A DNA stretch of 64,000 nucleotides, taken from positions 1 to 64,000 of the forward strand of contig BTVJ01000013.1 in assembly GCA_045863395.1 (NCBI GenBank), written 5' to 3'. The notes below the pieces were generated by a model. That model ran no database searches and had not been told where the DNA came from. It saw only the letters and a program-made list of their open reading frames with translations. How positions within the stretch are numbered: position 1 is the stretch's first letter; every line of letters begins with the position of its first letter. Both the position numbers and the translations under genes were made by a program. Source of the DNA: Myxococcales bacterium. Its GTDB lineage: Bacteria; Myxococcota_A; UBA9042; JABWCM01; BTVJ01. Shown here piece after piece: positions 1-64,000 of the stretch.

Positions 1-100
1 AGACGCCAACGTTGAACATGAGCCATGAGCGGGCGCTGTCCGTGTGAGCGGACCGCGCACCGATTCGATCCATAGCGCCGTACTGTCCACCAGGTGAGCG

Positions 101-1447
101 ATGACCGAGCTCTGGTCGAGTGCCCTGCAAGCAATTCGCGCCAAGGTGTCCGTCCAGGACTACGAGGCGTGGTTCGTCCCCATCGGCTGCGACGGAGTGG
201 ACGAGCGCGAGATAGTGCTCCGGGTCCCCCACGGGCTCTTCGCTGACTGGATCCGCGCGCGCTACGGCACGCTCATCGAGGTGGAGGTCTCGCGGCAGGC
301 GGGCAGGCCCATGCTGCTGCGCCTGGTCAACGCGGAGGACGCGGCCACGGCCCCCCAGGGCGCCCCCAGGGGCTCGGGTCAGGTCGCGCTCTTCACGCCC
401 CCGGGGTCCGACGCTCCGGCGCTGCCGGACGGGCTGATGCCGAAGTACAACTTCCGGTCCTTCGTCGTAGGTCCCTCCAATCAGTTCGCCCACGCGGCGT
501 GCCAGGCCGTCGCAGACAACCCCACCAGCAACTACAACCCCCTGTTCATCTACGGCGGCGTGGGGCTCGGCAAGACCCACCTGCTCCACGCCATCGGTAT
601 CGGCGTGCACGAGCGCAACCCGAGGGCGCGCATCCGCTACATCTCGTCGGAGAACTACATCAACGACCTGATCACGAGCATCCGCCTCGAGCGCATGGAC
701 GACTTCCGCTACCGCTACCGCAACGAGTGCGATGTCCTGCTCATCGACGACATCCAGTTCTTCGCCGGAAAGGACCGCACGCAGGAGGAGTTCTTCCACA
801 CCTTCAACAGTCTCCACTCCGCCCACAAGCAGATCGTGGTGACCAGCGACCGCTTCCCCCAGGAGATCCCGGGCCTGGAGGAGCGCCTCCGCTCGCGCTT
901 CCAGTGGGGCCTCATCGCGGACATCCAGCCTCCCGAGATGGAGACCCGGGTCGCGATCCTGAAGAAGAAGGCAGAGAAGCTCGGCTTCGACCTCGCGGAC
1001 GATGTCACCATGTACCTGGCGACGGCCATCAAGTCGAACGTGCGGGAGCTGGAGGGCTCCCTCACCCGCCTGCACGCGTGGTTCGCCATCAAGCGGGAGG
1101 TCGTCACGCTGGCGAAGGCCAAGGAGCTCCTGCGCAACATCATCCAGGACCGGGGGCGGGTCGTCACTGCGGAGACCATCATGAAGGTGGTCGCCGCGGC
1201 CTACGACGTGAAGGTCTCAGACCTCAAGGGGGAGCGCCGCCACCGCACCGTCACGCGCCCTCGCATGGTCGCCATGTACCTGAGCCGCCGGCTCACCAAC
1301 GAGTCGTTCCCTGAGATCGGGCGCCGGTTCGGGGGGCGGGACCACTCCACCGTCATCAGCGCCGTCAACAAGATCGAGAAGGAGCTCCTCCACGACACCA
1401 TGCTGCAGAAGATGGTCCGTGACCTGGAGCGGCAGCTCGAGATGTAG
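101..1447 (+). CDS. dnaA: Chromosomal replication initiator protein DnaA
   Basis: YNPLFIYGGVGLGKTHL Walker A, LLIDDIQF Walker B, QEEFFHTFN, RLRSRFQWGL, C-terminal IGRRFGGRDHSTVI DnaA signature. Confidence 0.99.
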   Translation: MTELWSSALQAIRAKVSVQDYEAWFVPIGCDGVDEREIVLRVPHGLFADWIRARYGTLIEVEVSRQAGRPMLLRLVNAEDAATAPQGAPRGSGQVALFTPPGSDAPALPDGLMPKYNFRSFVVGPSNQFAHAACQAVADNPTSNYNPLFIYGGVGLGKTHLLHAIGIGVHERNPRARIRYISSENYINDLITSIRLERMDDFRYRYRNECDVLLIDDIQFFAGKDRTQEEFFHTFNSLHSAHKQIVVTSDRFPQEIPGLEERLRSRFQWGLIADIQPPEMETRVAILKKKAEKLGFDLADDVTMYLATAIKSNVRELEGSLTRLHAWFAIKREVVTLAKAKELLRNIIQDRGRVVTAETIMKVVAAAYDVKVSDLKGERRHRTVTRPRMVAMYLSRRLTNESFPEIGRRFGGRDHSTVISAVNKIEKELLHDTMLQKMVRDLERQLEM

Positions 1448-1552
1448 CGTGGCTCCCGCCTCGCGCGTGTCGGGTCGGGTGACCGGGAGGGCACGGCGGC
1501 GGGAGGCGAGGGACCTGGAGAGCCACGAGCCGTGCGCGGGAGCGCTCCGCGG

Positions 1553-1993
1553 CTAGGGAGCGGTCTCCGGCGCGGGAGCAGGCGAAGGAGCGGTCTCCGG
1601 CGCGGGCGCGTTCTGCGGCGCGGGAGCCGCCTCCGCCGCGGGCGCGTTCTGCGGCGCGGGAGCCGCCTCCGGCGCGGGCGCGTTCTGCGGCGCGGGCGCG
1701 GCCTCGGGCGGGGCATTGGCGGCACGCTGGGTGGCCCGGTCGGCGTCGATCTTGTACGCCTTCTGCATGCACACCTCGATGCTCCGCTGATCGCGGGCCT
1801 CCACCATGCAGTCACGAAGGCTGTCCGGCCAGGCGCTGCACTCGCGCATGCAGCGGGGCTGCGTGTCCGGATCGGCGCCCGACTTGGCCGCGGAGAGCAG
1901 GTTCTTGCACGCCTCCGCGCACGGTTCGCCCTTGCAGGCACCGAGGGTCAGGGCGACGGTCAGGGCAAGGGCGATTGCGACGAGCCTCGGCAT
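1553..1993 (-). CDS. Small Cys-containing lipoprotein with Pro/Ala-rich tail
   Basis: ATG 1993 after CAGGAG RBS; signal MPRLVAIALALTVALTLGAC (lipobox); ECSAWPDSLRDC motif shared with neighbouring gene. Confidence 0.8.
   Translation of the reverse strand: MPRLVAIALALTVALTLGACKGEPCAEACKNLLSAAKSGADPDTQPRCMRECSAWPDSLRDCMVEARDQRSIEVCMQKAYKIDADRATQRAANAPPEAAPAPQNAPAPEAAPAPQNAPAAEAAPAPQNAPAPETAPSPAPAPETAP
1595..1702. repeat. Three 36-bp tandem repeats encoding APAPQNAPAPEA
   Basis: ctccggcgcgggcgcgttctgcggcgcgggagccgc unit starting at 1595, 1631 and 1667. Confidence 0.9.
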
Positions 1994-2020
1994 CTTCAGC
2001 TCCTGTTGTGGCAGGCCACC

Positions 2021-2049
2021 GTTGTAGCCCATGGGCCCCGAGGAGGCAA
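2021..2049 (-). promoter_or_regulatory. Putative sigma70-type promoter TTGCCT-N17-TACAAC
   Basis: 17-nt spacing, about 28 nt upstream of ATG 1993. Confidence 0.5.
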
Positions 2050-2083
2050 GGACAGCAGGCGCGTCGGGCCATGCCATTGACCC

Positions 2084-2120
2084 GAAACGACGACGGCCGG
2101 CGCACTGGCGCCGGCCGTCG
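2084..2120 (-). terminator. Putative intrinsic terminator hairpin
   Basis: 13-bp perfect stem CGACGGCCGGCGC/GCGCCGGCCGTCG (2091-2120), 4-nt loop, followed on the minus strand by TCGTTTC, just after the 2150 stop. Confidence 0.7.
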
Positions 2121-2149
2121 AGGAAAGTCTCAGGGTTTGCAGTGCGGGA

Positions 2150-2521
2150 CTACTCGGCGGCGCCCTCGGCGGCCTTCTTGGCCTCCTCGACTGCCTTGCC
2201 GGCCTCCTCGGTGGCCTTCTTGGCCTCCTCGCCGGCCGACTTCATGGCCTTCTCCATCTCGGCGGCCATGACCTTCGCGAAGCATGCGCCCACGGCGGCC
2301 TCGTCACCAGCGTCCGCGAAGCAGTTCTTCACGTCATCCGGCCACGCCTTGCACTCCTCGAGGAACTTCTTCTTGTCCGCGTCCGTCGGGTCCTTCTCGC
2401 CAGCCTTCTTGCCCAGCTCGGCCATCTTGGACATGGCCTTCTCGCACGGGTCCTTCTTGCACCCGGTGCCGAGACCCGCAATGAACGCGACCATCGCCGC
2501 CATCATGAAGAACTTCTTCAT
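2150..2521 (-). CDS. Small lipoprotein, paralog of 1553-1993
   Basis: AAGGAGG RBS, MKKFF...LGTGC lipobox, ECKAWPDDVKNC motif, Lys/Ala/Glu helical tail. Confidence 0.9.
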   Translation of the reverse strand: MKKFFMMAAMVAFIAGLGTGCKKDPCEKAMSKMAELGKKAGEKDPTDADKKKFLEECKAWPDDVKNCFADAGDEAAVGACFAKVMAAEMEKAMKSAGEEAKKATEEAGKAVEEAKKAAEGAAE

Positions 2522-2586
2522 CGAAACATCCTCCTTCGCGCAGACCAAGAGGCCCCGACTCCGGGGCGGTTGAAAAACTGGGTTCG

Positions 2587-2615
2587 CTTGTAGCCCAAAG
2601 CCGACCCCGTCGCAA
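2587..2615 (-). promoter_or_regulatory. Putative sigma70-type promoter TTGCGA-N17-TACAAG
   Basis: 17-nt spacing upstream of ATG 2521, with an AT-rich stretch further upstream. Confidence 0.5.
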
Positions 2616-2674
2616 CTTTATTCTGCGCGGCGGGGAATCACGCGGCGGCGAGGACGGGTTTGGACATCTCAGCC

Positions 2675-3262
2675 TCAGACGCCAAGGGGGAGGAGGCCGT
2701 GGGCCAGGAGCAGGTCCACGACCCGTGTCAGGGGCAGACCCACGATGCCCGTGTGGTCCTCGCCTCGCATGCGCTCGAACAGGGCGATCCCCAGCGACTC
2801 CACCTTGTACGAGCCCGCACAGTCCACCGGGTCATCTGCACGGACGTATGCCACCGCCTGGGCGCGGCTCAGGGAGCGCATGGTCATCTCATGGACTGTC
2901 AGCGCGGTCGCAGTCGTCCCCGCGCGCCCGTCGTGGAGGGCCACTGCGGTCAGCAGGCGGTGCGTGCGACCCGCGAGCCGCATGAGCTGGTCTACGGCCC
3001 GCTCCTGCGACCCCGGCTTGCCCAGGATCGCCCCATCCAGCTCCGCCGCCTGGTCGCTACCCAGGATCAGGGCGTCCGGGTACGCCGCCGCCAGGCTCCT
3101 CGCCTTGCCGCAGGCCAGCTCCACCACGAGCGCTTCCGGAGCCAGAGGCAGGTCGTGTCGCTCCTCGTAGGCGGGGGCCGCGACCTCGAACGGGAGCCGG
3201 AGCTGCTCCAGCAGCGCGCGCCGGTAGCGGCTCGTCGACGCCAGCACGAGGCGCACGCTCAC
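2675..3262 (-). CDS. maf: Maf/YceF family nucleoside triphosphate pyrophosphatase
   Basis: LVLASTSRYRRALL, ILGSDQ, ILGKPG, DCAGSYKVE, IVGLPL; GTG start overlaps upstream TGA (GTGA). Confidence 0.93.
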   Translation of the reverse strand: MSVRLVLASTSRYRRALLEQLRLPFEVAAPAYEERHDLPLAPEALVVELACGKARSLAAAYPDALILGSDQAAELDGAILGKPGSQERAVDQLMRLAGRTHRLLTAVALHDGRAGTTATALTVHEMTMRSLSRAQAVAYVRADDPVDCAGSYKVESLGIALFERMRGEDHTGIVGLPLTRVVDLLLAHGLLPLGV

Positions 3263-4677
3263 ACGCTCCCGCTCAGGCCGACGAACACCGACCAGGCGCC
3301 GTCGGGCTGCACGGAGAGCCGCGCCTCCAGGCCGACACCGGCCAGGGCGCCGTCCAGGCCCGCCTGGACCTCCGCCTGGAAGGCCCCCCGCTCGTAGCCG
3401 AGCCGCAAGGACAGCGCCTCCGTCCGCAGCGCCAGGTAGGAGGCGAGGTTCTGGAGGAGCGCCCGGGCGCTCTCCGCGTCTCCGGGCCCCTTGACGGAGA
3501 CCTTCTCCAGGTAGAGCTCGAGCCGCGTGTCGTCCGGCAGCGTGTGGGTCCACCGGATGCTGCCACCGAGCAGCTCCTCGATGGCGCGCTCGGACGTGTT
3601 GAGGTTGAGGCGAATGATCAGGTCGTCGCGGGTGCCGCGCAGGCGCCACGCCAGCTCCAGGAACATCTCCAGGTTGCGGGTGAGCCAGACGTCCGAGATG
3701 CTCAACCCCTCCTGGATCTCCGCGTCCCGGCTCACGCGGCCAGCGGCGCGCAGCGCGTCGAGGCGCCGGTCCCGCTGGGGCCACACCACCGTCATGCGAC
3801 GCTGGCGCCGCTCCCAGTCGGCGTGGAACCGGTCATACGGAACGCGCGCCACCTGGCCGTCGGCGAGGTAGCTGTCGACGACCACCTCGCGGCGCTCGTC
3901 GTCGTAACCCCGGACGACGGCGAAGTGCCCTCCGCCCCCCTCCCAGCCCACCTCCACCAGCACCGGGTGACCGTGCGCCAGGTACGCGCGGAGGTCATCG
4001 AGGGTGCCTGGGCCGCTGACCAGCGAGAAACCACGGCGCCGGAGCTCCTCCTCCTGCAGCAGGCCCGAGCCAGTATAGAAGGAGAGCTGCGTGTCGGGCT
4101 CCGCGAGCGCGACGGGCACCCCGTGGGCCTTGAGCCAGGTGGCGAGCATGGTCTCGCCGCACGCGTTGCGCATCTGGGGGTAGGCGGGGAGCTCCAGGTC
4201 GACGTCGCCGGGGAGTGCGCCTGGATCCAGCGCCGCGTGCGGCAGCAACCGGCCTGGCAGGTTGACCGCCGCGTCCAGCAGGATGCCGACCGCCCGGTCG
4301 AAGGGGCGCCGCACGAAGGGCGGGATGGCGTCGACCACCCGGTAGGCCGCACCGGCGACGGGCTTGAGCAGCAACCCCGCGAGCATGCGCGGCAGCTCCG
4401 TCACCGCGGCGCGCGCCTGGAAGTAGTCGTCGAAGTTGGCACGCCACGGCTGCTCCCGCCACGGCGCGGGCACCCCGTGGAGGAGCGCGTCGAAGAGCGC
4501 CTGGTCCTTGGCCGCCTCGCGAGCGGCATCCCCAAGCCTCCGGGCCGCCTCGCCCGTGAGGACCGCGCCCCAGCCGGGCAGCAGGTCCACCGGGGCGCCG
4601 TCGGCCCCGGGCACCACGATGCGGCGGAAGGCCAGCGCGGCCCGGCGCTCCTCCTCGGGGGTCAGCTCGCCACTCAT
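3259..4677 (-). CDS. C39-like (papain-fold) cysteine peptidase domain protein
   Basis: QMRNACG (Gln, catalytic Cys), GHPVLV...GGHFAVVRGYD (His), VVVDSY (Asp); C-terminal amphipathic beta-strand region. Confidence 0.75.
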   Translation of the reverse strand: MSGELTPEEERRAALAFRRIVVPGADGAPVDLLPGWGAVLTGEAARRLGDAAREAAKDQALFDALLHGVPAPWREQPWRANFDDYFQARAAVTELPRMLAGLLLKPVAGAAYRVVDAIPPFVRRPFDRAVGILLDAAVNLPGRLLPHAALDPGALPGDVDLELPAYPQMRNACGETMLATWLKAHGVPVALAEPDTQLSFYTGSGLLQEEELRRRGFSLVSGPGTLDDLRAYLAHGHPVLVEVGWEGGGGHFAVVRGYDDERREVVVDSYLADGQVARVPYDRFHADWERRQRRMTVVWPQRDRRLDALRAAGRVSRDAEIQEGLSISDVWLTRNLEMFLELAWRLRGTRDDLIIRLNLNTSERAIEELLGGSIRWTHTLPDDTRLELYLEKVSVKGPGDAESARALLQNLASYLALRTEALSLRLGYERGAFQAEVQAGLDGALAGVGLEARLSVQPDGAWSVFVGLSGSV

Positions 4678-4683
4678 CGCAGG

Positions 4684-6645
4684 TCAATACAGCGCATGAA
4701 CCCTCACCTCCATGACGACCTTGGCCTTCCCGCTCTCGACGACGATGTCCGCGTCCACCAGGGGCACCTGCCCATGGAACGAGACCAGCTCCTGGTGCGC
4801 GTCGAACACCCACTCCAGCACGCCGAAGCGCGGGTACCAGTCCACCTCGAGCAGCGCCCAGTCCAGCCGCAGGGAGCCCATGCCGTCGAAGACGGGCCCC
4901 TCGTAGAGGGGCACCCCGGGCTTGGTGGTCTCCTTCTCCTTCTGCGTGAACACCTCCGGGGTGCGCTGGGCGATCTTGGTCTGGCTGACCAGCACGTTCC
5001 GCCCGAAGGTGTCCTTCACGTAGGGGTCGTAGCGCACCTCGGTCTCGAAGGCCAGCTCCGCCGGCGGGACGCCCTGGTTCTTGAAGTCGAGGCCGTCGGA
5101 CTCCAGGTCGTCGTGGAGCGTGATCTCCGCCGCCCGGATGGTCACCTTGCGCCGGTGGAAGAGGCCGGCCGCCGACAGGAGGCCCGTCGCCTCGCTGCTC
5201 GGCACCGTCATGTGGTCCACGTTCACATAGGAGCGCGTTGCGGCGAGCGTCTGGCCAGCCGCCGTCGTCAGCGAGGCATCGGGAGCCTGGCTGTGGAAGT
5301 ACTGGTCGACGGTGTGGAGGATGCCGTCGTTCGGCAGATCCTCCGGGTTGTCGAGGTCCAAGAGCTGGATGCCGAGCGCCTCCTTGATCTTCGGGTCCGT
5401 GCCGCCGACGTGGTGGATGGCGATGCCGCCAAAGAGCGGGTTGTTCCCCTCGTGGAGCTTGTGGTCCCAGCGCGCCGCGTGGTCCATCACCCAGTCCGGG
5501 TTCATCAAGATGAAGTCGCTCAGCTCCAGCCCCAACGCGACGGCCCCCTCCTGCACCGCCGGGTTGTCGAAGAGGCGCGCCAGCCGTGCCCCCGCGATGA
5601 CGCCAGCGCTGCTCACCCAACGCACGATGCGGTTCTCGGACGCGAGCTGCTCGTAGTCGTTCTCGATGAGCATGCGCGTCACGAGGCAGCCCATGGAGTG
5701 GCACACCACGTTGACGTGGGTGGCCCCCGACGTCGTGAGCTTGTGCCGGATCCACTTGGCGGTGATCAGGGCGTAGCGCTGGAGACCCCACGGACCACCG
5801 CTGAAGGGGTACTGCTCGATCTCGGCGATGTCCGCCGCGCTGAGCCACGGCGCGGGGTTCTTGCCGTAATACTCCACCCGGGCGACCTGGTTCGGCGCCA
5901 GCGCCCCCGCGGGCTCGGCGCCGCAGGGCCGCACGATGCCCCAGTCCGCCAGGGCGCCCACCATGCCGCCGCAGCCCTTGTCGGCCCCGTAGACCAGCTT
6001 CTCCAGGTCGCCGCCCTGGTTGGAGAAGCCGTGGATGTCCACCGTGATGGTCGTCGCCTCTGCGTCATAGGCCTTGGCGCCGGTCATGGCTGGAGGCGGC
6101 GCGCAGTCCGCCGGGCAGGACGCTGCCGTCTCGCACGGGGCGCAGGCGCCGTCCGCGCAGTCCGCCCAGCGGTCCGGGTCGATGACCGGGCCGAGGCACA
6201 TGCCGAGCAGGCAGATGCCGCCGGGGCAGCTCGCCGGGTCGAGGGTGCAGGTGTAGTCGAAGTCGCCCGAGGGCTCGGGGCAGTCGGCGGGTGGGCCCGC
6301 GTCCACGGCGGCGTCCGTCCCGTCCGGGTCTGACGCGACGTCGGGCGTGGCATCCGGGGAGGCGTCGTCGACGGGACCCCCGGCGTCCGGGGGGGCAGCC
6401 GCGTCCGTGAGGCTCCCCGTGTCTGGCGTGGCGTCGGCGATGTCGCCGGGGGCCGGCGCGTCCTCGCCGCCCCCGCCGCCCCCGCCGTCCAGCGGCCCCG
6501 GCGCCGCGTCGCCGCCGGCGTCGGCGGTCCCGTCCGGCGGCCCCAGACCCGCGTCGGCGACGGCGGCGTCCGTGGGCGGGGCGTCATCCGACTCGGAGCA
6601 GGCCCCTACGATCACGGCAAGGACGAGCGCGACTCGCAGCTTCAT
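4684..6645 (-). CDS. Lipoprotein alpha/beta-hydrolase (lipase-like) with Asp/Pro linker and Cys-rich segment
   Basis: MKLRVALVLAVIVGAC lipobox; DIHGF oxyanion motif, VVCHSMG nucleophile elbow, NDG and VDH candidate Asp/His. Confidence 0.8.
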   Translation of the reverse strand: MKLRVALVLAVIVGACSESDDAPPTDAAVADAGLGPPDGTADAGGDAAPGPLDGGGGGGGEDAPAPGDIADATPDTGSLTDAAAPPDAGGPVDDASPDATPDVASDPDGTDAAVDAGPPADCPEPSGDFDYTCTLDPASCPGGICLLGMCLGPVIDPDRWADCADGACAPCETAASCPADCAPPPAMTGAKAYDAEATTITVDIHGFSNQGGDLEKLVYGADKGCGGMVGALADWGIVRPCGAEPAGALAPNQVARVEYYGKNPAPWLSAADIAEIEQYPFSGGPWGLQRYALITAKWIRHKLTTSGATHVNVVCHSMGCLVTRMLIENDYEQLASENRIVRWVSSAGVIAGARLARLFDNPAVQEGAVALGLELSDFILMNPDWVMDHAARWDHKLHEGNNPLFGGIAIHHVGGTDPKIKEALGIQLLDLDNPEDLPNDGILHTVDQYFHSQAPDASLTTAAGQTLAATRSYVNVDHMTVPSSEATGLLSAAGLFHRRKVTIRAAEITLHDDLESDGLDFKNQGVPPAELAFETEVRYDPYVKDTFGRNVLVSQTKIAQRTPEVFTQKEKETTKPGVPLYEGPVFDGMGSLRLDWALLEVDWYPRFGVLEWVFDAHQELVSFHGQVPLVDADIVVESGKAKVVMEVRVHALY

Positions 6646-6786
6646 GGGCTTCACCTCGATCAGGGTCCGCGGGATACTCTCCGCCACGCGGGCCCCGAAC
6701 GCAACTGCGCGTCCCCAGACCCGGGCCCGCGAGCACGCCATCGCGGGCGTGGACCCGATGGCCCGTCGCCGCTATGCTTGCGAACC

Positions 6787-7092
6787 GTGACCACGCGCAT
6801 CCCCGCACTGGCCCTCTCCGCGCTGCTCGCTGCAGGGTGCTTCGACTCCACCACCGAGGAGTCCTCTTGGCGCGGGCCCGCGGAGTACGACCTCCAGCCG
6901 GACGGCGTCCACTGCCTGCACGCCGACGAGGTCACCGAGCTTCAGAAGAAGCCGTGCTTCAAGACCGAGTGCATCTGGTACTGCGCGACCTTCCAGGGCA
7001 AGGCGGAGCGCTGGGTGTCCATGGACTTCGAGCACTGCGGCGATGGCTGGGAGCGCACCAGCACGTTCACGCAGAACGGGCTCTGCTACTGA
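6787..7092 (+). CDS. Small Cys-rich lipoprotein, unknown function
   Basis: LALSALLAAGC lipobox, six further Cys, coding-like codon usage; start TTG 6778 or GTG 6787. Confidence 0.7.
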   Translation: MTTRIPALALSALLAAGCFDSTTEESSWRGPAEYDLQPDGVHCLHADEVTELQKKPCFKTECIWYCATFQGKAERWVSMDFEHCGDGWERTSTFTQNGLCY

Positions 7093-7844
7093 GCGGGTGA
7101 CGGCGCCGGGGAGTCCACGGTGGCCGGCGCGGCTGCCGGGGGCGTGGGTGGAGCGTCCACGGGCGGCGCGGCAGGAGCGGGGGCGTCGGCGGGGGGCGGC
7201 AGCGGTGGGGCGTCGTGGGTGCCCATGCGCTCGCTGAAGCCCTCCATGACGGTGTGGATCTCTTTGATCTTGCCGTTCTTCTCTTTCAGCCAGTTCCACT
7301 GCTCGGTCATCTTGCCCGCCACGAAGTCCGCGCGGCCGATCTTCATGCCGTCCGGGGCATAGTGGAGCCAGGTGCCGTGCTTCTTTCCCGCGACGAATGA
7401 GCCCTGCTTCGACACCTGGCCGTTCTGGTGCCACCAGGTCCAGGCACCGCTCATCGCCCCGTTCTCGTACTGCCCCTCCGACTGCTTCTCGCCGCCGGGC
7501 CACCACACGCGGGCAGGACCATGCTTCGGTGACGACCCGTCGCCGGGAGCCTTCGCGCACCACTGGTCCTTGCCGTTCGGCGGCGCAGAGCCCCGCAGCA
7601 CGGTGCCACCCGGACAGACGAGCACGTCTCCTGGCACGACGGGGGGGGCCTCCGCCTGCTGGTCAGGGGGCGTCACGGGAGCTTCGGGGGTCACCTGCGT
7701 CACCGGGTCGTCGGACTTCTCTGGGGCCACCTTCGTGTTGGCGCCGGGGGTCGTCGTCGTCGGCGTGGGGTAGCGGGGGGGCTCGCTCTTGCAGCCAGCA
7801 GCGCCGAGCCCGAGCACCAGGAGCCAGCCTATTTGTCGTCTCAT
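7086..7844 (-). CDS. MORN-repeat-variant (YwqK-like) lipoprotein
   Basis: LGAAGC lipobox; repeated HGxWxxWxxxG / GxFxxGKKHG units. Confidence 0.85.
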   Translation of the reverse strand: MRRQIGWLLVLGLGAAGCKSEPPRYPTPTTTTPGANTKVAPEKSDDPVTQVTPEAPVTPPDQQAEAPPVVPGDVLVCPGGTVLRGSAPPNGKDQWCAKAPGDGSSPKHGPARVWWPGGEKQSEGQYENGAMSGAWTWWHQNGQVSKQGSFVAGKKHGTWLHYAPDGMKIGRADFVAGKMTEQWNWLKEKNGKIKEIHTVMEGFSERMGTHDAPPLPPPADAPAPAAPPVDAPPTPPAAAPATVDSPAPSPAQ

Positions 7845-7878
7845 GTCCTGCCTCTCCAGAGTCTGGGGGAGATCTACC

Positions 7879-9051
7879 CTAACCATCCGGGTCCGCCTCC
7901 GCAAGCGCCCCATCGGGGCGCCGGCGCGGCCTGTAGCGACCCATCAGATCCTTCAGAACGTCCAAGGGGAGCGAAGGTGCGAAGTGCTCGTTGATGCCCT
8001 CCATGGACGTGGCAGCGCACAGGGCGTTGAGGATCGCCTCCTCCGTCGCCTCGATGGTCGCCTGATACAGCGGGTCGATGCGCGTGTCGGGCAGCACCCG
8101 CAGGCTCGTTGGCTGGAGCTCCGTCGTGCGCGGGATGATGTTGGCCGTGGAGAAGGCCACCACGATCTCGCCGGAGTTGTTGGCGGCGTAGGACCCGCAC
8201 CGCCCGATGCCCAGCGCCGCTCGCTTCGCCAGGCGGCAGAGCTGCTGCGAGGTGAGGGGGGCGTCCGTCGCCACCACCTCGATGATGCTGCCGTAGTTGA
8301 CCCTGCGCTTCTCCAGTGTGGCGAAGTGCTGCTCCAGGAGCTCCCCCACCGGCACGCCGTCCACGCGGAGGTCCCCCAGGCGCCCGAAGTTGCTCATGAC
8401 CAGGACGCCGACCGTGAAGCCGCCGTCCTCCGCGGCCAGCCGCCGGGACGACGTGCCTATTCCTCCTTTCAGGTCACAGGTGATCATCCCCGTCCCGCCG
8501 CCGACGTTGCCCTCCACCACCGGCCCCGAGCGGGCGGTCGCGATGGCCTCGAAGACGTGCCGGTCCCGCACGTGGTGGCCCGCCACGTCGTTGAGCCACG
8601 AGTCGTCGCACTCGCCGACCAGCGGGATGACCACGTCGTGCTCCGCCCCAATCCCCGGGAAGCGCCCGACCATGTAGCGCACGGCCGCCTCTGAGCAGGT
8701 CCCCACGGACAGCGTGTTGGTGAGCAGGATGGGCGTCTCGATGAGCCCCCACTCCATCACCTGCATGAGGCCGGACACCTCCCCCGCGCCGTTGAGGACG
8801 AACCCGCCCCCGACCACCCGCTCGACGAACACCCGGTTGCGGTTGGGCAGGATGGCGGTCACTCCGGTGCGCACGGGCCCCTTGCCCGGCACCAGCGGCC
8901 CGCGCCCCCGGATGATGGTCGAGTGGCCGACCGCGACCCCGTCCACGTCGGTGATCGCGTTCCACGGCCCCGTGGGCAGCCGCCCGATGCCGATGCCCAG
9001 GTCACGCAGGCGGGCCCGGGGCTCGGGCTTCATGCGGGCGCGCTCAGGCAT
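7879..9051 (-). CDS. dmpA: DmpA/P1 family L-aminopeptidase/D-esterase
   Basis: NAITDVDGVAVGH, VRTGVTAI, NGAGE, VGECDDSWLND, EGNVGGGTGM, LKGGIGTSS, GSII autocleavage site, ATEEAILNAL. Confidence 0.93.
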   Translation of the reverse strand: MPERARMKPEPRARLRDLGIGIGRLPTGPWNAITDVDGVAVGHSTIIRGRGPLVPGKGPVRTGVTAILPNRNRVFVERVVGGGFVLNGAGEVSGLMQVMEWGLIETPILLTNTLSVGTCSEAAVRYMVGRFPGIGAEHDVVIPLVGECDDSWLNDVAGHHVRDRHVFEAIATARSGPVVEGNVGGGTGMITCDLKGGIGTSSRRLAAEDGGFTVGVLVMSNFGRLGDLRVDGVPVGELLEQHFATLEKRRVNYGSIIEVVATDAPLTSQQLCRLAKRAALGIGRCGSYAANNSGEIVVAFSTANIIPRTTELQPTSLRVLPDTRIDPLYQATIEATEEAILNALCAATSMEGINEHFAPSLPLDVLKDLMGRYRPRRRPDGALAEADPDG

Positions 9052-11098
9052 GGGCGCCCCGCGCGTCCTTGCGGGTCTGGCGCTCCCGCTCCCGGAAGCG
9101 GCGGATGGCCGGCGCCAGGATCTCTCCGATCAGCGTGCGGTAGTCCATGCCCGCGGCCGTGGCGATGAGGCACAGGTCCGACCAGTCGGGAGTGAGCCCC
9201 GGGAGCGGGTTGCACTCGATGAAGTTGGGGCGCCCCGCCGCATCGCACCGCAGGTCGATGCGCGCCAGGTCGCGGCAGCCGAGCGCCGTGAAGGCGGAGC
9301 GGGCGAGCTTCTCGATCTGCTTGCCCAGCCCCTGGTCCACGTTGGCGGGCGCGTCGTAGCGCACCTTGCGCGTCCAGTCGAGCTTGTGCTCGAAGGCGTA
9401 GGTGGGGTAGGGCTCCGACTCGTCGAGGAAGACGATCTCCATGGGCGGCAGTACGCGCGGCTTCACCTCGCCGAGCAGCGCGACCGTGAACTCGCGGCCC
9501 GGCATGAACTCCTCGACCAGGGCGGGCTGGCGGTAGCGGGCGATGATCTGGGTCGCCAGGGCGCGCAGCTCGCCCTCGTCCCGGGCCACGCTGGAGCCCG
9601 TGACGCCCTTGGAGCTGCCCTCGGCCAGCGGCTTTGCGATGACGGGGAAGCGGAAGCCCTTGGGCAGCTTCTCCTTGCCGGTGGTCATCAGCACGAACTC
9701 GGGGGTGAGCAGGCCCGCCTGGCGGACGATGCGCTTGGCGAGCGCCTTGTCGAGGGTGAGCGAGAGGGTCGCCGGGTCCGACCCCGTATAGGGGATGTCG
9801 AGCAGCTCCAGCATGGCGGGCACCTGGGACTCCCGGTTCCTCCCGTGCATCCCCTCCGCCAGGTTGAAGACCACGTCGACGCCCGAGGTCTGGAGCACCA
9901 CCGGCAGCTCCGGAGTGGCCTCCAGATCGACCACCTCGTGGCCGTAGGAGGCGATGGCCTCCCGGATGGCGCCGATGGTCTTCGGGGAGTCGTACTCGGC
10001 CTCCGCGTCGTCGTCCCCCTCGCTCTTGGCGACGACGCGCTTGAGGTTGTACGCGAGGCCCACCCGCAGGGCGGCCGTCTTGCGCCGCGCCTTGTGTGGC
10101 TTCTGCGGGATGTTGAAGCGGGCGGCGGCGCACCGGACGATGGCCTCGAGCACGCCCCGCAGGCCATCGAGGCCCGCGAGGCATGCCGCGGAGTGCAGCG
10201 CGGCCCCCGGCTCCAGGCTCGGGAGCGCGTTGGCCTCCAGAAACCACAGCCGCCCGTCCAGCGCCACGCGCCAGTCGAGGCGCCCGTAGTCGCGCAGCCC
10301 GAGGGCGGAGACCGCGCGCCTCGACAGCCGGTTGATCTCGCGGGCCGCGTGGGGCGGGAGCTCCGCCGGGGTGCGGGTCCGCACCGCGTCGGCGCGGCCG
10401 TGCTTCAGCGAGTAGTCGTAGATGCGGTACTTGCGCCCCTCCACGGCCTTTGGATCGAACTCGTACTCCGACGGCGCCAGCAGGTCGCCGGTCGCCGGGG
10501 ACGCCTTCTCCAGGTAAGGGATGACCACGTCGCGCCCACGCACGAACTCCTCGATGAGCACCCCAGACGGGAACCGCTCCAGCGCCGAGCGCACCTTGGG
10601 GAGCAGCTCGGACGGCTCCTCCACGATGGAGTCCAGCGTGACGCCCTTGGAGCTGCCCTCGAAGTTGGGCTTCACGATGAGCGGGTACCACAGCTCGGGT
10701 GGCGTGAAGTCGCGCAGGGAGTCCACGAACACCCACCGTGGCGTCGGGACGCCGTGGGAGGCGAGGATCAGCTTCGTCAGGTGCTTGTCGAGGGTCAGGG
10801 CGCAGGTGTACGGGTCCGAGCCCGTGTAGGCGAGGCCGAGCTGCTCGAAGAGGCCCGGATAGAAGGCCTCGCGGGTGCGCCCCTTCTCGCCCTCGGCGGT
10901 GTTGAACACGAGATCCGGGCCGAGCGCCTCGAGGCGCGCCACCACGCGCGCCGCCGGGCCGCTCACCTCGATGAGGTCCACGTCGTGGCCCAGGGACCGG
11001 AGGGCGTCCGCGACCGCCTCGACGGTCTCCGGCCGGTCGAACTCCGCCTGCTCCTCCACGGGTCGTATCTGAAGGTTGTGAGTGAACGCGATCTTCAT
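9044..11098 (-). CDS. Fused tandem D-Ala-D-Ala-ligase-like (ATP-grasp x2) protein
   Basis: Two complete domains, each with VFNxAEG, YTGSDP, DKxLxK, KPxxEGSSKGV, EEFxxGR, RxDxR and ExNxLP. Confidence 0.92.
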   Translation of the reverse strand: MKIAFTHNLQIRPVEEQAEFDRPETVEAVADALRSLGHDVDLIEVSGPAARVVARLEALGPDLVFNTAEGEKGRTREAFYPGLFEQLGLAYTGSDPYTCALTLDKHLTKLILASHGVPTPRWVFVDSLRDFTPPELWYPLIVKPNFEGSSKGVTLDSIVEEPSELLPKVRSALERFPSGVLIEEFVRGRDVVIPYLEKASPATGDLLAPSEYEFDPKAVEGRKYRIYDYSLKHGRADAVRTRTPAELPPHAAREINRLSRRAVSALGLRDYGRLDWRVALDGRLWFLEANALPSLEPGAALHSAACLAGLDGLRGVLEAIVRCAAARFNIPQKPHKARRKTAALRVGLAYNLKRVVAKSEGDDDAEAEYDSPKTIGAIREAIASYGHEVVDLEATPELPVVLQTSGVDVVFNLAEGMHGRNRESQVPAMLELLDIPYTGSDPATLSLTLDKALAKRIVRQAGLLTPEFVLMTTGKEKLPKGFRFPVIAKPLAEGSSKGVTGSSVARDEGELRALATQIIARYRQPALVEEFMPGREFTVALLGEVKPRVLPPMEIVFLDESEPYPTYAFEHKLDWTRKVRYDAPANVDQGLGKQIEKLARSAFTALGCRDLARIDLRCDAAGRPNFIECNPLPGLTPDWSDLCLIATAAGMDYRTLIGEILAPAIRRFRERERQTRKDARGAHA

Positions 11099-11293
11099 GG
11101 GGGCTCCTCTGCGCCGGGGTGGCGCGCCTCGTGGCCCGTGAGTATCCGGCGGGCCGCGGCGCGCGGCAAGAGGAGACCTGGTGCCCGACCCCCGGTCGAA
11201 TTTGCTGTTGACTGGCCCGTCGCGCGCTTCCAGAATCGCCCGACCGGAGGTCCAGTGGGCTACAACTTCAGGACAGGGTCGCTGCTGTGCAGG

Positions 11294-14233
11294 GTGAGCG
11301 AGGCCACGGCCGCGTGGCTCGCACGGCGGAGCCTCGTGGTGCTGGCGCTGGCCGCAGCCCTCACGGCAGGGCTCGCGCCCTTCGCCGCGCGGGTCGGCAT
11401 GGACGACGACGTGGTGAAGTTCCTGCCCGAGGGGGACCCGGACGTCGTGCGGTTCACCGACATCGGGGCGCGGTTCCACGGGCTGTCCATCGCGATCATC
11501 GGAGTCGAGGCGCCGACCGGTGACGTGTTCACCGCGGAGCGGCTCGGGTTCCTGAGGGGCCTGACCCGGGCGCTGCGCGACGTCCCCGGTGTCGGCTACG
11601 CCACGGGACTCACCGAGCTGCGCGACGTGGCGGAGCGCCCCCACGGGGAGGGGGAGGCGCTCACCGTGGTCGCCGACCTCATCGGCGAGCTGCCGGCGCC
11701 CGACGATCCGGGTGCCGCAGCCGTCCTCGCGGAGATGCGCGAGCGCGTCCTCTCCCGCGACCACATCGCCGGCGCGCTGCTCTCGACCGACGGCACGGCC
11801 GCCATCCTGCTCGCGACGCTCGCTCCCGACGCGCGGGTGACCGACACGGCCAACGCCATCCGCGCCTTGGCGGAGCGCATGGCGAACGAGTCTGGCTCCG
11901 ACCTGCGCCTGCGGTACGGCGGCGCCCCCTTCATCGGCGCCTACGTGGCCGAGGGCACCCAGCGGGACCTCAAGGTCCTCGCCCCCTACGTCTGCGGCGC
12001 CGTGCTGGTGCTCGTGTTCTTCTCGTTCCGCAGCGTCGTGGGCATGGCGCTGGCCGTGGCGTCGATCCTGCTCGGCATCGCGTGGACCATGGGGCTCATG
12101 GGCATCTTCGGGCGGGACTTCACCCTGGTGTCCTCGTCCATGCCCGTCCTGCTCATGGCGCTGGGCAGCGCCTACTCCATCCACGTGCTGACCCGGGTGC
12201 TCTCCGTCATCGACAGCGGCGCAGCGCCGGACCGCCGGACCGCCGTCCGCATGGCCGTCGCCGACGTCGGCCCGCCGGTCTTCGCCGCCGGGCTGACCAC
12301 GGCGCTGGCCTTCCTCTCGTTCCTGGTGATGGACATCGCCCCCATGCGCGAGTTCGGCCTGTGGATGGCCGCCGGCACCATGGCGATCCTCTACTGCGGC
12401 CTCCTGGTCGTGCCCGCCGCCGTCATCTGGCTCCCGCTGAAGCCTCGCGCGGAGGGGCGCGCGCCCGAGTGGCTGATGACCGGGCTCATCGCCGCCGCCC
12501 GGCGCGTCGCCCGGGACCGGCGCCTCGCCTTCGGGGCGCTCCTCGCCATCGGGCTCGCCTCCGCGGCCTTCCTCCCGCGGCTGACCACCCACATGGACAC
12601 CAAGAGCTTCTTCTCCGAGGGCAGCGAGCCCCTGGAGGCGGAGCACTTCCTCGAGAAGCGGCTCGGCGGGTCGCTCTTCGTGCAGGTGGAGATCACCGGA
12701 GACATCCGAAGCGCCATGACGCTGCGCCAGATCGACCGCATCGCGGCCTACGCCGGCGCGCTCCAGGACGTGACGGACGTGCAGTCCGTCGCGGCGGTGA
12801 TCGCGCTGGCCGGGCAGGCGCTGAGCGGCGAGAAGCGGATCCCCGCCGACCTGGACGGGGCGCGTGCGCTCACGGTGCTCGCCGACGACGACCCGAACCT
12901 GCGCCTGCTGGTGGACACGGACTGGAAGCACGCGCTGGTCCAGGTGAAGGTCGGCGGCTTCGACACGGAGCGGGCCATGCGAGTGGCGCGCGCCATCGGA
13001 TCGCAGAGGCGGGTCCTCGGCGGGGTGCGGGTGGCCGTTCCGCGGGGGGCCCTCGACGAGGCGGCGCGGCTACGGGAGCTTGGGGAGGTGACGCAGCACG
13101 TCGCGAACCTCCTGACCGGGGGCGGGCGGGACGTGGAGCTGCCGAAGCTGGCGGCCCTCGTGGCCTCCCTCGCTGCCTCCGAGGGGGGCGATCTCCTCGC
13201 TTCGGTTACGGAGCGCCTGCGAGGGCACATCGCCGACGACGAGCTCATCTACCTGAGGGAGGGCGCGTCCGTCGACGCGCTGGCCGAGGCGGCGGCGAAG
13301 GCGCTCGCCGCAGGGACGCTGACCCCCGATGCCCTGTGGGGCCTCGTGGAGCCGCTCGCCTCCGACGAGGACCGCGCCGACCCCGACGGGCTCCGCAAGG
13401 CGACGGACTTCCTGCACGGCGATCTGTCCTCGCTGCTGCGCTCCAGGCGCCAGGCGACGCTTGAGGCGGGCCTCAAGCCCCTGTTGTCAGGAGTGGACCG
13501 CCCCGAGGTGCGCGAGGCCGTCGCCCGCGCCGCGGGGGTGCTGCTCGACCCGGTCGCCTTCCTTCCCGCCGAGGCCGCCCCGGCGCTCCCCGTCGCCGGG
13601 CGCACGGACCTGGACATCGCGGTCAGCGGCTACCCGGTGCTCTACGCGGGCATGAACCGCAGCGTCCAGATGAACCAGATCTGGAGCACGCTCCTGTCCT
13701 TCGTGCTGGTGGGCCTCGCGCTCGCCTGGGTGTACAGGAGCGCGCTCCTGTCCTTCGTCGCGGTCGTACCCGCGGGCTTGACGCTGCTCGTCGCCTTTGG
13801 TCTCATCGGCGCCTTCGGGCTGTCGGTGGACATCGGCACCTCGATGATCTCCGCCATCGCGGTCGGCGTGGGCATCGACTACGCGGTGCACCTGCTGTGG
13901 AAGCACGAGGTGCCCGACCCGGCCGGCGAGGAGGCCGCGCTGGCCGCCTCCCTGCGCGCGACGGGCTGGGGGATCATCATCAACACCCTCGCGGTGACCG
14001 TGGGCTTCGCCGTGCTCCTCGCGAGCACGGTGGTGCCCATGCGCCGCTTCGGCATCCTGACGGCGGCCTGCATGGTGGTCAGCGCCGTCGGAACCCTGCT
14101 GCTCGTCCCGGCGCTGACGCGCTGGGTTGCGCCGGCCGTGCGCCGGCGATGGAGGTCCCATGATGTGGTGGAAGCGGGGGCTCTTGGCCTCCCTGGTGCT
14201 CTCCCTGGCGACGACGGCGACCGCCGCCCCTGA
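11294..14233 (+). CDS. MMPL/RND family transporter
   Basis: Two TM repeats (GSAYSIH, GVGIDYAVH), YGGAPF and SGYPVL loops; start reassigned to GTG 11294 within a longer spurious ORF. Confidence 0.9.
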   Translation: MSEATAAWLARRSLVVLALAAALTAGLAPFAARVGMDDDVVKFLPEGDPDVVRFTDIGARFHGLSIAIIGVEAPTGDVFTAERLGFLRGLTRALRDVPGVGYATGLTELRDVAERPHGEGEALTVVADLIGELPAPDDPGAAAVLAEMRERVLSRDHIAGALLSTDGTAAILLATLAPDARVTDTANAIRALAERMANESGSDLRLRYGGAPFIGAYVAEGTQRDLKVLAPYVCGAVLVLVFFSFRSVVGMALAVASILLGIAWTMGLMGIFGRDFTLVSSSMPVLLMALGSAYSIHVLTRVLSVIDSGAAPDRRTAVRMAVADVGPPVFAAGLTTALAFLSFLVMDIAPMREFGLWMAAGTMAILYCGLLVVPAAVIWLPLKPRAEGRAPEWLMTGLIAAARRVARDRRLAFGALLAIGLASAAFLPRLTTHMDTKSFFSEGSEPLEAEHFLEKRLGGSLFVQVEITGDIRSAMTLRQIDRIAAYAGALQDVTDVQSVAAVIALAGQALSGEKRIPADLDGARALTVLADDDPNLRLLVDTDWKHALVQVKVGGFDTERAMRVARAIGSQRRVLGGVRVAVPRGALDEAARLRELGEVTQHVANLLTGGGRDVELPKLAALVASLAASEGGDLLASVTERLRGHIADDELIYLREGASVDALAEAAAKALAAGTLTPDALWGLVEPLASDEDRADPDGLRKATDFLHGDLSSLLRSRRQATLEAGLKPLLSGVDRPEVREAVARAAGVLLDPVAFLPAEAAPALPVAGRTDLDIAVSGYPVLYAGMNRSVQMNQIWSTLLSFVLVGLALAWVYRSALLSFVAVVPAGLTLLVAFGLIGAFGLSVDIGTSMISAIAVGVGIDYAVHLLWKHEVPDPAGEEAALAASLRATGWGIIINTLAVTVGFAVLLASTVVPMRRFGILTAACMVVSAVGTLLLVPALTRWVAPAVRRRWRSHDVVEAGALGLPGALPGDDGDRRP

Positions 14234-14936
14234 CCCGAAGCTCGCGTCCTTGCTGGAGCAGGGTGCCGACGCCCTGCTCCAGGAGGCGGACCGGCGCCAC
14301 AACGACTTCGCCGACGAGACCATCCGGTCGCGCATGACCGTGCGAGGCGGCTCCGATGACGGCAAGACCCTGGCGATGACCGGCATCCGCAAGGGCGAGC
14401 AGAAGCGGGTGTTCCGCTTCGAGGAGCCCGCCGACGTCAAGGGCATGGGCGTGCTCATCGAGGGCCAGAGCCTGATGTACGTCTACGTGCCGAGCCTCGG
14501 CAAGGTCCGCCCGGTGGCGAGCCACGCAAAGCGCCAGGGCTTCATGGCGACGGACTTCAGCTACGACGACATGGGGCTCATCAACCTGTCTCCGGTGTTC
14601 TCGGCGAAGCTCCTCGGACAGGACGACAAGACCGTCAAGCTGGAGCTCACGCGCCGGGAGGGGCAGGACGTCATGTACGACAAGCTCGTCATCTGGGTGG
14701 ACAAGGAGGAGCTGCTGATCCCGCGCATCGAGTACTACGAGAACGGCAAGCACCTGAAGACCCAGGAGCGGACCGGGGTCGTGACGGGCAACGCGGGCAA
14801 CCGGCACTACAGCAAGATCGTCATGAAGGAGGCGTCGGGCGGACACTCCACGGAGATCGAGGTGCTCGACATGAAGGTCAACACGGGCGTCTCGGACAAC
14901 ATCTTCTCCAAGCGGTGGCTGGTCCGTGGAAACTGA
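14160..14936 (+). CDS. Outer-membrane lipoprotein-sorting (LolA-like) protein
   Basis: GGAGG RBS, signal peptide, FEEPADVKG, YVPSLGKVR, FMATDFSYDD, KIVM. Confidence 0.9.
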   Translation: MMWWKRGLLASLVLSLATTATAAPDPKLASLLEQGADALLQEADRRHNDFADETIRSRMTVRGGSDDGKTLAMTGIRKGEQKRVFRFEEPADVKGMGVLIEGQSLMYVYVPSLGKVRPVASHAKRQGFMATDFSYDDMGLINLSPVFSAKLLGQDDKTVKLELTRREGQDVMYDKLVIWVDKEELLIPRIEYYENGKHLKTQERTGVVTGNAGNRHYSKIVMKEASGGHSTEIEVLDMKVNTGVSDNIFSKRWLVRGN

Positions 14937-14952
14937 CGCGGGGGGAGCGTTC

Positions 14953-16488
14953 GTGAGAGTCACCGCCCTGCTCGCCGCTCTCCTCTTCGCCGTGCCCGCG
15001 CGCGCCGAGGTGGAGTTCCGCTACAACGGCAGCATCGAAAGCGACGTGCGCTTCGCCTTCCCGGGCAAGGACGAGCCGGACGGGGTCGCGGACTTCCGCT
15101 TCGTGCGCAGCGACACCTGGGCGCGGTTCACGGGCAAGCTGGACGTCGGCTGGAGCATCCGGGCGGTCGCCGACGTGCAGCTCCTCTTCACGGGGCGCAC
15201 CGGGGTCACCGGCGGGGAGGAGCTGGTCCGGCGCGTCGAGGTGGACCCGGTCCAGATCGAGTCCGACGCGGTCTTCGTGGAGGTCCTCGACCTGATCACC
15301 GAGGGGCTCGACGTGAAGGTGGGGCGCCAGGTCCTGCGCTGGGGCACGGGCGACCAGTTCAACCCGACCACCAACCTGAACCCCCTCGACCTGGAAGACC
15401 CGCTCAAGTTCGGCGAGCGCATCGCCAACGAGATGATCGTGCTGTCCTACACCCCGCCCATCGAGTACGAGGGCGACGGCCCCGCCCCGTTCGACGAGGT
15501 GAGCCTGACCGTGGCGGTGGCGCCATTCTTCCGGCCCGCGCAGCTCCCCGAGAGCGCGCTGCTCGCCTTCAGCGACCGGAGCCAGTTCAACCGCCTCGTG
15601 AAGGGGGACCAGCTCAAGCCGCTGCTGGAGCAGGAGGGGTGGTACCTGGACGCGGGCGGCAAGGTGATCTACGACGTGCGGGTCGACACCCCGGAGCCGA
15701 CCTTCGAGAACATCCAGGCCGCCGTGCGCCTCGCCTGGGCCTTCTTCGGGGTGGACATGAGCGTGTCGTGGAGCCACGCCTTCCACGACCTGCCCCGCGC
15801 CGAGAAGGTCTACGCCAGCGACCTCTTCCTGCCCAAGGTGCCGCTCGCGCCTCCTACGGACGTCAAGGCGGTGCTCGAAGAGCTCGACATGAGCAGCACC
15901 ACCGTCACCAACGAGGTGCACCTGGCCTACGCCCGGAAGGACGTCATCGGGGCGGACTTCTCGGCCAGCCTGGACTTCCTCGGGGGCCTCGGCGTGTGGG
16001 CCGAGTTTGCGTGGACCTTCCACGACGATCTCTATCGCTTCACCCGCACCAGCGCCCCCTACCTGCCGGTGGGCGGCGGCACCAAGGTGGAGGGCGTCGA
16101 GAAGCACATCCTGGAGCGGGAGCTGGCAAAGGGCGGCTTCTGGAAGCTCGTCGCGGGCATGGACTACACCATCATGCCCTGGTGGTACGTCAACGTGCAG
16201 TATCTGCACGGCTTCCCGGACGAGTTCGGCGAGGACGACCTCAAGGACTACTTCGTCGCCGGCAGCGACTTCAAGATGTTCCGCGACCAGATGCTGCTAC
16301 GCCTCTTCGCCATCGTCCAGGTCCAGGACCAGTCGACGGTGCTCTACCCCCAGCTCTCGTTCATGTTCTGGCAGAACACGGACATCACGCTCGGGGCGCT
16401 CGCCTACACCGGTGGCGCCGACACCAAGTTCGGCAACCGCCTGACGGGGCCGAACACCGTGTTCCTGAAAGGAAAGCTGTACTTCTGA
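14953..16488 (+). CDS. Outer-membrane beta-barrel (DUF1302-like)
   Basis: Signal peptide, KVGRQVLRWGTGDQFNP motif, amphipathic strands, C-terminal YF. Confidence 0.8.
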   Translation: MRVTALLAALLFAVPARAEVEFRYNGSIESDVRFAFPGKDEPDGVADFRFVRSDTWARFTGKLDVGWSIRAVADVQLLFTGRTGVTGGEELVRRVEVDPVQIESDAVFVEVLDLITEGLDVKVGRQVLRWGTGDQFNPTTNLNPLDLEDPLKFGERIANEMIVLSYTPPIEYEGDGPAPFDEVSLTVAVAPFFRPAQLPESALLAFSDRSQFNRLVKGDQLKPLLEQEGWYLDAGGKVIYDVRVDTPEPTFENIQAAVRLAWAFFGVDMSVSWSHAFHDLPRAEKVYASDLFLPKVPLAPPTDVKAVLEELDMSSTTVTNEVHLAYARKDVIGADFSASLDFLGGLGVWAEFAWTFHDDLYRFTRTSAPYLPVGGGTKVEGVEKHILERELAKGGFWKLVAGMDYTIMPWWYVNVQYLHGFPDEFGEDDLKDYFVAGSDFKMFRDQMLLRLFAIVQVQDQSTVLYPQLSFMFWQNTDITLGALAYTGGADTKFGNRLTGPNTVFLKGKLYF

Positions 16489-16521
16489 CGGGACCGCCGC
16501 GCCCCACGCCGAGGAGGACCG

Positions 16522-16881
16522 ATGAGCACCGCAACGGACGACCTGACCACCGCCCTGGCCATCCCCGAGGGAGGCATCGCGTCGCGCCCCCTGCTCGACG
16601 TCAAGGGCGGCCCCAAGATCGTGCTGTTCGCCATCGACGCGGGGCAGGAGATCAGCCCCCACCAGTCGCCGTTCCCCGCGGAGGTCGTGCTCCTCACGGG
16701 TCGCATGGCGGTGAGCGTCGGCGAGCAGACGTGGGAGCTCGGCCCCAACGACCGCATCGACTTCCCCATGGGCCCGCCCCACGGGCTCGTCGCGCTCGCA
16801 CCGACCCACTTCGTCCTGACCATGCTGCGGGGGGCCACCGGGTCGCGGCGCCTGGGTCCGGGCCTCCCGGGGGCCGCGTAG
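16522..16881 (+). CDS. Cupin domain protein
   Basis: LFAIDAGQEISPH and PHGLVA motifs; GAGGAGG RBS. Confidence 0.85.
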   Translation: MSTATDDLTTALAIPEGGIASRPLLDVKGGPKIVLFAIDAGQEISPHQSPFPAEVVLLTGRMAVSVGEQTWELGPNDRIDFPMGPPHGLVALAPTHFVLTMLRGATGSRRLGPGLPGAA

Positions 16882-16959
16882 CAGGCATCGGCGGGGCCTC
16901 GCGGCGGACCCGAAAGGACCGCTTCCTCCCCGTGACGGCCCCTGCTACCATGCGCCGCC

Positions 16960-18438
16960 ATGGAAACCCTGCTGACCGCCTCCGCCTTCGAGATCGCCGC
17001 GCGCGTCCGGGCGGGCTCCATCTCCTCCGTCGACGTCGTCGATCTCCACATCGCGCGCATCCGGCAGGTGAACCCGCTGGTCAACGCCCTGGTCGCCGAC
17101 CGCTTCGACGCCGCCCGGGAGGAGGCGCGGGCCGCGGACGCGCGGCTCTCAGGCGCCCGGGATCGCTCCTCGCTGCCGCCGCTGCTCGGCGTCCCCTGTA
17201 CGATCAAGGAGTTCCTGGCCGTCGACGGCATGCCGCAGACCGGCGGCTGGCTTCCGCGGCGGGACCACCGCGCGACGGGTGACTCGACCATCGTGCGGCG
17301 GCTCCGCGAGGCCGGGGCCATCGTCCTCGGCGTGACCAACGTGCCCGAGCTGGGCATGTGGATGGAGACCAACAACAAGATCTACGGGCGCACCAGCAAC
17401 CCCTACGACCTGGGGCGCACGGCGGGCGGCTCCAGCGGCGGCGAGGCGGCGATCATCGCGGCGGGCGGCTCCCCCTTCGGCATCGGGTCTGACATCGGCG
17501 GGTCCATCCGCATCCCGGCGGCCTTCTGCGGCATCGCCGGCCACAAGCCGACCGGGCGCCTCGTGCCCAACACCGGCCACTGGCCTCGCCCCCCGGCGGG
17601 GACCGGCTACATGGTGAGCGGCCCCATGGCGCGTCGCGTCTCGGACCTGATGCCGCTCCTGCGCCTGATCGCGGGCCCCGACGACGCCGACGACGTGGTC
17701 AAGCCGTGGGCCCTGGGCGATCCCGGCGCGGTGCGCCTGTCCGACGTCGCCGTCTTCCCCGTGCTGAGCAACGGCTGGGCCCGCATCCACGTCCGGATGA
17801 TCGACGCGATGGAGGCAGCCGCGGAGGCGCTGGAGGCGCAAGGGGCACGGGTCGACCGCTCCCGCTTCCCCCGGTTCAGGGACGTGTTCCAGGTGTGGAG
17901 CGCCATGCTCTCCGCCGCCGCCGAGGAGACCTTCGCAGAGATGGCCGGGGGCGGGACACCGGTGGCGCTGGGGCGGGAGCTGCTGCGCTTCCCGTTCGGC
18001 AAGTCGAACCACACGGGCCCGGTGCTGGTGCTCGCCGCCATCGAGACGATGGCCCAGCGCTTCACCGGCCGCTACGAGGAGCTTGGGCGCCGGGGCCTCG
18101 CCATGCAGGCGGAGCTGGAGGACATCCTGGGCGACGACGGCGTCCTGCTGCACCCGCCCTATACGCGCCCGGCGCCCCACCACCACAGCGCGCTGTTGCG
18201 GACGCCCTTCGACTTCGTGTGCACGGCTCTCTTCAACGTGCTGGAGCTGCCGGCCACCGTGGTGCCCGTCGGCTTCGACGACCGGGGGCTGCCGGTCAGC
18301 GTCCAGGTGGTGGCGCGCCGAGGCAACGACCACCTGGCCATCGCGTGCGCCCAGGCCATCGAGCGCTCGACTGGCGGCTGGATCTGCGCCAACCCCGTGC
18401 CACGCCGCCCGCCCCTGGCGCGTTTTTTACACGTCTAG
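16960..18438 (+). CDS. Amidase-signature enzyme (fatty-acid amide hydrolase-like)
   Basis: GVPCTIKE, GGSSGGEAA, GSDIGGSIRIPAAFCG. Confidence 0.95.
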   Translation: METLLTASAFEIAARVRAGSISSVDVVDLHIARIRQVNPLVNALVADRFDAAREEARAADARLSGARDRSSLPPLLGVPCTIKEFLAVDGMPQTGGWLPRRDHRATGDSTIVRRLREAGAIVLGVTNVPELGMWMETNNKIYGRTSNPYDLGRTAGGSSGGEAAIIAAGGSPFGIGSDIGGSIRIPAAFCGIAGHKPTGRLVPNTGHWPRPPAGTGYMVSGPMARRVSDLMPLLRLIAGPDDADDVVKPWALGDPGAVRLSDVAVFPVLSNGWARIHVRMIDAMEAAAEALEAQGARVDRSRFPRFRDVFQVWSAMLSAAAEETFAEMAGGGTPVALGRELLRFPFGKSNHTGPVLVLAAIETMAQRFTGRYEELGRRGLAMQAELEDILGDDGVLLHPPYTRPAPHHHSALLRTPFDFVCTALFNVLELPATVVPVGFDDRGLPVSVQVVARRGNDHLAIACAQAIERSTGGWICANPVPRRPPLARFLHV

Positions 18439-18629
18439 CGCCGCAGCAGCCAGTAGAGCGCCATGGCGATGACCGCGAGCCAGAGCGCGATGTCCAGCGC
18501 CCTGACCCACGGGCCTCGCGGCTTGCTCGGGCCGCCGCTCGTCATGCGCTTCATGCCGCCACGCATGCCGCTCAACAGGCCGCCGGGCTTCCCGGATGTC
18601 CCCTTCCCCCTGGTGTGCTTCTTCGTCAT
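18435..18629 (-). CDS. Small basic protein with C-terminal TM helix
   Basis: 64 aa; Lys/Arg/Gly-rich N-terminus, then ALDIALWLAVIAMALYWLL. Confidence 0.55.
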   Translation of the reverse strand: MTKKHTRGKGTSGKPGGLLSGMRGGMKRMTSGGPSKPRGPWVRALDIALWLAVIAMALYWLLRR

Positions 18630-18685
18630 GGACCGAGCATAGCGGCTTTGACCCATCCTGTGGTGACGAACTGTGCTCCGCAGCG

Positions 18686-18710
18686 GATTGTGCTGATTTC
18701 GCGCACAATC
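18686..18710. promoter_or_regulatory. Inverted repeat GATTGTGC-N9-GCACAATC, candidate operator
   Basis: Perfect 8-bp arms in the AT-richer divergent intergenic region. Confidence 0.45.
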
Positions 18711-18787
18711 AAGTCCTGAAAATGCCGTTTGTACGCACAGTGGGCGCCTTCTACCCTGCAAGGGTCAACAGCAAGGCAGGAGGAACC

Positions 18788-20458
18788 ATGAAGCTCTCCC
18801 GACTCGCGCGGATGATCACGCCGCGCTCGTTCATCTCCGTGACATGCGCCGCGCTCATGGCGTGTGCGGCAGACCCAGCCTCGGACGCCTCGCTCCAGCT
18901 CGGCGCACCCGCGCCAGCCGTACCCAGCGCGAAGGAGCTGCCGGCCGGCACGGGCGCTCCGCCCGCCACCGAGGCTGACGACGACCCGGGCGGCGCGCTG
19001 CCAGCCCCGCAGGCCCCGGAGTCTCCAGAGGATCCGAGGAACCCCACCAACCCCGAGAGTCCCGAGCGCCCCGCTGCGCCCACCGCGCCCCTCGCAGTGG
19101 ACCTGGCCTGCGGCGACGCGCCCCTCTGGTGGCACCACGACGTATGGTCCTACGGCGATACGGCGCCGCTGTTCGACTTCAGCCCGAACGGGGGCCTGCT
19201 CGTCAGGGGCGGCGTGTTCTCGGGCAGCGTGCTCCGCGTGGCCGACGGCTCGGTCGCGGGCTCCATCGGGCGCTCCGTGGGGCAGGACACCGTCGCAGGC
19301 TGGGTCCAGAGCGCCGGACCCCACCTCATCGACGGCGCCGTCGAGGTCGTGAGCCTGGGGACGGGCGACCCGCTGTATCAGGTCACCGTTCCCCCCATGG
19401 CGGCGTACACGTTCGGCGTCGCGGCCATCAGCCAGGGGGGCGAGCGCCTGGTGGCGCTGAGCTGCGGGCACGAGCCCGGCTCCGAGACCGGCGACCTGCG
19501 GCTGACGGCCTGGAAGCCCGGTGTCTACACATGGGCCGACCTCCTGCTGGACGTGCCGCTCGGCCCGACGGGGCACTGCATCCTCGGGCAGATGACCATG
19601 CAGCGGGACCTGCGCCTGCTGCCCGACGGCAGCGCGGCGCTCGTCTCGGCCGGCGGCGCGCTCTCCCTCGTAGACCTGACCACGGGCGCCGTCACCACGG
19701 CGGACCTGGGTCTCGGAGCGCCGGCCGTCACCGAGCCGCCCATGGCCTACCTCTACACGTCGCGCATCCTCTCCATGGCGGTGAGCCCGGACGGCGCGCT
19801 CGCTGCCATCGTCGCCGAGGACGGCGTGCTGCGCCTGTTCTCCTTGCCGAGCTTGGCGCCCGTTGGTGAGCTGGCCGTCCCGGTGGGCGTGGCCAACGCC
19901 TGCACCTACATCCCCACCACCGACTCTCCAGTGGCCTTCTCGGCGGATGGCCTCCTGCTCGCACACATGGGCGAAGGCGGCGCCATCGTGGTGCGCCAGA
20001 GCGCGGATCTCGCCGTCGTGACCACGCTGGCGGCTCCGGAGGGCGCCGGCCTCTGCGAGGGGATCGTCGACCACCGCACCCCGCAGGCCATCCGGTTCTC
20101 TCCCGACGGTGCACGGCTTGCCGTCGCCTACGAGGACGGCGTGGCCCTGTGGGGCTGCGGGCCCTCCACTGCCCCCGCTCCGACGACGCTGACCGGCGAC
20201 CTGTGGGGCTCCACGGCGCTCGCCGCCGGGGAGGAGGGCGCGTGGGCCGCCCTGGGGTGGACGGGCGCCGGCGAGGCGGTCACCGTCAAGCGCTGGTTCA
20301 TCGACGACGCGCCCGCCGGAGAGCCCTCGCTCCATGGCGCGCTCCGTCTCGCCTTCCCGGAGCCGGGCGCGCACACGGTCCGCGTGGAGCTGGACGACGG
20401 CCTGAGCACGGCCTCGGCGAGCCTCACCGTGGTGGTGGAGCAGGCCGCGGCCCCCTGA
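18788..20458 (+). CDS. Lipoprotein with WD40-like beta-propeller and C-terminal PKD/Ig-like domain
   Basis: AGGAGG RBS; ALMAC lipobox; FSPNG, VSPDG, FSADG, FSPDG blades; FPEPGAHTVRVEL. Confidence 0.8.
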   Translation: MKLSRLARMITPRSFISVTCAALMACAADPASDASLQLGAPAPAVPSAKELPAGTGAPPATEADDDPGGALPAPQAPESPEDPRNPTNPESPERPAAPTAPLAVDLACGDAPLWWHHDVWSYGDTAPLFDFSPNGGLLVRGGVFSGSVLRVADGSVAGSIGRSVGQDTVAGWVQSAGPHLIDGAVEVVSLGTGDPLYQVTVPPMAAYTFGVAAISQGGERLVALSCGHEPGSETGDLRLTAWKPGVYTWADLLLDVPLGPTGHCILGQMTMQRDLRLLPDGSAALVSAGGALSLVDLTTGAVTTADLGLGAPAVTEPPMAYLYTSRILSMAVSPDGALAAIVAEDGVLRLFSLPSLAPVGELAVPVGVANACTYIPTTDSPVAFSADGLLLAHMGEGGAIVVRQSADLAVVTTLAAPEGAGLCEGIVDHRTPQAIRFSPDGARLAVAYEDGVALWGCGPSTAPAPTTLTGDLWGSTALAAGEEGAWAALGWTGAGEAVTVKRWFIDDAPAGEPSLHGALRLAFPEPGAHTVRVELDDGLSTASASLTVVVEQAAAP

Positions 20459-20552
20459 CGGCGGGCCACTGTCCACTCCCACTTTTGCCTTGGCCGAGCG
20501 CTTTCGTCATCATGACGTTCCGCGCGCTGGGGCGTGGTCTGGGAGTGGGCGA

Positions 20553-22601
20553 GTGAGCAACATCGACGGGACGCAATCGCACGGGGGTGACCCCTGCCAG
20601 GGACCGAGTGAGCCGCTGGAGGCGCTGCGCGCGGAGAGGGACGCGGCGCTCCGGCAGGTGGCGGAGCTGAGGTCGCTCCTGGTGCTGGGCGGCGGCGATG
20701 GCGAGGCTGCGGGCGCGCAGCGGGCCATCATGCTCCGCCTTGGCGCCGCCATCGGCGCCAGCCACGAGGGCGTCGGTGTCTGGGGCCTCGACGACCGCTT
20801 CCTCTTCGTGAACGACGCCTTGGCGCGCATGCACGGGTACGGCCCCCAGGAGCTGCTCGGTAGCTCCTGGCGCACGCTGGCCCCGCCTGACCGCCCCACG
20901 GCGCTGGACGCCGCCATCGGCGCGGCGCTCAGGGACCCCGTTCGGCGCCGCTGGGACGGGGAGCTGGAGGCAGTCCGACGGGACGGCACCCGCTTCCCCG
21001 TGGACGTGCAGCTCTCGTCGCTGCCGGGCCCGGACGGCGGCCACGCAGGCGCGGTCTGCATCGTCCGCGACATCACCGAGCGGCGAGCCTTCGAGGCCGA
21101 GCTGCTGCGCCTGCGCACCGCCGTCGAGGCGTCGGGGGAGGCGATCTTCCTGACCAACCGCAATGGCCTGATCACCTACGTAAACCCGGAGTTTACGCGA
21201 CTATACGGTTGGACCGCCGAGGAGGTGGTCGGCCAGGTGACCCCCCGCATCCTCAAGAGCGGCGCGCTGACGCGCCAGCAGTACGAGGAGTTCTGGGGTG
21301 AGATCCTGGCGCGCAGGGTCCTTCGGGTGGAGCTCCCGAACCGGGCCAAGGACGGCCGCGAGGTGTGGATCGACGGCTCCGCAAACCCCATCCTCGACGA
21401 GCGCGGCGAGATCGTCGGCTTCCTGGCCATCCAGCGCGACATCACCGAGCGGCGCCGCCTGGCGGACCAGCTCGTCCGGGCTCAGAAGATGGAGGCGGTC
21501 GGGCGCCTGGCCGGGGGCATCGCCCACGACTACAACAACATCCTGTCCGTGATCATGGGCTACGCAGACCTGCTGCTGTCGGAGCTGGACGGCGCGGACC
21601 CCATCCGCGGCGACATCGACGAGATCCACCGGGCGGCAGGGAGGGCCGCCGCACTGACGCGCCAGCTCCTGGTGTTCAGCCGCCGCGAGGTGTCCCGGCC
21701 CGAGATCGTCGACATCAACGCGGTGGTGTCGGGCGTGGACCGCTTGCTGCGCCGCGCCGTGGGAGAGGACGTGGCGCTCCACCTGGAGCTCGACCCCACC
21801 CTGCCCTACGTCCACATCGACGCGAGCCACGTCGAGCAGATCCTCATGAACCTGGTGGTCAACGCCCGGGACGCCACCCAGGGCGGGGGGCGCATCGCCA
21901 TCGTCACGGGGCACCGGGACGTCTCGGCGGACGAGGCTGCGTCGCTGGACCTGCCCACGGGCGGCCGCTACGTGACGCTCGAGGTCAACGATACGGGCCA
22001 CGGCATGGGGCCCGACGTGGCAGCCCGGGCCTTCGACCCCTTCTTCACGACCAAGGCCAAGGGGCTGGGCACGGGCCTCGGGCTCTCCATCGTCTACGCC
22101 ATCGTCAAGCAGGCGGAGGGCGCCATCACCATCGAGTCGGAGCCAGACCGCGGGACGAAGGCGCGGGTCCTGCTCCGCGCCACCTCCGCGGCGCCCGCCG
22201 CGGCGCGCGTGACGGCGACGGAGACAGGGGCCGCGGCGCGCCGCGAGACCATCCTGCTCGTCGAAGACGAGGATCAGGTCCGCGCCCTGACCCACCGCTT
22301 CCTGCTGCAGAAGGGCTACCGGGTGATCGAGGCGCGGAACGCCGGCGAGGCCATCCTCCTCATCGAGCAAGGGACCGACCGCATCGACCTGCTCCTGACC
22401 GACGTGGTCATGCCCCAGTTCTCCGGGACCCGCCTCGCGCAGCGCCTGACGAAGGTGCTGCCCGAGCTGCGCGTGCTCTTCATGTCCGGCTACTCGGATG
22501 CGGTGGACCGGGAGACCATCCACCAGATGGGCGCCGACCTGGTGATCAAGCCGTTCAACCGGCAGGACCTGCTCAACGCCGTCGCCCGCGCCCTAGCCTG
22601 A
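20553..22601 (+). CDS. PAS-PAS hybrid sensor histidine kinase/response regulator
   Basis: Two PAS domains (DITERR), GGIAHDYNN H-box, NLVVNARDA, DTGHGM, FFTTK, GTGLGL, receiver LLLTDVVMP. Confidence 0.95.
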   Translation: MSNIDGTQSHGGDPCQGPSEPLEALRAERDAALRQVAELRSLLVLGGGDGEAAGAQRAIMLRLGAAIGASHEGVGVWGLDDRFLFVNDALARMHGYGPQELLGSSWRTLAPPDRPTALDAAIGAALRDPVRRRWDGELEAVRRDGTRFPVDVQLSSLPGPDGGHAGAVCIVRDITERRAFEAELLRLRTAVEASGEAIFLTNRNGLITYVNPEFTRLYGWTAEEVVGQVTPRILKSGALTRQQYEEFWGEILARRVLRVELPNRAKDGREVWIDGSANPILDERGEIVGFLAIQRDITERRRLADQLVRAQKMEAVGRLAGGIAHDYNNILSVIMGYADLLLSELDGADPIRGDIDEIHRAAGRAAALTRQLLVFSRREVSRPEIVDINAVVSGVDRLLRRAVGEDVALHLELDPTLPYVHIDASHVEQILMNLVVNARDATQGGGRIAIVTGHRDVSADEAASLDLPTGGRYVTLEVNDTGHGMGPDVAARAFDPFFTTKAKGLGTGLGLSIVYAIVKQAEGAITIESEPDRGTKARVLLRATSAAPAAARVTATETGAAARRETILLVEDEDQVRALTHRFLLQKGYRVIEARNAGEAILLIEQGTDRIDLLLTDVVMPQFSGTRLAQRLTKVLPELRVLFMSGYSDAVDRETIHQMGADLVIKPFNRQDLLNAVARALA

Positions 22602-23345
22602 CAGCCACTGGTGGATGGTCGCCGCCATCCACTCCGGCGCGTCCAGGGAGAGATCATGGCCCGCGTCCGGGTGGACGTGGAGCGGGGCGGTGAAGCGCTT
22701 TGCGAGCGCGGCGGGGCAAGACGGGTGGGTGAGGGGATCCGCCCCTCCGGACAAGACGAGGACGGGCGGCACGAGCGTAGGCGGGGCGGAGAAGCGCATC
22801 GCCGCGAGGAGCTGACGCAGGACGTTGGCCCGCCGCATGGGGCGCAGCGCGGCGATGGCGGCCCAGCGCTCCGCGACCGCGGGGAGCGCTGGGTGGAGCC
22901 GGGTCGTCGCCGCGAGGACCAGGCGCTCGCGCGTCAGTGGATCGCTCTCCGCCAGGGCGCGCAGCACCCGCAGCACGGCCGTCGGGCGCATGCGCCGCCA
23001 GGGCGCGCTCGTGTTGCGCGCGCTCGTGTTGGCGAGGACCACCGCGCCAAAGTCCCCCGGGTGCCTCGCCCCCCACTCCATGGCGACCATGCCGCCGAGC
23101 GAGATGCCGAGGAGGCCCCACCGGGTCCCGGCGCTTGCCAGCGGACGCCACCGCTCCCGCAGGTCGCCGACGATTCCCGCGATGGACGGGGGGCAGGTGG
23201 TCCCTCGCCGGTCCCCGGCGCCGGGGAGATCGAGGGTGTGCACCCGCGCCCCCAGCGTTGCGGCGAGGGCGCTCGGGAACTCTCCCCAGTGCCCCTGCTC
23301 CCGCGCCAGGCCACGCAGGATGAGCCAGTCCGTGATGGTCGCCAT
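22593..23345 (-). CDS. Alpha/beta fold hydrolase
   Basis: LRGLAREQGHWG, DLPGAG, GISLGG, DPL, AGHDL. Confidence 0.9.
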   Translation of the reverse strand: MATITDWLILRGLAREQGHWGEFPSALAATLGARVHTLDLPGAGDRRGTTCPPSIAGIVGDLRERWRPLASAGTRWGLLGISLGGMVAMEWGARHPGDFGAVVLANTSARNTSAPWRRMRPTAVLRVLRALAESDPLTRERLVLAATTRLHPALPAVAERWAAIAALRPMRRANVLRQLLAAMRFSAPPTLVPPVLVLSGGADPLTHPSCPAALAKRFTAPLHVHPDAGHDLSLDAPEWMAATIHQWLSG

Positions 23346-23386
23346 ACTCGATGCCAGCCCTCGGGTCGTCCCCCCCGCGCCGTGAG

Positions 23387-23415
23387 GGTGTAGCCACCCA
23401 TGGGGCGCGGGTCAA
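23387..23415 (-). promoter_or_regulatory. Putative sigma70 promoter TTGACC-N17-TACACC for the hydrolase
   Basis: 17-nt spacing, about 42 nt upstream of ATG 23345. Confidence 0.55.
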
Positions 23416-23430
23416 CGGCTGCGGGCCACA

Positions 23431-23444
23431 TTGATCCAGATCAA
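23431..23444. promoter_or_regulatory. FNR/CRP-family box TTGAT-CCAG-ATCAA
   Basis: Exact match to the TTGAT-N4-ATCAA consensus in a divergent intergenic region. Confidence 0.8.
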
Positions 23445-23647
23445 GTCCACGGGGGGCCCGTCGGCGCGCCTTGCCGGTGAACTGGGACCAGCGCCGGGGG
23501 ACTTGCCGGCGCGCGGACCATCCCCAATCGGCTTGTAACCATTAGAGTTACCCGCCCACCGGGCGCCGCTGCGTCGAATGCCGACAAAGTGGATGCGCAT
23601 TGCTCCGGGCCATGAAACGCAGGGCCGCTCCGGGCCCCGGCGCGACG

Positions 23648-23676
23648 TTGACACGAATTTCGGCCAATGCTACTGC
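23648..23676 (+). promoter_or_regulatory. Putative sigma70 promoter TTGACA-N17-TACTGC (TG extended -10) of the porin-cytochrome operon
   Basis: Perfect -35, 17-nt spacer, about 55 nt before ATG 23732. Confidence 0.6.
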
Positions 23677-23731
23677 GGAGGCGTGGGACCGTGGGTCAGA
23701 CCTGACCACACTCGACCGGGAGCCCCTCGCC

Positions 23732-25210
23732 ATGCGTCTTCGTCTCGCGCTGCTTCCTCTGCTGCTCGCCTCTGCGCCTGCGCTCGCCACCGAGGGTGAC
23801 GTGGAGCCCGATGCCGTCGTCACCGGCGCCGACGAGGGCGCCGGCGAGGGTACCAATGAAGACGGCTGGCGCTTCCGGGGCTTCTTCCTGGAGGAGTACC
23901 GCGGTCGAGCGACGTCGGCGCCGGGAGCAGAGCCCGGCGAGGATCCGGCCCTGAGCCTCCCCGACGAGTCGGACCACGACCTGCGCCTGTTCGTGGACAT
24001 GAGCGTGACGGACCCTGGCGACCACTTCCGCGCCCAGGCCACCGCCGCCCTGTGGGTGGATCTGGACGGCTACCCTGACAGCCTCCAGTCGGGCCTGGCG
24101 TCCATGCGCGACTACGACAAGCCCTGGTCCCAGGTGTGGGGGGATGTCTACGTGCTGTCCGCGGAGTATCACTCGGAGGGGTGGCTTCGCCTGGCCCGCG
24201 GCGGTCGCCAGGTGGCCGAGACCGGACGCCCCACCACCTTCGACGGCGCGACGTTCGTGTTCCAGTTGGAGCCGCGCATGGTGGAGGCCTTCGTCTTCGG
24301 CGGTCGCACCCACCACTTCTTCGAGACGACCCTGGAGCCATTCCAGGACTGGATGGCGGCCGGCGGGTTCACCTTCCGCCCGCTGGAGGAGCTGAAGATC
24401 GAGGTGGAGTACCGCCTCGCCATCGAGCAGATCCCCGAGCACGCGCAGGCCATCTCTGGGCGGGGGCTGGAGGAGGAGCCGCAGGAGGAGCTGGTCGACC
24501 ACTCCTACGAGCTGACCATGTGGTACCGGCGCGGCGACTGGCTTGGGCTCAAGCTGCGCCTCGGCGGCATCAACGAGGACTTCGCGCGGGCGGGCCTCGG
24601 GCTGGCGCTCACCGAGACTGAGTGGAACATGGGGATGGACGTGAAGCTGGACGCCCAGACCACCACGCTCCACTCCCTGGCCGAGGACGACAACCCCTTC
24701 TACGCGGTGCTCCGCGAGAGCCAGGCGAACCTCAAGTGGCGCCTCGACCTGTGGAAGATCTGGGACACGCGGGTGGGGGACTACGGGCTGCACCTGGGCT
24801 GGAATGCCCGGGAGCTCCTCGAAGGAGAGGAGGGCCCCTTCAACCGCAACGTGGGCCGCATCTACCTGTCGGCAGACGCGCGGGACATCGGCATCGTCGG
24901 CCCCTTCTTCGGGGTGTCCATGGAGGCCCACTACAGCCGCGCAGACGCCTTCACGGACGACCTGATCCTGACGGTGGGGGGCTCGGCGGGCTGGGATGAC
25001 CGAAAGGTACGGGCCGAGATCGGGACCTTCTACCAGCGGTTCAAGTACGACTATTACAAAGACGCCAACGAGGTGGCGGACGTGCGCACGTACTTCGCGT
25101 CCATCGGGTACAAGCCGCTCGCGTGGTTCGCCGTGCGGGGGCGCTACGAGTACGAGGCGGTCGACAGGGACATCCACACCTTCACCCTGGCGCTGAGCCA
25201 GCAGTACTGA
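23732..25210 (+). CDS. Outer-membrane beta-barrel (porin of a porin-cytochrome complex)
   Basis: Signal MRLRLALLPLLLASAPALA, GGRQ and FDGA motifs, many amphipathic strands, C-terminal Tyr; first gene of the cytochrome operon. Confidence 0.8.
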   Translation: MRLRLALLPLLLASAPALATEGDVEPDAVVTGADEGAGEGTNEDGWRFRGFFLEEYRGRATSAPGAEPGEDPALSLPDESDHDLRLFVDMSVTDPGDHFRAQATAALWVDLDGYPDSLQSGLASMRDYDKPWSQVWGDVYVLSAEYHSEGWLRLARGGRQVAETGRPTTFDGATFVFQLEPRMVEAFVFGGRTHHFFETTLEPFQDWMAAGGFTFRPLEELKIEVEYRLAIEQIPEHAQAISGRGLEEEPQEELVDHSYELTMWYRRGDWLGLKLRLGGINEDFARAGLGLALTETEWNMGMDVKLDAQTTTLHSLAEDDNPFYAVLRESQANLKWRLDLWKIWDTRVGDYGLHLGWNARELLEGEEGPFNRNVGRIYLSADARDIGIVGPFFGVSMEAHYSRADAFTDDLILTVGGSAGWDDRKVRAEIGTFYQRFKYDYYKDANEVADVRTYFASIGYKPLAWFAVRGRYEYEAVDRDIHTFTLALSQQY

Positions 25211-25220
25211 GGCGGACACG

Positions 25221-26054
25221 ATGGCGCGGAACACCAAGACGGTGCGGCTCGCGACGCTCCTCGCGTTCATCGGGGCGTCCCCGGCGCTGGCGGATGACCC
25301 CAAGCCGTTCTCGCACAAGTACCACATCGAGGAGGAGGGGCAGGGCTGCAAGGACTGCCACGACGCAGAGTCGGACAAGCCCTTCCCGCCGCTCAACAAG
25401 CAGGCGTGCATCGACTGCCACGACGAGATGCCCGCGTATGCGCCCCCGGTGCGGGCGAAGCGGATGCCCATCAAGTTCCCCCACGCCAAGCACGTGGAGG
25501 CGCAGAGCTGCGAGGACTGCCACAAGCCCACGATCACCGAGACCCAGAAGGCCGGCGAGCCCGTGCTGACGTTCGCGAGGTGCGGGGCGTGCCACGAGGA
25601 GTCGGGCCTGGAGGTCCCCGTGTCCAAGTGCGCGGCCTGCCACGGGGTGGACATGCGCCGCGTGAAGCCGGCCGACCACGCCGTCACGTGGAAGACGCGG
25701 CACGGCCAGGCGGCGACCTGGCGGGTGTTCGAGCAGCACGGCCAGGACTGCAAGACCTGCCACCAGCAGGACGCCTGCGCGAGCTGCCACAAGAGCGAGC
25801 GCCCGCGGAGCCACACGGCGCTCTGGCGCGTGCGCACCCACGGCGTCGCCGCCGAGTGGGACCGGGACACCTGCAAGACCTGTCACGAGTCGGGGACCTG
25901 CGTGCAGTGCCACAAGAGCAACGCCCCGCTCAACCACCGGGGCGGCTGGATCGCGCGGCACGGCATGACCGCGGAGTCCAAGACGGACGCGAAGTGCGGC
26001 ACGTGCCACGCGAGCGCCGAGTGCGTCGCCTGCCACAGCGGAGAGTTGAGATGA
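25221..26054 (+). CDS. Periplasmic 11-heme cytochrome c
   Basis: Signal peptide (ASPALA); 11 CxxCH motifs; FSHKYH and FPHAKH c3/c7-like motifs. Confidence 0.95.
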   Translation: MARNTKTVRLATLLAFIGASPALADDPKPFSHKYHIEEEGQGCKDCHDAESDKPFPPLNKQACIDCHDEMPAYAPPVRAKRMPIKFPHAKHVEAQSCEDCHKPTITETQKAGEPVLTFARCGACHEESGLEVPVSKCAACHGVDMRRVKPADHAVTWKTRHGQAATWRVFEQHGQDCKTCHQQDACASCHKSERPRSHTALWRVRTHGVAAEWDRDTCKTCHESGTCVQCHKSNAPLNHRGGWIARHGMTAESKTDAKCGTCHASAECVACHSGELR

Positions 26055-29000
26055 GCCTGCGACCGCAACTTGTCGTCATCGGGCTGGCCCTGCTCGTGGG
26101 CGCGTGCGAGCCGTCGACCCTCCCCGACGGGCAGCCGCCGGAGGGAGAGGCCACGTGCAACTCCTGCCACGGCAACGAGGCAAACGCAGCCCCTCCGGTA
26201 GCCACGGACGGCTCCACCGAGACGACCGCCATCGGCGTGGGGGCCCACCAGGCGCACCTCCTCGGCGGCAAGTTCCGCAAAGGCATCGCCTGCGAGGAGT
26301 GCCACGTGGTGCCCGAGACGGTGGAAGCGGAGGGCCACGTGGACCCGCTCCCCGCCGAGGTGACCTTCGGGACGCTGGCGACGGCTCACGCGGCCCAGGC
26401 GCGCTGGCTGCGCGACAGGGCGACATGCGCGGGCACCTACTGCCACGGCTCCACGATGCAGGACGGGACCCTGAACGACCCGGTGTGGACGAGGGGGAAC
26501 GATCCCGTCGTCCTGGACTGTGGCTCCTGCCACGGCAACCCACCGCCGGCGCCGCACCCGGTGGCGACGGAGTGCTTCCGGTGCCACTTGGAGACGGTGG
26601 GGACGGATGGGACCATCGACCTGCTGGGCGGGCGACACATCGACGGGACGGTGCAGGTCAACCCGCAGGGCTGCGACACCTGCCACGGGAGCGGCGGCGT
26701 GGCGGCGCCACCGCGGGACCTCGGCAACAACACCGACACGACGGCGCGGGGCGTCGGAGCCCACCGGGCGCACCTCGGCGCGTCGGAGTGGCACGCGGAG
26801 GTCGCGTGCGCGGAGTGTCACGCGGTGCCCGTGGAGGTGAACGACCCGGGCCACGTGGACTCGGCGCTCCCGGCGGAGCTGACGTGGGGCGCGCTGGCGA
26901 CGAAGAACGGCGCCGAGCCCAAGTGGCACCCGGCCGCGACGAGCTGCTCGGGGTCGTACTGCCATGGCGGCGGCTTCTCGCAGGCAACGCAGGGCGTTCA
27001 CACGGTGCCCGTCTGGACCCAGGTGGACGGCACGCAGGCGAGCTGCGGCTCCTGTCACGGCAACCCGCCGAAGGCGCCGCACCCGGACCGGACAGACTGC
27101 GCGAGCTGCCACGGCGAGGTGGTCGCGGCGGACGGCACCTTCACGAGCCCGGAGCTGCACATCGACGGCACGGTGCAGGTGGGGCCGCTCGGGTGCGACT
27201 CCTGCCACGGGAGCGGCGGAGTCGCCGCGCCGCCCGCCGATCTGGCCGGAAACGAGGACACCAGCGCCCTCGGCGTGGGGGCCCACCGCAAGCACCTGGG
27301 GGTCTCCGCGTGGCACCGCGAGGTCCCCTGCGCGGCCTGCCACGTGGTGCCGGCAGAGCTGGGCGACGCCGGACACATCGACACGGCGCCGGCAGAGGTG
27401 GTGTGGGGCGACCTGGCGGATGCCAAGGGGACCGCGCCGACGTGGGACCGGGCGACGGCCACGTGCAGCGGCTCCTACTGCCATGGCGCGACCCTGGACG
27501 GTGGAGGAGCGAAGGCGCCCGTGTGGACCCAGGTGGACGGCGCGCAGGCGACGTGCGACTCCTGCCACGGCAACCCGCCCGGCGGTGACCACCCCACCCG
27601 GTCCGACTGCGCGAGCTGCCACGACGCGGTGGTGGCCCCGGACGGCACGTTCGTCAACGCGGCCCTCCACATCGACGGGCAGGTCCAGGTGGGCACGCTC
27701 GGTTGCTCGAGCTGCCACGGCAGTGGGGCGAACGCGGCGCCCCCGCTGGACCTGACTGGGGGAGCGGACACGGCGAGCGTCTCGGTGGGCGCCCACCAGA
27801 AGCACCTGGGGGCATCCGACTGGCGCGCGCAGATCGCGTGCAGCTCCTGCCACGTCGTACCGGCGACCGTCGGGGCGGCGGGCCACGCAGACACGCCGCC
27901 CCCCGCCGAGGTGACCTGGGGCGGGGTCGCGGTGGCGGGCGGTGCCACGCCGGTGTGGGATCGCGGAGCGGCGACGTGCAGCGGGTCCTGGTGCCACGGC
28001 GCGGGGCTCTCGGGCGGCACCCTGACGGCGCCGGTCTGGACGAACCTGGACGGCACGCAGGCCGTGTGCGGCACCTGCCACGGCCTGCCGCCCGGCGACG
28101 GGCACGTGCCGCGCACGGACTGCGCGAGCTGCCATGGCGCGGTGGTCGACGCGGCGGGCGGCTTCGTGGACCCGTCGCTGCACATCAACGGGCAGGTCGA
28201 GGTGGTCGCCCTGACGTGCAGCACCTGCCACGGCGGCGCGCAGAGCGCAGCGCCCCCCGTGGACGTGAAGGGGCAGACGGACACGAAGCTCGCGAGCGTC
28301 GGCGCGCACCAGGCCCACGTCGGGGCGTCGACCTGGCACAAGGAGATCCCGTGCTCCACCTGCCACGTGATGCCCGCGACCGTGGACGCACCGGGCCACA
28401 TGGACGACGACCTGCCCGCCGAGGTGAGCATCGGCGGCGTGGCGACGGCGGGCGGGCTCACTCCGACCTGGGACGCCGGGACCGCCACGTGCAGCAACAC
28501 CTGGTGCCACGGTACGTCCCTCGGCGGCACCTTCACGGCGCCGAAGTGGACCCAGGTGGACGGCACCCAGGCTGCGTGCGGGACCTGCCACGGGCTGCCC
28601 CCCGGAGGAACGCACGTCCAACGCGACGACTGCGCCACCTGCCACGGCGAGGTGGTCACGGCGAACGGCTTCGCCAACCCGGCGCTCCACGTGGACGGCA
28701 CCGTGCAGGTCAGCGCGCTGGGCTGCGACGCCTGCCACGGGTCGGGGGGCAACCCGGCGCCGCCCGTGGACCTGGGCGGCAACACGGCGACCACGGCGCT
28801 CGGAGTCGGCGCCCACCAGGCGCACCTGAGCCCGTCGACCTGGCACAAGGACGTGGCCTGTGGGGAGTGCCACAAGGTGCCGAGCGCGTATGGAGACGCC
28901 GGCCACGCCGACACGACAGGACCTGCCGAGCTGGTCTGGGGCGCGCTGGCGACGGCCCAGGGCGCCAAGCCCGTGTGGAACGCAGGCACGGCGACGTGCA

Positions 29001-29257
29001 GCGGGTCCTACTGCCACGGCGGGACGGCGTCGGGCGGGCAGCACACGGCCCCCGTCTGGACCCAGGTGGACGGCACGCAGACCACCTGCACGAGCTGCCA
29101 CGGCATGCCGCCAGAGGCACCGCACCCCGCGGTGGACAACTGCTTCGCCTGCCACGCCTGCACGGTGACGCCGGACAACCTGGGCATCAACCCGGCCCAC
29201 AAGGACGTCCACATCGACGGGAAGCCCACCATGGCGCTCGGGAGCTGCGATCTGTAG
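26051..29257 (+). CDS. 30-heme lipoprotein cytochrome c with six CxxxxCH/CxxCH modules
   Basis: ATGA overlap with upstream stop; LLVGAC lipobox; 24 CxxCH plus 6 CxxxxCH in six repeats of 169-174 aa. Confidence 0.95.
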   Translation: MSLRPQLVVIGLALLVGACEPSTLPDGQPPEGEATCNSCHGNEANAAPPVATDGSTETTAIGVGAHQAHLLGGKFRKGIACEECHVVPETVEAEGHVDPLPAEVTFGTLATAHAAQARWLRDRATCAGTYCHGSTMQDGTLNDPVWTRGNDPVVLDCGSCHGNPPPAPHPVATECFRCHLETVGTDGTIDLLGGRHIDGTVQVNPQGCDTCHGSGGVAAPPRDLGNNTDTTARGVGAHRAHLGASEWHAEVACAECHAVPVEVNDPGHVDSALPAELTWGALATKNGAEPKWHPAATSCSGSYCHGGGFSQATQGVHTVPVWTQVDGTQASCGSCHGNPPKAPHPDRTDCASCHGEVVAADGTFTSPELHIDGTVQVGPLGCDSCHGSGGVAAPPADLAGNEDTSALGVGAHRKHLGVSAWHREVPCAACHVVPAELGDAGHIDTAPAEVVWGDLADAKGTAPTWDRATATCSGSYCHGATLDGGGAKAPVWTQVDGAQATCDSCHGNPPGGDHPTRSDCASCHDAVVAPDGTFVNAALHIDGQVQVGTLGCSSCHGSGANAAPPLDLTGGADTASVSVGAHQKHLGASDWRAQIACSSCHVVPATVGAAGHADTPPPAEVTWGGVAVAGGATPVWDRGAATCSGSWCHGAGLSGGTLTAPVWTNLDGTQAVCGTCHGLPPGDGHVPRTDCASCHGAVVDAAGGFVDPSLHINGQVEVVALTCSTCHGGAQSAAPPVDVKGQTDTKLASVGAHQAHVGASTWHKEIPCSTCHVMPATVDAPGHMDDDLPAEVSIGGVATAGGLTPTWDAGTATCSNTWCHGTSLGGTFTAPKWTQVDGTQAACGTCHGLPPGGTHVQRDDCATCHGEVVTANGFANPALHVDGTVQVSALGCDACHGSGGNPAPPVDLGGNTATTALGVGAHQAHLSPSTWHKDVACGECHKVPSAYGDAGHADTTGPAELVWGALATAQGAKPVWNAGTATCSGSYCHGGTASGGQHTAPVWTQVDGTQTTCTSCHGMPPEAPHPAVDNCFACHACTVTPDNLGINPAHKDVHIDGKPTMALGSCDL

Positions 29258-29295
29258 GCGGGCGGCGCGAAGTACACGGACCAATTGCCCTTGAT

Positions 29296-29931
29296 CTACG
29301 CCTGAGCCTCCCCGCCACCCTGCCCCAGCCGATCCAGCACCGTGTCCACGAGCCAGTGCAGGTGCGCGCGGCGCTCCGCGATGCCCGCGTCCGACAGGGG
29401 GTCGCTGCCCCACACCGGCGCCAGAGCCGGGCCGTAGGTGAACAGGTTGATCACCGCCCCCGAGAAGGTCACGAAGAAGTGGCGCGCCGCGAGCGGGCCC
29501 TGCTGGGGGGCGATCTCCGACAGGGCCGCCTCCGTCCAGCGGAACAGGGAGGCCAGGCTGTGCTGGATCAGGTCCAGGCGCCCGTCGAGGCTCGCGACCT
29601 CGCGCTGCACGAGGCGCGGATAGCGGCGGTTCCGGTTGATGAAGTCCAGGTAGGCGTCGACGACGCCGTGGAGGCGCTCCCGCGGCGGGCGGTCCACGGC
29701 GGCGGCCGCCTCGAGCGCCGCCCGGTGCGCGGCGTAGTAGCGGTCGAGCACCTGCTGGAACAGGCCCTCCTTGCTGCGGAAGTAGTAGAAGACCAGCGCC
29801 TTCTGGACGCCCGCGCGCTCCGTCACGTCGCGGATGCTCACCGCGTCGAAGCCCCGCTCCCCGAACAGCTCGTCCGCCGCCTCGAGGATGATCGACGCGG
29901 TGTCGGACTCCGCGAGCCCTGCCTTCGCCAT
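29296..29931 (-). CDS. TetR/AcrR family transcriptional regulator
   Basis: ILEAADELFGERGFDAVSIRDVTERAGVQKALVFYYFRSKEGL HTH. Confidence 0.95.
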   Translation of the reverse strand: MAKAGLAESDTASIILEAADELFGERGFDAVSIRDVTERAGVQKALVFYYFRSKEGLFQQVLDRYYAAHRAALEAAAAVDRPPRERLHGVVDAYLDFINRNRRYPRLVQREVASLDGRLDLIQHSLASLFRWTEAALSEIAPQQGPLAARHFFVTFSGAVINLFTYGPALAPVWGSDPLSDAGIAERRAHLHWLVDTVLDRLGQGGGEAQA

Positions 29932-29976
29932 GGGTCACTCCCTGCGTTCAAGCGGTCTCCGAGCGGTCCGTCGATC

Positions 29977-30009
29977 TTTTGACCGAACGGTTTGACCAAT
30001 CGGTCAAAA
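29977..30009. promoter_or_regulatory. TetR-type operator(s): TTTGACCAATCGGTCAAA plus an overlapping half-site
   Basis: Palindrome at 29991-30008; outer inverted repeat TTTTGACCGA/TCGGTCAAAA between the divergent tetR and ThDP genes. Confidence 0.8.
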
Positions 30010-30062
30010 CATGCCATGAATGAGCCGTCCGGTCCAGAACGACAGACGCATCAGGAGGCGCC

Positions 30063-31838
30063 ATGAAGATCCAGGGGCTGCGCAAAGGAGAGCAGGTCAA
30101 GGGCGGGGAGATCATCTCCCGTATGCTGGCGGCGGAGGGCATCCGCAACGTCTTCGGGATCATCGACGGCACCTACTTCGGGCTGTACTCGACGCTCGGC
30201 CCGAACGGGATCCGGCTCGTCACGCCGCGTCACGAGACCTCCGCGCTGCACATGGCCGGGGCCTACGCGCGCATCACGGGCAAGCTCGGCGTCGCCATCG
30301 CGAGCAACGGCCCGGGCGTCGCCAACGCGCTGCCGGGCGTGGCCGTCGAGCAGGCGGAGGGCAACCGCGTGCTGCTGATCACGAGCAGCCGGCGCGACTC
30401 CATCATCTACCCGGACCGGGGCGGCGCCTACCAGTACTTCCCGCACGTGGACGTCATCCGACCCATGGCCAAGTGGAGCCACGCGGTCACCTCCCCCGAG
30501 CGCGTCGCCGAGCTGCTGCGCAAGGCGCTGCGGGCCTGCATGACGGGGCGGCCGGGCGTCGTCCACTTGGATGTGCCAGAGACGATCCTCAACGGCAGCT
30601 TCCCGGCCGCCTCGGCAGGCATGTGGGCCGACCCGCAAGCCGACCTGCCGCCGCTCGTGCCGACGCGCGCGCAGATCGAGCAGGCGGCGACGCTGCTCCT
30701 GAAGGCGAAGCGGCCGCTGATCCACGCTGGGTCAGGCGTCGTCCACGCGGGGGCCTTCGACGAGCTGCGGGACCTTGCGGCCCTGCTCGACGCGCCGATC
30801 ACGACGAGCTGGGGCGCCCGCGCCGCGCTGGACGAGCGGTGGCCGCAGGCGGTGCCCATGCTCTACGTGAGCGCTGTCAACGCCGCGCGCAAGGAGGCGG
30901 ACCAGGTGCTCGTGCTCGGCTCGCGCCTCGGCGAGACCGACTGGTGGGGCAAGGCGCCCTACTGGGCTCCCCCCGGCGAGCAGGGGCTGATCCAGGTGGA
31001 CATCGACAGCGACGCCATCGGACGCAACCGCCCGGCGGATCTGCCCATCCAGGCGGACGTCAAGGAGACCCTGACCGCGCTGATCGCCGAGCTCAAGACG
31101 CGGCGCCTGACGACGGGGCAGCGCGGGCGCAAGGAGTTCGTCGCGACGCTGCGGGCGACCTGCGTGGCGCGCCGGGCGAAGCTCGACGAGCACCTGAAGA
31201 AGCAGGGCATCCCCATGCATCCGGCCCATGTGGCGACCATCTGCCAGCAGGTGCTGCCGGAGGACTCCATCCTGGTCATCGACGGCGGCAACACGTCCAT
31301 CTGGGCGCACTTCTACCACGAGGGGCGCACGCCGGGCGCCATCCTGGGCACGCCGAAGATGGGCATGCTGGGCGCCGGCGTGGCGCAGGCGCTGGGCGCG
31401 AAGGTCGCCTTCCCGGACCGGGTCGTCTACTGCATCATCGGCGACGGGGCCATGGGCTTCCACCCGCAGGAGGTGGAGACCGCGGTGCGCAACGGCCTGC
31501 CGGTCATCACCCTCGTGCTCTGCGACAAGCAGTGGGGCATGGTGAAGATGAACCAGCAGTTCGCGCTCAAGCCCGTGAAGACGCTGCTCATGAAGTCGCT
31601 CTCGCCGGAGGAGACCATCAACGCGGACCTGGGCGAGATCGAGTTCGACCAGCTCGGGCGGTCCATGGGCGCCTACGGGGAGCGGGTCTCGGACGCGGGC
31701 GGGCTCGCGAACGCCGTGCGCCGCGCCGTGGCGTCGGGGCGGCCGGCGGTCATCCACGTGGACGTGGACCCGGTCGCGCACATGTGGGCCCCGAACCTGA
31801 AGGACTTCAAGGACATGCACCAAGAGCCCAAGGTCTGA
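30063..31838 (+). CDS. Thiamine diphosphate-dependent enzyme (acetolactate synthase-like family)
   Basis: PRHE, GPGVAN, GRPGVVHLDVP, IDGGN, GDGAMG ThDP motif, WGMV. Confidence 0.93.
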   Translation: MKIQGLRKGEQVKGGEIISRMLAAEGIRNVFGIIDGTYFGLYSTLGPNGIRLVTPRHETSALHMAGAYARITGKLGVAIASNGPGVANALPGVAVEQAEGNRVLLITSSRRDSIIYPDRGGAYQYFPHVDVIRPMAKWSHAVTSPERVAELLRKALRACMTGRPGVVHLDVPETILNGSFPAASAGMWADPQADLPPLVPTRAQIEQAATLLLKAKRPLIHAGSGVVHAGAFDELRDLAALLDAPITTSWGARAALDERWPQAVPMLYVSAVNAARKEADQVLVLGSRLGETDWWGKAPYWAPPGEQGLIQVDIDSDAIGRNRPADLPIQADVKETLTALIAELKTRRLTTGQRGRKEFVATLRATCVARRAKLDEHLKKQGIPMHPAHVATICQQVLPEDSILVIDGGNTSIWAHFYHEGRTPGAILGTPKMGMLGAGVAQALGAKVAFPDRVVYCIIGDGAMGFHPQEVETAVRNGLPVITLVLCDKQWGMVKMNQQFALKPVKTLLMKSLSPEETINADLGEIEFDQLGRSMGAYGERVSDAGGLANAVRRAVASGRPAVIHVDVDPVAHMWAPNLKDFKDMHQEPKV

Positions 31839-31869
31839 CGGCGGCGGAGGACGGGGAGACTCGAGCGGG

Positions 31870-32020
31870 ATGCACCACATCGACCAGGCGGTGCTGAACT
31901 TCAACCAGGCCGGGTTTGCCGCGCTGAACGTGATCCTCGGGCTGCACCGTCGCCGGCATGTCGCTGGCGTGGTTCTGCTCGCGGCGGCCCCTGCCCCGCA
32001 CCCTGGAGGCGACACTGTGA
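31870..32020 (+). pseudogene. Internally deleted bile acid:sodium symporter (BASS)-like remnant
   Basis: N-terminus MHHIDQAVLNFNQAGFAALNVILGL joined out of frame to TVAGMSLAWFCSRRP...TGA, whose stop overlaps the next GTG. Confidence 0.6.
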
Positions 32021-33018
32021 GCACTCACGAGGGACCGGACGCGCGGCGCGTCTTGATCACGGGCGCATCGGGCAGCGTCGGCCGGCGGCTGGTCGAGGCC
32101 ATGGCCCAGCGCATGGGGGAGCAGGCGCGCGGGGCCGACGGGCCGACGCTCGGCTTCGTCCTGGCGACCGATATTCGCGACGTGAACCCCTCGTCGCGCC
32201 TGCCCGGGATCGAGTATCACACCCTGGACGTGTGCGGCCCGGAGCTGGCGGCCGCGCTGCGAGGGCACCGCATCGACACCGTCGTGCACCTCGCCGCCAT
32301 CGTGACGCCGCGGCCCGGCGACACGCGGGAGCACCAGTACGCCGTGGACGTGGTCGGCACGGCCAACGTCGTCGCCGCGTGCCTCGAGGCGGGGGTGCGG
32401 CGCTTCGTCTACACGAGCAGCGGCGCCGCCTACGGCTACCACGGAGACAACGCGGCGCTGCTGGACGAGGGCGCTCCGCTGCGCGGCAACGACGCCTTCG
32501 CCTACGCGGCGCACAAGCGCATCGTGGAGGAGCAGCTCGCCGACGTCCGCCGGGAGCACCCGGAGCTCGCACAGCTCGTGCTGCGGGTCTCGACGGTGCT
32601 CGGGCCCGCCGTGCACAACCAGATCACGGCGCTGTTCGAGCGGCCGGTCGTCGTCGGCATCGCGGGAGTGGACTCGCCGTTCTGCTTCGTCTCCCAAGAG
32701 GACGTGGCCGACTGCCTGCTGCACGGGGTGCTCGGCGACCGGGCCGGCATCTACAACCTGACCGGCGACGGGGTGATGACCCTGCGGGAGATCGCCCACG
32801 CCATGGGCCGCCCCTACGTGCCGGTGCCTGAGGCGCTGCTGCACGGGGCGCTCGACCTGCTCCACAAGGCTGGCGTAGCGGCGACGGGCGGGGAGCAGCT
32901 CCTGTTCCTGCGGCACCGCCCGGTGCTCTCCAACGAGCGGCTCAAACGGGAGCTGGGCTATGTCCCGCGCCAGACGAGCCGCGAGGTCTTCGAGACCTAC
33001 CGCCAGCGGCGGGCCTGA
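32017..33018 (+). CDS. NAD-dependent epimerase/dehydratase (extended SDR)
   Basis: VLITGASGSVG, VVHLAA, YTSSGAAYG, YAAHK; GGAGG RBS before GTG 32017. Confidence 0.9.
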   Translation: MSTHEGPDARRVLITGASGSVGRRLVEAMAQRMGEQARGADGPTLGFVLATDIRDVNPSSRLPGIEYHTLDVCGPELAAALRGHRIDTVVHLAAIVTPRPGDTREHQYAVDVVGTANVVAACLEAGVRRFVYTSSGAAYGYHGDNAALLDEGAPLRGNDAFAYAAHKRIVEEQLADVRREHPELAQLVLRVSTVLGPAVHNQITALFERPVVVGIAGVDSPFCFVSQEDVADCLLHGVLGDRAGIYNLTGDGVMTLREIAHAMGRPYVPVPEALLHGALDLLHKAGVAATGGEQLLFLRHRPVLSNERLKRELGYVPRQTSREVFETYRQRRA

Positions 33019-33019
33019 G

Positions 33020-33844
33020 GTGGCGCGGAGCGTCGTGATCACCGGCGGCGGGGGCGGGCTCGGGCGCGCCATGGCGCTCGCGTTCGCCCGGACCGGCGAC
33101 CGGGTGACCCTGCTGGACCAGGACCCGGCGCTGCTCGCCGAGGCGGCCGCAGAGCTGGGCAGCGCCGGGCACCACGTCGCCACCGTGGTGTGCGACGTCA
33201 CGGACCCGACCACCTGCGAGGCCGCCATGGGCGCCGTGGAGCGGGCGGAGGGGGGCATCGACGTGCTCGTGAACAACGCGGGCGTCACGCACCGGAGCCT
33301 GTTCGCGGACACGGACACCGCCGTGCTGCGCAAGGTCATGGAGGTCAACCTCTTCGGCGCCGTGCACTGCACCCGGGCGGCGCTGCCGGCGCTGCTCCAG
33401 TCCCGGGGCGTCATCGTGGTCCTCTCGAGCGTCGCCGGGTTCGCTCCGCTGCTCGGCCGCACGGGCTACGCGGCGAGCAAGCACGCGCTGCACGGGTTCT
33501 TCGGCTCCCTGCGCACGGAGCTGGTCGGCGCGGGGGTCTCCGTGCTGCTGGTCTGCCCCTCGTTCGTCGACACGCCGCTGGACCGGCGCGCCATGGCGGG
33601 CGACGGCGCCCCGATCACCGGCCCCCGCGCCCTGGCAGGCCGCCCCCTGCGCCCCGACCAGGTCGCCGAGGCGGTCCTGCGCGCCGTATCCCGACGCCGA
33701 CGCCTGCTGCCGGTCTCGCCGGTCGCCTGGGCATCGCTCTGGTTGAGCCGGCTCCTGCCGGCTGTCTACGACCGCGTCATGCTCCGCTCCCAGCGGGGGG
33801 AGTTCGAGGCGCGTTCCCGCGTCAGGGACCGCGCCAACCTCTGA
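33020..33844 (+). CDS. Short-chain dehydrogenase/reductase
   Basis: ITGGGGGLG, NNAG, SS, YAASK. Confidence 0.95.
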   Translation: MARSVVITGGGGGLGRAMALAFARTGDRVTLLDQDPALLAEAAAELGSAGHHVATVVCDVTDPTTCEAAMGAVERAEGGIDVLVNNAGVTHRSLFADTDTAVLRKVMEVNLFGAVHCTRAALPALLQSRGVIVVLSSVAGFAPLLGRTGYAASKHALHGFFGSLRTELVGAGVSVLLVCPSFVDTPLDRRAMAGDGAPITGPRALAGRPLRPDQVAEAVLRAVSRRRRLLPVSPVAWASLWLSRLLPAVYDRVMLRSQRGEFEARSRVRDRANL

Positions 33845-33987
33845 CAGACGCCTGGCGACGTCCCAGGGACTCCTCCGGCGGGCCCGCGCTCGACCCCTGC
33901 TCGAGCGGAACGGGGTTGCGCCGCAACGCGAGGTCGCGCACCATCGCGAGCTGCGGAACGTGAGCCACGCTACGAGAGGAGGCACCC

Positions 33988-34686
33988 ATGGTCGACATCG
34001 TGATGGACGCACCGGGCAAGAACGCCCTCGGCACCGGGCTCATGACCTGGCTCCTCGGCCAGATCCGCGGAGCGGGCGACGAGCCCATCCTGCTGACGGG
34101 GACGGGTGACGCCTTCTCGGCGGGCCTGAACCTCCGCGAGGTCTCCGCGCTGGAGGCCGACGGGATGCACGCCTTCCTCGACACACTGGAGGAGCTGTGC
34201 GTGGTCCTCTACACCCACCCGGCGCCCGTGGTGGCGGCGGTCAACGGCCACGCCATCGCCGGTGGGGCGGTGATCGCCGCGTGCTGCGACGTGCGGGTGT
34301 GTACCACGTCACCGCGGGCGCGCATCGGGCTCAACGAGGTGGCGCTGGGGCTGCGGTTCCCTCCCGCCATCCTGCGCATCGTGCGCGCCAGGGTTGCCCC
34401 CCGGCACCTGGAGGAGGTGCTGCTCGGCGCGGCCCTGTACGACCCGGAGGGCGCCGCCCGGGTGGGGCTCGTGGACGCGGTGGCTGCGGACCCGGTGGCG
34501 GTGGGGAGGGAGCGCCTCGCCGCGCTGGCCGCCCTGCCGCGACACGCCTACGCCGTCACAAAAGCGGACCTGCGGGGCGACGTGTCGTCTACGGCCGACG
34601 AGAAGCGGCGCTTCGCGGAGGACGTGCTGCCGCTGTGGACCTCCGAGGAGCTGCGGGCGCGCATCCGGGCCATCCTGTCGCGCTAG
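33988..34686 (+). CDS. Enoyl-CoA hydratase/isomerase family protein
   Basis: AFSAGLNL, VAAVNGHAIAGG, IGLNEVALG. Confidence 0.93.
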   Translation: MVDIVMDAPGKNALGTGLMTWLLGQIRGAGDEPILLTGTGDAFSAGLNLREVSALEADGMHAFLDTLEELCVVLYTHPAPVVAAVNGHAIAGGAVIAACCDVRVCTTSPRARIGLNEVALGLRFPPAILRIVRARVAPRHLEEVLLGAALYDPEGAARVGLVDAVAADPVAVGRERLAALAALPRHAYAVTKADLRGDVSSTADEKRRFAEDVLPLWTSEELRARIRAILSR

Positions 34687-34708
34687 TAGGGCGTCGCACA
34701 AATGATGA

Positions 34709-36838
34709 TGCAATCCGGAGGGTCGAGGCGCCCCGCCAGGCGCTCGGGCCACGCCGGATACCGCGCCGGATACCGCGCCGGATACCGCGCCGGATACCGC
34801 GCCGGATACCGCGCCGGACGCCGCACCGGACGCCGCGCCGGACGTCGCGCCGGACGTCGCGCCGGACGTCGCGCCGGACGCCGGCAACGACGCCGCACCA
34901 GACGCCGAGGCCGACGCAGGCACTCCCGACGTGACCACATCCCCCGACGCCTCGCCCTGCTCGCCCAGCTCCTGCGACGACGGCGACCCGTGCACCTCCG
35001 ACTCGTGCGCTGGCGGCACGTGCACCCACGCCGCAGTGACCTGCGAGGATGGCGACGCCTGCACCGTGGACGCCTGCCTCCCCGGGCCGGGATGCACCGC
35101 CCTCCCCCTCGACTGCGACGATGGCGATCCCTGCACGACCGACGCCTGCGACCCCGCCTCCGGGTGCTCCACGCTGCCGGTCCTCTGCGACGATGGTGAC
35201 CCGTGCACCGAAGACTCGTGTGCCGCCGGGTGCGCGTACGTCCCCCGGTCTGGCTGCCAGAGCTGCTCCGCGTCCTTCGAGTGCACTGACGGCGACCCCT
35301 GCACCGGCGACGTCTGCCAGGACGGAGCCTGTGCCCACGCGCCATCCCTGTGCGACGACGGAAACCCCTGCTCCGACGATCCCTGTGATCCGCTGGCGGG
35401 CTGCACGTCGGTGCCCGTCTCCTGCGACGACGACGACGCATGCACGTCCGACTCCTGCGACCCGGCCATCGGGTGTGCCCATGCCCCCATCTCCTGCGGC
35501 GACGGGGATGCCTGCACGGTGGACTCGTGCGACCCGAGACCCGGGTGCGCTCACGCCCCCCTCTCCTGTGACGATGACGATGCCTGCACCGCCGACGGGT
35601 GCGCGCCGAGCCTGGGATGCACGCACGCTCAAGAGGGCTGCGACGATCTGGATGACTGCACCTCCGATGCCTGTGAACCCACCGCCGGCTGCCTCCACAC
35701 CCCGGTCTTCTGCGACGATGGCGACCCCTGCACCGCGGACGCCTGCCTGCCGTGGGTGGGCTGCTCGCACGTTCCCCAGGCCTGCGACGACGCCGATCCC
35801 TGCACGGTCGACTCCTGTGCTCCGCCTCTCGGGTGCACCAACGCCCCCGGTTCGTGCGACGACGACGACCCGTGCACTGCGGATGGCTGCGTGGCCGGAG
35901 GCTGCACACACGCGCCCTCCTCGTGCGACGACGGTGACGCCTGCACCCTCGACTCCTGCGCCGCCCCGCTCGGCTGCGCCCACGCCGCCGTCCGAGGCTG
36001 TGTGCACTGTACGTCGGCGGCCGACTGCAACGACGGGGACGCGTGCACCCTCGACGCCTGCGACCCGGACTCCGGGCTCTGCGCCCACGTCCTCGCCTCC
36101 TGCGACGACGGTGACGCCTGCACCGCAGACTCGTGCGACGCGGACCTCGGATGCACGCACGCCCTGGAGCCCTGCGACGACGGCGACCCGTGCACGGCCG
36201 ACGTCTGCGACGGTGGCTGCGCCCACCTGCCGCCGCCCTGCGGCGACGACGACCCGTGCACCATCGACTCCTGCCACCCTTTGACCGGCGCGTGCGACCA
36301 CGAGCCGCTCTCCCCGTGCACGGGCTGCCAGACCAGCGACGACTGCAGCGACGGCGACGCGTGCACCCTCGACCTGTGCGACCCGCTCACCGAGGGGTGC
36401 GTCCACGCCCCCCGGGACTGCGGCGACGGGAACCCCTGCACCGCCGACGCCTGCGCAACCGCCGGGAACTGCATGCACGAGCCGACTCCGGGCTGTACCG
36501 GGTGCGCCTCGCACGCCGACTGCGGCGATGGGGACCCGTGTACGGCAGACACCTGCGACCTGGGCGCAGCCAAGTGCGTCCACCCCGCGCAGCCGGCCTG
36601 CACGCCGTGTACGCGAGATGCGGACTGCGGCGCGGGGCTGTGCACCGACGGCGCCTGCCTGGCGCCCGGGGTGTGCGGCGCCCCGTCCTGCGACGACGGG
36701 GACGCATGCACCCTCGACGGCTGCGATCCAACCATCGGTTGCGTCCATGCCCCGTTCGACTGCAAGGACGACGACCCGTGCACCATCGACTCCTGCGACC
36801 CGACAGCGGGCTGCACCTATGAACCCGCGTGCCCGTGA
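34709..36838 (+). CDS. Cys-rich repeat protein (about 23 x 24-aa CDDGDxCTxDxC units); N-terminus missing, possibly a pseudogene
   Basis: Frame open from 34709 (after TGA 34706) but first start is GTG 34931; no signal peptide; repeats resemble the Dictyostelium EcmA/EcmB-type repeat. Confidence 0.7.
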   Translation, partial: CNPEGRGAPPGARATPDTAPDTAPDTAPDTAPDTAPDAAPDAAPDVAPDVAPDVAPDAGNDAAPDAEADAGTPDVTTSPDASPCSPSSCDDGDPCTSDSCAGGTCTHAAVTCEDGDACTVDACLPGPGCTALPLDCDDGDPCTTDACDPASGCSTLPVLCDDGDPCTEDSCAAGCAYVPRSGCQSCSASFECTDGDPCTGDVCQDGACAHAPSLCDDGNPCSDDPCDPLAGCTSVPVSCDDDDACTSDSCDPAIGCAHAPISCGDGDACTVDSCDPRPGCAHAPLSCDDDDACTADGCAPSLGCTHAQEGCDDLDDCTSDACEPTAGCLHTPVFCDDGDPCTADACLPWVGCSHVPQACDDADPCTVDSCAPPLGCTNAPGSCDDDDPCTADGCVAGGCTHAPSSCDDGDACTLDSCAAPLGCAHAAVRGCVHCTSAADCNDGDACTLDACDPDSGLCAHVLASCDDGDACTADSCDADLGCTHALEPCDDGDPCTADVCDGGCAHLPPPCGDDDPCTIDSCHPLTGACDHEPLSPCTGCQTSDDCSDGDACTLDLCDPLTEGCVHAPRDCGDGNPCTADACATAGNCMHEPTPGCTGCASHADCGDGDPCTADTCDLGAAKCVHPAQPACTPCTRDADCGAGLCTDGACLAPGVCGAPSCDDGDACTLDGCDPTIGCVHAPFDCKDDDPCTIDSCDPTAGCTYEPACP
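34753..34884. repeat. About 11 copies of a 12-bp tandem repeat encoding PD(T/A/V)A
   Basis: gccggataccgc x5, then gccggacgccgc-type x2, gccggacgtcgc x3 and one degenerate copy; in frame with the downstream Cys-repeat ORF. Confidence 0.95.
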
Positions 36839-36857
36839 AGCGGGATGTGGAGGCCCC

Positions 36858-39800
36858 ATGCGCAGCGCTGCCCTAGCCCTCCTGGTCTTCCTGGTCCCGC
36901 ACCTCGCCACCGCAAACGTCCCCCCGGTGCTCTCCGTGCAGGGCGTGCTGCGAACGTCGAGCGGTGCGCCCGCTGGCGGGGACTACACCCTCGCCGTCTC
37001 CCTGTGGAGCGCGCAGAGTGGGGGCACCAAGCTCTGGGACAGCGTGGCCCCGGACGTGCCCGCGGAGGCCGGCGTCTTCGACCTCGAGCTTGGCCCGTTC
37101 AACGGGGCATCCGCATCGCTCTTTGCGACCAACGCCGACGTGTGGCTCCAGGTTGGCGTGGAGGGCGAGCCTCCGCTGCCGCGGCGCCGCGTCACCACCT
37201 CGGCCTACGCCTTCCAGGCGCGCAACGCGGACACCGCCGCCGACGTGGTGTGCACTGGCTGCGTCCAGTCCGCGGACACGGGCTTCTCCTGGGCGCAGGG
37301 CGCCTCCAAGGGCGGGGCCGCGGCGGACCTGGAGTGCAGCGGCTGCGTGCAAGGAGGCGAGCTCGCCGATGGCGCCGTATCTGGCGCCAAGATCGCCGAC
37401 GGCAGCGTGGGGAGCGCCGACCTGGGCTTTGCCTATGCGGGTTCGGCGATCAAGGGTGGCGCCGCCATGGATCTTGCCTGCTCCGGCTGCGTGGGGGGGG
37501 CCGAGCTCGAGGCGAACCTCATCTTGAGCGGCGACGTGACCGTCACGGGGAGCCTGACCGCTTGCACAACCGGCGGCACGTGCCGCCTCGGGGTCTCCGG
37601 CGCCGGCGGACTGAGCGCGGGCGGCTCTGGCTGGCTCCACCTGCTGTCTCCCGCTGGCGTCCGGGTCCGCTCCGACGACGGCTCTGCCTGGCAGCAGCTC
37701 CAGACTGGCCCACTGACTGCCACCGCAGCGACGATCCAGGGGTCCCTGACTCTGGGCACGGCCATCCTGTCCTCGCAAACGACTCTCCAGCCCTTCGTGG
37801 AGGGCGCAGCGGGGACGCGACTGCTCCTGCGAGGCACGGCGTCAGGCAAGAGCGCCGCCCTCGCCTCGGACGCGACCATCGGCTTCGAGACCCACGGCGC
37901 CGTGCGCTTGAACCACGTCGGGGCGACCGGCCTCGCCGCCGACTCGGGGGCCGCGGCGGACGAGGGGCGGGTGCGGCTGTTGGGCGGCGGGGCCAACGGG
38001 GCCGCGCTGTCCTGGCGCCCCCCGCAGGCATCGTCTCGCCCCCGCTCCCTCGCCCTGGAGACGGCCGACGGCTCCGGCGTTCTCTCGCCGCGACTCGTGG
38101 TCCTGTCCGATGGCCGCGTCGGTGTGGGCACGGAGTCCCCCGCCCAGAAGCTCGACGTGGCGGGGACCATCGCGGCCAGCGGGGAGCTGCACATCGGCGC
38201 CGGCGGCCTGCGCTACAACGCGTCGTCGGGCAAGCTGGAGTTCAGCCACGACCGCGAGACGTGGGCTGAGTTGGGGACGGGGGGCGGGAGCGGGAGCGGG
38301 GGCGGAGACGGCCCCTCGCCCTTCGGCACGGGCGGCGAGGGGGCTCTCGTGGCGGCGGGCACCGTCTACACCGACACCGTGCGCACCGCCGTCGTCGGCG
38401 CGAACCCTGCGGGCGGGGCGACACTGTCCGTGGCGAGCGCCAGCGGCTTCGCGCCGGGAGACGAGGTGCTGATCATCACGATGCAGGATGCCGCGAGCGC
38501 GGGCGCCCTGACCGGCCAGATGGACACGCGCACGGTCGCGTCGGTGAACGGCTCGCAGCTCACGTTCACCGAGCCCCTGTCGCGCACGTTCACCCAGACG
38601 TCCGCCGTGCGGCACCAGGCCATCCGCATCCCCCACTGGACCGACGTCACGGTCTCGGGGACCCTCACCTGCCACTCGTGGGACGGCTCCACCGGAGGCG
38701 TCCTCGCCTTCCGCGCCAGCGGGACCGTCTCCAAGACGGGGAGCGGGCGCATCGACGCCAGCGGCACGGGCTACCGCGGCCTGCCGACGGTCAACCTGAG
38801 CGGGCAGCAGTGGGGCGCGCTGGGCGAAGGAGTCGCGGGCGGCTACGGTCTCACGGACTACAAGCCGACCGCGGGCAACAACGGCGGCGGCGGAGGGGGC
38901 CTGAACTCCGCGGGCTCGGAGGGCGGTGGCGGGGGCGGTGGGAGCCTCGTGGTCGCTGGTGGCACGGGCAACGTCTGGTGTGGCCAGCCAGCCGGCGCGA
39001 CCCATGGCCAGCCCGGCAACACGGTGTCTCCGTCACCGAGTCGCCCCTTGATGGGCGGGGCAGGGGGGCGCGGCACCACGGGAGCCGGAGACTGCGGGAC
39101 GGTCGGCGGTGGCGGAAACGGCGGTGGAGTCGCCCTAATCTGGGCATGGTACTTCAACCCCATAGAGATTCGCTCCAACGGGGTGGCAGGCGGTTGCAGC
39201 GGCCAGAGCCTCTGCGGAGACTACGGCATCGGTGGTGGCGGCGGCGGGGCCGGCGGCTCCATCGTCGTCAAGTGCGGGAGCGGCTGCTGGAACGTCACTC
39301 CGCAGGCGACGGGCGGGGCGGGCGGCATCAGTGGCCACTGCGACTCGACCTGCGCGGCCGGTGGAATCGGCGGCAACGGGTACGTGAGCCTGACCTCTCC
39401 GCCCTCTGGCCAGGGCTCGGACCCCAACTGGGGCTCGGGCGCAGACGGGAGTGTCATCGTCAACGGGACGGTCTACACCGACGCCGTGCGCTCCCCCGTC
39501 GCCGGCAACAACGGCGCGGGTGCGATGGTGATCGGCGTCGCCAGCGCCACGGGCTTCCAGGCGGGCGACGAGGTCCTGATCATCACGATGCTCGATGGAG
39601 CTGCCAACGGCGCCCTCGTCGGCCAGTACGAGACCCGAACCCTGGCCGGAGTCAGCGGGAGCAGCCTGACCCTCACCCAGGCGCTCCAGAACACCTACAA
39701 TCAAAGCTCGACCCGCAGGCACCAGGTCATCCGCATTCCCCACTGGGAGGACGTGACCCTGGCGGGCGGCGTCCTGACGGCCCATGCGTGGGACGGAGAC

Positions 39801-40514
39801 TCGGGCGGTGTGGTCGCCTTCCGCGTCAACGGCACCCTCAGCGCAACGGGCGGCGGTCGCGTCTCCGCCGATTCCATCGGCTACCGCGGCGCCACGGGCG
39901 GCGATCTCAACGGACAGCAGTGGGGGCGCATCGGCGAGGGGGTCTCTGGTGGCTGGAACACACAGAACTACGCGCCGCCTGCGGGCAGCAACGGCGGCGG
40001 CGGGGGCGGCCTCAACTCCGCGGGCTCCGAGGGAGGTGGCGGAGGCGGCGGCAGCCTGGGCACTGCCGGAGCCTGGGGCAATGTCTGGTGCGGCAATCCC
40101 GCAGGGTCGACCCGGGGCCAGTCAGGAGCCACCGCCCAGGTCACGGCCACACGCTGGGTCATGGGGGGCGGAGGCGGCGCTGGCTCCACCGGCGCGGGAG
40201 ACTGCGGCCACGTCTACGACGCCGGCGCGGGCGGTGGCATCGTGGCAGCCTTCGTCAAGACCGTGGCGACGGTGCCCCTCCACGCCCGCGGCGCCAACGG
40301 CGGCTGTGGTGGCACGAACCTCTGCGGCGACTACGGAATCGGAGGCTCGGGCGGCGGGGCGGGCGGCACGGTCTACCTCCTGGCGGGCTCGGGCGCGGGC
40401 TCCGCGAGCATCGCCCTCGGCGGCGGCACGGGCGGCCTGGGAGGCCACTGCGACTCGACGTGCGCCTCCGCGGGAGACGGCGGCACGGGAGTCTCCATCA
40501 TCGCGGCTCCCTGA
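36858..40514 (+). CDS. Large secreted fibre/adhesin-like protein with duplicated Gly-rich C-terminal module
   Basis: GGAGG RBS, signal peptide, SVQGVLR...GVFDLELG...PRRRVTTSAYAF N-domain, three CxGC repeats, GRVGVGTESPAQKLDVAG, two modules of about 365 aa. Confidence 0.85.
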   Translation: MRSAALALLVFLVPHLATANVPPVLSVQGVLRTSSGAPAGGDYTLAVSLWSAQSGGTKLWDSVAPDVPAEAGVFDLELGPFNGASASLFATNADVWLQVGVEGEPPLPRRRVTTSAYAFQARNADTAADVVCTGCVQSADTGFSWAQGASKGGAAADLECSGCVQGGELADGAVSGAKIADGSVGSADLGFAYAGSAIKGGAAMDLACSGCVGGAELEANLILSGDVTVTGSLTACTTGGTCRLGVSGAGGLSAGGSGWLHLLSPAGVRVRSDDGSAWQQLQTGPLTATAATIQGSLTLGTAILSSQTTLQPFVEGAAGTRLLLRGTASGKSAALASDATIGFETHGAVRLNHVGATGLAADSGAAADEGRVRLLGGGANGAALSWRPPQASSRPRSLALETADGSGVLSPRLVVLSDGRVGVGTESPAQKLDVAGTIAASGELHIGAGGLRYNASSGKLEFSHDRETWAELGTGGGSGSGGGDGPSPFGTGGEGALVAAGTVYTDTVRTAVVGANPAGGATLSVASASGFAPGDEVLIITMQDAASAGALTGQMDTRTVASVNGSQLTFTEPLSRTFTQTSAVRHQAIRIPHWTDVTVSGTLTCHSWDGSTGGVLAFRASGTVSKTGSGRIDASGTGYRGLPTVNLSGQQWGALGEGVAGGYGLTDYKPTAGNNGGGGGGLNSAGSEGGGGGGGSLVVAGGTGNVWCGQPAGATHGQPGNTVSPSPSRPLMGGAGGRGTTGAGDCGTVGGGGNGGGVALIWAWYFNPIEIRSNGVAGGCSGQSLCGDYGIGGGGGGAGGSIVVKCGSGCWNVTPQATGGAGGISGHCDSTCAAGGIGGNGYVSLTSPPSGQGSDPNWGSGADGSVIVNGTVYTDAVRSPVAGNNGAGAMVIGVASATGFQAGDEVLIITMLDGAANGALVGQYETRTLAGVSGSSLTLTQALQNTYNQSSTRRHQVIRIPHWEDVTLAGGVLTAHAWDGDSGGVVAFRVNGTLSATGGGRVSADSIGYRGATGGDLNGQQWGRIGEGVSGGWNTQNYAPPAGSNGGGGGGLNSAGSEGGGGGGGSLGTAGAWGNVWCGNPAGSTRGQSGATAQVTATRWVMGGGGGAGSTGAGDCGHVYDAGAGGGIVAAFVKTVATVPLHARGANGGCGGTNLCGDYGIGGSGGGAGGTVYLLAGSGAGSASIALGGGTGGLGGHCDSTCASAGDGGTGVSIIAAP

Positions 40515-40533
40515 ATCACTCCTCGCCTGTGAC

Positions 40534-42075
40534 TCACCGCTCGCCATGGCTCTCCTTGAGCCCCAGCCGCCGCGCCGTGCGGTGCAGATTCCCCCGATCG
40601 AGCCCCAGCCGCCGCGCCGCCTCGGCCCAGTTTCCGCCGGACGACTCCACCGCCCGCAGGATCAGGTCGCGCTGGAAGGTCGCCGTGGCGTCGGCGAGCC
40701 CGAGTCCGACGAGGGGGGCCGCCACGGGCGTCTCCGGCGCTGGTGCCGCCCCGTCGAGGCCCAGGTGGCTGACGTCGATCAGGGCGTCCGCCCGCCTCCT
40801 GCCCCCCGACGCCCGCAGCGCCGCGCGCATGATGACGTGCTCCAGCTCCCGCACGTTGCCGGGCCAGGAGTAGCGAGCCAGCGCCTCCCGCGCCGCGCGT
40901 CCGAGCCGCGCCGACCCGAGCCCGAGCTGGACCCGCGCCCGGTCGAGGAACAGCCCCGCCAGGAGCGCCACGTCGCCCTCCCGCTCCCGGAGCGGCGGCA
41001 CCCGCACCGGGTACACCGACAGCCGGTGGTAGAGGTCGGCCCGGAACCGCCCGGCGGCCACCTCCACCGTCAGCTCGCGGTTGGTGGCGGCGACCACCCG
41101 CACGTCCACCCGCACGTCGCGATCCGCTCCCACGCGCTGGATCTCCCCCGACTGGAGCGCCCGCAGCAGCTTCGCCTGGATGGACGGCGCAAGCTCCCCC
41201 ACCTCGTCGAGGAACAGCGTCCCGCCATCAGCCAGCTCGAACTTGCCCGCCCTGTCCTCCACGGCCCCGGTGAAGGCCCCCCGCACGTGCCCGAACAGCT
41301 CGCTCTCGGCGATGGACTCGGGCAGCGCCGCGCAGTTGACGTAGACCAGGGCCTGACGGGACCGCCGTGAGCCGGCGTGGAGCGTGCGCGCCACCAGCTC
41401 CTTGCCGACCCCGGTCTCCCCAGTGACCAGCACCGTGAGCTCCGATGCCGCGATCACCTCCAGCTCGGCGCGCAGGGTGCGCATCGCCTCGCTCTGCCCG
41501 ACCAGCTCCCCGCCCTGCCTCAGCAACGCCGTCGTCACCAGGTGCTCCGCCACCCTCCCCTTTCGCTCCACCGCGCGCTCCAGCGCCTCGATGAGCCCGG
41601 CCGTGCGCATGGTCGCGGCGGCCAGCGCGGCGAAGGCGGCGAAGGTCCGATCAGCCACCCGGTCGAAGGCGCCGGGCTCCATGGCGTCCACCGTGAGCAC
41701 CCCCACGAGCTCGTCGCCCACGTGCAGGGAGCTGCCCATGCACGAGTGGACGTGGGTCAGGTGGTCGGGCGACGCCGACACGTAGCCGTCGTAGGGGTCC
41801 GCCCGCGGATCGTCCGCGCGGAAGCGCACAGGCTCCCGTGACGCGACGATGGCGGCGAGCCGCGGGTGCTCCGCCGGGACGAAGCGGCGCCCCAGGGTCT
41901 CCGGCGTCAGGCCCGCCACCACCACGGGGACGAGCACGCCCCCCTCGTTGCGCATGAGCGCGGACGCGTCGCAGGGCACGACGGCGCGCACGGCCGCGAG
42001 CAGCCGCTGGTAGCGCTCCTGCGTAGAGAGGCTGGCGGTCAGGTCCAGGGCGATGTCCAGCAAGGCGTCGATCAT
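40534..42075 (-). CDS. norR: NO-responsive sigma-54 activator NorR
   Basis: GAF with HPRL, DPYDG, HSCMG, LTVD iron-ligand motifs; GETGVGKE, GAFTGA, WPGNVREL; HTH; divergent from qNor. Confidence 0.96.
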   Translation of the reverse strand: MIDALLDIALDLTASLSTQERYQRLLAAVRAVVPCDASALMRNEGGVLVPVVVAGLTPETLGRRFVPAEHPRLAAIVASREPVRFRADDPRADPYDGYVSASPDHLTHVHSCMGSSLHVGDELVGVLTVDAMEPGAFDRVADRTFAAFAALAAATMRTAGLIEALERAVERKGRVAEHLVTTALLRQGGELVGQSEAMRTLRAELEVIAASELTVLVTGETGVGKELVARTLHAGSRRSRQALVYVNCAALPESIAESELFGHVRGAFTGAVEDRAGKFELADGGTLFLDEVGELAPSIQAKLLRALQSGEIQRVGADRDVRVDVRVVAATNRELTVEVAAGRFRADLYHRLSVYPVRVPPLREREGDVALLAGLFLDRARVQLGLGSARLGRAAREALARYSWPGNVRELEHVIMRAALRASGGRRRADALIDVSHLGLDGAAPAPETPVAAPLVGLGLADATATFQRDLILRAVESSGGNWAEAARRLGLDRGNLHRTARRLGLKESHGER

Positions 42076-42095
42076 TGGGGGCTCCAGTCGTGCGT

Positions 42096-42150
42096 GTGCT
42101 CTCGACAACACGTTGTCCATCGCACAACCAAACGACGATGTCAATCGGAC
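42096..42150. promoter_or_regulatory. Three NorR binding sites (GT-N7-AC)
   Basis: 42096-42106, 42115-42125 and 42140-42150. Confidence 0.8.
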
Positions 42151-42175
42151 CACACAAACATACCTGCTCGTTCTG

Positions 42176-42188
42176 AATCAACCACTTG
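42176..42188 (+). promoter_or_regulatory. IHF binding site AATCAA-CCAC-TTG
   Basis: Matches WATCAANNNNTTR, between the NorR sites and the sigma-54 promoter. Confidence 0.75.
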
Positions 42189-42194
42189 CGGCGA

Positions 42195-42210
42195 TGGCAC
42201 GGCGCCTGCT
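42195..42210 (+). promoter_or_regulatory. Sigma-54 promoter TGGCACGGCGCCTGCT
   Basis: GG-N10-GC spacing, about 65 nt before the qNor ATG. Confidence 0.85.
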
Positions 42211-42275
42211 TGGGGCCGCGCCCAACGGACTGGCGCGCCACGGTGGCCGCCCCGCACAGACGCAGGAAGTGGACG

Positions 42276-44552
42276 ATGAAGAACAAAGGACTGTGGATCG
42301 CCCTGGCCGTCGTGACGGTCGGCTCCTTCACGGTGCTCGGCCTCTTGGGGCGCGAGATCTACCGGGAGGCGCCACCCATCCCCGAGCGCGTGGTCACCGC
42401 CGATGGCGACGTGCTGTATACCCGCGCCCAGATCGACGCCGGAAAGAGCTCCTGGCAGACCATGGGCGGCCAGCAGATAGGCTCCATCTGGGGGCACGGC
42501 GCCTACCAGGCACCGGACTGGTCGGCCGACTGGCTGCACCGGGAGGCGACGGGCCTCCTCGACGTCTGGGCTCGCGCCGAGGGAGCAGACGCCTACGCCG
42601 CCCTGAGCGCCGAGCACCAGGCCGCCCTCCGCGAGCGCTTGCGGGGTGAGCTGCGCACCAACACCTATGACGCCGAGACGGGGACGCTGACGGTGTCAGC
42701 GGAGCGGGCGCAGGTCATCCGCTCGGTCGCCGCCCACTACGACGGGCTGTTCGGCAGTGACCCGGCGCTCGCGGACCTGCGGGACGCCTACGCCATCCCG
42801 CCGAACACCCTGGCCGACCCAGAGCGCCGCACGACGCTGACCGCCTTCTTCTTCTGGACGGCCTGGGCCTGCGGCACCAACCGCCCCGACGCGGACATCA
42901 CCTACACCAACAACTGGCCCGCCGAGCCGCTCATCGGCAACGCGCCCACCGAGGCGAGCGTCCTGTGGTCCATCCTCAGCGTGGTGCTCCTCCTCGCGGG
43001 AGTCGGCGCCCTGGTCTGGTACATGGCGGCCAAACGCAAGGAGGAGCCCCTGCTCCGCGTGCCTGATCGGGATCCGCTGCTCGGCCTCGTACCCACGCCG
43101 TCCATGCAGGCGACGAAGAAGTACTTCTGGACGGTCATCGGGCTCATGCTCGCCCAGGTCACCCTCGGCGGCATCACGGCCCACTACGGAGTCGAGGGCC
43201 AGGGCTTCTACGGAATTCCCCTCGCCGAGTATCTGCCCTACACGGTGGCCCGCACCTGGCACACCCAGCTCGGCATCTTCTGGATAGCGACCGCCTGGGT
43301 GGCCACGGGCCTCTACATCGCACCGGCCGTATCTGGCTACGAGCCGCCATTCCAGCGCCTGCTCGTCAATGTCCTCTACGTGTGCCTGCTCGTCATCGTC
43401 GTCGGCTCCATGGCCGGAGAGTGGCTCGCCGTCCAGCAGAAGATGGGCACCGACCTGTCGTTCTGGTTCGGTCACCAGGGATTCGAGTACGTGGACCTGG
43501 GGCGGTTCTGGCAGATCTTCCTGTTCGTCGGGCTCCTGCTCTGGCTCGTCATGGTCGGCCGCGCGCTCCTGCCGGCGCTCCGCCGCAAGGACGAGCACCG
43601 GGAGATCACGCTGCTCCTGTTCCTCTCCACCATCGCCATCGGCCTCTTCTACGGCGCCGGTCTGATGTGGGGCAAGGGCACGCACCTGGCGGTCGCCGAG
43701 TACTGGCGCTGGTGGGTGGTCCACCTCTGGGTGGAGGGCTTCTTCGAGGTCTTCGCCACGGCGGTCATCGCGTTCCTGTTCTCGCGCCTCGGGCTGGTCC
43801 GTACCTCTACGGCAACCTCCGCCGTCCTCTTCTCCACGGTGATCTTCCTCGCGGGCGGCATCATCGGCACGGCGCACCACCTCTACTTCACCGGCACGCC
43901 GGTCTCGGTGCTGGCGCTCGGCGCGGTGTTCTCGGCCCTCGAGATCGTCCCCCTCGTGCTCATCGGCTTCGAGGCCTTCGAGACCTTCCGCCACGCCTCG
44001 GCGCGCCCCTGGGTGGCCGCCTACCGCTGGCCGATCCTCTTCTTCGTGGCCGTCGCCTTCTGGAACCTGGTCGGCGCCGGAGTCTTCGGGTTCATGATCA
44101 ACCCGCCCGTCGCCCTCTACTACATGCAGGGCCTCAACACGACCGCCGTCCACGGCCACACGGCCCTCTTCGGAGTCTACGGGATGCTCGGGATCGGCCT
44201 CATGCTCTTCAGCCTGCGGGGCCTCATGAGCCGCGACGCCTGGTCCGACCGCCTGCTGCGAGTCTCCTTCTGGTCTTTCAACGGCGGCCTCGTGGCCATG
44301 GTCGTGCTGTCTCTCCTTCCCATCGGGCTCATCCAGACGAGCGCCAGCATCTCCGAGGGGCTCTGGTACGCCCGCTCGGCGGACCTCCTGCAGCAGCCGT
44401 ACATGGACACGCTGCGCTGGCTGCGGGCCCCGGGTGACGTCCTCTTCAGCGCGGGCGTGGGCGGCCTCGCAGTCTTCGCCGTCCGCCTGTGGTGGCGCTC
44501 CCGCGCCAAGAGCCGCGCCGCGGCGCCCGCCCCCGTCAGGCAGGCCGCCTGA
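42276..44552 (+). CDS. norB: Quinol-dependent nitric oxide reductase (qNor)
   Basis: GSIWGHGAYQAPDWSADWLH, YTNNWP, RTWHTQ, HLWVEGFFE, GTAHHLY, SALE, HGHTALFG. Confidence 0.97.
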   Translation: MKNKGLWIALAVVTVGSFTVLGLLGREIYREAPPIPERVVTADGDVLYTRAQIDAGKSSWQTMGGQQIGSIWGHGAYQAPDWSADWLHREATGLLDVWARAEGADAYAALSAEHQAALRERLRGELRTNTYDAETGTLTVSAERAQVIRSVAAHYDGLFGSDPALADLRDAYAIPPNTLADPERRTTLTAFFFWTAWACGTNRPDADITYTNNWPAEPLIGNAPTEASVLWSILSVVLLLAGVGALVWYMAAKRKEEPLLRVPDRDPLLGLVPTPSMQATKKYFWTVIGLMLAQVTLGGITAHYGVEGQGFYGIPLAEYLPYTVARTWHTQLGIFWIATAWVATGLYIAPAVSGYEPPFQRLLVNVLYVCLLVIVVGSMAGEWLAVQQKMGTDLSFWFGHQGFEYVDLGRFWQIFLFVGLLLWLVMVGRALLPALRRKDEHREITLLLFLSTIAIGLFYGAGLMWGKGTHLAVAEYWRWWVVHLWVEGFFEVFATAVIAFLFSRLGLVRTSTATSAVLFSTVIFLAGGIIGTAHHLYFTGTPVSVLALGAVFSALEIVPLVLIGFEAFETFRHASARPWVAAYRWPILFFVAVAFWNLVGAGVFGFMINPPVALYYMQGLNTTAVHGHTALFGVYGMLGIGLMLFSLRGLMSRDAWSDRLLRVSFWSFNGGLVAMVVLSLLPIGLIQTSASISEGLWYARSADLLQQPYMDTLRWLRAPGDVLFSAGVGGLAVFAVRLWWRSRAKSRAAAPAPVRQAA

Positions 44553-45915
44553 GCTCGGGCCGAATGATCCGCTCCTCCAGCTCCCTCCGAAATTCCTCGT
44601 AGTCGTCAGGCTCGGGGGTCACCACGATGAACCGCGTCTTCCCCTGGATCGGGTTGTGTCCCCGTGGCAGCACGCCGAGCCGCTGCTCGGCGATGTGCTC
44701 CGGGTCGGCCAGGTCTCCGAGACGCCGCGCGATCTCCTCATACGGAATCCCCGGCTCGCCGAAGTCGAACCACGGGCTGTTGGACACACCGACGGACTGC
44801 CCCGTCGCCTCCTCCGCCCAGAGCTTGACCATGGCCGCGCCAGTATTGGACGACGGCCGCAGCCCCGGGTCGTAGATCACGATGCTCCCGTCCTCCCGCT
44901 CGAAGTAGTCGCACATCACGAAGCCAAAAGAGCCGGGGCAGTGCTCTCGGATTCCCCGCACCAGATCGAGGATCGCCGGCGCCACGACGGCCAGCCTCTC
45001 CGCCGTGACGGGGTGATTGATGCTGCCCGCGTACTTCTTGCCGTCGGCCGCCACGAGCTGGTCGGTCAGCGCCACGACGGGGATGGGTGCCGCCTCGTCC
45101 TTGTCCAGGAAGATCTGGAAGCTCTTGTTGACCCCCCTGACCTCCGGCTGAATCACCACGATGGGGTTGAGCCCGTAGGCCCTGGTGCGCTCGCGAATCC
45201 CCTCCATCTCCGCACGGAACTCCTCCAGCGACGAGACGGGAAACACTCCCTCACCTGCGTTCTCCGTGTTGCACGTCTTGATGTAGACCTTGTGCCCGGG
45301 CGACCAGGCCGCGTGAAAGTCTGCGTCTCCCACGTCGAACATATCCTTCCGGACTTCGGGGGCAGCGAACCGCGACAGCAGGGTCACCGTCTCCTTGGAG
45401 TTGACCATCTGCATGTTGCGCAGCGAGTTCGCGGTGATGTCGTCCGCCCCCTCGCCGAAGTCGTCGATGGAGTAGACCGGGCGCCCGGCTCGCCTCGCCA
45501 TGGGAACAATCTCGTCCACGCCCTTGTGAATCAGCGCCTCACCGAGAAAGCCGACGCTCTGCAGGTAGGTGATGAGCGTCCTGTCGGTCCCCTCGGGCAG
45601 GTAGACGCGATTCGCGCCGGGCGTGCAGAGGTAGGCCCCGGCGGTGGGCATGATCAGGTTCATCCCGGGCCCGAGGAGCGCGCCATAGTCCTTGCGGAAG
45701 GCGCTGCGGGGATCGTTCGGGTCGGCGGTCTGGTTGAACAGCAGGTTGATGTCGTAGGGAGACACCCGCCGGCAGAGATCGGTGTAGGAGGCGCGCACGA
45801 GCTGCGCGAAGGGGTGACCGGGAGGAAACAGGGGCTCGGTGCCCCCCCGGGACGCCGCCCGCTCCGCACACCGCACGGTCTGGGCGACGGCCCCGCCGGC
45901 TCCGCTGTCGTTCAT
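44536..45915 (-). CDS. ATP-grasp fold protein (putative peptide ligase), unknown substrate
   Basis: AAGGAGG RBS; NSKE, VYIKTCNTENAGEGVF, VVIQPEV, GFVMCDYF, IYDPGLRPSSNT resemble ATP-grasp motifs. Confidence 0.6.
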   Translation of the reverse strand: MNDSGAGGAVAQTVRCAERAASRGGTEPLFPPGHPFAQLVRASYTDLCRRVSPYDINLLFNQTADPNDPRSAFRKDYGALLGPGMNLIMPTAGAYLCTPGANRVYLPEGTDRTLITYLQSVGFLGEALIHKGVDEIVPMARRAGRPVYSIDDFGEGADDITANSLRNMQMVNSKETVTLLSRFAAPEVRKDMFDVGDADFHAAWSPGHKVYIKTCNTENAGEGVFPVSSLEEFRAEMEGIRERTRAYGLNPIVVIQPEVRGVNKSFQIFLDKDEAAPIPVVALTDQLVAADGKKYAGSINHPVTAERLAVVAPAILDLVRGIREHCPGSFGFVMCDYFEREDGSIVIYDPGLRPSSNTGAAMVKLWAEEATGQSVGVSNSPWFDFGEPGIPYEEIARRLGDLADPEHIAEQRLGVLPRGHNPIQGKTRFIVVTPEPDDYEEFRRELEERIIRPELRRPA

Positions 45916-46032
45916 GCTGACCTCCTTGTGGTGTCGTGAGCCCACGAGCATACCGCAGAGAGGGAGCGATGCAACGCCTGCGAAGGGAACGCGGCGCACG
46001 TGCCCGGCGCCGGACCGTCGTCGCGCGACCGG

Positions 46033-48435
46033 CTATGGACCGGCGGGCACCAGGAAGGACTCGGTCCACTCGGGGCGCGCGGGGACGGGCCCCTGGATGA
46101 GCATCTGCTCCCAGTCGCTGTCCGCGAGGCGCTTGATCTCGGGCACGTCCACCTCGTAGTAGCTGAACACCGGGCCCACGTAGGCCTCCGGGCCGTCGCA
46201 GGTGTCGCTGGTCAGGACCATGAGGTTCACGTTGCCCGTCGCCACATGCAGGACGTTGGGGCCGGGCAGCGGGCCCGAGTTCGGGTTGGTGTGGACGTCC
46301 GCGATGGTCGGGTCCCACTCTCCCGTCTTGTCGCTGTAGGGGTAGAACAGCGTCGGGTACCACCCGCTGAAGATCGGGGCGCCGCACCCCATGTCACCCA
46401 TGACCGTGGTCTTCAGGTACAGCACGTCGTCGTCCGTGAACGCCTCCCCGGCCAGCTCCTTCTCCGCGAGGGCCTTGAGCGACCCCATGTGCTTCTCCCA
46501 GTTGGCGAAGAAGGCGTCCAGGCTGTTGCCCACGCCGGGCACCTGGGCCGCGGCGATGCGCGCCCGCGCGTCGGCGCCCAGCGCCCCGAGGGCCTCGTAC
46601 AGCTCGGGGTAGGGCTCCACGTAGCCGTCCGGGTGCTCGCAGCTCACGCCACCCGTGTAGGACTGCTTGGCGTAGAGGATCGTGTCGTGGCGGAGCTGCG
46701 CCCACGACGCTAGCTGCGTGTTCAGGATCCGGTCCCGCCACGCGGGGGTCCGCATGGGCTCCGGGAACATCTCGTGGGTGGTCGGCGCGTTGAGGGTCCG
46801 CAGCGCCGTCAGCCACCGGTTGTAGAGGTTGCCGCCCCAGAAGGACGCGTCGTACCAGTCCACGAGGAAGCGCAGCGAGTGCAGGTTGCCCTGGTAGGGG
46901 AACTCGTCGAGCATGGGCACGAGGTGCGGGATCACCTGGTCGTTGCCCAGGACGAACAGCGCGTCCAGCGGGTCGGGCAGCACGCGCGGCACCTTGGCCC
47001 CCTTGAAGACCACCGTGTCGTAGACCACGTTCGCGAAGACGTAGCTGTCGACCACGAAGCGCTGCCCGAAGTATGCGAAGGACGGGGGCAGCGGCGTGGG
47101 CTCGCTGCTGAAGGGGTTGGTCTCCAGCCAGTGGCTGTTGATCTTCTGTGCGCCGTACTTGCCGCCGAGCAGGTCGACCGTCAGCGCCTCCCGCGTCTCG
47201 TCGGTCATGCCGGTGATGTCGGTGAGCGCCGCGAATCCGTAGTCCACGGCCAGCAGCCGCACCCCGTCGAGGGTGATGTAGTCCTGGTCGCCCACCATGA
47301 GGCCGATGAGCGAGTCCGCCTTCTGCCAGTCGGGGACCGCGCCGGCGGCGTCCGTGGCGGACGCGAGCAGCCAGGCGGCGGCGAGCTGCCGCACGTGGAA
47401 GGACCACTGCCCGCTGAACGGGTCGAGCTCCATGAACCGGAGGTCAGCGCGCCCGAGCCAGATCATGGCGCGGAAGTAGCGCTCCAGCTCCGGGTCCCCC
47501 TCGTAGTGGCCTCGCGGCTTGAACTGGCTGAAGTCCATCTTCCGCTGGACCCCGAACAAGGTGATGTCGACCATCTGCTCGGCCTTCACCAGATCGAGGA
47601 GCTTCGCCACGTCGGCGTCCACCCCGGTCTTCGACGCCACGGTCTGCCCTGCGAGCAGACTCCGCGCCACGGACAGGAAGAGGTCGGCGTCGCCCTTGGC
47701 CGCGTCGGCCAGCTCGTCCCCAGTCGCAAACCCCACGACCGCGTCGTGGGTGCCGGCGAGCACGCCGTCGATGGCGCCGATGAGGAACTGCTTCTCCAGG
47801 GTCTTGAGGATCTCGTCGTAGCTCGAGTGCAGCGCGTGCAGGATCATGTCCGACGTGACCAGCACCGGCAGGTCCTCTTGATAGATGTGCAGGAGCGCGT
47901 GCCCGAAGCTCTCGTACTGGAGCCGCTCGCTGACCACGAAGCCGTTGTCTTCCACCCGCGCGATCTCCGCCGGGGTCAGCGACAGCGCATTGGCGATGCC
48001 GTCGAAGTACGCGGACGCCGTCGGGTCATAGGTCAGCGCGAAGGGCTGCGGCATGTCGGCCGGGGTGTACTTCGCGACGAAGTCCTCGACGGTCAGCTCG
48101 GCGGCCTCGTCGAGCACCTGGGTCAGCGCCCCTTGGAACTGGGCGTCGGTGGGGCCGACGCGGGGGCCGGGATCCACCGGGATGGTGCCACCGTCGGGCT
48201 GGGGGGCTTGCACGTCGGGTCCGCCAGGCCCGGGGCCCGGACCGGCGTCATCCCCGCCGGGCAGCACGTCCGCTGCGCCCGGCGTGACGTCGGGACCAGC
48301 AAGGCTCGTGTCCGGTGCCCCTGCCTGGGTATCTGCACCGCCCCCTTGGGGGTCGCCCGCCGCGCCCCCGTCAGAGGCTCCCTCGCACCCTGCGCCCACC
48401 AGCGCCACGGCACACGCGATTGCTCTCCACTTCAT
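46033..48435 (-). CDS. DUF3160-family lipoprotein
   Basis: VGAGC lipobox; NGFVV, LPVLVTSDMILH, DFSQFKPRGHY, YFRAMIWLG, GQRFVVDS, LASWAQLRHDTILYAKQ, GYVEPYP, IADVHT, GPVFSYYE. Confidence 0.88.
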   Translation of the reverse strand: MKWRAIACAVALVGAGCEGASDGGAAGDPQGGGADTQAGAPDTSLAGPDVTPGAADVLPGGDDAGPGPGPGGPDVQAPQPDGGTIPVDPGPRVGPTDAQFQGALTQVLDEAAELTVEDFVAKYTPADMPQPFALTYDPTASAYFDGIANALSLTPAEIARVEDNGFVVSERLQYESFGHALLHIYQEDLPVLVTSDMILHALHSSYDEILKTLEKQFLIGAIDGVLAGTHDAVVGFATGDELADAAKGDADLFLSVARSLLAGQTVASKTGVDADVAKLLDLVKAEQMVDITLFGVQRKMDFSQFKPRGHYEGDPELERYFRAMIWLGRADLRFMELDPFSGQWSFHVRQLAAAWLLASATDAAGAVPDWQKADSLIGLMVGDQDYITLDGVRLLAVDYGFAALTDITGMTDETREALTVDLLGGKYGAQKINSHWLETNPFSSEPTPLPPSFAYFGQRFVVDSYVFANVVYDTVVFKGAKVPRVLPDPLDALFVLGNDQVIPHLVPMLDEFPYQGNLHSLRFLVDWYDASFWGGNLYNRWLTALRTLNAPTTHEMFPEPMRTPAWRDRILNTQLASWAQLRHDTILYAKQSYTGGVSCEHPDGYVEPYPELYEALGALGADARARIAAAQVPGVGNSLDAFFANWEKHMGSLKALAEKELAGEAFTDDDVLYLKTTVMGDMGCGAPIFSGWYPTLFYPYSDKTGEWDPTIADVHTNPNSGPLPGPNVLHVATGNVNLMVLTSDTCDGPEAYVGPVFSYYEVDVPEIKRLADSDWEQMLIQGPVPARPEWTESFLVPAGP

Positions 48436-48473
48436 GACCTTCCCTCATCGGCAGATGTCTGAGGGCCCGGCGC

Positions 48474-48489
48474 TGCAATGACCGTGCCC
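48474..48489 (-). promoter_or_regulatory. Sigma-54 promoter GGGCACGGTCATTGCA
   Basis: GGCACG-N4-TTGCA about 39 nt upstream of ATG 48435; imperfect inverted repeat TGTGTGCAC/GTCTACACA at 48527-48547. Confidence 0.75.
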
Positions 48490-48565
48490 GCGCAACTGGC
48501 CGAGAATTGGGGCCAACCCAACCTCGTGTGTGCACTATGTCTACACAGAGAGAAGATACGACCCG

Positions 48566-49210
48566 TCAGCTCCGCAGGATCCAGGCCGCGATCAGGGGCA
48601 GGAGGAACCCCGCCACGAGGAGGATGCCCCCGCGCCCCCGCAGCCCGTGCCGTCCGCGGACGATCAGCGCCCCGGAGACCCCGAGGAAGATCAGGGCGAC
48701 GGCATAGCCGTCCGCGATCCAGGTCCAGGCGCCGCGCCCCTCGTTGAGGTGGAGGAAGTTGAAGTCCCGCAGGAGGGGCCGATCCCGACTCACGACGTGC
48801 TCCGCCGCCCCAGTCGACAGGGTGTACTCCACCACGTCGCGCTCGCCGGTCTCGAAGTGCATGCTCAGGTGGTCCGGCCCCCGCCAGAACAGGTTCTTGG
48901 GCGGCGCCTTCCGGCCCAGCGCCTGCCCGACCCGCTCGGCGAGCACCGCGACCTCCGGGTCGGAGACGCTCTTGGGGTCCGCCCTGAGCGCCGAGAGACG
49001 CGCGGGAGCCAGGTCGGAGAGCAGCTCGGCGGGACCGCCCACCGTCACGACCTCCACCGACGTGCTCCGGTTGTAGTCCCAGTCCTGCCGGTGGTTCACG
49101 GCGATGCCGCTGACCGCGTAGACCAGCGTGAGGCCGACGGCGAGGAACCCCACGTCGCGGTGGAGCCAGGCGAGGGTCGCCCGCCACCGCCGCCGCCGCA
49201 CCTCGGTCAT
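48566..49210 (-). CDS. PepSY-associated TM helix domain protein
   Basis: WLHRDVGF...SGIAVNH and NFLHLN...WTWIADGYA motifs, three TM segments. Confidence 0.85.
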   Translation of the reverse strand: MTEVRRRRWRATLAWLHRDVGFLAVGLTLVYAVSGIAVNHRQDWDYNRSTSVEVVTVGGPAELLSDLAPARLSALRADPKSVSDPEVAVLAERVGQALGRKAPPKNLFWRGPDHLSMHFETGERDVVEYTLSTGAAEHVVSRDRPLLRDFNFLHLNEGRGAWTWIADGYAVALIFLGVSGALIVRGRHGLRGRGGILLVAGFLLPLIAAWILRS

Positions 49211-49214
49211 GGCG

Positions 49215-49928
49215 CTACCGGTACTCGGCGCCCGTGGCGCGCACGATGACCTGCTTGACGGGCGCGTCGCCCTGGATGGCCGACGGGTCGCCCACCCGGT
49301 AGTCCTTCGCGTAGTGCCGGGCCGCTGCCGCCGGCAGATCGACCAGCTCGGCGACGCCCTCGGTGACCACCTTCCGCCCGACGGACCCAGCCGGCACCAG
49401 GAAGGTCGGCGCCGCGATGACGCGCACCACCGCACCGGAGCGGTCCCCGTCGTCCACCACCCCGAACCAGCCGCGCTTGTGGTGGCACATGGCCGAGACG
49501 TTGCCCTCCAGGCGCACGGTCTTGCCCGCCCACGCCTCCGGGTCCTCGATGAGGTCCTTCACGCGGACGACCTCGGCACCGGCGAGGGCCAGCCCCGCGC
49601 CGGTGACCGTCGCGCCGGTGTCCGGGTCCGTCGTAGTGCGCTCGTCGGGGTGCTGGATGGGCTTGCCCGCGAACTCACCGCACGTGCCCGGAGCAGCCTG
49701 CCCACACCCTTCGCCGCTCGACGAGCCCTGGGTTGCGGGGGCCTGGGCCGCTGCCACGGGGGTGACCTCCGCGACCACCGGCGCCGCCTGGGCGGGCGCG
49801 GGTTGTACTCCCTGGGCGGGCGCAGGCTGCACTGCCTGCGCCACCGCTGCACCCTGCGCTCCCTGGACCGGGGCACCCTGCCCGCCACACGCCGTGCCGA
49901 GCACCACGAACACCAACCACCGCTTCAT
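49215..49928 (-). CDS. Lipoprotein with OB-fold-like (DUF4920-like) domain
   Basis: LGTAC lipobox, Gln/Ala/Pro linker, VRLEGNVSAMCHHKRGW, IVRATGAE. Confidence 0.75.
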   Translation of the reverse strand: MKRWLVFVVLGTACGGQGAPVQGAQGAAVAQAVQPAPAQGVQPAPAQAAPVVAEVTPVAAAQAPATQGSSSGEGCGQAAPGTCGEFAGKPIQHPDERTTTDPDTGATVTGAGLALAGAEVVRVKDLIEDPEAWAGKTVRLEGNVSAMCHHKRGWFGVVDDGDRSGAVVRVIAAPTFLVPAGSVGRKVVTEGVAELVDLPAAAARHYAKDYRVGDPSAIQGDAPVKQVIVRATGAEYR

Positions 49929-50110
49929 GTGATCACCTCAGAGAGTGGGCGGACCCGGACAGGAGCTGCCCCCGGACACGGGCCACCGTGAGACCGCCGG
50001 CGTCGAGCCGACGCGGACAGAGCCTCCTGCCACACCATGAGGTGCACAATCAAGGGCATGTCGACCTGGCTGGACTTCGCGAGGCGGGTGGCGCGGAGGG
50101 GAAGCGGAGG

Positions 50111-51403
50111 TCAGGGGGCCTTGCTGCACACGTTGGTGGTGCCGCAGCCGCCACCGCAGCCGCCGTTCGGGTCACAGAAGTCCCAGCAGATCCACTGCTG
50201 GGTGCAGACGGCGCCCGGCCCGCAGTCCATGTCCGACTTGCACTCATTCGGAGGATTGCACCCTGGCCAGTCGATGACGCCGTCGCCATCGTTGTCGATC
50301 CCGTCACAGACCTCGATGTCGGCGGGCGGCACGCACATGCCGTAGGCGACGAAGCAAGGCGCGCAGGGCTTGTTCGGCTCGCAGGGCGGGCAGGCGCCGC
50401 CGCCGCCCGTGTAGTCGCAGGTCCACCCGGCGGGGCAGTCGTAGTCGCTCATGCACTCCGCGCCACCGCAGACCCCGCCCTCGTCCACCTGCCCGTCCCC
50501 GTCGTTGTCGAGGCCATCGCAGATCTCGTTGGCGTAGCCCACGCACACGCCGTAGGGCGGCATGCACGGCGGGCAGATGCCGTTGTCGCAGGGCGGACAG
50601 TAGTAGTCGCTGGCGGCGTAATCGCACCACGTCCCGGCCGGGCACTCCCAGTCGTTCCAGCACTGCTGGTTCAGGGGCTGGCAGGTGCCGCCCTGGTACA
50701 AGCACGGAGCGCAGGTGCCGTTGGGATCGCAGGGCGGGCACGCGCCGCCGCCGGCCTCTCCGTCACAGTACCAGCCGGCGGGGCAGTCCCCGTCGCTCCA
50801 GCACTCGGAGCCGCAGACGCCGTCCTCGTCCACCCAGCCGTCGCCGTCGTTGTCGAGGCCGTCGCAGATCTCGGCGCTCGAAGCCACGCAGATCCCCATC
50901 CAGGGGGCGCCACAGGGCTCGCAGGGCTTGCCGGCCTCGCAGGGCGGGCACCAGATTAGCGCGTCACTGGCCCCGCCCGCGTACTGGCACGTCATGCCCT
51001 TGGGGCAGTCGTAGTCCGACCAGCACTCGGTGGACGTGTTGTCTACGCAGATGCCGGTACACACCGCGAGGCAATCGAAGCTGCCGCCGCAGCCTGGGTC
51101 AGGGCCGCACGCGCCGTCATCCACGGTGCAGTGCTTGCCGGGACCACACTGGGAGGAGCTGTAGCAGACGTCGGCCGGGGGCTCGTCGCACACCCACTGG
51201 CACCCGGCGTCCACGCACGCCCACCCTCCGTCGCAGGCGACGTCGGCGGGCGCGGGACCGCCGCACTCGGAGTCCTTCTCGCAGATCAGCTCCTTCGGAG
51301 TGGGGACGCACTGCTTGGACTTGGCAGCGATCAGGAGCAGCGCCGCCCCGGCAAGGAGCAGCGGGACGACACGCGCGGCGCGGGACGCTCTCTTGGACGA
51401 CAT
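50111..51403 (-). CDS. Secreted Cys-rich protein with three E(I/V)CDGxDNDGDG putative metal-binding repeats
   Basis: AGGAGG RBS, hydrophobic N-terminus, alternating ECxxDxDCP / CPPCxxxxxCxPC / EICDGLDNDGDG modules. Confidence 0.85.
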   Translation of the reverse strand: MSSKRASRAARVVPLLLAGAALLLIAAKSKQCVPTPKELICEKDSECGGPAPADVACDGGWACVDAGCQWVCDEPPADVCYSSSQCGPGKHCTVDDGACGPDPGCGGSFDCLAVCTGICVDNTSTECWSDYDCPKGMTCQYAGGASDALIWCPPCEAGKPCEPCGAPWMGICVASSAEICDGLDNDGDGWVDEDGVCGSECWSDGDCPAGWYCDGEAGGGACPPCDPNGTCAPCLYQGGTCQPLNQQCWNDWECPAGTWCDYAASDYYCPPCDNGICPPCMPPYGVCVGYANEICDGLDNDGDGQVDEGGVCGGAECMSDYDCPAGWTCDYTGGGGACPPCEPNKPCAPCFVAYGMCVPPADIEVCDGIDNDGDGVIDWPGCNPPNECKSDMDCGPGAVCTQQWICWDFCDPNGGCGGGCGTTNVCSKAP

Positions 51404-51453
51404 GGGGGGACCTCCTGGGTGCACATCGGGTTGTACCATCGCGGTGGGCGTCG

Positions 51454-51469
51454 AGCAACATGCGTGCCA
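51454..51469 (-). promoter_or_regulatory. Sigma-54 promoter TGGCACGCATGTTGCT
   Basis: Exact TGGCACG-N4-TTGCW consensus about 50 nt upstream of ATG 51403. Confidence 0.85.
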
Positions 51470-51566
51470 GACGTGGCGGCAGAACTCCGAGGGCACAGGT
51501 GGCGGCCAGGCGTGACGGCCCCCGCGAGGGGGCCCCTCAAGCCACGGGCCACGCACGGGCATCTCA

Positions 51567-51598
51567 TCGCCACATGGTGTAGCGAAACTCGCCACACC
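51567..51598. promoter_or_regulatory. Candidate enhancer: GGTGTAGCGA-AAC-TCGCCACACC plus a second TCGCCACA half-site
   Basis: 9/10 inverted repeat about 110 nt upstream of the sigma-54 site; TCGCCACA repeated 22 bp apart. Confidence 0.55.
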
Positions 51599-51675
51599 CC
51601 CACTTGGCGCCGACAGGGCACGCTGTGCTATCCTGCCGGGCGCCGCGGCATCCAGCACCAGGAGGCACATCGCTC

Positions 51676-53418
51676 GTGAGACGGTATCGCATGGTGGTCG
51701 CGCTGACCTGGCTCGGTCTGGCGGCGTGCAACGACGGGGGATCCTCCGACCAGGGCAACGGTGGCATCGTCGACTCGGGAGCCGCCCAGGATGCGGCGAC
51801 CGATCTCGCCGCCGACGTCCCGACAGGCGGGGAGGACACCTCCGGACCGGACGCGAGCGACGAGGACGCCGGCGAGCTGCCGGACGCGGCCCCGGACGCG
51901 GCCCCCGACACGGCGGATGCAGCGCCCGACGTCGCGGCGGACACCGGCCCCGACCCGACCTCCTGCGTGGTCCTCGGGTGCGACACCAGCCAGGACACCG
52001 CCTGCCGCACCGCCAAGTGCGTCCCCGAGACCGGCAAGTGCATCCAGGCCTTCGAGCCGAGCGGCAAGCCGTGCAACGACGGGGACCCGGGCACAGAGAA
52101 CGACGCCTGCTACGACGGGGTGTGCAAGGGCCAGGTCGCAACGTGCGTCTGCAACGTGGACGCAGACTGCAAGAGCTACGACGACGGCAACCTGTGCAAC
52201 GGCATCTTCGTGTGCTCCGCGTGCAAGTGCGTTGTAGACCCGGGCTCCATCGTGGCCTGCGACACGTCCAGCGACGACCAGTGCAACGCGACGGTCTGCA
52301 AGCCGGCCACGGGCAAGTGCGAGAAGGCGCCGGCCCTCAATGGCACGTCGTGCGACGACGGCGACGTCTGCTCCAAGGGCGACAAGTGCACCGGAGGAGT
52401 GTGCGGGGGCAGCCTGCCAGCCGACCACTGCGCCTCCGACGCCGAGTGCGCCGCCTTCGACGACGGGGACGTCTGCAACGGCGTGTGGACCTGCCAGACG
52501 GACGGGCTCGGCTGCGGCCACTGCCTCTATGCGCCCGAGACGCTGGTGACCTGCGACACGGCGGGCCTCCCCCCGTGCGTCAAGGCCGAGTGCATCCCCG
52601 CGACCGGCGAGTGCGAGCAGCAGCCCGTGTTCAACGGCGCCTTCTGCAAGCTCGGCGATGGGAGCACGGGCAACTGCCTGAACGGGACGTGCCTGTCCAA
52701 GGCGCCCCCGTGCGTCTGCGAGTACCCGGGCGCGTGCGACGACGGAGACCCCTGCACTGCCGACACCTGCACCGGCTGCGCCTGCACGCACACGGCCATC
52801 GCCGGCTGCTGCACGTCGGACGCGAGCTGCGACGACCTGGATCCATGCACGACCGACCACTGCACCCCGTCGGGCTGCGCCTCCACGCCCGTCGCCTGCT
52901 ACATGACGGACCCGAGCTGTCCGAGCGCGACGGACATCGATCCCCTGTGCTGCGACGCCGTCGCGCAATGCGAGGACGGCCTGCCCTCGACCGCACACAC
53001 GTGTGTCGACCACCGCTGCGACGACTCGCTCGTCGAGTGTACCTGCACGACCGACCTCGACTGCGACGACGGGAACCTCTGCACCACCGAGACCTGCAAC
53101 GGCTGCGTGTGCGAGGTGGCCCCCATCGCTGGGTGCTGTGCGGGCGACGGCGACTGCGACGACGGCGACCCCTGCACGGTGGACGCCTGCGAGGCGGACA
53201 GCACGTGCTCACACACTCCGAGCGGCGTCCCCCTGTGCTGCGCCACCTCCTCGGACTGCGGGGGCACGCTCGTGTGCTGGGCCGGCACCTGCGCGCTGAA
53301 GCCGAGCTGCGCCGACGGGTGCAAGACGCCCGCCGACTGCAACGACGGCGACCCCTGGACCCTGGACACCTGCGCGACCGGACCCCAGGGCTGTGGCGTG
53401 TGCCACCACACCAAGTAG
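51676..53418 (+). CDS. Cys-rich repeat lipoprotein
   Basis: LGLAAC lipobox, DAAPD linker, many CDDGxxCT / DDGNLCNG repeats. Confidence 0.85.
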   Translation: MRRYRMVVALTWLGLAACNDGGSSDQGNGGIVDSGAAQDAATDLAADVPTGGEDTSGPDASDEDAGELPDAAPDAAPDTADAAPDVAADTGPDPTSCVVLGCDTSQDTACRTAKCVPETGKCIQAFEPSGKPCNDGDPGTENDACYDGVCKGQVATCVCNVDADCKSYDDGNLCNGIFVCSACKCVVDPGSIVACDTSSDDQCNATVCKPATGKCEKAPALNGTSCDDGDVCSKGDKCTGGVCGGSLPADHCASDAECAAFDDGDVCNGVWTCQTDGLGCGHCLYAPETLVTCDTAGLPPCVKAECIPATGECEQQPVFNGAFCKLGDGSTGNCLNGTCLSKAPPCVCEYPGACDDGDPCTADTCTGCACTHTAIAGCCTSDASCDDLDPCTTDHCTPSGCASTPVACYMTDPSCPSATDIDPLCCDAVAQCEDGLPSTAHTCVDHRCDDSLVECTCTTDLDCDDGNLCTTETCNGCVCEVAPIAGCCAGDGDCDDGDPCTVDACEADSTCSHTPSGVPLCCATSSDCGGTLVCWAGTCALKPSCADGCKTPADCNDGDPWTLDTCATGPQGCGVCHHTK

Positions 53419-53526
53419 CCTGAGCGCTTCGGAGCCGGAGCTCGCGAGGCGATCTGGGAGAGCGACGCGGTTGCGGCCGCCCCCCGTTCGCGGAACCCTT
53501 GGCCGGCCGACTCTCCGGAGGGCGAC

Positions 53527-55599
53527 ATGAGCACGAAGACCACCTACCTCTGCCCGCACTGCAACCTGTCCTTCGACCTGGCAGACGGAGAGCCGGAGCG
53601 CTGCCCCAAGTGCCTGCGCCGGAGCGGGGTGGCCCCGGTCAGCGCCCTCGCGGACGGACCCTCCCGGCCCCGGCGAATCGGCGGGCGCCAGGTCGTGGTC
53701 CTGACCCTGGTCGTGGGCGCCTTGATCGCGGGCCTCGTCGTGTTCCTCGTGGGGCGAGGCAAGAAGGGCGCCCCCCTGCACGCGCTGGCAGGGGACAGCG
53801 GCCTCTCGGCGGAGCTGGCAGCGGCGGGCATCGCCCCGGACGCCGCGCCGGACCCGCTGGCGGCCGGGGAGGCGGTGCGGGCCCTCGCGGCATCCCTGGA
53901 CGCCGAGGGCAGCGACCACCGCGCACGAGCCGAGAGCCTCCTCGCATCGGTCCGTGGCCTGACGCGGAGCGGCGCCCTCACTCTGGAGCCCTTCGGAGAC
54001 CGGCCGCCAGCGAGCGCCCCCACCACCGCCGAGGAGCTGGCCGCGACGAAGGGCGCCGCCGACCCGTGGGAGATGGCGGCGCTCTTCCACGCAGTGGCCC
54101 GCGCCAAGGGCATCGACGTGCGCCTCGCCGAGCGGACCACGACGCGCAACGCCGCGACCAGCATCCGGCGGAAGGAGCTCGGCGTCCTGGCGGGCCCCGA
54201 AGGCGATGCTCGCTTCCTGGACCCGTGGAACGGCGTCACGGATCAGGCAGCCGGCGCGCGCCCGCTGACACCGGGACAGTTCGTGGCCTACGGGCTCGGC
54301 CTGCGGGCCCTGTGGGCGCAGGGGCGGGGCGACAAGGCGGCGGCCGCGGAGGACGCCGCGAACGCCCTCAAGCTCTTCCCGGACAGCCCGGCGATCCTCT
54401 TCTTGAAGGGGCAGCTCGAGCTGGAGGCAGGGGGCGGCGACATCGGCCTCCAGAGCATGGAGAAGGCCGTCTCGAGCGCCCCGGACGGCCTCGGGTGGTA
54501 CAACCTCGGCGCCGCCTACGCCAGAAATGAGAGCAACTTCAAGGCGTTCCAGGCGTTTCAGCGAGCGGTGGAGGTGGACCCGCGCTACGCCCCGGCCCAC
54601 CTGGCCATCGGCAACATGGAGCTGATCCGCGCGGCCCAGGCGCCCGAGGATCAGGTGGCGGAGCGCCTCAAGGGCGCCGAGGACGCCTTCACCAAGGCGA
54701 AGGAGGCCGACCCCAACGTCTCGGGCCTGGCGGTGTCCGAGGCGCAGCTCCTCCTGATGCGCGAGAAGCCCGAGGAGGCCCAAGCGCGCCTCCGGAAGGC
54801 CATCGAGGAGCAGCCCAAGGAGCCGGATCCCTATGTGATGCTGGGGCAGATGCTCTTCGACGGGGACGAGCGGGAGGAGGGGCTGACCCTCATCGAGAGG
54901 GGCGCGCTGCTCGCCCCGGAGCGCCCTGAGCTGCGCCACGTGCTCCCCGGCGCCTACGCGACCACCCAGGACTGGAAGCGCGCCGTGCAGACGTGGCGCT
55001 CGCTGCTCGCGGCCGCCCCGGAGGCCCGGGACGTGCGGCTCCACCTGGCGACGGCGCTGCGGGAAAGCGGCGACCGCACCGCGTCGCGCACCATCCTGGA
55101 AGAGCAGGTCCAGCGGTTCCCCGACGACACCCTGTCCAAGTCGCTGCTGGCGCAGCTCCTGCTGAACGCGAAGGAGCTCCAGCCTGCCATCGCCCTGCTG
55201 CGGGACGTGACGGCGCGCGAGGGCAGCCTGGAGGCGCGCATCCTCCTCTACTACGCACTCCGGCAGGCGGGCGAGGCGGACGCCGACGCCGTGCTCGACC
55301 AGATCGCCGCGAGGCACGAGGACGGGCGCCTCGTGACCGCCCAGGTGCTGCTGGAGCAGGGGGCCGTGCCCCTCGCCATCGACGTGCTGCGCGGCGCCCT
55401 GGAGAAGGACGCCGCCGACCACCGGCCCGCAGTCATGCTGGCGACGGCGCTGCGCGCGACGGGAAAGGCCGACGAGGCCGCCAGGGTGCGAGCCGACGCC
55501 GTCGCCCGCGCCCCGGAGGACAAGCGCGCGGCCATCGAGGGGGAGTTCGATGAGGCGTTCCAGCAGATCGACGCCATGACGCGGCCGGAGTCGCCGTGA
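53527..55599 (+). CDS. Zn-ribbon + TM + degenerate transglutaminase-like + TPR protein
   Basis: CPHC...CPKC, TM helix, AALFHAVARAKGI...FLDPWNG, multiple TPR units. Confidence 0.8.
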   Translation: MSTKTTYLCPHCNLSFDLADGEPERCPKCLRRSGVAPVSALADGPSRPRRIGGRQVVVLTLVVGALIAGLVVFLVGRGKKGAPLHALAGDSGLSAELAAAGIAPDAAPDPLAAGEAVRALAASLDAEGSDHRARAESLLASVRGLTRSGALTLEPFGDRPPASAPTTAEELAATKGAADPWEMAALFHAVARAKGIDVRLAERTTTRNAATSIRRKELGVLAGPEGDARFLDPWNGVTDQAAGARPLTPGQFVAYGLGLRALWAQGRGDKAAAAEDAANALKLFPDSPAILFLKGQLELEAGGGDIGLQSMEKAVSSAPDGLGWYNLGAAYARNESNFKAFQAFQRAVEVDPRYAPAHLAIGNMELIRAAQAPEDQVAERLKGAEDAFTKAKEADPNVSGLAVSEAQLLLMREKPEEAQARLRKAIEEQPKEPDPYVMLGQMLFDGDEREEGLTLIERGALLAPERPELRHVLPGAYATTQDWKRAVQTWRSLLAAAPEARDVRLHLATALRESGDRTASRTILEEQVQRFPDDTLSKSLLAQLLLNAKELQPAIALLRDVTAREGSLEARILLYYALRQAGEADADAVLDQIAARHEDGRLVTAQVLLEQGAVPLAIDVLRGALEKDAADHRPAVMLATALRATGKADEAARVRADAVARAPEDKRAAIEGEFDEAFQQIDAMTRPESP

Positions 55600-56225
55600 A
55601 CGACTTCCGCGCGGCCGTCGCGGACGGCGCCGCCGCCCTGGGCGTGCCCGTGGACGCCGCCGCGCTCGACCGCATGGCGATCCATCAGGTGACCCTCGCG
55701 CGGTGGGCTCCCCGGGTGAACCTGGTGGCCGACGCGAGCCCGGCGGCGACGGCCGAGCGCCACTTCGTCGACTCCCTGGCGCTGCTCCGCCTGCTCGACC
55801 ACCTGGACGCGCCGATCACGGACATCGGGGCGGGCGCGGGCTTCCCGGGCCTCGTCCTGGCGGCTGCGCGCCCGAGGCCGGTGACCCTCGTCGAGCCCCT
55901 CCAGAGGCGGTCCGCCTTCCTTGCGACGGCCGCGGCCGCCATGGGCCTGCGGGTCCGGGTGCGCACCGAGCGCCTGGAGGCCCTGCCCGACGCCTCGGAG
56001 ACGCTGCTCGTGTCTCGGGCCACCCTGCCCCACCGGGAGTGGCTCGTCGCCGCAGCGCGGGTCGTGGCGCCTGGGGGCTGGGTGGTGTGGATGGGCACTC
56101 CGGGGGCGGACGCGCCGGAGCCGGGCCCCGACCTGGCCGAGGCGGCGCGGGACACCTTCAGCCTCCCGAGCGGCGCGCCCCGGCTGAACGTGCTTTACCG
56201 GTCGTTGCGACCCGCACGGGGCTGA
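55596..56225 (+). CDS. rsmG: 16S rRNA (guanine-N7)-methyltransferase RsmG
   Basis: VNLV, RHFVDSL, DIGAGAGFPG, LVEP..RR..FL, VSRA. Confidence 0.92.
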   Translation: MNDFRAAVADGAAALGVPVDAAALDRMAIHQVTLARWAPRVNLVADASPAATAERHFVDSLALLRLLDHLDAPITDIGAGAGFPGLVLAAARPRPVTLVEPLQRRSAFLATAAAAMGLRVRVRTERLEALPDASETLLVSRATLPHREWLVAAARVVAPGGWVVWMGTPGADAPEPGPDLAEAARDTFSLPSGAPRLNVLYRSLRPARG

Positions 56226-56272
56226 TCTATCCTTCGGCTCGCAGAGCGCAGACACGAGGACGGGCGAGGCGC

Positions 56273-57223
56273 ATGGCGGACAACCTCCACAAGTTCCTGG
56301 GAGCCTACTCCATCCTGAACACCATCGCCGAGGGGGGCATGGGCTCGGTGTTCCTGGCCGAGCAGCACGGGGCGATGGGCTTCTCCAAGACGGTCGCCAT
56401 CAAGATGGTGCTGAAGGACCTGGTGGACGACCCCATGTTCCGGGATCTGTTCGTCAGCGAGGCCAAGCTGACGGCCGACCTGATCCACGAGAACATCACC
56501 CAGGTCTACCAGCTCATCGACATGGCCGGGTCGCTGGCAATCGTCATGGAGTACGTGCACGGCGTCACGCTGGACGACATCAACGACCGCCTGGACGAGG
56601 TGGACGACTACCTGCCGCCGGACATCGCCGCCTTCCTGGTCAGCCGGGTCGCCCGCGCCCTGGCCTACGCCCACACGAAGACCAGCCGCGACGGCCGCCC
56701 GCTCGGGGTCGTCCACCGGGACGTGACGCCTCCCAACATCCTGGTCAACTGGCAGGGGGTGGTGAAGCTGTCGGACTTCGGCATCGCCAAGGCGGCCACG
56801 CGTCGCGGCCCCGACGAGCGGAGCCACCTGATCGGCAAGATCCCGTACCTGTCGCCGGAGCAGGCGCGCATGGAGGGCGCTGACGCCCGCAGCGACATCT
56901 ACGCGCTCGGGCTCGTCTTCTACGAGGCGCTCACCGGGCGCGCCGCCTTCAACGCCGAGACGGTGGAGGAGGTGGTCGGCATGCACGAGCGCAACGTGAT
57001 CACCAGCGTGCGCAAGTACAACCCGGACATCCCGAAGCAGCTCGAAGACATCCTGCTCCGGATGCTCGCCTACCACCCGCGGAACCGCTACCAGACGGCG
57101 GCGGAGGTCACGCTGTCGCTGGAGACCTACCTCTACCACGACCGCTACGGGCCGACCAACGAGAAGCTCCGCGACTACCTGGCAGGGCTCTTCCCCGAGA
57201 AGGACCGCGCTCGCATCGTGTAG
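56273..57223 (+). CDS. Stand-alone Hanks-type Ser/Thr protein kinase
   Basis: AEGGMGSV, VAIK, HRDVTPPN, DFG, YLSPEQ, DIYALG. Confidence 0.95.
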   Translation: MADNLHKFLGAYSILNTIAEGGMGSVFLAEQHGAMGFSKTVAIKMVLKDLVDDPMFRDLFVSEAKLTADLIHENITQVYQLIDMAGSLAIVMEYVHGVTLDDINDRLDEVDDYLPPDIAAFLVSRVARALAYAHTKTSRDGRPLGVVHRDVTPPNILVNWQGVVKLSDFGIAKAATRRGPDERSHLIGKIPYLSPEQARMEGADARSDIYALGLVFYEALTGRAAFNAETVEEVVGMHERNVITSVRKYNPDIPKQLEDILLRMLAYHPRNRYQTAAEVTLSLETYLYHDRYGPTNEKLRDYLAGLFPEKDRARIV

Positions 57224-58740
57224 AGCATGAGCAGGACGACGATGGCGGCCGATCCCCACAGGAAGACGTCGCCGAACTGCCTGTAGAAGCTCCAGACCGA
57301 GCGGATCTCTACTGAACCGCGCAAGATGGCCATCTCATAGACGCCCGTGCGCCCCGTGATCTCGCCCGTCGCGTCCACGAAGGCGCTGACGCCGCTGTTG
57401 GTGGAGCGGATGAGCGGGATGCGCTGCTCCACGGCGCGGGTCACCTGGACCATGAGGTGCAGCTCGGGCGCGGCGGTGCGGCCGAACCACACGTCGTTGG
57501 TCAGGTTCAGGATGGCGTCGGCCCGCGGCTCCACGTTGGCGGCGTCGCGCACGAAGCCGGGGAAGATCGCCTCGTAGCAGATGGTGGGCAGCAGCGACCG
57601 GCCAGCCACCACGAAGGGCACGTGCCGCTCGCCGGCCACGAAGTCGCTGACGTTCTTCACGGCGTTTCGCAGCGAGGGGAAGGTGTCTGACAGGGGCATG
57701 AACTCGCCGAAGGGCACGAGCCGGCGCTTGTCATAGATGAGCGGCGGACCGCGATCCACGAAGACGGCCGCGTTGCGCACCCGGTCGTCGTCGCCCACCA
57801 TCAGCGAGCCGAAGACCACGGGTACCCCGGAGCTGCGAATCTCGTGCATGAAGCGGCGCCCGAAGTGGATCTTGATCGGCTCCCCCTCGGCCGGCGCGAT
57901 GCGCTCAACGTTCGGCACGAAGTAGAACGGGAAGCCCCCCTCCGGCAGCACGACCAGGTCCAGCGGCTCGCCCCGCACCTCCCGCAGCAGGTTCACCGAT
58001 TTGTCGTACAGCACCTGCCGGGCCATGCCCTTGAGGTCGCCCTTCTCCTCGCCGGTCATGAAGGGCTGGAGCAGCGCGACCCGCAGGGTGGCCTCGGGAG
58101 CGCTGCCGCGGATCGACGCGATGCGCCACGCGCCGTAGCCCGCGACCGCGACCATCACGCCCGCCAGGACGGCGACGGGGGGAAGTGCGGCGCGCCACCC
58201 CCGGTCCCGGCGGCGCACCGACGCGTCGACCAGGGCTGCAGCGGCGCCGTAGCACAGGGCCGACAGGCCGTAGATGCCGATCAGGTCCGCCACCTGCGTC
58301 AACGTGATGGTGCGGTAGAGCGCGTTGCCCAGGTACCAGGGAAACAAGTGCGGGAACAGGGCCTCGACCACCGCCGCCGTGATGGCGACCGCGAAGGGCC
58401 AGGCGCGCCCCGTATGGAGACGGACCGGCTCCACGGCCAGCGCGATGAAGCCCTGGCAGAGCCCGTGGGCGAGAGAGAACGCGAGGAGCACCAGCGCCGC
58501 GAGCCACGGGGGCAGGCTGCTCATGATGCGCGCCGTGTCGTAGATCCAGGTGTAGACGCCTGCGTGCAGCACGAAGCCGGCGAGCCAGCCTGCGAAGAAG
58601 CGGTCCCGAGGTCGCCTGTCGCGGAGGACCAGGAACAGCGGCACGTAGGCCACGAGGGCGAGCGGCCAGAGCGAGAACTCCGGGAAGGCCAGGGTGCCGA
58701 GGGTTCCGGTGAGCGCGGCGGCGAGCAGGATGCGTCCCAT
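57175..58740 (-). CDS. lnt: Apolipoprotein N-acyltransferase
   Basis: TM N-terminus, VLPE, YDKRRLVPFGEFMP, ICYEAIF, NLTNDVWFG, RAVE, RSTNSGVS. Confidence 0.96.
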   Translation of the reverse strand: MGRILLAAALTGTLGTLAFPEFSLWPLALVAYVPLFLVLRDRRPRDRFFAGWLAGFVLHAGVYTWIYDTARIMSSLPPWLAALVLLAFSLAHGLCQGFIALAVEPVRLHTGRAWPFAVAITAAVVEALFPHLFPWYLGNALYRTITLTQVADLIGIYGLSALCYGAAAALVDASVRRRDRGWRAALPPVAVLAGVMVAVAGYGAWRIASIRGSAPEATLRVALLQPFMTGEEKGDLKGMARQVLYDKSVNLLREVRGEPLDLVVLPEGGFPFYFVPNVERIAPAEGEPIKIHFGRRFMHEIRSSGVPVVFGSLMVGDDDRVRNAAVFVDRGPPLIYDKRRLVPFGEFMPLSDTFPSLRNAVKNVSDFVAGERHVPFVVAGRSLLPTICYEAIFPGFVRDAANVEPRADAILNLTNDVWFGRTAAPELHLMVQVTRAVEQRIPLIRSTNSGVSAFVDATGEITGRTGVYEMAILRGSVEIRSVWSFYRQFGDVFLWGSAAIVVLLMLYTMRARSFSGKSPAR

Positions 58741-58905
58741 GGGCGCAACCCACTATCAGATTTCGCCACGCGGGACCATTGCCAGCGGAGCGGAACGGCG
58801 CGATGCTCCCCGATTGACTTGCTGCGGGGGCCGAAGTAGGTTACGCGCCCTTTCGTCTGCTTCGGGACCACCGTGCGTGACGGGGCGCAACGAGGAGGTG
58901 CGACG

Positions 58906-60117
58906 ATGAGCCGGCCGTTCAAGACCATCGACGACATCGAGGTCGAGGGGAAGCGCGTGTTCGTGCGGGTGGACTTCAACGTCCCTCTCGACGGGGACCG
59001 CACCATCACGGACGACTCGCGCATCCAGGCGTCGCTCCCCACGCTGCGGCAGCTCCGTGACCGCGGGGCGCGGCTGGTGCTGGCGAGCCACCTGGGGCGC
59101 CCGAAGGGCAAGCGCAAGCCCGAGCTGAGCCTGGAGCCGGCGGGGGCCCGCCTCGCAGAGCTCATGGACCAGGAGGTCCTGTTCCCCGACGACTGCATCG
59201 GGGACGGACCCAAGAAGCTCGTCCAGAACCTGCGTGACGGCCAGATCCTGCTGCTCGAGAACCTCCGCTTCCACCCGGAGGAGGAGGCCGGCGACGACAC
59301 CTTCGCTCGCCACCTGGCGTCCTTCGCCGACCTCTACGTCAACGATGCCTTCGGCACCGCGCACAGGGCGCATGCGTCGGTCACCGGCGTGCCCAAGCAC
59401 CTGCCGGACAAGGCGGCGGGGCTGCTGATGGCCCGGGAGCTGGACTACCTGTCCCGCCTGCTGAAGGGCCCCGAGGCGCCCTTCGTGCTGGTGCTCGGCG
59501 GCGCCAAGGTCAGCGACAAGATCGGGGTGCTCGAGAACATGCTGTCGCGGGTCCAGGCCATCGTGGTCGGTGGCGCCATGAGCTACACGTTCCTCGCGGC
59601 GCGAGGCGTGGCGCTGGGGGCCTCGCGGGTCGAGGTGGACAAGGTGCAGCTCGCCGAGCGCATCCTCCACAAGGCGGAGGCGCGCGGAATTCCGCTCGTG
59701 CTGCCGGTGGACCACCTGGTCGTCAAGGTGGTGGACGCCGCGTCCCCGGCCCGCGTGGTCAAGAACGGCGAGCTGGAGCCGGACGACATCGCGGTGGACA
59801 TCGGCCCCGCCACGGCCGCGGCGTTCTGCGACCACATCGGCGCTGCCCGGACCATCTTCTGGAACGGCCCCATGGGCATCTTCGAGATGGACGCCTTCGC
59901 CAAGGGCACGGAGACGGTCGCTCACGCCATCGCCAAGGGCAACGCGCTGAGCGTGGTGGGCGGCGGCGACAGCGTGGCCGCCGTGCGCAAGACGGGCGTC
60001 ACGCCGTTCATCAGCCACATCTCGACGGGGGGCGGCGCCTCCCTGGAGCTGCTGGAGGGCCAGGACCTCCCGGGCGTGGCGGCGCTGCGCATCGGCCGCC
60101 ACGGGCAGGAGGGCTGA
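58906..60117 (+). CDS. pgk: Phosphoglycerate kinase
   Basis: RVDFNVP, SHLGRP, LENLRF, NDAFGTAHR, GGAKVSDK, WNGPMG, STGGGASLE. Confidence 0.99.
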   Translation: MSRPFKTIDDIEVEGKRVFVRVDFNVPLDGDRTITDDSRIQASLPTLRQLRDRGARLVLASHLGRPKGKRKPELSLEPAGARLAELMDQEVLFPDDCIGDGPKKLVQNLRDGQILLLENLRFHPEEEAGDDTFARHLASFADLYVNDAFGTAHRAHASVTGVPKHLPDKAAGLLMARELDYLSRLLKGPEAPFVLVLGGAKVSDKIGVLENMLSRVQAIVVGGAMSYTFLAARGVALGASRVEVDKVQLAERILHKAEARGIPLVLPVDHLVVKVVDAASPARVVKNGELEPDDIAVDIGPATAAAFCDHIGAARTIFWNGPMGIFEMDAFAKGTETVAHAIAKGNALSVVGGGDSVAAVRKTGVTPFISHISTGGGASLELLEGQDLPGVAALRIGRHGQEG

Positions 60118-60120
60118 CGG

Positions 60121-60873
<753 letters not shown>

Positions 60874-60913
60874 AAGACAGCGACCCGACAGTGGGCGCCC
60901 CGGAGGACCAAGC

Positions 60914-61363
60914 ATGTTCTACACGTTCATCGTCATCGTGCACATCGGCGTGTGCGCCTTCCTGATCCTCACCGTGCTGCTCCAGGCCGGCAAGGGCGGC
61001 GGCATGGGGGCGCTCGGCGGCGGCGGCAGCGCCACCGTCTTCGGCGGCCGCGGCGCGAGCACCTTCCTCAGCAAGCTCACGTCTGCCTCTGCGGCGACGT
61101 TCATGGTGCTGGCCATCGTCCTCGCGCGTATGAGCCTCGACACCAGCGCCATCGACGTCGACAAGGCCAACGTCACCGAGACGGTCGGCGAAGGCGCAGA
61201 AGGCGCAGCGGGAGCGGCACCAGCAGAGGGGGCGCCCGCCGAGGGAGCACCCGCCGAGGCGCCGACCCCCGCGCCCACCGAGGCGGCCCCGACCCCCGCG
61301 CCCACCGAGGCGGCCCCGACCCTCGCGCCCACCGAGGCGGCGCCCACGCCTCCGTCCGAGTAG
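60914..61363 (+). CDS. secG: Preprotein translocase subunit SecG with Pro/Ala/Thr-rich tail
   Basis: VLLQAGKGGG...VFGGRGA..FLSKLT; located after tpiA; three 27-bp PTPAPTEAA repeats at 61262-61342. Confidence 0.95.
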   Translation: MFYTFIVIVHIGVCAFLILTVLLQAGKGGGMGALGGGGSATVFGGRGASTFLSKLTSASAATFMVLAIVLARMSLDTSAIDVDKANVTETVGEGAEGAAGAAPAEGAPAEGAPAEAPTPAPTEAAPTPAPTEAAPTLAPTEAAPTPPSE

Positions 61364-61431
61364 GGCGCCTCATGCCGCACCGCGGCGCATCCCCGACGCT
61401 GCGCCGGTGGCCTGCACGATGAGAGTTTCTG

Positions 61432-61460
61432 TTGACAAGGCGCATGATGCGACCTATAAA
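61432..61460 (+). promoter_or_regulatory. Sigma70 promoter TTGACA-N17-TATAAA for the tRNA
   Basis: Near-consensus hexamers 25 nt upstream of the tRNA. Confidence 0.85.
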
Positions 61461-61485
61461 CCGGGCACTTCCGGGCGTCCGGACT

Positions 61486-61573
61486 GCGAGAATGGTGAAA
61501 TTGGTAGACACGCAAGGTTGAGGGCCTTGTGGCCATTGCGGCCGTGGGGGTTCGAGTCCCCCTTCTCGCACCA
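61486..61573 (+). tRNA. tRNA-Leu(GAG)
   Basis: GCGAGAA/TTCTCGC acceptor stem, CAAGG-TTGAGGG-CCTTG anticodon arm, long variable arm, GGTTCGAGTCC T-arm, encoded CCA. Confidence 0.97.
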
Positions 61574-62003
61574 GCTCCTCCTCTCCATCTCCCTCTCTCT
61601 GTCACTCCTCGCGTGCTCCCAGAGCCCGAGCGAGTCGCTGCAGGCGACGTTCCAGGCTGCCGGCGACGGCGACTTCGACGCGTTCCGGGACGGCTTCACG
61701 CGCCGCTCCGGGAACTTCCTGGCGGGCCTCGACGCGGCCGCCGCACAGGGTCACGCTGCGTTCTCCTTCCACGCCATGAGGGGCACACCCACCATCCTGG
61801 CGGAGCAGCCCATCGGCCAGGTGGTTGTCGTTCAGGCCCGGCTAGGCAACGTCACGCTGCCGTTCCCCATGGTGGAGGAGCGCGGGCGGTGGCGCATCGA
61901 CCTGCGCACCGCGGTCGAGCTGTGGTACCGCTTCGGGTCCGGCCCCTTTGCGCCGGCGCTCCCCGACTCGCCTGGACGCTTCGGGGGGCCGGAGGTACAG
62001 TAG
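61536..62003 (+). CDS. Lipoprotein (NTF2-like/DUF4878-like), paralog 1 of 3; start uncertain and overlapping the tRNA
   Basis: LLLSISLSLSLLAC lipobox directly after the tRNA CCA; SPSE...GDFDAF...TRRS...ERGRWRID; in-frame starts only inside or upstream of the tRNA. Confidence 0.6.
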   Translation: MRPWGFESPFSHQLLLSISLSLSLLACSQSPSESLQATFQAAGDGDFDAFRDGFTRRSGNFLAGLDAAAAQGHAAFSFHAMRGTPTILAEQPIGQVVVVQARLGNVTLPFPMVEERGRWRIDLRTAVELWYRFGSGPFAPALPDSPGRFGGPEVQ

Positions 62004-62008
62004 GCGCC

Positions 62009-62404
62009 GTGGGCCTGCGACCAACCATCTACGCGCTCCTGCTCGTGCTCCTCGTGTCGGCGTGCGCCGAGACGCCCTCCGAGGCGTACGTCCGCGCTCG
62101 CACCACCGCCGAGGCCAAGGACGAGGACGCCTTCCTCGCGCACATGACCAGGCGCTCCGCCGCGCTGCTCCGCTCCCTGGAGGCGACGCGCAAGGACACG
62201 GCCGGTCGCCTTGCGTGGCTGTCGTCGCCCTTCGACGTCCACGCCTTCGGCGAGGTCGTCTCGGAGGAGCGCTTCGACGAGGCGGCGGTGCTCGTCGTGG
62301 AGGGGCGCGGGCGGAGGGAGCGGGTGCTGATGCGCCTGGAGCGCGGGAGCTGGAAGATCGACGCCCTGGAGCTGGCGAGCTTCTGGCGACCCCTGGAGCG
62401 ATAG
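62009..62404 (+). CDS. Lipoprotein, paralog 2 of 3
   Basis: LLVSAC lipobox; TPSE...DEDAF...TRRS...ERGSWKID. Confidence 0.8.
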   Translation: MGLRPTIYALLLVLLVSACAETPSEAYVRARTTAEAKDEDAFLAHMTRRSAALLRSLEATRKDTAGRLAWLSSPFDVHAFGEVVSEERFDEAAVLVVEGRGRRERVLMRLERGSWKIDALELASFWRPLER

Positions 62405-62412
62405 GAGCGCCC

Positions 62413-62823
62413 ATGAAGAAGCTGCTCGTGGTGCTCATCCTGGCGGCGCTGGTCGCTGGCGGCTGGTGGGCGTGGGACCGCTGGTTCCGCGGCGGCTCCC
62501 CCTCCGACGCCTACCGGCGCATGGTCAACGCTGCGCGGCTCGGCGATGAGGACACCTTCCTGGAGGGCTTCACCGAGAAGAGCCGCCCCCTCGTCAAGGC
62601 GCTCATCGCGCTCTCCCGCGACTACGAGGTGGTGCGCGAGGATCCCTACGAGCGCATCGTGCTCTCCGATGTGGTGGGCGAGACGGTGGAGGGGGACCGC
62701 GCGACCATCGTGACGGAGCAGGGCCGCAAGACGCGCGAGATCCGCATGACGAAGGTCGATGGGCGCTGGCAGATAGACGCCTTCGACCTGGACGAGGACT
62801 GGAGCCGCCCGGGCGCCCCGTGA
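62413..62823 (+). CDS. Membrane-anchored protein, paralog 3 of 3
   Basis: AGGAG RBS, TM anchor; SPSD...GDEDTF...TEKS...VDGRWQID. Confidence 0.85.
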   Translation: MKKLLVVLILAALVAGGWWAWDRWFRGGSPSDAYRRMVNAARLGDEDTFLEGFTEKSRPLVKALIALSRDYEVVREDPYERIVLSDVVGETVEGDRATIVTEQGRKTREIRMTKVDGRWQIDAFDLDEDWSRPGAP

Positions 62824-62857
62824 CCCACCGTTGGGCTACAACGAGCGAGGAGGACCG

Positions 62858-63097
62858 ATGGCAGAGGTGCTTCGACGAGTGACCGTGGACCGCATCGAGG
62901 GGAGCATTGCGGTGCTCCTCGACGGCGACTCCCAGGTGGACGTGCCGGTCGCGTGGCTCCCGAGCGGGACCGGCGAGGGCGCCGCGCTCACCGTGACCCT
63001 GGCGCTGGACGCCGAGAGCGAGGACGCCCTGCGCGCCCGGATCAAGGCCACGCAGCAGCGCCTGGTGAGCGGCGGCGACGACGAGATCGACCTCTGA
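62858..63097 (+). CDS. DUF3006-like small protein
   Basis: GAGGAGG RBS; TVDRIEGSIAVLL...WLPSGTGEG pattern. Confidence 0.8.
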   Translation: MAEVLRRVTVDRIEGSIAVLLDGDSQVDVPVAWLPSGTGEGAALTVTLALDAESEDALRARIKATQQRLVSGGDDEIDL

Positions 63098-64000
63098 CCC
63101 TGCGCCTGGTCCAGGCGAGCCCGCTGCACCGGCTCCTGGCGGACGGACCGGCGGACGCACCGCTCCTGGTCACGCGCTTGATGCCCCCGCTGCCCGGGCT
63201 CGGGGTCCAAAGCGCCCTGGAGGTGGCAAGCGACTTCGCCGCGCGACGGCCATCGCACCCCGCGCTCCCGCCAATCCTCACCGTTCGAGCCGGCCCAGGC
63301 GGCAGCGCCGAGTGGGTGGAGCCCATGCCCCACGGGGTCAGCCTCGCCGCGTTGCTCGAGGACGGCCCCCTGCCCCCTTCATCGGCGCTCCCCCTGCTGG
63401 GTCGGATCGCTGACGCCCTGGCCGCCATGCACGGTGCGGGCCTCTCCCAGCTCTGCATCTTGCCGGAGCGCGTCGTCATCGGCGCCGGCGGACAGGTCAC
63501 CCTGGTCGGCGCCGGCCTCGTGGACGCCTTGCGGACGCTCTCCCCCGGGATCCGCTTCCCGGGGGCGCAGTGGGAGCACCTGCACCCCGTGCCGGCCCTC
63601 ACTTCCCCGGAGCTCCTCCAGGGCGAGTCGGGCGAGCGGGTGGACGTGTTCGCCCTGGCCGCCCTCGCCTTCCTGTGCCTCACAGGGGGCCTCCCGTTCG
63701 TCGGCGGCGCCCTGGCCGTGTGGCGTGCCAGCCAGAGGGGCGAGGCCAGAGAGGCGAGCGATGTCTGCCCCGCGGTGAGCCGGGCCCTGTCGACGGCGCT
63801 GCGCCAGGGGCTCGGCGCGCACCCGTCACAGCGCCCGGAGAGCCCCCACGCGCTCCTCGACCTCCTGCGCATCGCGGCGGGCTCGCCCCGGGACGCGGCC
63901 GTCCATCTCGGACGACACCACCCGACCTGGTGGGACGCCCGACTCCCCACCGTGTCGGTCGACCCGGGCGACGACCCGTCGGGGAGCCTCCGCACGGCCC
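63094..64000 (+). CDS. Degenerate Ser/Thr kinase-like protein (pseudokinase), runs off the window
   Basis: Open frame with HPALPPI, GVSLAALL, IADALAAMH, SPELLQG, DVFALAALAFLCLTGGLPF; HRD and DFG absent; start CTG 63094 or ATG 63181. Confidence 0.65.
   Translation, partial: MTLRLVQASPLHRLLADGPADAPLLVTRLMPPLPGLGVQSALEVASDFAARRPSHPALPPILTVRAGPGGSAEWVEPMPHGVSLAALLEDGPLPPSSALPLLGRIADALAAMHGAGLSQLCILPERVVIGAGGQVTLVGAGLVDALRTLSPGIRFPGAQWEHLHPVPALTSPELLQGESGERVDVFALAALAFLCLTGGLPFVGGALAVWRASQRGEAREASDVCPAVSRALSTALRQGLGAHPSQRPESPHALLDLLRIAAGSPRDAAVHLGRHHPTWWDARLPTVSVDPGDDPSGSLRTA

Follow-up and report, generated by a model that had tools for sequence, protein, structure and literature searches.

Do the three adjacent genes at 23732-29257 (plus strand) of the window, the 64,000-nucleotide stretch of a Myxococcales assembly analyzed here, encode a conduit that carries electrons across the outer membrane and, if so, of which type? 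The genes code for a β-barrel, a cytochrome with 11 hemes and a lipoprotein with 30, giving 41 heme motifs in total (Table 1). A barrel combined with a periplasmic and a lipoprotein multiheme cytochrome is the architecture of the MtrCAB and Geobacter Pcc conduits; Myxococcota apart from Anaeromyxobacter are regarded as aerobic predators and degraders.

Table 1. Positions of the operon features in the window
Feature	Position	Strand	Basis and remarks
Upstream intergenic region	23346..23731	+	presumed promoter and 5' UTR
Gene 1, outer-membrane β-barrel, 492 aa	23732..25210	+	translation, AF2 model
Gene 2, periplasmic 11-heme cytochrome c, 277 aa	25221..26054	+	motif count, Pfam
Gene 3, lipoprotein 30-heme cytochrome c, 1068 aa	26051..29257	+	motif count, TIGR01904
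Gene 3, module 1	26120..26635	+	residues 24-195; 4 CxxCH + 1 CxxxxCH; module alignment
Gene 3, module 2	26636..27157	+	residues 196-369; module alignment
Gene 3, module 3	27158..27667	+	residues 370-539; module alignment
Gene 3, module 4	27668..28180	+	residues 540-710; module alignment
Gene 3, module 5	28181..28687	+	residues 711-879; module alignment
Gene 3, module 6	28688..29254	+	residues 880-1068; C-terminal extension of ~20 residues; module alignment

Organization of the operon and its presence in RNA libraries

The tight coupling of the three genes, one of the claims of the original prediction, was found at both junctions: gene 2 starts 10 nt past the stop codon of gene 1, and genes 2 and 3 share an ATGA overlap. 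GC3 is 0.87-0.97 across the three reading frames. A 4714-nt contig from an independent run, which spans 25062-29775 with 10 mismatches to the locus, carries the same repeats, indicating that the repeated gene 3 is not an assembly artefact. A Shine-Dalgarno-like GGGAG motif is located ~9 nt upstream of the ATG of gene 1. The promoter scan returned no sigma-70 consensus or promoter-like sites, and the terminator scan gave a single terminator-like site within gene 1, which lies on the minus strand and is at chance level. The trio is flanked in the window by an α/β hydrolase and a TetR regulator, and within the operon itself there is no gene for a quinol dehydrogenase of the inner membrane or for another partner. 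The flanking TetR, hydrolase, TPP enzyme, amidase and WD40 genes have no counterparts in the related loci; the flanks of four of these loci gave weak histidine-kinase matches.

The operon is also present in RNA libraries, in the form of assembled contigs. Seven RNA runs from three studies contain 54-93% of its sampled words, and contigs of runs X9 (24453-26614) and X3 (25062-29775) bridge both gene junctions, with DNA carry-over possible in both cases. In X3, X5 and X9, which come from two studies, contigs start at 23693-23701, hinting weakly that a transcript starts near this position. No listed contig of these three runs covers the intergenic stretch from ~23378 to 23693, to which we attach no weight. 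The runs that hold the operon are labelled bioreactor, wastewater, sludge and aquatic.

Predicted structure of the barrel

The product of gene 1 is free of cysteine, starts with MRLRLALLPLLLASAPALA, which reads as a signal peptide, and ends with ...SQQY, the C-terminal aromatic residue being kept in the family consensus. The AF2 model (pLDDT 77.4, pTM 0.72) has 22 strands and lacks a plug domain. The signal peptide, the even number of strands and the C-terminal aromatic residue are features of BAM substrates and together point to an outer-membrane β-barrel, as had been predicted. Its best fold matches are the 22-strand barrels of TonB-dependent transporters, with a Z score of 16.6 over 377-382 aligned residues. 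A barrel too narrow to host the cytochrome had been named as a possible refutation of the conduit; the model is as large as the TonB-dependent transporter barrels.

By sequence, the barrel matched no family in Pfam or NCBIfam (E<=0.01), and its profile found no MtrB chain among PDB sequences (E<=1). Two PDB matches of the profile to ATP-phosphoribosyltransferase (E 0.0034 over ~90 residues) were taken as chance. The barrel family comprises 573 representatives at E<=1e-3 after 50% clustering, and ten cluster look-ups of distant barrels returned "hypothetical protein" as the sole name. One of the nearest Atlas clusters, commonest in Deferribacterota, is automatically named "Alginate export domain-containing protein", which we note as a lead only; the other nearest Atlas clusters carry no informative name.

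The periplasmic 11-heme cytochrome

Gene 2 encodes a signal peptide followed by exactly 11 CxxCH motifs, in agreement with the predicted 11-heme periplasmic cytochrome. The protein has two distinct halves: a c7/c3-like N-terminal half with five hemes, and a C-terminal half composed of three tandem two-heme repeats (P.DH..W..HG..CxxCH-x4-CxxCH). Pfam matches were obtained to Cytochrome_C7 (1e-15) and Cytochrom_c3_2 (1e-10). The predicted FxHxxH motifs are present in two copies, FSHKYH at residues 30-35 and FPHAKH at 86-91, both invariant among 19 aligned homologues. Paired CxxCH doublets had been expected with spacers of three or four residues; the x4 form occurs at 177-190, 218-231 and 259-272, and the x3 form is absent. 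In the 19 gene 2 sequences, all 11 CxxCH motifs are invariant, as are 11 further His residues outside the motifs, one per heme.

The modular 30-heme lipoprotein

The product of gene 3 starts with MSLRPQLVVIGLALLVGAC, in which the hydrophobic signal sequence is followed by a lipobox (LLVGAC at residues 14-19) whose cysteine, Cys19, is kept in at least 90% of the 45 homologues in the alignment. The lipobox is followed by a Pro/Gly/Glu-rich tether of ~16 residues, and then by six tandem five-heme modules. Altogether there are 24 CxxCH and six CxxxxCH motifs, so that the predicted lipoprotein with 30 heme motifs was recovered in full. Module 1 shares 44-49% identity with the other modules, and 60 of the 63 cysteines belong to heme motifs. 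Across the 45 homologues, the motif residues of modules 1-3 are all invariant. Each module offers 10 invariant Cys for its five hemes, along with 10 conserved His if the His of the HIDG linker, present in five of the six rows of the alignment, is counted. Neither a CxxCK motif nor an invariant Met was found in the modules by motif count and module alignment. All hemes of gene 3 have a conserved candidate second (sixth-ligand) His, which would make the protein a chain for electron transfer only, lacking any open catalytic site.

Profile matches place the 30-heme protein in the already annotated CxxxxCH/CxxCH family, with 233 bits against TIGR01904 (cut-off 27) in six stretches, and 57 bits against the corresponding Pfam model PF09698 (cut-off 21.7). 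It is the sole TIGR01904 protein of the genome. At least 617 TIGR01904-type relatives are shorter than gene 3, and the best-scoring ones listed are mostly three-module forms of ~550 aa. A PDB sequence search matched no solved structure, and a literature search found no functional study of the family. An AF2 model of three modules (pLDDT 76), computed with no hemes and mostly coil, gave no Foldseek match and no VIA match at Z>=2, which we do not take as a sign of a new fold.

Conservation of the trio

Survival of the trio elsewhere was another point on which the prediction could have failed; the three genes recur at 34 MAG loci and in a very distant relative of 53% GC, in which the gene order is identical. 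These relatives are mostly Myxococcota MAGs, consistent with the Myxococcota-like organism that had been proposed from the DNA. An 11-heme-like match is present at 32 of the 34 loci, and at 20 of the 34 the barrel is directly followed by a gene with exactly 11 CxxCH. A CxxxxCH protein occurs at 28; of the remaining six loci, three are cut short and three have a different multiheme cytochrome instead. At eight loci the gene order is rearranged and the components are retained. Across the loci the periplasmic cytochrome is conserved and it is the outer lipoprotein that varies, its modules ranging from one to seven in number and differing even between sister barrels. Eight of the 34 loci encode a protein of 27-30 hemes whose C-terminus is 11-heme-like. 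The distribution is patchy, with the barrel present in 16 of 401 sampled Myxococcota genomes. We found no description in the literature of a Myxococcota trio of this barrel, an 11-heme and a CxxxxCH cytochrome.

Judged by profile comparison, the barrel and the 11-heme protein belong to a much wider superfamily of barrel-plus-cytochrome clusters. The barrel profile aligned with the profile of distant barrels over 412 columns (probability 100%, E 1.3e-47), and the periplasmic partners of near and distant barrels proved homologous in the same kind of comparison, with residues 147-271 of gene 2 shared by the 7-heme proteins that accompany distant barrels. In metagenomes, a multiheme cytochrome lies directly 3' of the barrel in all 61 evaluable loci. 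A second multiheme cytochrome is present in 43 of 44 loci, and in 35 of these 43 it has CxxxxCH motifs. One distant relative of the 11-heme protein, at locus L113 (42% GC), has 344 aa and 14 CxxCH.

A predicted porin-cytochrome conduit

The trio is probably functional and likely assembles into a porin-cytochrome conduit of the Geobacter Pcc type through which electrons would pass between periplasm and cell surface, to which we assign a probability of roughly 0.7. The plug-less barrel model and the conserved linkage of the trio both support this reading, first put forward as a candidate; from the present data we infer how the complex assembles, that the lipoprotein is exposed on the surface, in which direction electrons flow and to which substrate. 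Electrons of the quinol pool would enter the periplasm via an inner-membrane complex encoded outside the operon, one candidate being an NrfD-pentaheme fusion together with an HmcA-like 16-heme protein on contig C28. In the 11-heme protein, the five hemes of the c7-like N-terminal half would serve as the periplasmic acceptor, and the three C-terminal two-heme repeats, which are conserved superfamily-wide, may thread through the plug-less barrel. At the outer face, the lipid-anchored 30-heme protein would pick up the electrons, and the putative all-bis-His chain could pass them on to acceptors that are insoluble or macromolecular, for instance Fe/Mn oxides, humic matter, electrodes or partner cells. 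Reverse flow through the conduit may also occur.

Such reverse flow is the basis of the best-surviving alternative, in which the same trans-outer-membrane complex runs inward, with Fe(II), reduced humics, a cathode or a partner cell as the electron source and the respiratory chain of the host as the recipient, as proposed for MtoAB, PioAB and PCC3. The sequence of the trio sets no direction, bis-His multiheme chains are reversible, as is well established for the Mtr and Mto systems, and the bioreactor, wastewater, sludge and aquatic holders of the operon are habitats of oxic-anoxic switching. In addition, the PCC3 clusters of iron oxidizers, which have very large extracellular cytochromes, are proposed to work in oxidation (PMC5566968). 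However, the trio has no linked inner-membrane protein of the Cyc2, Mto or PCC3 type, and the closest described pattern, that of Geobacter Pcc, runs outward; we consider inward flow rather unlikely.

Alternatively, the 30-heme lipoprotein might face the periplasm, with its anchor in the outer membrane's inner leaflet or in the inner membrane, and act as a periplasm-spanning wire or electron store, the barrel being a mere anchor or an unrelated pore. A lipobox by itself does not prove surface exposure, and a capacitor role is suggested for very large multiheme cytochromes in PMC10734462 and PMC11495043. Yet the barrel, the 11-heme and the CxxxxCH proteins stay linked through very distant lineages and rearrangements, which is hard to reconcile with an unrelated barrel. 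Moreover, it is the periplasmic partner, not the lipoprotein, that expands to 27-30 hemes in the relatives, suggesting that the two proteins reside in different compartments; a periplasm-facing lipoprotein is improbable. That the cytochromes act, in the periplasm or at the surface, as a reductase of a soluble substrate (nitrite, selenite, tellurite or a sulfur compound) rather than as a wire is scarcely credible: the reduction of selenite and tellurite has been tied to some Geobacter Ext clusters (PMC6148476), but here a conserved His is available to each heme as candidate sixth ligand, neither CxxCK nor any other sign of an open catalytic heme is seen, and the operon holds no molybdopterin, rhodanese or FeS partner.

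It is conceivable, albeit doubtful, that the 30-heme lipoprotein is a lipid-anchored nanowire made of one polypeptide, its reach being genetically determined in increments of five hemes. If true, it would be an alternative to the polymerized filaments of the OmcS/OmcZ type, and would allow sludge and sediment Myxococcota, possibly predatory, to exchange electrons with minerals or other cells across tens of nanometers of floc matrix.

A conserved 41-heme conduit would give part of the Myxococcota a route for extracellular respiration or electron uptake, in the setting of wastewater sludge, bioreactors and sediments with switching redox conditions. It also offers a testable role to an unnamed barrel family and likewise to the widespread, unstudied CxxxxCH/CxxCH cytochromes, whose relatives with one to seven modules form a natural series for relating the length of a heme wire to its function.

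Comparison with known conduits

In Shewanella MtrCAB, a cytochrome is threaded through the barrel and a lipoprotein cytochrome forms the cap, and the trio would work by the same principle. The two systems differ in the strands of the barrel, 26 in MtrB compared to 22 here, and in the heme counts of the cytochromes, 10 and 10 compared to 11 and 30. The barrel gave no match to the MtrB_PioB family (PF11854) in the Pfam and NCBIfam searches at E<=0.01, and the cytochromes matched neither TIGR03508 nor TIGR03507 (the DmsE/MtrA and OmcA/MtrC decahemes). The Pfam MtrC/MtrF domain model scored 32.3 bits against a cut-off of 30, yet no single stretch passed. PDB sequence searches with the trio proteins returned none of the 6R2Q chains. 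The original view that the conduit does not look like Mtr is thus borne out at the level of family and PDB sequence matches.

Like the trio, the PCC3 clusters (He et al. 2017, PMC5566968; Hoover et al. 2023, PMC10734462) combine a porin and a periplasmic cytochrome with an extracellular cytochrome that is very large, built of repeats and variable in heme number between relatives. Their hosts are Proteobacteria, whereas those of the trio are mostly Myxococcota. The PCC3 periplasmic cytochrome has ~21-27 hemes, compared to 11 here. No PCC3-type inner-membrane protein is encoded in the window flanks of the trio. In a Polyangiaceae variant, a 308-aa downstream protein was considered for this role and rejected; it has one hydrophobic segment and no HX13H.

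The Ext clusters ExtABCD and ExtEFG of Geobacter sulfurreducens are described in PMC6148476 with the same three elements, a multiheme cytochrome of the periplasm, a protein integral to the outer membrane and a redox lipoprotein. They also share with the trio family the pattern of a variable outer lipoprotein and a conserved periplasmic cytochrome, and their five-heme lipoproteins ExtC and ExtF parallel the single-module relatives of gene 3. They differ from the trio in gene order and heme counts. Moreover, the function of the Ext clusters is backed by genetics, whereas the trio family is known here from its sequences. As for TIGR01904 and PF09698, these are annotation labels, and the dedicated barrel and 11-heme partner are absent from the family description.

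The closest pattern is that of the Geobacter-type Pcc clusters (OmbB-OmaB-OmcB and the wider pcc set of Shi et al. 2014), in which the barrel, the periplasmic cytochrome and the lipoprotein cytochrome follow in the same order as in the trio. According to PMC4245776, Pcc clusters have a porin of 18-22 transmembrane motifs, a periplasmic cytochrome of 5-14 hemes and usually an outer cytochrome, often with atypical motifs; the 22 strands and 11 hemes of the trio fall within these ranges, and its outer cytochrome has the atypical CxxxxCH motifs. Like the trio, Pcc has no sequence relation to Mtr. The 344-aa, 14-CxxCH relative at L113 is of the same size as the reported Pcc cytochromes of Kuenenia and Anaeromyxobacter. 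There are differences in the outer cytochrome, with 30 heme motifs in six tandem modules compared to 1-15 typical motifs in published Pcc clusters, and in the hosts, since the Polyangia-like Myxococcota MAGs do not appear in the published Pcc list (PMC4245776), whose Anaeromyxobacter clusters have two genes only, compared to three here. Overall, the trio appears to fit the Geobacter-type Pcc pattern, being likened by pattern and sizes and not by the sequence of the named Geobacter or Kuenenia proteins, and is a new branch of a known type of system rather than a new type.

Operon organization and flanking genes

The three genes at 23732-29257 on the + strand form a predicted porin-cytochrome conduit that is real, conserved and probably functional. 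They show a GC3 of 0.87-0.97, in a window of ~71% GC. Translation and motif counting reproduced all the counts that the original prediction had given for them; of the paired CxxCH-x3/4-CxxCH doublets that it had described, three are present in gene 2, but all have the x4 spacing and none the x3 spacing. None of the flanking genes is kept beside the trio at related loci, so the trio represents a self-contained cassette.

Coordinates of the operon genes, their flanks and further loci (L, loci from other genomes, metagenomes or, for L129 and L130, this genome; G000, this genome)
Feature	Position	Strand	Description
Gene 1, barrel	23732-25210	+	492 residues, zero Cys, typical signal peptide, C-terminal ...SQQY
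Gene 2, cytochrome	25221-26054	+	277 residues, signal peptide, 11 CxxCH; 10 nt after gene 1 stop
Gene 3, lipoprotein	26051-29257	+	1068 residues, 24 CxxCH and 6 CxxxxCH; ATGA overlap with gene 2 stop
Alpha/beta hydrolase	upstream of operon	opposite to operon	
TetR regulator	downstream of operon	convergent with operon	TPP enzyme and dehydrogenases beyond
620-aa protein and histidine kinase	18596-22601	+	
LolA-like and 520-aa proteins	14127-16488	+	
Polyangiaceae-type variant	e.g. L031:7884-15042		also L030, L032-L035, L038, L039
Substitute 9-10-CxxCH cytochromes	L012:2933-3850; L040:1491-2408; L017:10259-11371		
9-CxxCH cytochrome near distant barrels	e.g. L071:5908-6759		within L048-L127
Rnf-like/HmcA-like/NrfD-pentaheme cluster	G000 C28:71340-79442 (L129:1341-9443)		outside window
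Consecutive multiheme cytochromes	G000 C4:110859-116106 (L130:2860-8107)		outside window

Beyond the hydrolase, on the strand of the operon, a 703-aa hybrid histidine kinase (PAS-PAS, with a receiver domain) comes after a protein that weakly matches WD40/beta-propeller families; weak kinase matches also lie close to the trio in four related loci, and word depth over the kinase region exceeds that over the operon in contigs of the RNA-library runs X3 and X5. A LolA-like protein (PF17131, 7e-39), directly followed by a 520-aa protein with a weak DUF1302 match, may, judging from sequence, form an outer-membrane lipoprotein-and-barrel pair.

Structure prediction of the barrel

The gene 1 protein matches no family in Pfam or NCBIfam. 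Its AlphaFold2 model (24 homologues; pLDDT 77.4, pTM 0.72) has 22 strands, the first of which is separated from the signal peptide by only ~25 disordered acidic residues. Foldseek retrieved generic barrels only, and exhaustive structural alignment ranked 22-strand TonB-dependent transporter barrels at the top, including Cir (Z 16.6, rmsd 4.1 Å over 377 aligned residues) and BT1762 (Z 16.6), in agreement with the signal-peptide beta-barrel originally proposed. TonB-dependent transporter barrels hold a plug domain of ~150 residues inside; since transporter barrels of the same size enclose this plug, the plug-less predicted barrel of gene 1 should be able to accommodate a slender multiheme rod.

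The two multiheme cytochromes

Pfam detects c7/c3-type domains in the gene 2 protein, and a PDB sequence search aligned only its first c7-like stretch, the matches being ActA-type and c7-like proteins and not MtrA. All 11 CxxCH motifs and exactly 11 other histidines are invariant among 19 homologues, which fits eleven bis-His hemes packed in ~253 mature residues, at 23 residues per heme. Its C-terminal half comprises three tandem P.DH..W..HG..CxxCH-x4-CxxCH repeats.

The gene 3 protein starts with MSLRPQLVVIGLALLVGAC; among 45 three-module homologues, at least 90% retain its lipobox Cys19. Six stretches of the protein match NCBIfam TIGR01904 (CxxxxCH/CxxCH domain cytochrome; cut-off 27), for a score of 233 bits, and the 8.77-Mb genome encodes no other TIGR01904 protein. 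It is made up of six ~170-residue modules, the 44-64% protein and 58-71% DNA identity between which indicate that the duplications are old. Each module has ten invariant cysteines (four CxxCH and one CxxxxCH) and ten conserved histidines, five inside the heme motifs and five in GAHxxH, GH.D, PP...H and the HIDG linker; that of the linker is present in five of the six alignment rows, the one after module 1 falling at the start of module 2. CxxCK and an invariant Met are absent from the protein and its six-module alignment. A PDB sequence search found no related solved structure, and a model of the first three modules, built without hemes, was mostly coil and matched no fold.

Conservation of the trio and variation of module number

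A pattern scan, with one genome per species, yielded 34 loci with a relative of the barrel, 29 labelled Myxococcota, Myxococcales, Polyangia-type or Deltaproteobacteria and five labelled proteobacteria, Pseudomonadota or Gammaproteobacteria. The trio is conserved together elsewhere: an 11-heme-like match is found at 32 of the 34 loci, the remaining two being cut short, and a CxxxxCH protein at 28. The gene directly 3' of the barrel has exactly 11 CxxCH at 20 loci; at two the 11-heme-like part belongs to an 18- or 25-heme fusion protein, and at eight, of Polyangiaceae type, the barrel is followed by a CxxxxCH lipoprotein and then a 27-30-heme protein with an 11-heme-like C-terminus. The six loci without a CxxxxCH protein comprise three truncated ones and three with a different 9-10-heme cytochrome instead. 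The barrel occurs in 16 of 401 sampled Myxococcota genomes (10 of 340 high-quality ones), spread over families. One of these 16 genomes, of 53% GC and with a very divergent barrel, retains the gene order of the window; the barrel is 513 aa long, the 11-heme protein 264 aa and the lipoprotein, which has 24+7 motifs, 1069 aa.

In the Polyangiaceae-type variant, the lipoprotein has 1-3 modules and is separated by ~1 kb from the 27-30-CxxCH protein, which carries a signal peptide and is followed by a 308-aa protein; the latter is single-pass and was rejected as a PCC3 inner-membrane protein. The substitute cytochromes at L012, L040 and L017 are neighbors of both the barrel and the 11-heme protein, that of L017 having weak DmsE/OmcA-type similarity, and from their sequences look like non-orthologous replacements of the outer component.

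Counted as CxxxxCH motifs, the modules number one (5 loci), two (8), three (8), four (2), five (3), six (1) or seven (1); the window's gene 3 has six. In a maximum-likelihood tree of barrel sequences built by quick search, from which L037 and L040 were left out as fragments, well-supported sisters differ in module number (2 versus 6, 3 versus 5, 5 versus 4), indicating that the outer wire was repeatedly lengthened and shortened while the barrel and its periplasmic partner stayed. This modular outer wire, which across relatives ranges from 1 to 7 units of five hemes, is the most interesting feature of the conduit. Jiménez Otero et al. (PMC6148476) report this pattern, in which the outer part varies and the rest is kept, for Geobacter conduits.

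A wider barrel-cytochrome superfamily

Searching 1.84 billion representatives with the barrel profile gave 573 matches at E<=1e-3, of which 128 reached E<=1e-30. An alignment of distant barrels (A5) matched the window's barrel family over 412 columns (profile comparison; probability 100%, E 1.3e-47), and 80 metagenome loci were retrieved with it. Of these, 61 were evaluable, having the barrel C-terminus and at least 700 nt downstream; in all 61 the barrel is directly followed by a cytochrome with four or more CxxCH, most often with 7 hemes in ~200 aa and sometimes with 11-15. A second cytochrome is present in 43 of the 44 loci with at least 900 nt more, 35 of the 43 having at least one CxxxxCH, and one 748-aa outer cytochrome of this distant group scores above the TIGR01904 cut-off. 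The 11-heme profile aligned across 261 columns (E 5.6e-41) to a 344-aa protein with 14 CxxCH from a 42%-GC locus, and to a 192-aa, 7-CxxCH partner in the C-terminal repeat region only (E 1.3e-26). The partners are thus homologous as well, and the core that the whole superfamily conserves is the barrel plus the two-heme-repeat region, which would be the portion seated in the barrel. A 9-CxxCH cytochrome of ~250-290 aa often lies just upstream of the distant barrels, on the opposite strand.

Occurrence in public RNA libraries

Of 24 listed public runs, 20, which come from 7 studies, contain half or more of the words sampled from the operon; they are labelled bioreactor, wastewater, sludge and aquatic metagenomes; one of the 20 is a possible source of this DNA, and seven, from 3 studies, are RNA libraries. 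Contigs of four RNA runs were placed on 20000-33000. Single contigs extend across gene junctions in X9 (24453-26614), X5 (24789-25592 and 25597-26620) and X3 (25062-29775); strand and expression level are not readable from such contigs, and DNA may be present in RNA libraries. Contigs of three RNA runs (two studies) start within 23693-23701, leaving 31-39 nt to the ATG at 23732, which favors this ATG over the upstream TTG at 23600 as the start of gene 1 and weakly hints at a transcript start nearby.

Proposed electron path and comparison with known systems

We propose that electrons of the quinol pool would exit through an inner-membrane complex encoded elsewhere in the genome, pass through the periplasm, enter the 11-heme protein at its c7-like head, run along its repeat region inside the barrel and reach the 30 bis-His hemes of the lipid-anchored chain on the cell surface; flow along this putative path may run in either direction. 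That none of the heme sites is open speaks against an enzyme role.

The genome encodes ~30 multiheme cytochromes. On contig C28, two Rnf/Nqr-type membrane subunits, an FeS/NAD(P)-binding flavoprotein with an RnfB-like N-terminus and an RseC-like gene precede a 16-CxxCH class III (HmcA-like) cytochrome, a 4Fe-4S protein and an NrfD-family membrane protein that carries a fused 5-heme domain; this cluster may supply periplasmic cytochromes with electrons from the inner membrane. Contig C4 holds a second large cytochrome cluster, of three consecutive genes with 23, 13 and 26 CxxCH (the third a stop-to-stop frame), followed by a 540-aa protein without a Pfam family.

No description of this Myxococcota trio was found in the literature searched; multiheme cytochromes of sludge Myxococcota are mentioned in general terms in one report (PMC11495043). 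The trio has no family or PDB match to Mtr proteins and is thus not an Mtr system, as originally suggested. Relative to PCC3 (PMC5566968), it lacks both the inner-membrane protein and the large porin. Sequence-divergent porin-cytochrome clusters of a similar kind are reported from other phyla in a preprint (bioRxiv 10.64898/2026.05.27.727921). By description, the trio fits the Pcc clusters of Shi et al. (PMC4245776) in the order of its genes, the size of its barrel and the heme number of its periplasmic cytochrome, whereas its outer cytochrome lies above the 1-15 typical motifs described there.
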